DNA from: an uncultured virus (IMG/VR IMGVR_UViG_3300013005_004049)
Taxonomy: Duplodnaviria; Heunggongvirae; Uroviricota; Caudoviricetes
Strand: one strand, 5' to 3'
IMG/VR virus record: IMGVR_UViG_3300013005_004049
Coordinates: 52,198-72,197 of that record
Length of the DNA: 20,000 nt
In this document: in pieces, positions 1-20,000 of the stretch
Layout of the letters: each line of letters starts with the position of its first letter
Numbering within the stretch: position 1 is the first letter of the stretch
Made by a program: the position numbers and the translations under genes
The notes under the pieces: model-generated
Told to the model about the DNA's origin: nothing
Databases searched by the model: none
The model's input: only the letters and a program-made list of their open reading frames with translations

Positions 1-302
1 CAGAACTCATGATCTTGTATGGTCAGCCCGCGCCAGCGATTGATGTTCATTTTGAGCCAGTCAATATGATAGTGGAACAGTCCGTCTGCCAGTGCAGCAA
101 ACACTGCAATAAAAGGATTGGTCATCCAACAGAGCACTGCCCAGGTCCCCACAATGTGCATGAGTGTGTGATGTACGCCACCCTCGGCACCGTAGATACC
201 TTTTTGTTGTACCATGTAATCAAATTGTAGTACAAAATCTGCTATGAAATGCTTGGCAAACAGTAGTGCAAGTATGGCAATAGTTAATTGAGCTTCTGTC
301 AT
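1..302 (-). CDS. DUF3307-like membrane protein (3' end runs off window)
   Basis: Hand translation, not in ORF track: MTEAQLTIAILALLFAKHFIADFVLQFDYMVQQKGIYGAEGGVHHTLMH...FHYHIDWLK. The H-x2-ADF-x-LQ, HxxxH and HxxID motifs are typical of DUF3307. Confidence 0.75.
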   Translation of the reverse strand, partial: MTEAQLTIAILALLFAKHFIADFVLQFDYMVQQKGIYGAEGGVHHTLMHIVGTWAVLCWMTNPFIAVFAALADGLFHYHIDWLKMNINRWRGLTIQDHEF

Positions 303-315
303 GTTGATATTTAAC

Positions 316-519
316 CTACCTAATCTGAAGCAGATTCATTTTACGCACAAGTTGAGCTTCAACTTGTCGCCAGAATCTATAGGCCCAGGTGTTGGGGTAC
401 ACTTTGTCTATCACATGGCGCACACTGTCAAGTTTACGCCCAATGGTCTCAATTTCATCACCCACAATCACTGCTCCCCTAGTGAATTGAAATCTTGAAA
501 TGTTGCGAGGTCGGTACAT
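316..519 (-). CDS. hypothetical small protein (~67 aa)
   Basis: ORF track 316..525. ATG at 519 lies 2 nt after the upstream stop (522), so it is the preferred start. Confidence 0.6.
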   Translation of the reverse strand: MYRPRNISRFQFTRGAVIVGDEIETIGRKLDSVRHVIDKVYPNTWAYRFWRQVEAQLVRKMNLLQIR

Positions 520-521
520 GG

Positions 522-698
522 TCAACTGTTAATGGTAGCATAGGGATCATAATTTTCTGGCTGTGGAAAGGCAGCATCCCATTCAGCTGGGTCAATGTTT
601 TCTATGTCTTGCCAATCGTAATCCTTGTCTACTAGCACGCCATCGTCATCGTAAAAAGGATCTTCTATCAAACGACCATATCCGGGTTCGCTCATCAT
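522..698 (-). CDS. small acidic hypothetical protein (58 aa)
   Basis: Hand translation MMSEPGYGRLIEDPFYDDDGVLVDKDYDWQDIENIDPAEWDAAFPQPENYDPYATINS. AGGAG SD just upstream; fills the gap between flanking ORFs. Confidence 0.7.
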   Translation of the reverse strand: MMSEPGYGRLIEDPFYDDDGVLVDKDYDWQDIENIDPAEWDAAFPQPENYDPYATINS

Positions 699-704
699 GC
701 TCTC

Positions 705-1031
705 CTATAGTTTGGGAATATTGTAGTTCACACCCTGTGGGCTTGGACGCTTGCGAATGCCCAGCTTGCTCCAATCTTGTTCTAGCATGGCTAGATTCTT
801 TTTGTCCTTTACCGTTGCACCTTCAATTTTGAGCGTGATAAAAGTTTTGTTGTATTTGGGTTCAAAAAATCTACCTGCATACACCAATTCCAACACCTGG
901 CGCATGCGTTCAGCTTGCACCTGTTGTGCAGAGCTGTAGTGTGTTTTGTTTGCACTAGAGCGCATGCGGGCATCACGGGCTGCCCACCATTTGTTAGACG
1001 CTTCTTCTGTGTTGATGAATTTTTCCTGCAT
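705..1031 (-). CDS. hypothetical protein (108 aa), first gene behind a strong sigma70-type promoter
   Basis: ORF with AGGAG SD 6 nt before the ATG; no recognisable domain. Confidence 0.75.
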   Translation of the reverse strand: MQEKFINTEEASNKWWAARDARMRSSANKTHYSSAQQVQAERMRQVLELVYAGRFFEPKYNKTFITLKIEGATVKDKKNLAMLEQDWSKLGIRKRPSPQGVNYNIPKL

Positions 1032-1062
1032 AGCAAGCTCCTATTTTTTGTAGAGTTTATGC

Positions 1063-1091
1063 AGTATAAGAAAAAGCCCAATTGTTGTCAA
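1063..1091 (-). promoter_or_regulatory. sigma70-type (phage early-like) promoter
   Basis: Minus strand TTGACA (1091-1086), 17-nt spacer, TATACT (1068-1063), in an intergenic gap. Confidence 0.8.
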
Positions 1092-1116
1092 CCAAGCATT
1101 TGTTGCAATTTTGCTA

Positions 1117-1959
1117 TTACACTGTTTCTAGCATTTCTAGCAACTTGTGCCCATTTTTCAAATAGGGCAAATGATTATGAATCATCACACCCACTTGATT
1201 TTTGTGCTCTGGCTGATTGGCTTTGAGTTTTTGGATAGCCATCTGCAACAGATCTATGTGCTGTCTTTGCCATAGTGCATTGATAACATGATTCCATTTG
1301 TGTTCGTTCCAGTTGTTCCAGTCTAATCTTTCGCAATAGAATTCTGCTGTTTCTCTGCGTCCAAAGCCAAATATGTTCCAGATACCATGAATACCCATAC
1401 TATCATGATATTGACCTAGTTCATAGCTGAATCGCTGAGCCAATGGCGTTGGGGCAAATTTCATGCCATAACGACTTTCCAACAAGGGCCTGTGATCTTG
1501 CCCTAGACACTTGTCTTCGTTGATAAAACTGTATTTGGCCAACAGTTTGATTTCTGGATCCTGGCAGGCCTGTAGGAACGCAGCACTGCGCAAACTGAGT
1601 CCGCCGTTGCCAATGTTTTGACCTTCTGGTTCGTTGGGCCACGGAGCTCCAATATAGTCGTACTCTAAGAACTCTGGTAGCCAGCGATTGCTTTGATGTA
1701 CCATGCTGTCATATTGGATATACAAAGCATGTCCTTGTGTAACATGCTGAGCTACTCCTTTGAGCATGAGTTCATTGTATTGTCTAAAATTTCGCACTGG
1801 CTCATGCGCAATAAATTTACTGCCAGGATAGAAATCCTGATCACTGATAACTATAACTTCTTTTACCGAGGGCAATAGTCTAAGTGTTGTGTCAAGAGCT
1901 CGCTTGGTAAGTTCATAATTAATGAACTCAATGGCCACTACGCTGATATCTAAAGTCAT
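1117..1959 (-). CDS. DUF5672 family protein (putative glycosyltransferase-like)
   Basis: Motifs QYD, YDYIGAPW, GNGGLSLRS, NED and GIHG. Confidence 0.75.
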   Translation of the reverse strand: MTLDISVVAIEFINYELTKRALDTTLRLLPSVKEVIVISDQDFYPGSKFIAHEPVRNFRQYNELMLKGVAQHVTQGHALYIQYDSMVHQSNRWLPEFLEYDYIGAPWPNEPEGQNIGNGGLSLRSAAFLQACQDPEIKLLAKYSFINEDKCLGQDHRPLLESRYGMKFAPTPLAQRFSYELGQYHDSMGIHGIWNIFGFGRRETAEFYCERLDWNNWNEHKWNHVINALWQRQHIDLLQMAIQKLKANQPEHKNQVGVMIHNHLPYLKNGHKLLEMLETV

Positions 1960-2819
1960 TTGAAAATTTGTAACACTTTATCTTTGTTAGGAAATTCTTC
2001 TTGAGACATCCATTCAATCATTTCTTCGCACACACTGCTTTGTTTGATCTTGTCTGCTTGAGTTTCCAATAGATCTAGATACCCAACTCCTGCCATACAA
2101 ACCACAGTGTGATGTGCTCTGTGAACTTCGTTCCAGGTATTTTCTGGTGCTCGTTGGATAAAATATTCAACGGTGTCTCTGGGCATGAACTGAACTATAT
2201 TCCAAAATCCATGATGTGCCATGGCATCAAATCCATCTGGAGCAAGTTCAATAGAAAATTTATTAGCCACTGGTGCAGGTGCAAAAACCATGCCCTGACT
2301 TTCTAACCAAGGCCTATGCACAATAGCAATATAGTTGTCTTCTTGAACACCATGCTCACTGGTTGGATCTAATTGTATATGTGGTGCTTGCAGTGCTTGT
2401 AGTAGTCTACGACTGCGCAAACTAAATCCGCCGTTGCCAACATTCTCACCGTGAGGACGCCACGGCCAAACTGCACCAATGTAGTCATTTAACAAAAACC
2501 AATCATGCCATCCATCACTTTTGTGAACCATGGCGTCCCATTGCTGAAATATCACATACTCAGTTTCAACATGTTCTAACATGCCTTTGAGCAGGAGATT
2601 GCAATAGTTCAGCATATTGCCATGCGGAATTTTTACATGCTTGGAACCTGGTAGAAAATCTTTGTCACTGAATACCAGTGCATGCTTAAAAGGCACTCGA
2701 CTCAGCGTTTCTTCCATGGCTCTTTTGGCCAAGTCATGATACATAGTTTCTATGGTCACAAGGGTAACATCATTCAAGGTACCACCTGATGGCCCAGATT
2801 TTGCATTGCTGATTGTCAT
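1956..2819 (-). CDS. DUF5672 family protein (tandem paralog)
   Basis: Motifs QWD, DYIGAVW, GNGGFSLRS, QED and AHHG; ATGA overlaps with both neighbours. Confidence 0.75.
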   Translation of the reverse strand: MTISNAKSGPSGGTLNDVTLVTIETMYHDLAKRAMEETLSRVPFKHALVFSDKDFLPGSKHVKIPHGNMLNYCNLLLKGMLEHVETEYVIFQQWDAMVHKSDGWHDWFLLNDYIGAVWPWRPHGENVGNGGFSLRSRRLLQALQAPHIQLDPTSEHGVQEDNYIAIVHRPWLESQGMVFAPAPVANKFSIELAPDGFDAMAHHGFWNIVQFMPRDTVEYFIQRAPENTWNEVHRAHHTVVCMAGVGYLDLLETQADKIKQSSVCEEMIEWMSQEEFPNKDKVLQIFK

Positions 2820-4051
2820 TGTATTTCTACTTTAGGAAAGTATTTGAGAAACTTGTCATTTGGATTCATTCGACGGCCAAGAATCTTCTTTTGAATGTCG
2901 TCAAAGTAATTCCAGGCCAGCGGAATAAACAGTATCTTGTCGCCGGGCTGATATTGATCCAAATGATCAATACTGACCACAGGTATGCTCATACCAGGCG
3001 AGTACTTGCCCTGCTTGAGCTCATTGTCGTCAATGATAAAATCCAGTTTGATCTTGCTAAAATTTAGCAGAGTGTTGCCTTTGGCAGCAGCACCATACCC
3101 GCCGAGGATATAGCCCTTGCGTCTGTACAACTCAACAAATGTCTTTAGTTCATCAACCAAGCGTAGTGTATTAGCAGCCCAATGAGCGTAGGTATCGTCT
3201 GTGTACAACCCAATGGTATTTTCCATTGCAATAATGTTTTTCACACGCTCAGGACGAGGACGCTTGCTCAACACAAACACATAGCTGATGCCGTGGATGG
3301 GAGTTTTGATAGCGTCCACAAGATACAAACCGGATCGTTCGGCCAGAGCCTTCATGCTCTTGACATTGAAGAAACTGATGTGTTCGTGATAGATTGTGTC
3401 AAATTCGTCATTTGGAACCATGTCAGCTTGACTGGTACTAACAAACATCAGGCTATTGCTATGCATAACATCTCGAACATTTTCCAGATAATTTACTAGA
3501 TCAGGAATGTGTGCAAATGCATTTTGACTGGTTATGATATCTATTTTACCATTGGCAGCATGTACAACTTCTGTGGCAGTATCTTTGTTCCAGAAATCAC
3601 ACACCACACGATGCCCGCTGCGTTGACTGACAGGAAACAAATTTTTAGCAGGGTCAACTCCGTAGGTTCTAAGGCCTTCGTCGATGAAAAAATTCAATTG
3701 ACTGCCATCGTTACAGCCAATATCCAACACAGTTTCTGGATTATGACCGGCGTGTGAGCGATACAATTCCATGGCAAATTTAGCATACCAGTGCATGTAA
3801 TGTAGATATGTTTTGCTGGTTCCACTCACATACAAATAATGCTCGTAGATCAGTTTAGGGTTCACTGCATGTGTGAGCTGTAGGTGATGGCAGTCTCGAC
3901 ACATGTTCACAGCCAGCGGAAAATACGGCTCACTGTCGCCGGGCTCTTCCTTGAACGCATTGGCCAATGGCTGATCGTTTAAGTCCAGCATGAGCACTAG
4001 ATTGTGTCCACCGCAGGCCAAACAAGAGTTTAATTGAGTAATATCATTCAT
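2816..4051 (-). CDS. NDP-hexose C-methyltransferase (TcaB9/TylC3/NovU type)
   Basis: N-terminal Zn site CLAC...CRDC, LDLNDQPLAN, SAM motif LDIGCNDG, DTIYHEH, C-terminal YGAAAKG and LAWNY. Confidence 0.85.
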   Translation of the reverse strand: MNDITQLNSCLACGGHNLVLMLDLNDQPLANAFKEEPGDSEPYFPLAVNMCRDCHHLQLTHAVNPKLIYEHYLYVSGTSKTYLHYMHWYAKFAMELYRSHAGHNPETVLDIGCNDGSQLNFFIDEGLRTYGVDPAKNLFPVSQRSGHRVVCDFWNKDTATEVVHAANGKIDIITSQNAFAHIPDLVNYLENVRDVMHSNSLMFVSTSQADMVPNDEFDTIYHEHISFFNVKSMKALAERSGLYLVDAIKTPIHGISYVFVLSKRPRPERVKNIIAMENTIGLYTDDTYAHWAANTLRLVDELKTFVELYRRKGYILGGYGAAAKGNTLLNFSKIKLDFIIDDNELKQGKYSPGMSIPVVSIDHLDQYQPGDKILFIPLAWNYFDDIQKKILGRRMNPNDKFLKYFPKVEIQ

Positions 4052-4970
4052 TGTCTAAGATCTTTTCTAGTGCGTTAAAGATTTTTTGATTGTCAAAACT
4101 TTTACTACAGGCCCACTTAACTGCATTTTCGCAAACAAGTTCTCGCACCGGAGGTGTCTGTCTTGCATAACAACCTAAACATTCCACATCGCTGGTCACA
4201 ACAGTAATATCTTTACCAAACTCACCGCTGCGTGTGGGCAGTATTTGCTCTGGCAACAGATGGCTGATCAATGCCACCATTGGTGTGCTAGTGGTGCCAG
4301 CAATATGAAAAGGTCCACTGTCTGGTCCGACAAACGCACGAGCTTTGGAAATTAAATATTGAATTTCTCCAATACTTAATTGTTCAACCAGATCAATATA
4401 ACGATCTGGTTGTGGTGGCACACGAAAATCGTATTTGGCCCCAACTGCCACAACTTTCATGGTAGGATATTTTTCATGCAAGCGAGTGAACATTGAGCTC
4501 CAGATTTCCAAATCAATGTTTTTGTTTTCCCAAGCCCAACGACGCATGTGTACCACAATGTAATCACTGTTGATTTCTTCAATCACTTGATCCACATTGG
4601 ATTTTTCTTCATCTGTGGGAAATATCTCCGGAGAATGGTCAACTGCCAGGCCTTCTTGGCCAAATGCTCTGTACAAGTAACTGTCCACATAGTGACTGGT
4701 CACTTGTTCTTCATAGGCATCATTGAGATTGACATACAAGTCCCAAGGATCTGCTTTTTGCATGTCGTCGGGTTTTACCACTTGACTCACATGAGGATTA
4801 TTATGCAATACATCAGGTTCTTCTGTAACCACTTGCAAAAAAGCATCAGGATGTCTACGACGCAGTTCTCGCAGCACAGGTGTGATCATGACTAGATCTC
4901 CAAGTGCTCTACGACGGTCAACCAGAATTCTAGTTTGGTGACCTCCTTTGTATTCTGTTTTAGCGTACAT
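4044..4970 (-). CDS. glycosyltransferase family 9 (heptosyltransferase-like)
   Basis: RRALGDLVMITPVLRELRR...NNPHV and FVGPDSGPFHIA motifs. Start reassigned from TTG 4997 to ATG 4970. Confidence 0.8.
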   Translation of the reverse strand: MYAKTEYKGGHQTRILVDRRRALGDLVMITPVLRELRRRHPDAFLQVVTEEPDVLHNNPHVSQVVKPDDMQKADPWDLYVNLNDAYEEQVTSHYVDSYLYRAFGQEGLAVDHSPEIFPTDEEKSNVDQVIEEINSDYIVVHMRRWAWENKNIDLEIWSSMFTRLHEKYPTMKVVAVGAKYDFRVPPQPDRYIDLVEQLSIGEIQYLISKARAFVGPDSGPFHIAGTTSTPMVALISHLLPEQILPTRSGEFGKDITVVTSDVECLGCYARQTPPVRELVCENAVKWACSKSFDNQKIFNALEKILDNE

Positions 4971-5673
4971 ATTCGCTTTCTGGATAGTTGTTTTCAAAAT
5001 GCCAACCCGGAGTTTGTTTGCCCGGAGTGTTGGCTATTTCAAACCAAGTTGGGTTAGCACTGCCAATCCAGGCTTCATGGTCGTAACGGAAATTACCGCC
5101 ATCTAGCACTGCTCCGGTGAGCTTGCTAGGAGTGCCCCATGCATACTGCTCTGGAGAAGTTAGAGCAGTGAGTTTTTTGATATAACTGCTCTTGCTCCAC
5201 CAAAAATTACCTGAACTGTGCAACCACGGTTGTTCAATGACATTGGTACCCACTAGGTCGTAGCCACTGTCTAGTTTTTCAACACAGGTACGCCAATTGT
5301 CAATCATCCAGTATTCCATAAAGTTGCGCCAGTCTGTAACGCGGCCGTCGCCCAGCCTACTGAGTCCTTTAAGGTGGAAGTAGAATATATTGTACTCCTC
5401 ATCAGCAGCATCACAGTTGCGCTTGACTAGATCCAGTGTAGGATATTCCCACAAATCTGTTCTGTTGCTGGTATGAATAAATTTTATATTTCTTTCATTG
5501 GCCAGCACATTCTGTGCATCAATAAAATTAAGCTCGTTGCCATTGGTGCACAAAAATACAGTTTCTGCTGTTTCTAACAACTCATGCTCGCTGAGTCTAG
5601 TCAACTGCTCACTCATGAGTTCATGTGCTCCTGGCAAATCGTTTAGGTGCATAAAAATTTTAATCTTGTTCAT
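4960..5673 (-). CDS. hypothetical protein, possibly glycan-related transferase
   Basis: 237-aa ORF within the operon; motifs EYPTL, YFHLKG, SGNFWW. Function inferred from context only. Confidence 0.5.
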   Translation of the reverse strand: MNKIKIFMHLNDLPGAHELMSEQLTRLSEHELLETAETVFLCTNGNELNFIDAQNVLANERNIKFIHTSNRTDLWEYPTLDLVKRNCDAADEEYNIFYFHLKGLSRLGDGRVTDWRNFMEYWMIDNWRTCVEKLDSGYDLVGTNVIEQPWLHSSGNFWWSKSSYIKKLTALTSPEQYAWGTPSKLTGAVLDGGNFRYDHEAWIGSANPTWFEIANTPGKQTPGWHFENNYPESEYVR

Positions 5674-6464
5674 TTTAGTCCTTTATAAACACTTTCAGCT
5701 GTGGCCACTTGGCTACGCTTTTTAATAAGTTCCATGATTTCTGGATTATCTTTTTGATCTTCTCGAGGTACGAATAGTGCTTTGCCTCGATCGCTAGCAT
5801 CCGCAGCTGGATCCGTGACATAGTAAACGGCAAGGCTTTGACGCATGACCCCTGCTGGACAAACAAGGTCCTTGGGTAAGCCATGCCACGAATATTGAGT
5901 CGTGTCAAAGAGCACTGCACGGTTGAATCGATTTTCAACTGTGGTGACCAACTCTTTGGCTCTTGCTGTTTCTGAATCATGACTCCATAACTCCAACCCA
6001 CCTCCCCAGTCCGCACTCCAATCAGGTGTAATGTACACAATTAGATTGTAATGTCTTTCTAATTTTAACTTAGGATGTATGCTGTAGTCAAGATGTATAT
6101 TCAACTTTCCGGCCTGGGTATGAGCATGCCATCCGCCGCCGTGTAGTCCTACATCTGCCTTGACTTCTGTGTTGCCTGTGATTTTGCTCACTATGGTTTC
6201 GAACGCTGTGCTGCACAGATAATGCAAAACAGAGTAAGTGGTAGCAGGAAACTTATCCCAATGATTACAGGCTTTTTTGTTTTCTATGGGATTGTTGTAG
6301 TGTGCATTCCAAACAGGGCTGTCATAATCTGGAAATTCTTTTACCAATTGCTGAACTGTTTCTTGTGTAAAGAAATTGTCCATGACAATATAATTAAACG
6401 GCTTGTTGGCAAGAAACTGTGTTTGTAGTGCTTGCCAATCTCGTTGAGTCAGAATATTATCCAT
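5670..6464 (-). CDS. 2OG-Fe(II) oxygenase (prolyl 4-hydroxylase-like)
   Basis: HLD...HG facial triad, WGGGLELW, FNRAVLF, and a distal R in RQSLAVYY. Confidence 0.85.
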   Translation of the reverse strand: MDNILTQRDWQALQTQFLANKPFNYIVMDNFFTQETVQQLVKEFPDYDSPVWNAHYNNPIENKKACNHWDKFPATTYSVLHYLCSTAFETIVSKITGNTEVKADVGLHGGGWHAHTQAGKLNIHLDYSIHPKLKLERHYNLIVYITPDWSADWGGGLELWSHDSETARAKELVTTVENRFNRAVLFDTTQYSWHGLPKDLVCPAGVMRQSLAVYYVTDPAADASDRGKALFVPREDQKDNPEIMELIKKRSQVATAESVYKGLK

Positions 6465-6471
6465 GCTTTCC

Positions 6472-7197
6472 TTAGTTCACAATTGGAATTCCATTTGGAG
6501 CGATGTTTCCGTAAACACCCACTTGGTCAACTTCGTACACATGCTGTTTGGGAATAGCGTGGTATAGGCAGTGTTCAATGTCAGCATATCCGCCCATGCT
6601 CATGCGTTGTTTCATGTAGTCGCGCCCGGTTTCGTACCAGGCAATCATGTCTGCATGCATGGCTTTGGGCCAGCTGAGTAATCTGCACATGTACTGCATG
6701 TTCAACCCAGTTACTTCAATTGGAAACTGACTGGCCACACTCTTGCCAATTACCACCTTGTCTTTTACTTGTGGTTGATTGTAAAAGTCAATGTCAAATT
6801 TCTCATTGAGCAGATATCTTCCACTCATTTTGAAAATTCTATCTTGATCATCAATTTCGCCAGCATCCTGTAGCGTTCTAAGACTGATAGGAAAAGTAGT
6901 TAGCTCGGTTAGATTCTTTACAACATCCCAATTGTTGTACCAACTTGGATTGTTGTAAATGTAGTTCACTTCGCTGTTGGTAGTGAAATCAATGTACAAA
7001 TCAGCAGCGTCCATGAGTGCTGTTTCCACAGTTGAATGAACACCAGCGCCACTTACTTCATTGACTACAATTTTACAGCCCGGCACACGCTCGCGAAGGC
7101 ATGCAATGGTATCCAGCGTCATGTCGCGACGCTGTTCCCAGGTATAGATACCAAAGCGAGTGTGTACTGCTGATGTTACAATAAAAGTTGTTTTCAT
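6472..7197 (-). CDS. hypothetical protein (FKxSGRY motif; glycan-cluster associated)
   Basis: ATG at 7197 overlaps the rfbB stop (ATGA); motifs FIVTSA, FKMSGRY, DIEH. Confidence 0.55.
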   Translation of the reverse strand: MKTTFIVTSAVHTRFGIYTWEQRRDMTLDTIACLRERVPGCKIVVNEVSGAGVHSTVETALMDAADLYIDFTTNSEVNYIYNNPSWYNNWDVVKNLTELTTFPISLRTLQDAGEIDDQDRIFKMSGRYLLNEKFDIDFYNQPQVKDKVVIGKSVASQFPIEVTGLNMQYMCRLLSWPKAMHADMIAWYETGRDYMKQRMSMGGYADIEHCLYHAIPKQHVYEVDQVGVYGNIAPNGIPIVN

Positions 7198-8225
7198 TTG
7201 CGCAACCAACGATCGTTGATCAGGGTCCAGTCCACTACTTCTTTCACACGCTCAGACAGTTTGATCTTGGGAATCCATCCCAGACTTTCTAGTAGGCCAC
7301 CGTCCAGTGCATAGCGCAGATCATGTCCCGGGCGTGAGCTGTGGAAATCAACCATTTCATACTTGAGCTCTTTGCCTTGTGCTCGTGCAATAATGTGTGC
7401 CAACTCAAGGTTGTCAATTTCTTCTGGACCAACCAAGTTAAACTTGGGACACTTGGCACCGCCGTAGTCGCTTTCGTGCTTGTAGTTTTGCAGTTTTTCC
7501 AAAACAAACATCAGGCCATCAGCCACATCTTTGGCATGAATGTAGTGCCGTGATCCTGCTTGTGTTTTGGTTGGGTCGCTGTGTACAGTAACCACTTCGC
7601 CATCACGCACTTTTTGGATCACCATGGGAATGTATTTTTCCGGATGCTGGCGCTCGCCAAACACATTCATGGTATGTGTGACCACAATAGGCATCTTGTA
7701 GGTGTTTTCAAATGCCACACACAGTTCTTCTGCAGCCGCTTTACTCGCTGAATACGGATTGGTTGAATTGTACCGATCGTACTCTTTGTAGTTCACGCCA
7801 GGAGGTGCTGGACCAAACACTTCGTCAGTTGAGAAGTTGATAAATCGTTCTAGATTGGGCAGGGTTCTAGCCCACTGTAGCAGGTTAACTGTGCCTACCA
7901 CATTGTCCATAACAAACTCCATTGGGTACTCAATGGAACGATCCACATGTGACCCTGCGGCAAGATGCAGTACATAGTGAATGTCTCCAATCATGCCTGA
8001 TGTGAGTGGACTAATTTCTGCTTTGAGATCATGGAACACTGGCTTGACCCGTTTACGAATTTCTGGTGCATGATCCTGCATCATGTCTGCCAGACGATTT
8101 AGGTTTCCACTGAAATCCAATCGATCCAGTGTGACTATGTTCCAGTCAGTTGTGCGTAGAATGCGATCAATAATATGATGCGCAATGAAACCGGCGCCGC
8201 CGGTTATGAGGACATTTTTACTCAA
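7194..8225 (-). CDS. rfbB: dTDP-glucose 4,6-dehydratase (NDP-sugar 4,6-dehydratase, SDR)
   Basis: TGGAGFIA, HLAAGSHVDRSI, STDEVFG, YSASKA and RPGHDLRY. TTG start at 8225 with GGAG SD. Confidence 0.85.
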   Translation of the reverse strand: MSKNVLITGGAGFIAHHIIDRILRTTDWNIVTLDRLDFSGNLNRLADMMQDHAPEIRKRVKPVFHDLKAEISPLTSGMIGDIHYVLHLAAGSHVDRSIEYPMEFVMDNVVGTVNLLQWARTLPNLERFINFSTDEVFGPAPPGVNYKEYDRYNSTNPYSASKAAAEELCVAFENTYKMPIVVTHTMNVFGERQHPEKYIPMVIQKVRDGEVVTVHSDPTKTQAGSRHYIHAKDVADGLMFVLEKLQNYKHESDYGGAKCPKFNLVGPEEIDNLELAHIIARAQGKELKYEMVDFHSSRPGHDLRYALDGGLLESLGWIPKIKLSERVKEVVDWTLINDRWLRK

Positions 8226-8254
8226 TTTGATTCTCCAAAGATCATTGATGCTAT

Positions 8255-8262
8255 TATTTATA
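8255..8262 (-). promoter_or_regulatory. T4-type late promoter consensus
   Basis: Exact TATAAATA on the minus strand ~30 nt upstream of the rfbB start. Confidence 0.6.
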
Positions 8263-8298
8263 GTTGGCATTTTGAGCCAGTGTGTTTTTTAATACGCC

Positions 8299-8327
8299 TT
8301 GCTCTGTACTATTAAATATCGTATACT
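8299..8327 (+). promoter_or_regulatory. sigma70-like promoter overlapping a TAAATA box, upstream of gmd
   Basis: TTGCTC (8299-8304), 17 nt, TATACT (8322-8327); TAAATA at 8313-8318. Confidence 0.45.
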
Positions 8328-8358
8328 CTACTATAGATTATTTTTCAATGGAGATCAA

Positions 8359-9381
8359 GTGAAAAAGGCACTCATCACAGGTATCACTGGCCAAGACGGC
8401 TCTTACCTAGCAGAACTACTGTTAGAAAAAGGCTACGAAGTTCATGGACTGGTGCGCCGCAATTCAAATTTTGAAATCATTCCCAACATACAACATATCC
8501 GTAATCAAATAACTTTGCACTACGGTGATCTAACTGACAGTGGTAATCTTCGTAACATCATGCTGCGAGTACGCCCAGACGAAGTTTATAACTTGGCTGC
8601 ACAGAGTCATGTGCATGTGAGTTTTGATGTGCCAGAGTTCACAGCTGAAACAAACGCAGTTGGTGTGCTCAACATGCTAGAAGCTGTGCGAGCACTACAC
8701 GCAGAACAGCCTGTGCGCTTTTATCAGGCCAGCACCAGTGAGATGTTTGGCAAAGTTCAGGAAACTCCGCAGAAAGAAACCACACCGTTTTATCCAAGAT
8801 CACCGTATGGAGTGGCCAAGGTGTATGGCTACTGGATCACCATAAACTATCGTGAAAGCTACGGATTGCATGCCAGCAACGGCATACTGTTCAATCACGA
8901 AAGTCCTCGCCGAGGCGAAACTTTTGTAACTAGAAAAATCACCAAAGGCATCGCACAGATAGTTGCAGGCAAACAAAAAGAGTCCATTAAATTGGGCAAT
9001 CTTGATGCTGTACGAGACTGGGGTCATGCTCGCGACTTTGTGGAAGGCATGTGGCTGATGCTGCAACAGGACCAGCCCGGAGACTATGTGTTGGCCACTG
9101 GCGAAGGATACACTGTGCGGGATTTTATCAACATGGCCATGGTAGCCAACAATATCAGTTTTGCCTGGTTTGGTAACGGCATCAATGAAAAAGCCATTGA
9201 TTTGGTCACAGGCAAGGTGTTTATTGAAGTAGATGAAAAACTGTATCGTCCTGCAGAAGTAAGCGTGTTGTGCGGTGACAGCAGCAAGGCTCAGCAGCAG
9301 TTGGGGTGGTCAAGAAAATATGACATCGAAGGCCTAATCCGAGACATGGTAGCACATGATCGCGCAGAGGCAGGCCTATGA
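8359..9381 (+). CDS. gmd: GDP-mannose 4,6-dehydratase
   Basis: [56 protein letters not shown] and RDWGHA. GTG start with GGAG SD. Confidence 0.95.
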
Positions 9382-10145
9382 AAGTAGTGATTGCCACTGG
9401 TGGCTTTGACCCCATACATTCAGGACACATTGCATATTTTGAAGCAGCAGCCGTACTAGGTGATATTCTATTGGTTGGATTGAACAGTGACGCATGGCTG
9501 CGCCGCAAAAAAGGGCGTGCATTCATGCCCTATGCAGAACGCAGTGCAATTATAAAGAACCTGCGCATGGTTCATCAGGTGTTGGAACTACAAGACGACG
9601 ACGGGTCTGGTGCCGACGGCATCCGGCAAGCTCGTGCGCTGTACCCAGACGCAGAGATCGTGTTTGCCAATGGCGGTGACCGCAATGCCAGTAACATTCC
9701 CGAAATGGAAATTTTTGCCGATGATGCTAAATTGCATTTTGAATTCAGTGTGGGCGGTGACTGGAAACAAAACAGCAGTCGCTGGATCCTGGATGAGTGG
9801 AAGGCTCCTCGCACAGAAAAACCCTGGGGAGAATACCGACTGTTACACGACTATGGCCCAGAAGCCAAACTCAAAGAACTCACAGTTGATCCAGGCCAAA
9901 GCCTGAGCATGCAACGACATAGCAAGCGTTCGGAGTTCTGGTTTGTTGCAGAAGGGCAAGCAACAGTGTACACTCTTAATCGCAAAACAGATGCAGAACT
10001 AGTGGGTGTGTTTGGTAAACATCAACATATCTGGATCAGTCGAGGTGAATGGCACCAGTTGGCCAACGAAACTGATCAACCACTACAACTGGTAGAAATA
10101 CAGTACGGCGAAGACTGTATTGAAGAAGATATTGAAAGGAAATAA
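9378..10145 (+). CDS. cytidylyltransferase-like (RfaE/TagD) domain fused to type II mannose-6-phosphate isomerase-like cupin
   Basis: N-terminal [10 protein letters not shown] (HIGH) and FANGGDR; C-terminal KPWG...[15 protein letters not shown]...EIQYG. Confidence 0.8.
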
Positions 10146-11312
10146 ATGACTCAATTACGCTGGCCCTTGATGAAGAATGCTGTTACCTGGGGCGACAAAT
10201 ATCAAATGGTAAAATTCTTGCTCACTAGTGATCGCTACACCAATGGACCACGAGTGCGAGAGTTTGAAGCACAATGGGCAGACTGGGTTGGCAGCAAACA
10301 CGCACTCATGGTAAGTTCTGGTTCAACTGCCAATAGTTTGCTGGTCGCGGCTGTTAAAGAAAAACACGGATTAAAAGACGGCGACAAATGTCTAGTACCA
10401 GCTTGTACCTGGGTCACCAACATCAGTCCTGTGTTTCAACTGGGCTTCAATCCCATCTTCTGCGATGTTAATCTAAAGAATTTTAGTTTTGACTTAGAAC
10501 ACATGAAAGCAATTGCAGCAAAGCATCCAGATATAAAACTAATTTTTGTAACTCACCTGCTTGGCTTTCCAGCCGACACTCGTGAGTACCAAAAAATATT
10601 TCCTAACGCTATTATAATTGATGATGTTTGCGAAAGTCACGGTTGTTTAGATGACGATGGCAATAGAGTTGGCGCTAATAGTGTTGCTGCTAGTTTTAGT
10701 TTTTACTTTGGTCATCACATGACCACTATAGAAGGTGGCATGGTAAACACCAATGACAGCGATTTGTACGAACTCATGCGTATGAAACGCAGTCACGGAC
10801 TGGCTCGTGAAAGTGGTAATTTGAAAAAGTATGCTGATCAGTATCCAGAAATACACAGCCAATTTCTGTTTATGACAGATGGTTACAATTTCCGCAGCAG
10901 CGATTTTAATGCTGTACTAGGCATGAGTCAACTCAAACGACTGGACAGTATGATTGAACAGCGCCGTAAAAACTTCGAACAGTTTGTGCATATCATGAAT
11001 GCACATCAAGACAAGTTTTATCCTGTGTACAATGACATTGGCAACAGCAACTTTGCGTTTCCTTTTATTTGTAAAGATCCTGCGTTGACCAAACGCATTA
11101 AAGAAACTTTTGAAAAAAATGGTGTAGAACATCGTCCTATTGTGGGCGGCAACTTGTTGCGTCAGCCGTTTCTTAAAGGTTACAAGTTCGGCGTGCCTAA
11201 GAAAAACAGCAATGTGGATTTGCTCAATGACAACGGTGTGTACATTGGCAACAGTCATTTTGTTGACGGGGAAGACATGGAATGGCTAGCAAACACTTTA
11301 GAAAGCATGTAA
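10146..11312 (+). CDS. colD: DegT/DnrJ-family PLP enzyme, His type: probable GDP-4-keto-6-deoxymannose 3-dehydratase (ColD-like)
   Basis: VSSGSTAN, DVCESHG, and SFYFGHHMTTIEGG with His at the usual Lys position. 388 aa, no E1-type Cys cluster, same operon as gmd. Confidence 0.65.
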   Translation: MTQLRWPLMKNAVTWGDKYQMVKFLLTSDRYTNGPRVREFEAQWADWVGSKHALMVSSGSTANSLLVAAVKEKHGLKDGDKCLVPACTWVTNISPVFQLGFNPIFCDVNLKNFSFDLEHMKAIAAKHPDIKLIFVTHLLGFPADTREYQKIFPNAIIIDDVCESHGCLDDDGNRVGANSVAASFSFYFGHHMTTIEGGMVNTNDSDLYELMRMKRSHGLARESGNLKKYADQYPEIHSQFLFMTDGYNFRSSDFNAVLGMSQLKRLDSMIEQRRKNFEQFVHIMNAHQDKFYPVYNDIGNSNFAFPFICKDPALTKRIKETFEKNGVEHRPIVGGNLLRQPFLKGYKFGVPKKNSNVDLLNDNGVYIGNSHFVDGEDMEWLANTLESM

Positions 11313-11719
11313 TGGAAAAAACCAATCAACTTATGGCACCTATTAGTGTGGGTGAACTCTACGACAAGATCAGTATTTTGGAAATCAAGCTCATGCATGT
11401 GGGCGACAATAGTGCCAAGCGAGTCAACATTGATACAGAACTGGTAGAACTCAAAGAGATTCGTCGCTGCCTTAAACTACCAGATAGTCTAAACAAACGA
11501 GCCGAGCTTGAATCCATTTACGAAGATCTAAAGAAAACCAACCTGGCCATATGGAAAATTGAAGACAATATCCGCAAATGCGAAAAAGATCAAAACTTCG
11601 ATATGACTTTTATTGCATTTGCCAGACAGATATATATTAACAACGACCTAAGAGCTGAAATCAAACGCAAGATAAATGAATTCATGCACAGTCATATCAT
11701 TGAAGAAAAAATTTACTAA
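11312..11719 (+). CDS. DUF6165-like protein
   Basis: APISVGELYDKISILEIK...LKKTNLAIWKIEDNIR...NDLRAEIKRKIN...EEKIY. TAATG overlap with the upstream stop. Confidence 0.7.
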   Translation: MEKTNQLMAPISVGELYDKISILEIKLMHVGDNSAKRVNIDTELVELKEIRRCLKLPDSLNKRAELESIYEDLKKTNLAIWKIEDNIRKCEKDQNFDMTFIAFARQIYINNDLRAEIKRKINEFMHSHIIEEKIY

Positions 11720-12669
11720 TGAAAAAGATTTGCTTTTATAATCACTGGCACAACGGAGATGTTTTTAGTGGCAAAGGCTACATGCTAGACATCATGCAAC
11801 AACTTGGTCCTAGATATGAATTTTCTCATGCCCAACTTAACAGTACAAAAAGCATGCGCGACTTGCCTTGTGAACACATTCACACAGACCAACTACCACC
11901 TCAGGTCACTGCTCACATGCGCTATATTGATGTAAATGGTACATTTTACATCAATACCTGGGTAGGAGCCTACGGCAATGCTGTTATTCCGCAGGGAGAA
12001 CATCATGCCAATTGGCCCAGTTTGCTTACCATGTGGACACACATCATGGAAGTGATCAAATTGAATCTTGCTCCAGAACTATCTATGCCAGGCGATCAGG
12101 GCCAAGTGGACATCAGCCGTTACATTCCCAGCACAGACTGGACGCCGTATGATACAGGACCGGCTGTGGAATTTTTAAGTGGGAAAAATCGTGTGGCATT
12201 GTTTTGTAACGGGCTGGTGCGTAGCACTCAAAGCCATATTGGCCTAATGGAAGATGTACTAGAACAACTGTGTGCAGACTACAAAGACATTGCCTTTGTT
12301 TGCACTTCAAAATTTGACAACACTTTCAATGCACCCAATCTGTATTTCACAGATGATATTTTTGCCAATGTACAAGAAGGCGACATCAATGAAATAGCTT
12401 TTCTAAGCACCAGATGCGAACTCATAGTTGGTAAAAACTCTGGACCGTTTATGTTTGCACACCTTAAAGAAAATGTGTTTGACCCAAATAAAACTTTTTT
12501 TAGTTTAAGTCATCGCCCCAGCGACAGTTATGCATACAATGTAAGCGGTCTACCTTGTCGTTATTATCATTACAGTGAAGAAGCTGGCGCATCAATTGTG
12601 GGTCATTTGCGCAGGGCTATAGACGAAAAGGGCTTGCCAAGCCCTAGACAAATGATAGTGCTAGATTAA
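11719..12669 (+). CDS. divergent GT-B/GT9-like glycosyltransferase (putative)
   Basis: N-terminal HNGDV and C-terminal LIVGKNSGPF echo the GT9 GD and DSGP motifs; last gene of the sugar operon. Confidence 0.45.
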   Translation: MKKICFYNHWHNGDVFSGKGYMLDIMQQLGPRYEFSHAQLNSTKSMRDLPCEHIHTDQLPPQVTAHMRYIDVNGTFYINTWVGAYGNAVIPQGEHHANWPSLLTMWTHIMEVIKLNLAPELSMPGDQGQVDISRYIPSTDWTPYDTGPAVEFLSGKNRVALFCNGLVRSTQSHIGLMEDVLEQLCADYKDIAFVCTSKFDNTFNAPNLYFTDDIFANVQEGDINEIAFLSTRCELIVGKNSGPFMFAHLKENVFDPNKTFFSLSHRPSDSYAYNVSGLPCRYYHYSEEAGASIVGHLRRAIDEKGLPSPRQMIVLD

Positions 12670-12825
12670 TTACTCGTCTAGGCCTTTGGCATCAAGGTGC
12701 TGCTTGAGAACACGCATGAGTTTACGACTGGTATCATAAACATACTCGCGAGTTTCGCCGGCTTCGTCACTAACAACCAGAATGTAGCCATTGGCAACTT
12801 TACGAATTTCAAGATTTTCAAACAT
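12670..12825 (-). CDS. small hypothetical protein (51 aa)
   Basis: Hand translation MFENLEIRKVANGYILVVSDEAGETREYVYDTSRKLMRVLKQHLDAKGLDE. GGAG SD; its stop directly abuts the convergent stop at 12669. Confidence 0.75.
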   Translation of the reverse strand: MFENLEIRKVANGYILVVSDEAGETREYVYDTSRKLMRVLKQHLDAKGLDE

Positions 12826-12858
12826 AGTAGTTCTCCAGGAGAGTGAATATGTTTAATT

Positions 12859-15075
12859 TTAACTGTTCTGCTGGTCAAAGTCAACCAGGTATTTCTTCAA
12901 TTCATTCATAACTTCCCAGTCTGGTGTTTGATCAGCATTTTGGTCTAGTGCCCATGCGCACAATTGGGTAGTCACAGGGTAATCGAACCAAGCATGCACA
13001 GTCATGTTGGTCCACAATCTCCAGAGATGCTTGGCTGTGGTCGGCCAGCACTCTAGTTCACGAATACAAGCTTCTCCAGCGGGATCTACAATTAAATCTT
13101 GTTTGAAGTATTTGTCTAAATGTCCTAGCTTGATCAAGTCTACGCCATTTAGTTTGAAACCTTTGATCAGTAGTTGTCTACAACTATAATGATTATGGTC
13201 ACCGCCTGTCCAGAAATGTGTTTTGTCAGCAGGCTGATTTAACAGCATGACCGCAAGGTTACTGTTTGCAGGTAGACTACCAGTAATGGTTATTGTCTGC
13301 GCATGTTCAATCTTTACAATCAAATGCTTGTTGCCAATTTGTATTCCAAGTTCTGGTTGCCATGCAGGATTATCACTTTCAAAATCAACTTCTAGTTCTA
13401 GCAACACTTGATCAGCATTTGCAATCAATGTTTGTTGTAAATCAGCAGGCATGAACACACGATCACCTAACCTGTGGTCCCCTGTGATGTTAGCATGCGT
13501 GTCAAAACTGTAGTTAGGCAATTGAAAAAAATTCATAATTTCTTTTCTCTTGCTACGAATGGTGTTCATCATAAACAACAGTTCATAGTAGTTTCTACTC
13601 ACAGGCAAGTTCAACAAACAACAAACTTCTTGCATGATCATCCTACGGCGTACTCTTTCCAAGTAATGTAGTTCAGGATTAACTCCTGCGGTCCAAAGAT
13701 CACCAAAATCGCCAATGGTCATTTGGTATTCTTGTGTCAAGTCTTCAACTGGTGTGTCATATGCAAACTGATAAGGAGTACCAAGACTAAGTTTCTGCAG
13801 AGTGCCGTCTGCTGCATATCGTTGGTATCTGTGGAACATCAACACAGTATCTAAAAAATCCTGCCAGGTTTCAGTTGGGTATCCACTAAAGAACAGCAAT
13901 ACCGCAGTGATATTGTTTTTGCTGAAATGTTGCATTTCTACATCCAGATCGTCGGTGCTGAATTTCTTTTTCATTTGATTGCGCACACTGTCACTGCCGG
14001 TTTCTACGCCAATGGCAAGTCCTTGTGCACCGGTGGCACCCATGAGTTTATAATATTCAGCCGGTATCTGATGAGCTGGTCTAGTGATATAATGCCCAGT
14101 CCACACCATGTCTTTATCAATTTTGCCTGTGTTTTTGTAATCTGTAACCTTGTTGAGAAAATCCATAAAGGCGGTCATGCTGCCATTGGCCAAACTGTCT
14201 GTGATGTAAAATTCTTTAGCTCCGTACTTGTGGCCAAGATATGCCATTTCATCTGCCACATGATGTCCGTCTTTGAACAAAAACTTAGGCCAAATTTTAG
14301 GCACATCACAAAATGTGCAAGCTCGTACACAACCTTTACTGCCACTGATAGGCAGTGCAGGTTCATGATGCCATGGATAGCCTGCTAGATCATAATCATC
14401 AAAGTCACTGTAGGGAATTTCGTTCATGCGTATGTGTTCAATAGGAGCAGACCATTTTACTGGTTTACTGCCGCCGTTCAACCAATCACGAATAGCTTGC
14501 TCACTGTCTCCTTCAATCACAGCATCAGCAAGTCCTGCTTGTAATATCCAGTCTTTGTAGTAGGTGTCTTGTTGTGCCTCGGGCAATCCAGCTTGTGCTA
14601 TGGCAGCAAGATAGCTTTTTCTGTCAGGGCCAAACAGCGTACTAGTGACTCCTCTTCCGCCGCAGAGAATTTGTACATCAGGCAGGTGTTGTCTTATTGC
14701 TTGTGCCAACAACAAACTGCTCTTGTGGCTCCAATAACTAAACACACTGATACCAACCCAGTCTGGTGCATATTGTTTCAATTTGGCCACACTGAGTTTG
14801 ATCCAGGTGTCAATGTCTTTGCTTTGAGCATCCCCTAGCACAAGATAATGCAAACTGTCAACAGGTTTACTCCATTGACTTGGAATCACCAGTAGTGTTT
14901 GCAGTTCATCATATCTTGATAAATTTCTTTGTGCTACACCGTTGAACAAATCGTATGCAAAATCAAAACATTTGGCTTCATGCCCTTCGCTACGAGCAAT
15001 GCTCTTTAGAATAGCAGGAGCACCGGCCGGATAGTGCAGGCTCCATGCAGGAATGTTGACAAACGCTATCCTCAT
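12859..15075 (-). CDS. B12-binding radical SAM protein with long C-terminal extension
   Basis: N-terminal cobalamin-binding-like domain (P.GAPAILKS, WVGISVF, LCGGR, DAVIEGDSE), SKGCVRACTFC (CxxxCxxC), IGVETGS and GYPTET. Confidence 0.85.
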   Translation of the reverse strand: MRIAFVNIPAWSLHYPAGAPAILKSIARSEGHEAKCFDFAYDLFNGVAQRNLSRYDELQTLLVIPSQWSKPVDSLHYLVLGDAQSKDIDTWIKLSVAKLKQYAPDWVGISVFSYWSHKSSLLLAQAIRQHLPDVQILCGGRGVTSTLFGPDRKSYLAAIAQAGLPEAQQDTYYKDWILQAGLADAVIEGDSEQAIRDWLNGGSKPVKWSAPIEHIRMNEIPYSDFDDYDLAGYPWHHEPALPISGSKGCVRACTFCDVPKIWPKFLFKDGHHVADEMAYLGHKYGAKEFYITDSLANGSMTAFMDFLNKVTDYKNTGKIDKDMVWTGHYITRPAHQIPAEYYKLMGATGAQGLAIGVETGSDSVRNQMKKKFSTDDLDVEMQHFSKNNITAVLLFFSGYPTETWQDFLDTVLMFHRYQRYAADGTLQKLSLGTPYQFAYDTPVEDLTQEYQMTIGDFGDLWTAGVNPELHYLERVRRRMIMQEVCCLLNLPVSRNYYELLFMMNTIRSKRKEIMNFFQLPNYSFDTHANITGDHRLGDRVFMPADLQQTLIANADQVLLELEVDFESDNPAWQPELGIQIGNKHLIVKIEHAQTITITGSLPANSNLAVMLLNQPADKTHFWTGGDHNHYSCRQLLIKGFKLNGVDLIKLGHLDKYFKQDLIVDPAGEACIRELECWPTTAKHLWRLWTNMTVHAWFDYPVTTQLCAWALDQNADQTPDWEVMNELKKYLVDFDQQNS

Positions 15076-15746
15076 TGTGCAATTGTTTCGCTATAGGTCT
15101 TACGACTGGCTAGACTTATTATTTCATTGGGCGTGGTACTGCGCAGTAGCATCACATTTGGATGAACAAATGTGCCTGCAGCCACAGTGGTAAGACTTCT
15201 ACCTGCCTTGCTGCATAAGCCAAAATACACATCCTGTTCCACAGTAACCAAACTGGTTATCAATACCTGTCGTTGTAGCACCACATTGTGCGCAATGTTG
15301 CTTTCGTGCCCAACAATTACATAGTCATATATCAAACTGTGCGCACCTACAACTACTTCTGGTTCAATGGTAGCATACCCATACACCGCAGTGCCCGGAG
15401 CAATTTTAGAATGTTTACTCACACTAGACAAAGGCGATACTAAAGTGGCCAATGGTAGTTGTAGATCTTGCAACAGGCCTAGTTGTCTAGCTCTTTTGAT
15501 TTTATTTCGTGTGCTGGCGGCGTCTGGAGTCCAATTGGTAGCACATATAAACTGGCAGTCTTTGTAAGACTGTAGATCTTCTTCTGTGCCTATTACTGGA
15601 ATATGCTTGTAGTATCCTTGGCCGTGGTAATCATTGTCAATAATGCCAAGTACCTGGATCCCCACACTCTCCGCTAGTTCTTTCAGTTTGTAGATGTTAC
15701 TGTTGGAACCTAAAAATATCAGTGGAAGACTGGTATCATTGTACAT
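15072..15746 (-). CDS. PglD/NeuD-like hexapeptide-repeat acyltransferase
   Basis: N-terminal Rossmann-like GIIDND..IPVIG, ATLVSP, left-handed beta-helix repeats, and the IVGHES His motif. Confidence 0.7.
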   Translation of the reverse strand: MYNDTSLPLIFLGSNSNIYKLKELAESVGIQVLGIIDNDYHGQGYYKHIPVIGTEEDLQSYKDCQFICATNWTPDAASTRNKIKRARQLGLLQDLQLPLATLVSPLSSVSKHSKIAPGTAVYGYATIEPEVVVGAHSLIYDYVIVGHESNIAHNVVLQRQVLITSLVTVEQDVYFGLCSKAGRSLTTVAAGTFVHPNVMLLRSTTPNEIISLASRKTYSETIAQ

Positions 15747-16596
15747 GTTTCAGCACCACCATGGCTGGCTCATAGTGCTCGATCGTGGCACGAGCATCAG
15801 CTGAACACATGGTGCAAATTTTGTTATTTGGTTTGCCAAAGTCGTCTATCAGCGGTTGTAGATCTTCATCTACTCCAAATCCTTTGTACTTCAAGTACTG
15901 CTGCCATTCTGCATTGTCCGACAGTTCATGTATGTTCAATAGGTCACGGAGGTTGGCAATTGGACCGCACTTGTAGATTCTATTTTTGTACAATATTGGA
16001 TCAGCAGGTGCTCCACATGCAGAGTGACTCAACGAAGGATGCTTGCTTTTCCATGGTCGTATGAGTTTAAGAACACCGTGATAGGGCTTGGTAAATCTAC
16101 GCCACATGCTCACAGTTAAAGTAACATCATTGTGTACAAGTTTGATTGGAATATCTTCAACACCACTGGCCACTGCAACCCATTGCGGATCTATATCCAT
16201 TGTTTGTGCAAGCACATCTTTATGCAGTTGTTCTGCAGGAAATCCTTGCAAATGAAAACTAACATCCAATGTTGCATTACCAAGTTCTAGTAGCAACGGT
16301 AGCACCGACACTGTTGTAAGATGCATGCCATTGGTAACTACTTTGATGTGACTGCTAGGAAAATATTGCCGTACCTTGCGTATCCATTCTAGTATGTCTG
16401 GATTAAGCAATGGTTCACCACCGGTGATACCAATGGTGTCCACTGTAAGAACTTTGCTCCATGCACTCAGCCATTCTTCGCCTTCGGCAATACTGACACC
16501 GCCGGTGCGAGGTTGGTCACTCATGGTAACACAGCCAAAGCAGCTGAGGCTGCAACTGTATTGAATCATGATGTCAAGTTTTGGTAATATGTGCAT
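15736..16596 (-). CDS. radical SAM protein with C-terminal Cys cluster (twitch/SPASM-like)
   Basis: CSLSCFGC, TGGEPLL, VTNG; C-terminal C...YKC...CTMC. AGGA SD directly after the tRNA CCA. Confidence 0.85.
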   Translation of the reverse strand: MHILPKLDIMIQYSCSLSCFGCVTMSDQPRTGGVSIAEGEEWLSAWSKVLTVDTIGITGGEPLLNPDILEWIRKVRQYFPSSHIKVVTNGMHLTTVSVLPLLLELGNATLDVSFHLQGFPAEQLHKDVLAQTMDIDPQWVAVASGVEDIPIKLVHNDVTLTVSMWRRFTKPYHGVLKLIRPWKSKHPSLSHSACGAPADPILYKNRIYKCGPIANLRDLLNIHELSDNAEWQQYLKYKGFGVDEDLQPLIDDFGKPNNKICTMCSADARATIEHYEPAMVVLKHVQ

Positions 16597-16609
16597 GTTA
16601 TATTGTCCT

Positions 16610-16684
16610 TGGAGCGGGCGATGGGATTCGAACCCACGACATTCTGCTTGGAAGGCAGAAGCTCTACCACTGAGCTACACCCGC
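16610..16684 (-). tRNA. tRNA-Gly(TCC)
   Basis: GCGGGTG TA GCTC AGTGGTA GAGC T TCTGC CTTCCAA GCAGA ATGTC GTGGG TTCGAAT CCCAT CGCCCGC T CCA: full cloverleaf with encoded CCA. Confidence 0.95.
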
Positions 16685-16693
16685 ATTTTAATT

Positions 16694-16726
16694 TGGTGGG
16701 CTGTGAGAGTTTCTAACTCTCACCCC
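16694..16726 (-). pseudogene. tRNA-like minihelix / tRNA 3'-half remnant ending in ACCA
   Basis: GGG GT GAGAG TTAGAAA CTCTC ACAGCCC A CCA: 5-bp T-stem, degenerate T-loop, 7-nt acceptor strand and CCA, with no D or anticodon arm. Confidence 0.5.
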
Positions 16727-16732
16727 AAATTT

Positions 16733-16882
16733 TTATCTTCCTCGTCCTGTATTCCTCATTACTTTTTGTTGTGGTACTGCCATTTGCGTGGTCTTCATTG
16801 TCTGATTCTTTTGAATCTGTTGATGTGGTGCTTTAGATTCTTTGGTTTTTGGCGTTTTGCTTTTTGAACGAGGATCACCCAT
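16733..16882 (-). CDS. small basic hypothetical peptide (49 aa)
   Basis: Hand translation MGDPRSKSKTPKTKESKAPHQQIQKNQTMKTTQMAVPQQKVMRNTGRGR. AGGAG SD 6 nt before the ATG. Confidence 0.65.
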   Translation of the reverse strand: MGDPRSKSKTPKTKESKAPHQQIQKNQTMKTTQMAVPQQKVMRNTGRGR

Positions 16883-16904
16883 TTTTTTCTCCTATTGGTT
16901 GAAA

Positions 16905-16980
<76 letters not shown>

Positions 16981-16987
16981 GTACATT

Positions 16988-17021
16988 TACTTATCATCCA
17001 ACAAAACGCTACCACTAAATA
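16988..17021. promoter_or_regulatory. back-to-back late-promoter-like boxes
   Basis: Minus strand TAAGTA (16993-16988), 7 nt before tRNA-Gly(GCC); plus strand TAAATA (17016-17021), 5 nt before ATG 17027. Confidence 0.35.
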
Positions 17022-17026
17022 TTGCT

Positions 17027-18160
17027 ATGACCCTATCAAAAGAGCCGTTGTGTCAAGCTCCATTCAAGAACATAAGAATTAGCATGATTGGTACGAACCA
17101 ATCAGTGTACCGTCCTTGTTGTAACTATGTTGATTATAACATTTCACATAAAAATGTCAATGATTATTTGACCAGTGCTGAATTACTTGATCTTAAACAA
17201 CAAATGTTCAAAGAGAATTTACCGTCAGCTTGCAACACCTGTGTACAAGAAGAAGGTCAAAATCAAGTGAGCTTGCGACAGCACATGAATGCCAATAGAA
17301 TTCCATATGGTAACAGCATAGCTCAACTGGAGGTGTTTCCCAGTAATGTGTGTAACTTGCGTTGTTTAATGTGCAACCCTGTGAGTTCTAGTACTCTAGC
17401 AGCGGAATACAAAGCTGTTGGCTGGTTGAGCAATTACGACGAAATTGACACAGTGGATCAAACTCTCAAGGACATTGCAGCACTGCCAGAATTACACACT
17501 GTTAGTTTCATAGGCGGAGAATTTTTCTTGGCCAAAAGAGCAACGGAAATACTCAGTCTAACACGCGAAAGAAAATTAGCAGTTAGACTGGTTACCAATG
17601 GCACCATTGTGTTGCCACAACATCTTGATCATCTGGCTCATATACAAGATCTAGAACTGCAAATCAGTATTGATGCTACTCAACAGGCCTACGAATTCAT
17701 GCGGTATCCTGCAACATGGTCTAAAGTTGATGCCAACATTCGCTTGCTGAAAGCATCATTGCCTCAGGCAAGAATCAACTTTAATTATGTGGTGCAGCCG
17801 CTTAACATAGTGTATTTGGTAAAAACTCTAGAATATGCCAATTCTTTACGCATACCTTTACGCACTACCAATTTACTTGGACCGCTTTGGCTTAACTGGC
17901 ACATTTTGACAGTGCAGGAAAAACAACAAATCTCGTCAACAGTAAAAGCACAATTTAACAATCAGCTGGCACAGAAACAACAGACACATGTGGAAAGCAT
18001 ACTAAGAACCATGGAATCTTGCGAATATCGTGAAGACTATAGACAAGAGTATTGCCGCAGAATGAACACCCTGATGCAACATAGAAAAATCGCGGATAGT
18101 ATTATCCGCGATCATTTCCAGCTGGTCCCAACCTTGGCTGATTTTATTCAGCGTCCTTAG
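17027..18160 (+). CDS. radical SAM protein with N-terminal twitch/SPASM-like Cys domain
   Basis: N-terminal CQAPF...RPCC...CNTC..EE...SLRQ; SNVCNLRCLMC, IGGEFF, VTNGT, ISIDA and YEFMRYP. Confidence 0.85.
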   Translation: MTLSKEPLCQAPFKNIRISMIGTNQSVYRPCCNYVDYNISHKNVNDYLTSAELLDLKQQMFKENLPSACNTCVQEEGQNQVSLRQHMNANRIPYGNSIAQLEVFPSNVCNLRCLMCNPVSSSTLAAEYKAVGWLSNYDEIDTVDQTLKDIAALPELHTVSFIGGEFFLAKRATEILSLTRERKLAVRLVTNGTIVLPQHLDHLAHIQDLELQISIDATQQAYEFMRYPATWSKVDANIRLLKASLPQARINFNYVVQPLNIVYLVKTLEYANSLRIPLRTTNLLGPLWLNWHILTVQEKQQISSTVKAQFNNQLAQKQQTHVESILRTMESCEYREDYRQEYCRRMNTLMQHRKIADSIIRDHFQLVPTLADFIQRP

Positions 18161-18311
18161 ACTTTTTTCCACTGCGAGCTTGAGTCTGTGCCACACGCAC
18201 ATAGTCGCGAATAAATTGTCCTCTATCGTGCTGATTTAGAATAGTTGCAGCCAGACGCTTGACAGACTTGTTGATTTTTACTGTTCTTGAATCGTATCCA
18301 CGGCAAGTCAT
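18144..18311 (-). CDS. small basic hypothetical protein (55 aa)
   Basis: Hand translation MTCRGYDSRTVKINKSVKRLAATILNQHDRGQFIRDYVRVAQTQARSGKKSKDAE. TAATG coupling to the parvulin stop. Confidence 0.7.
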   Translation of the reverse strand: MTCRGYDSRTVKINKSVKRLAATILNQHDRGQFIRDYVRVAQTQARSGKKSKDAE

Positions 18312-18586
18312 TATTCGACCCTTTCAATAAGATGATAACCAAACTGTGTTTGGACTGGCTCACTGATTTCGCCTATGCCTAGGCCAAACGCAGCATCTTC
18401 AAATGGCCTTACCATCTGGCCACGCCCAAATGATCCTAGATCGCCACCGTTGGCTTTGCTTGGACACATGCTGTGTAACTGCGCCAGTTCAGCAAAATTA
18501 CTGCCTTCGTCAATCTTGGCCTTTAATGTATTGGCGGTGTTTAGATCGCTTACCAGAATGTGTCTGGCTCTTACTGCTGTTGTCAT
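18311..18586 (-). CDS. ppiC: parvulin-type peptidyl-prolyl cis-trans isomerase
   Basis: ARHILV, FAELAQLHSMCPS..NGGDLGSF.RGQMV.PFEDAAF, PVQTQFGYHLI; AGGA SD. Confidence 0.95.
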   Translation of the reverse strand: MTTAVRARHILVSDLNTANTLKAKIDEGSNFAELAQLHSMCPSKANGGDLGSFGRGQMVRPFEDAAFGLGIGEISEPVQTQFGYHLIERVE

Positions 18587-18598
18587 TGATTTTCCTTT

Positions 18599-19030
18599 CT
18601 AGTCGATGATGATTTGTCTACCGGTGTTGATTTGGTTTGCTACTCGTTCCACAATGTAGAACAATGTTGCGTTGACAATAGTTTGTGCCACTGCAAATGC
18701 AAATGCCACACTGTTGTTTTCTGTGATGATAAGTCTTGCCAAAATTGTTGCAACAACAATTACTATGATTCTATATGTAACTGTTTTGACAAAACTGCGC
18801 AGGTAACTTTCTGTTCCACTGTCAGTGCGACGCCAAGAGAATTTGTTCCATATTCTATCGTGTGCGTAGTACATGATTGTGCCAAGTATCACACTGGCTA
18901 TGGCCATGGTTCCAGAAGTGGCTGAGTCTGCACCCAGTGCAAGTGAAATGCAATAAACAGCAATAGTACAAAGAATTCTATAAATTACTGTTTTGGTAAT
19001 GGTTCGTGTGTGCGATTCTTTGACTAACAT
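18599..19030 (-). CDS. membrane protein with two tandem DUF2061-like domains
   Basis: Repeat 1 ESHTRTITKTVIYRI...YYAHDRIWNKFSW; repeat 2 ESYLRSFVKTVTYRI...FYIVERVANQI. GAGGA SD. Confidence 0.75.
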   Translation of the reverse strand: MLVKESHTRTITKTVIYRILCTIAVYCISLALGADSATSGTMAIASVILGTIMYYAHDRIWNKFSWRRTDSGTESYLRSFVKTVTYRIIVIVVATILARLIITENNSVAFAFAVAQTIVNATLFYIVERVANQINTGRQIIID

Positions 19031-19044
19031 AATATCCTCTTGAA

Positions 19045-19250
19045 AGTGTCTGGCTACTGGTCCTCACCAGCCCCGGACTGAGCAGTTACTCTGTCCACTG
19101 CGCTATCTCCTCTGGAAGGGTCGCAAGCCGCCCGCCCACGGCAGTTTGAGTATCCCCTAAAAAGGGACTCTGGGCCAGGTCCGTGTGTGCCCAGCGGTTT
19201 CTATGGTGATCGCCTCCACCCACTTTACTAACAGGAAAGTGTAACCGAGG
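19045..19250 (-). ncRNA. candidate structured non-coding RNA abutting the tRNA-Met 3' end (family not recognised)
   Basis: No ORF in the track; ~58% GC by hand count; at least seven hand-folded stems and a possible pseudoknot (see findings). Confidence 0.6.
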
Positions 19251-19251
19251 T

Positions 19252-19327
19252 TGGTTGCAGAGGCAGGATTCGAACCTGCGATTCCCGGCTTATGAGACCG
19301 GACGGATGACCACTTCCATACTCTGCG
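19252..19327 (-). tRNA. tRNA-Met(CAT), initiator-like
   Basis: CGCAGAG TA TGGA AGTGGTCA TCCG T CCGGT CTCATAA GCCGG GAATC GCAGG TTCGAAT CCTGC CTCTGCA A CCA; C1:A72 mismatch and G11:C24. Confidence 0.9.
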
Positions 19328-19333
19328 TCTGAT

Positions 19334-20000
19334 TTAATCTCGCTTGCTACCAAACAACTGTAGCAAAGCAATAAAAATATTGATAAAATCCAGATACAAG
19401 CTCAGAGCGCCTAGTGTGCGCACCTTGCCATCATCATTGCCGCTGTAGTAGATTTCCTTGAGTTTCTGAACATCGTAGGCAGTGAGTCCTACAAAAATCA
19501 ACACGGCCAACACATTGATTACTTGTGCAAGTACCGGCAATGCTAGCCAGATGTTCACAACACTTGCTATGATGATACCAATCAATCCCACAAACAGGAA
19601 TGACCCCATGCTGGTTAGATCGCGTTTGGTTGTATAGCCCATGATTGCAAAAGTGGCAAACACGCCAGCTGACACCAGAAACGCTGTGATAATGCTGGCC
19701 CCTGTGTACACAAGAAAAATACTGCCCATGCTTAGGCCTTGTGCCACAGCAAATCCAATAAACAACAGGATCAAGGTATTGACACTAAAGCGTTCTGAAC
19801 CAAAACTCATGGCCAACACAAACGCCAGTGGGCTCAGGATGATCAACCAGGTAAGGATGCCGCCTGTGTATAAAAATGGCATCATGCTGGCCAGTCCGGC
19901 TGTGACGCCAGAAATAACCAGAGCTGCTGTCATGCGCATGAACACATCACGGAAAAAGTTCTGCACTCCAGAGTCGACGGTTTCAATTGCTGTAAAAGAA
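19334..20000 (-). CDS. Bax inhibitor-1/YccA family membrane protein (5' end beyond window)
   Basis: Multi-TM protein with GYTTKRDL..MGSFL, FVGLTAYDVQK and GALSLYLDFINIF. The frame stays open past GTG 19966 to the window edge (SFTAIETVDSGVQ). Confidence 0.9.
   Translation of the reverse strand, partial: SFTAIETVDSGVQNFFRDVFMRMTAALVISGVTAGLASMMPFLYTGGILTWLIILSPLAFVLAMSFGSERFSVNTLILLFIGFAVAQGLSMGSIFLVYTGASIITAFLVSAGVFATFAIMGYTTKRDLTSMGSFLFVGLIGIIIASVVNIWLALPVLAQVINVLAVLIFVGLTAYDVQKLKEIYYSGNDDGKVRTLGALSLYLDFINIFIALLQLFGSKRD

Follow-up and report, generated by a model that had tools for sequence, protein, structure and literature searches.

A compact, multiply pseudoknotted structured RNA gene family in the tRNA operons of uncultured lake phages

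What lies between the tRNA-Met gene and the gene of a DUF2061 membrane protein near the end of an uncultured phage sequence? The stretch of DNA analysed here (the window, 20,000 nucleotides) forms the final 20 kb of an IMG/VR virus record 72 kb long, for which CheckV estimates 18% completeness. We assign this record to a tailed phage because replication and tail-spike-like genes are found elsewhere in it, encoding a ribonucleotide reductase, a DnaB-like helicase, a primase, an exonuclease and tail-spike-like proteins. On the minus strand, a Bax1-I family gene is followed by tRNA-Met, by the region in question, by the DUF2061 gene and by a gene for a PpiC-type rotamase (Table 1). The initial annotation had placed at 19045-19250 a structured RNA, fused to the 3' end of the tRNA and richer in GC than its surroundings. 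These coordinates hold: the tRNA-Met was located by both ARAGORN and Rfam, its 3' CCA ends at 19252, one base ahead of the RNA, and the covariance model R1 of the RNA family described below matches 19043-19252 on the minus strand with 145.9 bits (E 9.5e-29), covering all 205 model positions. The contrast in GC content is also real, being 56-57.5% in 200-nt windows on the element as compared to 37.5-48% clear of it up to 19799; the value rises to 50% in the last 200 nt of the window. The R1 search gave a single copy of the RNA in the 72-kb record. The tRNA-Met has a C1:A72 mismatch topping the acceptor stem, and the non-standard 1-72 pair is marked in the Rfam match. The element had also been called the longest non-coding stretch of the window in the initial annotation; the spacer between the two tRNA-Gly genes (16685-16904) is, at 220 nt, about as long, though it contains a 49-aa ORF.

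Table 1. Positions of the structured RNA, of its helices and pseudoknots, and of the flanking genes in the window
Feature	Position	Strand	Remarks
Bax1-I family gene	19334-19966	minus	
tRNA-Met, anticodon CAT	19252-19327	minus	ARAGORN; Rfam tRNA, 55.1 bits
Structured RNA gene	19043-19251	minus	about 209 nt, 57% GC; covariance model R1
5' leader CCUC, 5' strand of PK-D	19247-19250	minus	partner GAGG 19062-19065, in the loop of the last hairpin (H10)
Pseudoknot A	19221-19247	minus	H1, 19245-19247 with 19232-19234, interleaved with H2
H2, CACUUU/AAAGUG	19236-19241 with 19221-19226	minus	95% of cells paired, 3-5 pair types per position
Pseudoknot B	19193-19220	minus	H3 and H4
H3, GGUG/CACC	19217-19220 with 19205-19208	minus	96.9% paired
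H4, H3 loop GGCG with CGCU	19211-19214 with 19193-19196	minus	own-versus-foreign test
H5	19189-19192 with 19172-19175	minus	3-bp core 100% paired
Pseudoknot E (PK-E; region 19137-19192), H5 loop CACGG with CCGUG	19181-19185 with 19137-19141	minus	across H6; 80.3% paired, 3-6 pair types
H6 hairpin	19163-19170 with 19148-19157	minus	inner stem 84.3% paired
Pseudoknot C	19099-19137	minus	H7 and H8
H7, GGG/CCC	19135-19137 with 19118-19120	minus	78% paired at the columns of the window
H8, H7 loop UGCG with CGCA	19122-19125 with 19099-19102	minus	directly 5' of the invariant block
Near-invariant 3' domain	19043-19096	minus	29 of 31 invariant columns of alignment A1
Unpaired GGACA	19092-19096	minus	
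H9, short 4-bp hairpin, loop AACU	19088-19091 with 19080-19083	minus	
H10 outer stem	19073-19078 with 19048-19053	minus	covarying
H10 inner stem	19067-19070 with 19057-19060	minus	covarying
H10 loop UGAGGA	19061-19066	minus	
3' tail ACUUU	19043-19047	minus	
DUF2061 membrane-protein gene	18599-19030	minus	Pfam PF09834, E 3e-16

The region was compared with the 4227 models of Rfam 15, taking a score at or above the gathering threshold as membership. In the whole window only three tRNAs pass, none of them on the element, and a permissive search of 18900-19450 (E up to 10) gave nothing credible on it. The same was observed in relatives of the RNA, in two sets of 20 that overlap in 7 loci and therefore comprise 33 distinct loci: at the gathering score, the first set gave tRNA-type matches only, and at E up to 1 the second gave tRNA-type matches and one noise match (26 bits against a threshold of 140). 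With no Rfam match on the element or on the relatives examined, the claim that the RNA is uncatalogued stands.

Decayed tRNA genes, or a short protein-coding gene, might be suspected here, considering that the element sits in a tRNA array and that a 45-aa ORF runs through it in the window (19086-19223, minus strand). However, neither ARAGORN nor the Rfam tRNA clan, at E up to 10, called a tRNA cloverleaf on 19043-19251. Six frames were set relative to the conserved motif, and in none of them were more than 5 of 95 family members free of stop codons, so that a conserved ORF is absent from the region; the lengths of the members modulo 3 are split 33/28/34, and the substitutions in helices are compensatory. 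We give an origin of this kind almost no credence.

Relatives were first sought in viral contigs by means of the tRNA-Met 3' end, which gave 45 loci. Only one of them (L032) had a matching RNA within 600 nt downstream of tRNA-Met (E 5e-9); this copy sits behind a tRNA-Asn and contains visible compensatory changes, such as CUGG/CCAG to CUAA/UUAG. An exact 21-nt pattern taken from the shared 3' domain was then scanned over the viral contigs and matched at least 119 stretches. Model R1 (205 positions, 33 nested pairs) was built on an alignment of 49 diverse members (A1), and it gave full-length matches in 95 of 95 distinct motif-bearing loci with enough flank, at 65-197.5 bits. It also matched 54 of 80 loci collected independently through a neighbouring protein. 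The homologs on which the RNA proposal depended therefore exist, as 95 distinct full-length members and 54 further loci. Their length ranges from 145 to 243 nt, with a mode of 209. All members found come from uncultured tailed phages of lakes, among them near-complete genomes of 214-355 kb. Of five large phage genomes, four carry one copy of the RNA and one carries two (estimated completeness 94-100% for four genomes and 75% for the other). One locus (L126) holds a second, diverged copy in which the exact 21-nt collecting pattern does not occur, and the family is therefore broader than the sample. A Prevotella metagenome-assembled genome, the single pattern match among 185,579 species genomes, was rejected as a member, because R1 matched it only over positions 139-200, with 21 bits. 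A blastn search with the RNAs of the window and of locus L048 gave no match in 50,697 phage records; when the tRNA was included in the query, only tRNA-Met genes matched in these records. We found no published description of the RNA family in the literature. A catalogue published in 2023 (PMC10690425), which lists 8,495 candidate RNAs from IMG/VR, may contain it; none of the six contig numbers tried occurs in the tables of this catalogue that were searched. The element is a member of a real, widespread and uncatalogued structured RNA gene family.

The fold that the members share consists of hairpins tied together by four loop-to-strand pseudoknots and by a fifth pairing, between the 5' leader and the loop of the 3' hairpin, and it is conserved by covariation. 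In the family the leader reads CCC or CCUC, and it covaries with its partner loop across clades (CCUC/GAGG here, AUCCC/GGGAU, UUUCC/GGAAA and CCCC/GGGG elsewhere). In pseudoknot C, the H7 hairpin is followed by an A-rich linker and then by CGCA; the two partners of H8 are wholly different between clades (for example CUAGAU/AUCUAG, ACUGUA/UACAGU and UCAGAU/AUCUGA). In the 3' domain, H10 is paired in 98.8% of cells, with covariation in both stems, and its internal loop (GG / URG) is conserved. A longer form of H9 (GGACAGRG/CUCAGUC), which would run into the outer stem of H10, was dropped because the base ahead of GGAC does not covary with the bases past GUC, while that stem does covary.

Folding energy by itself did not distinguish the RNA. 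The minimum free energy of the window RNA (minus strand) was -76.5 kcal/mol as compared to -73.9 ± 4.5 kcal/mol for shuffled sequences (z -0.57), a value equalled by 56 of 200 shuffles, and on the plus strand z was -0.16. The near-continuous pairing that the initial annotation had described is thus, on energy alone, at chance level. This test is silent on the pseudoknotted fold, because energy models restricted to nested pairs miss pseudoknots. On a plain MAFFT alignment, RNAalifold found the 3' hairpins and no other part of the fold.

Covariation was scored on a model-guided alignment (A2), over 49 pairs in 14 helices that include three pseudoknots and the leader-loop pairing. In A2, whose fitting to the nested helices favours these in the scores, 89.3% of cells are paired as compared to 72.0% in shuffles, and 824 cells are doubly changed as compared to 265. 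The covariation score was 0.456 vs. 0.170, reached by none of 500 shuffles, and slid controls stayed at or below 0.118. Compensatory changes are abundant in the homologs, occurring in 38 of the 49 pairs. Since the model does not align the strands of the pseudoknots, we added an own-versus-foreign test that needs no column alignment: the duplex energy between the two windows of a member is compared with that obtained using the windows of other members, in 44 sequences under 80% identity taken from the 95 members. For all five pairings tested, the own partner fitted better than foreign ones, and none of 5000 permutations was as good in any of them. The energies, own vs. foreign, were -3.82 vs. 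-1.98 kcal/mol for H1, -5.61 vs. -2.44 for H4, -6.03 vs. -3.08 for PK-E, -3.80 vs. -2.13 for H8 and -3.96 vs. -3.24 for the leader with the H10 loop (PK-D). With five unrelated window pairs, used as negative controls, 2115-4700 of the 5000 permutations were as good.

Measured against the family alignment, 6 of the 12 pairings proposed by hand in the initial annotation are conserved and 6 are not. CACUUU/AAAGUG (H2), GGUG/CACC (H3), GAGU-CCCU/AGGG-ACUC and CUGG/CCAG recur in the family, as do GCG/CGC, in the form of a pseudoknot, and the core of CUGGGC/GCCCAG. CGGUU/AACCG (47% of cells paired), UCC/GGA (36%), GCCG/CGGC, AGUG/CACU and CAG/CUG are not conserved. The 5' CCUC does take part in a pseudoknot, as had been suggested, but it pairs with the GAGG of the last hairpin loop and not with that of the first (41% paired).

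The genomic surroundings of the relatives are those of tRNA genes. In the loci of the 95 members, 224 tRNAs lie on the strand of the RNA and none on the opposite strand. The RNA starts -1 to 10 nt past the 3' end of a same-strand tRNA in 38 of the 95 members, and these flush upstream tRNAs belong to 14 species, most often Thr-UGU. A same-strand tRNA, most often Met-CAU or Gly-UCC, is found downstream in 81 of 95, and in 10 members it lies within 3-5 nt of the RNA. The RNA is thus non-coding, always on the strand of the tRNAs, often flush with the 3' end of the upstream tRNA and sometimes with the 5' end of the downstream one. In 54 loci, the gene upstream encodes instead a conserved 203-aa protein, for which no Pfam or PHROG family was found, and the RNA starts 5-7 nt past the stop codon of this gene; tRNA processing therefore cannot define every 5' end. 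Twelve of the 26 loci that contain the 203-aa protein and no R1 match were rechecked with filters off, and no RNA was found in them. The element therefore comes and goes. By eye, a promoter had been suggested ahead of the gene-linked copies; a scan finds none there, and this suggestion was rejected.

In the window, a single promoter-like site is found nearby (19056-19029, minus strand), where it overlaps the 3' end of the RNA; the count of promoter-like matches in the window differs from the shuffle mean by no more than 1.4 sd. Terminator-like sites adjoining the RNA are absent from the window, and in the relative locus L169 a scan gave neither promoter-like nor terminator-like sites adjoining it.

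The position of the element in the window, with the DUF2061 ATG 12 nt past the 3' tail of the RNA and a Shine-Dalgarno-like AGAGGA in between, would by itself suit a cis-acting 5' leader or riboswitch of the DUF2061 gene, which the initial annotation had offered as an alternative. This reading fails because no relative keeps the downstream gene. The viral contigs yielded no relative of the DUF2061 protein, and no DUF2061 gene beside the RNA was seen in any other locus inspected; in 81 of the 95 relatives, as mentioned above, a tRNA on the same strand lies downstream, and the boundaries of the RNA are kept whatever comes after. The homologs track the tRNAs, and a cis-regulatory role is, in our opinion, extremely improbable. 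The DUF2061 gene is a neighbour of the RNA and lies outside the element. With homologs, covariation, no Rfam match and no conserved ORF, the evidence supports a distinct structured non-coding RNA of phages, fused to tRNA genes.

Some hints of expression come from metagenomic runs. Near-identical DNA occurs in 14 lake-water runs, and parts of the stretch in 6 metatranscriptome runs. In all four lake metatranscriptome runs that were compared, a contig lies over the element (19049-19260, 19083-19233, 19041-19207 and 19053-19233). All these contigs carry A>G at 19193 (U>C in the RNA), which turns the G.U pair of H4 into G-C. They are shallow (depth 2.5-9.4), with the neighbouring genes at similar depth; we take the cover of the element as a hint of expression, DNA carry-over being possible and contigs being unable to show RNA ends or abundance. 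Stretches of the window that lack cover in the RNA runs, and the contig ends close to 19041-19053, were left out of the argument. One of the contigs crosses the junction between tRNA and RNA by 9 nt, and an uncut junction therefore exists, either as precursor or as DNA.

The closest parallel in layout is found in phage T4, in which rnaC (species 1, 139 nt) and rnaD (species 2, 119 nt) lie flush behind a tRNA on the same strand. In the T4 annotation, tRNA-Arg (71173-71247), rnaD (71053-71171) and rnaC (70908-71046) are all on the minus strand, with rnaD 1 nt past tRNA-Arg and rnaC 6 nt past rnaD, at the end of the tRNA cluster. We know of no function of these two RNAs. The window RNA differs from them in being longer and multiply pseudoknotted, and the end of rnaC reads like a tRNA T-arm whereas the window RNA has no such feature. 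With filters off, R1 gave 6.9 bits (E 0.28) on the T4 rnaC/rnaD region (L251, 1439-1630), within the noise of 23 chance matches.

GOLLD and ROOL, according to PMC12286853, are phage and prophage RNAs of unknown function, "often near tRNA islands", that form RNA-only nanocages; in the same source, both have many pseudoknots, the 3' region of GOLLD is conserved and its 5' region variable, and the GOLLD RNA env-38 lies downstream of a Met-tRNA. The window RNA resembles GOLLD in its near-invariant 3' domain with a variable 5' part, its pseudoknots and its place among tRNAs. However, GOLLD and ROOL measure 600-800 nt or more as compared to about 205 nt, and no Rfam match links them to the window RNA. 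The manA motif (RF01745) is described, in PMC2864571, as a short structured RNA of aquatic T4-like phages with sugar-metabolism genes. The window also carries genes for a GDP-mannose dehydratase and a mannose-6-phosphate isomerase-like protein. The manA RNAs have been placed in 5' UTRs, whereas the window RNA belongs to tRNA operons. The manA model (192 positions, gathering score 55.2 bits) had 0 matches across the 72-kb record (E up to 10), and no match on the element in the window or in the relatives examined. The genomic niche of the RNA appears, by analogy, to be that of T4 rnaC and rnaD, GOLLD, ROOL and manA.

From these parallels one may consider an RNA-only self-assembling particle like manA, ROOL and GOLLD, in which the pairing of the leader with the H10 loop, among others, would form between copies and join them into rings or cages. 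The niche is common to the ROOL and GOLLD nanocage RNAs (PMC12286853), and manA RNAs under 200 nt form 8-, 10- and 60-mers and cages through kissing loops, as stated in a preprint (10.64898/2026.07.01.735769); the window RNA is likewise dense in loop-mediated pairings. Yet there is no homology in sequence or structure, the Rfam models of manA, ROOL and GOLLD do not match, each covarying pairing can be met within one molecule, and no palindromic loop was noted. Assembly of this kind seems to us unlikely, though deserving some weight.

The position directly behind a tRNA also calls to mind the HDV-like 'theta' ribozymes, which lie behind phage tRNAs, are reported to free themselves and trim the trailer of the tRNA by self-cleavage, and are much smaller than 205 nt. 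The HDV-like fold is a nested double pseudoknot (P1, P1.1, P2, P3, P4) with cleavage at the 5' end of P1. The window RNA shares with theta the place directly 3' of a phage tRNA and a 5' end engaged in a pseudoknot, but the partner of its leader is in a hairpin loop and not after a P3 hairpin, and no Rfam ribozyme matches. We considered on this basis a new class of self-cleaving ribozyme, in which the 3' domain would dock its own 5' leader via PK-D and cut just upstream; cleavage there would both release the RNA and remove the trailer from the tRNA or mRNA upstream. Consistent with this, the 5'-terminal nucleotides covary and pair with a loop inside the most conserved domain, the gap to the CCA of the upstream tRNA is very small in the 38 flush members, and the 5' boundary of the element is fixed whether a tRNA or a protein gene is upstream. 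On the other hand, the self-cleaving families of Rfam gave no match, either on the window at E up to 10 or on 20 relatives at E up to 1, the order of helices is unlike the HDV-type fold, one contig from an RNA run spans the junction, and protection from exonucleases explains the closure of the 5' and 3' ends equally well. Self-cleavage seems to us improbable; if true, it would provide jumbo phages with host-independent maturation of tRNA 3' ends and release of the RNA.

Other large catalytic or regulatory RNAs fit no better. RNase P RNA is recognised by the long-range P4 helix between conserved 5' and 3' regions, whereas the covarying helices of the window RNA are all local except the pairing of the leader with the H10 loop; no RNase P RNA model matched the element at E up to 10. 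Judged by eye, readings of the RNase P, HDV, group I or T-box type were rejected, since Rfam gave them no support and the order of helices does not suit them.

We also weighed a decoy or inhibitor RNA, whose invariant 3' domain would bind a host tRNA-directed nuclease or an RNase and thereby guard the tRNA supply of the phage. The RNA travels with tRNA arrays, which, in work on PARIS and retron-Eco7, reportedly counter tRNA-cleaving defences, and the combination of a variable scaffold with an invariant 3' domain points to some conserved macromolecular partner. However, the element has no tRNA-like feature, neither ARAGORN nor the Rfam tRNA model giving a match on it, and this reading is purely inferential. 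We hold it to be quite doubtful.

The explanation towards which we lean, with a confidence a little above even, is a stand-alone RNA gene of about 205 nt whose product is excised from the transcripts of tRNA operons and acts in trans. The RNA would be transcribed within a tRNA/mRNA precursor, which in the window would comprise the Bax1-I gene, tRNA-Met, the RNA and the DUF2061 gene. Its release would be the work of the enzymes maturing the tRNAs on either side, with RNase P acting at the downstream tRNA and an endonuclease and trimming at the CCA of the upstream one; release by tRNA processing would fit the flush tRNA junctions on both sides. The variable 5' 150 nt, with their four loop-to-strand pseudoknots, may serve as a scaffold on which the near-invariant 3' domain is displayed, the 5' end being tied to the 3' hairpin loop. 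Through this domain the RNA may act in trans, by itself or together with a partner, as a stable particle, in a role most likely linked to phage tRNA and to the takeover of translation.

The tRNA clusters of phages hold elaborate RNAs of unknown purpose, such as T4 rnaC and rnaD, GOLLD, ROOL and manA. To these the present family, absent from Rfam 15 and from the blastn matches in 50,697 phage records, and present in well over a hundred contigs of uncultured lake phages, contributes a compact fold, about 205 nt in size, in which five pairings of long or medium range covary. With its small size, its strong covariation and its invariant 3' domain, the family lends itself to studies of the roles of tRNA-island RNAs in phages.

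In the tRNA-Met directly upstream of the RNA, the uppermost pair of the acceptor stem is mismatched, a feature characteristic of bacterial initiator tRNAs, and the scan of viral contigs revealed 45 with an identical tRNA-Met 3' end. In 54 of the 80 loci that hold a conserved protein gene, the RNA follows this gene after a gap of 5 to 7 nt; the 203-aa product belongs to no Pfam or PHROG family. The tRNA array of RNA-bearing phages is also adjoined by genes for an RNA polymerase omega/Rpb6-like protein (PF01192, E-value 7.6e-06, just above the cut-off) and for translation initiation factor IF-1 (PF01176, E-value 3.3e-18).

Coordinates of the features in the window, on homolog loci of uncultured viral contigs (L126, L169) and in a large phage genome (G005:C1)
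Feature	Sequence	Position	Strand	Remark
tRNA-Met	window	19252-19327	-	C1:A72 mismatch
Sugar-modification genes	window	1117-18160		dense cluster
49-aa lysine-rich ORF	window	16733-16882	-	220-nt spacer, tRNA-Gly(GCC) to tRNA-Gly(UCC)
203-aa protein gene	L169	2234-2845	+	conserved; 79 related loci besides
RNA polymerase omega/Rpb6-like protein	L169	3285-3512	+	
IF-1	L169	4838-5056	+	
Second RNA copy	L126	767-962	-	diverged
Second RNA copy	G005:C1	14315-14506		diverged

At window position 19193, contigs from all four metatranscriptome runs aligned to the window (4/4) have G in place of A. This is a strain difference that strengthens one pair of a pseudoknot, changing G.U into G-C in H4 (the H3 loop GGCG paired with downstream CGCU, 19193-19196, in pseudoknot B). 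In some phages the RNA is present twice, with the other copy diverged, scoring 53-54 bits with the covariance model of the family and lying only a few hundred bases away; in the second copy of L126 the near-invariant 3' motif is changed.

Elsewhere in the window, the sugar-modification cluster comprises genes for GDP-mannose 4,6-dehydratase, an epimerase, a DegT aminotransferase, a mannose-6-phosphate isomerase-like protein, a heptosyltransferase-family protein, a C-methyltransferase and two DUF5672 proteins, and three radical-SAM proteins are encoded within the same interval. The 49-aa ORF between the two tRNA-Gly genes is a tiny gene within the tRNA operon. It is preceded at a distance of 7 nt by an AGGAG motif and has a strong hairpin on its 3' side, and the fold of the spacer has a z-score of -3.5.

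Most of the 60-200 nt spacers that separate the 3' end of the RNA from the next tRNA in homolog loci are recurrent conserved modules (for example in L048, L065 and L080, and in L084, L088 and L143). One, of about 90 nt, is closed by a long AU-rich inverted repeat, and another, of about 130 nt, contains a hairpin resembling a tRNA T-arm. These modules are probably more uncatalogued RNAs from the same tRNA arrays.
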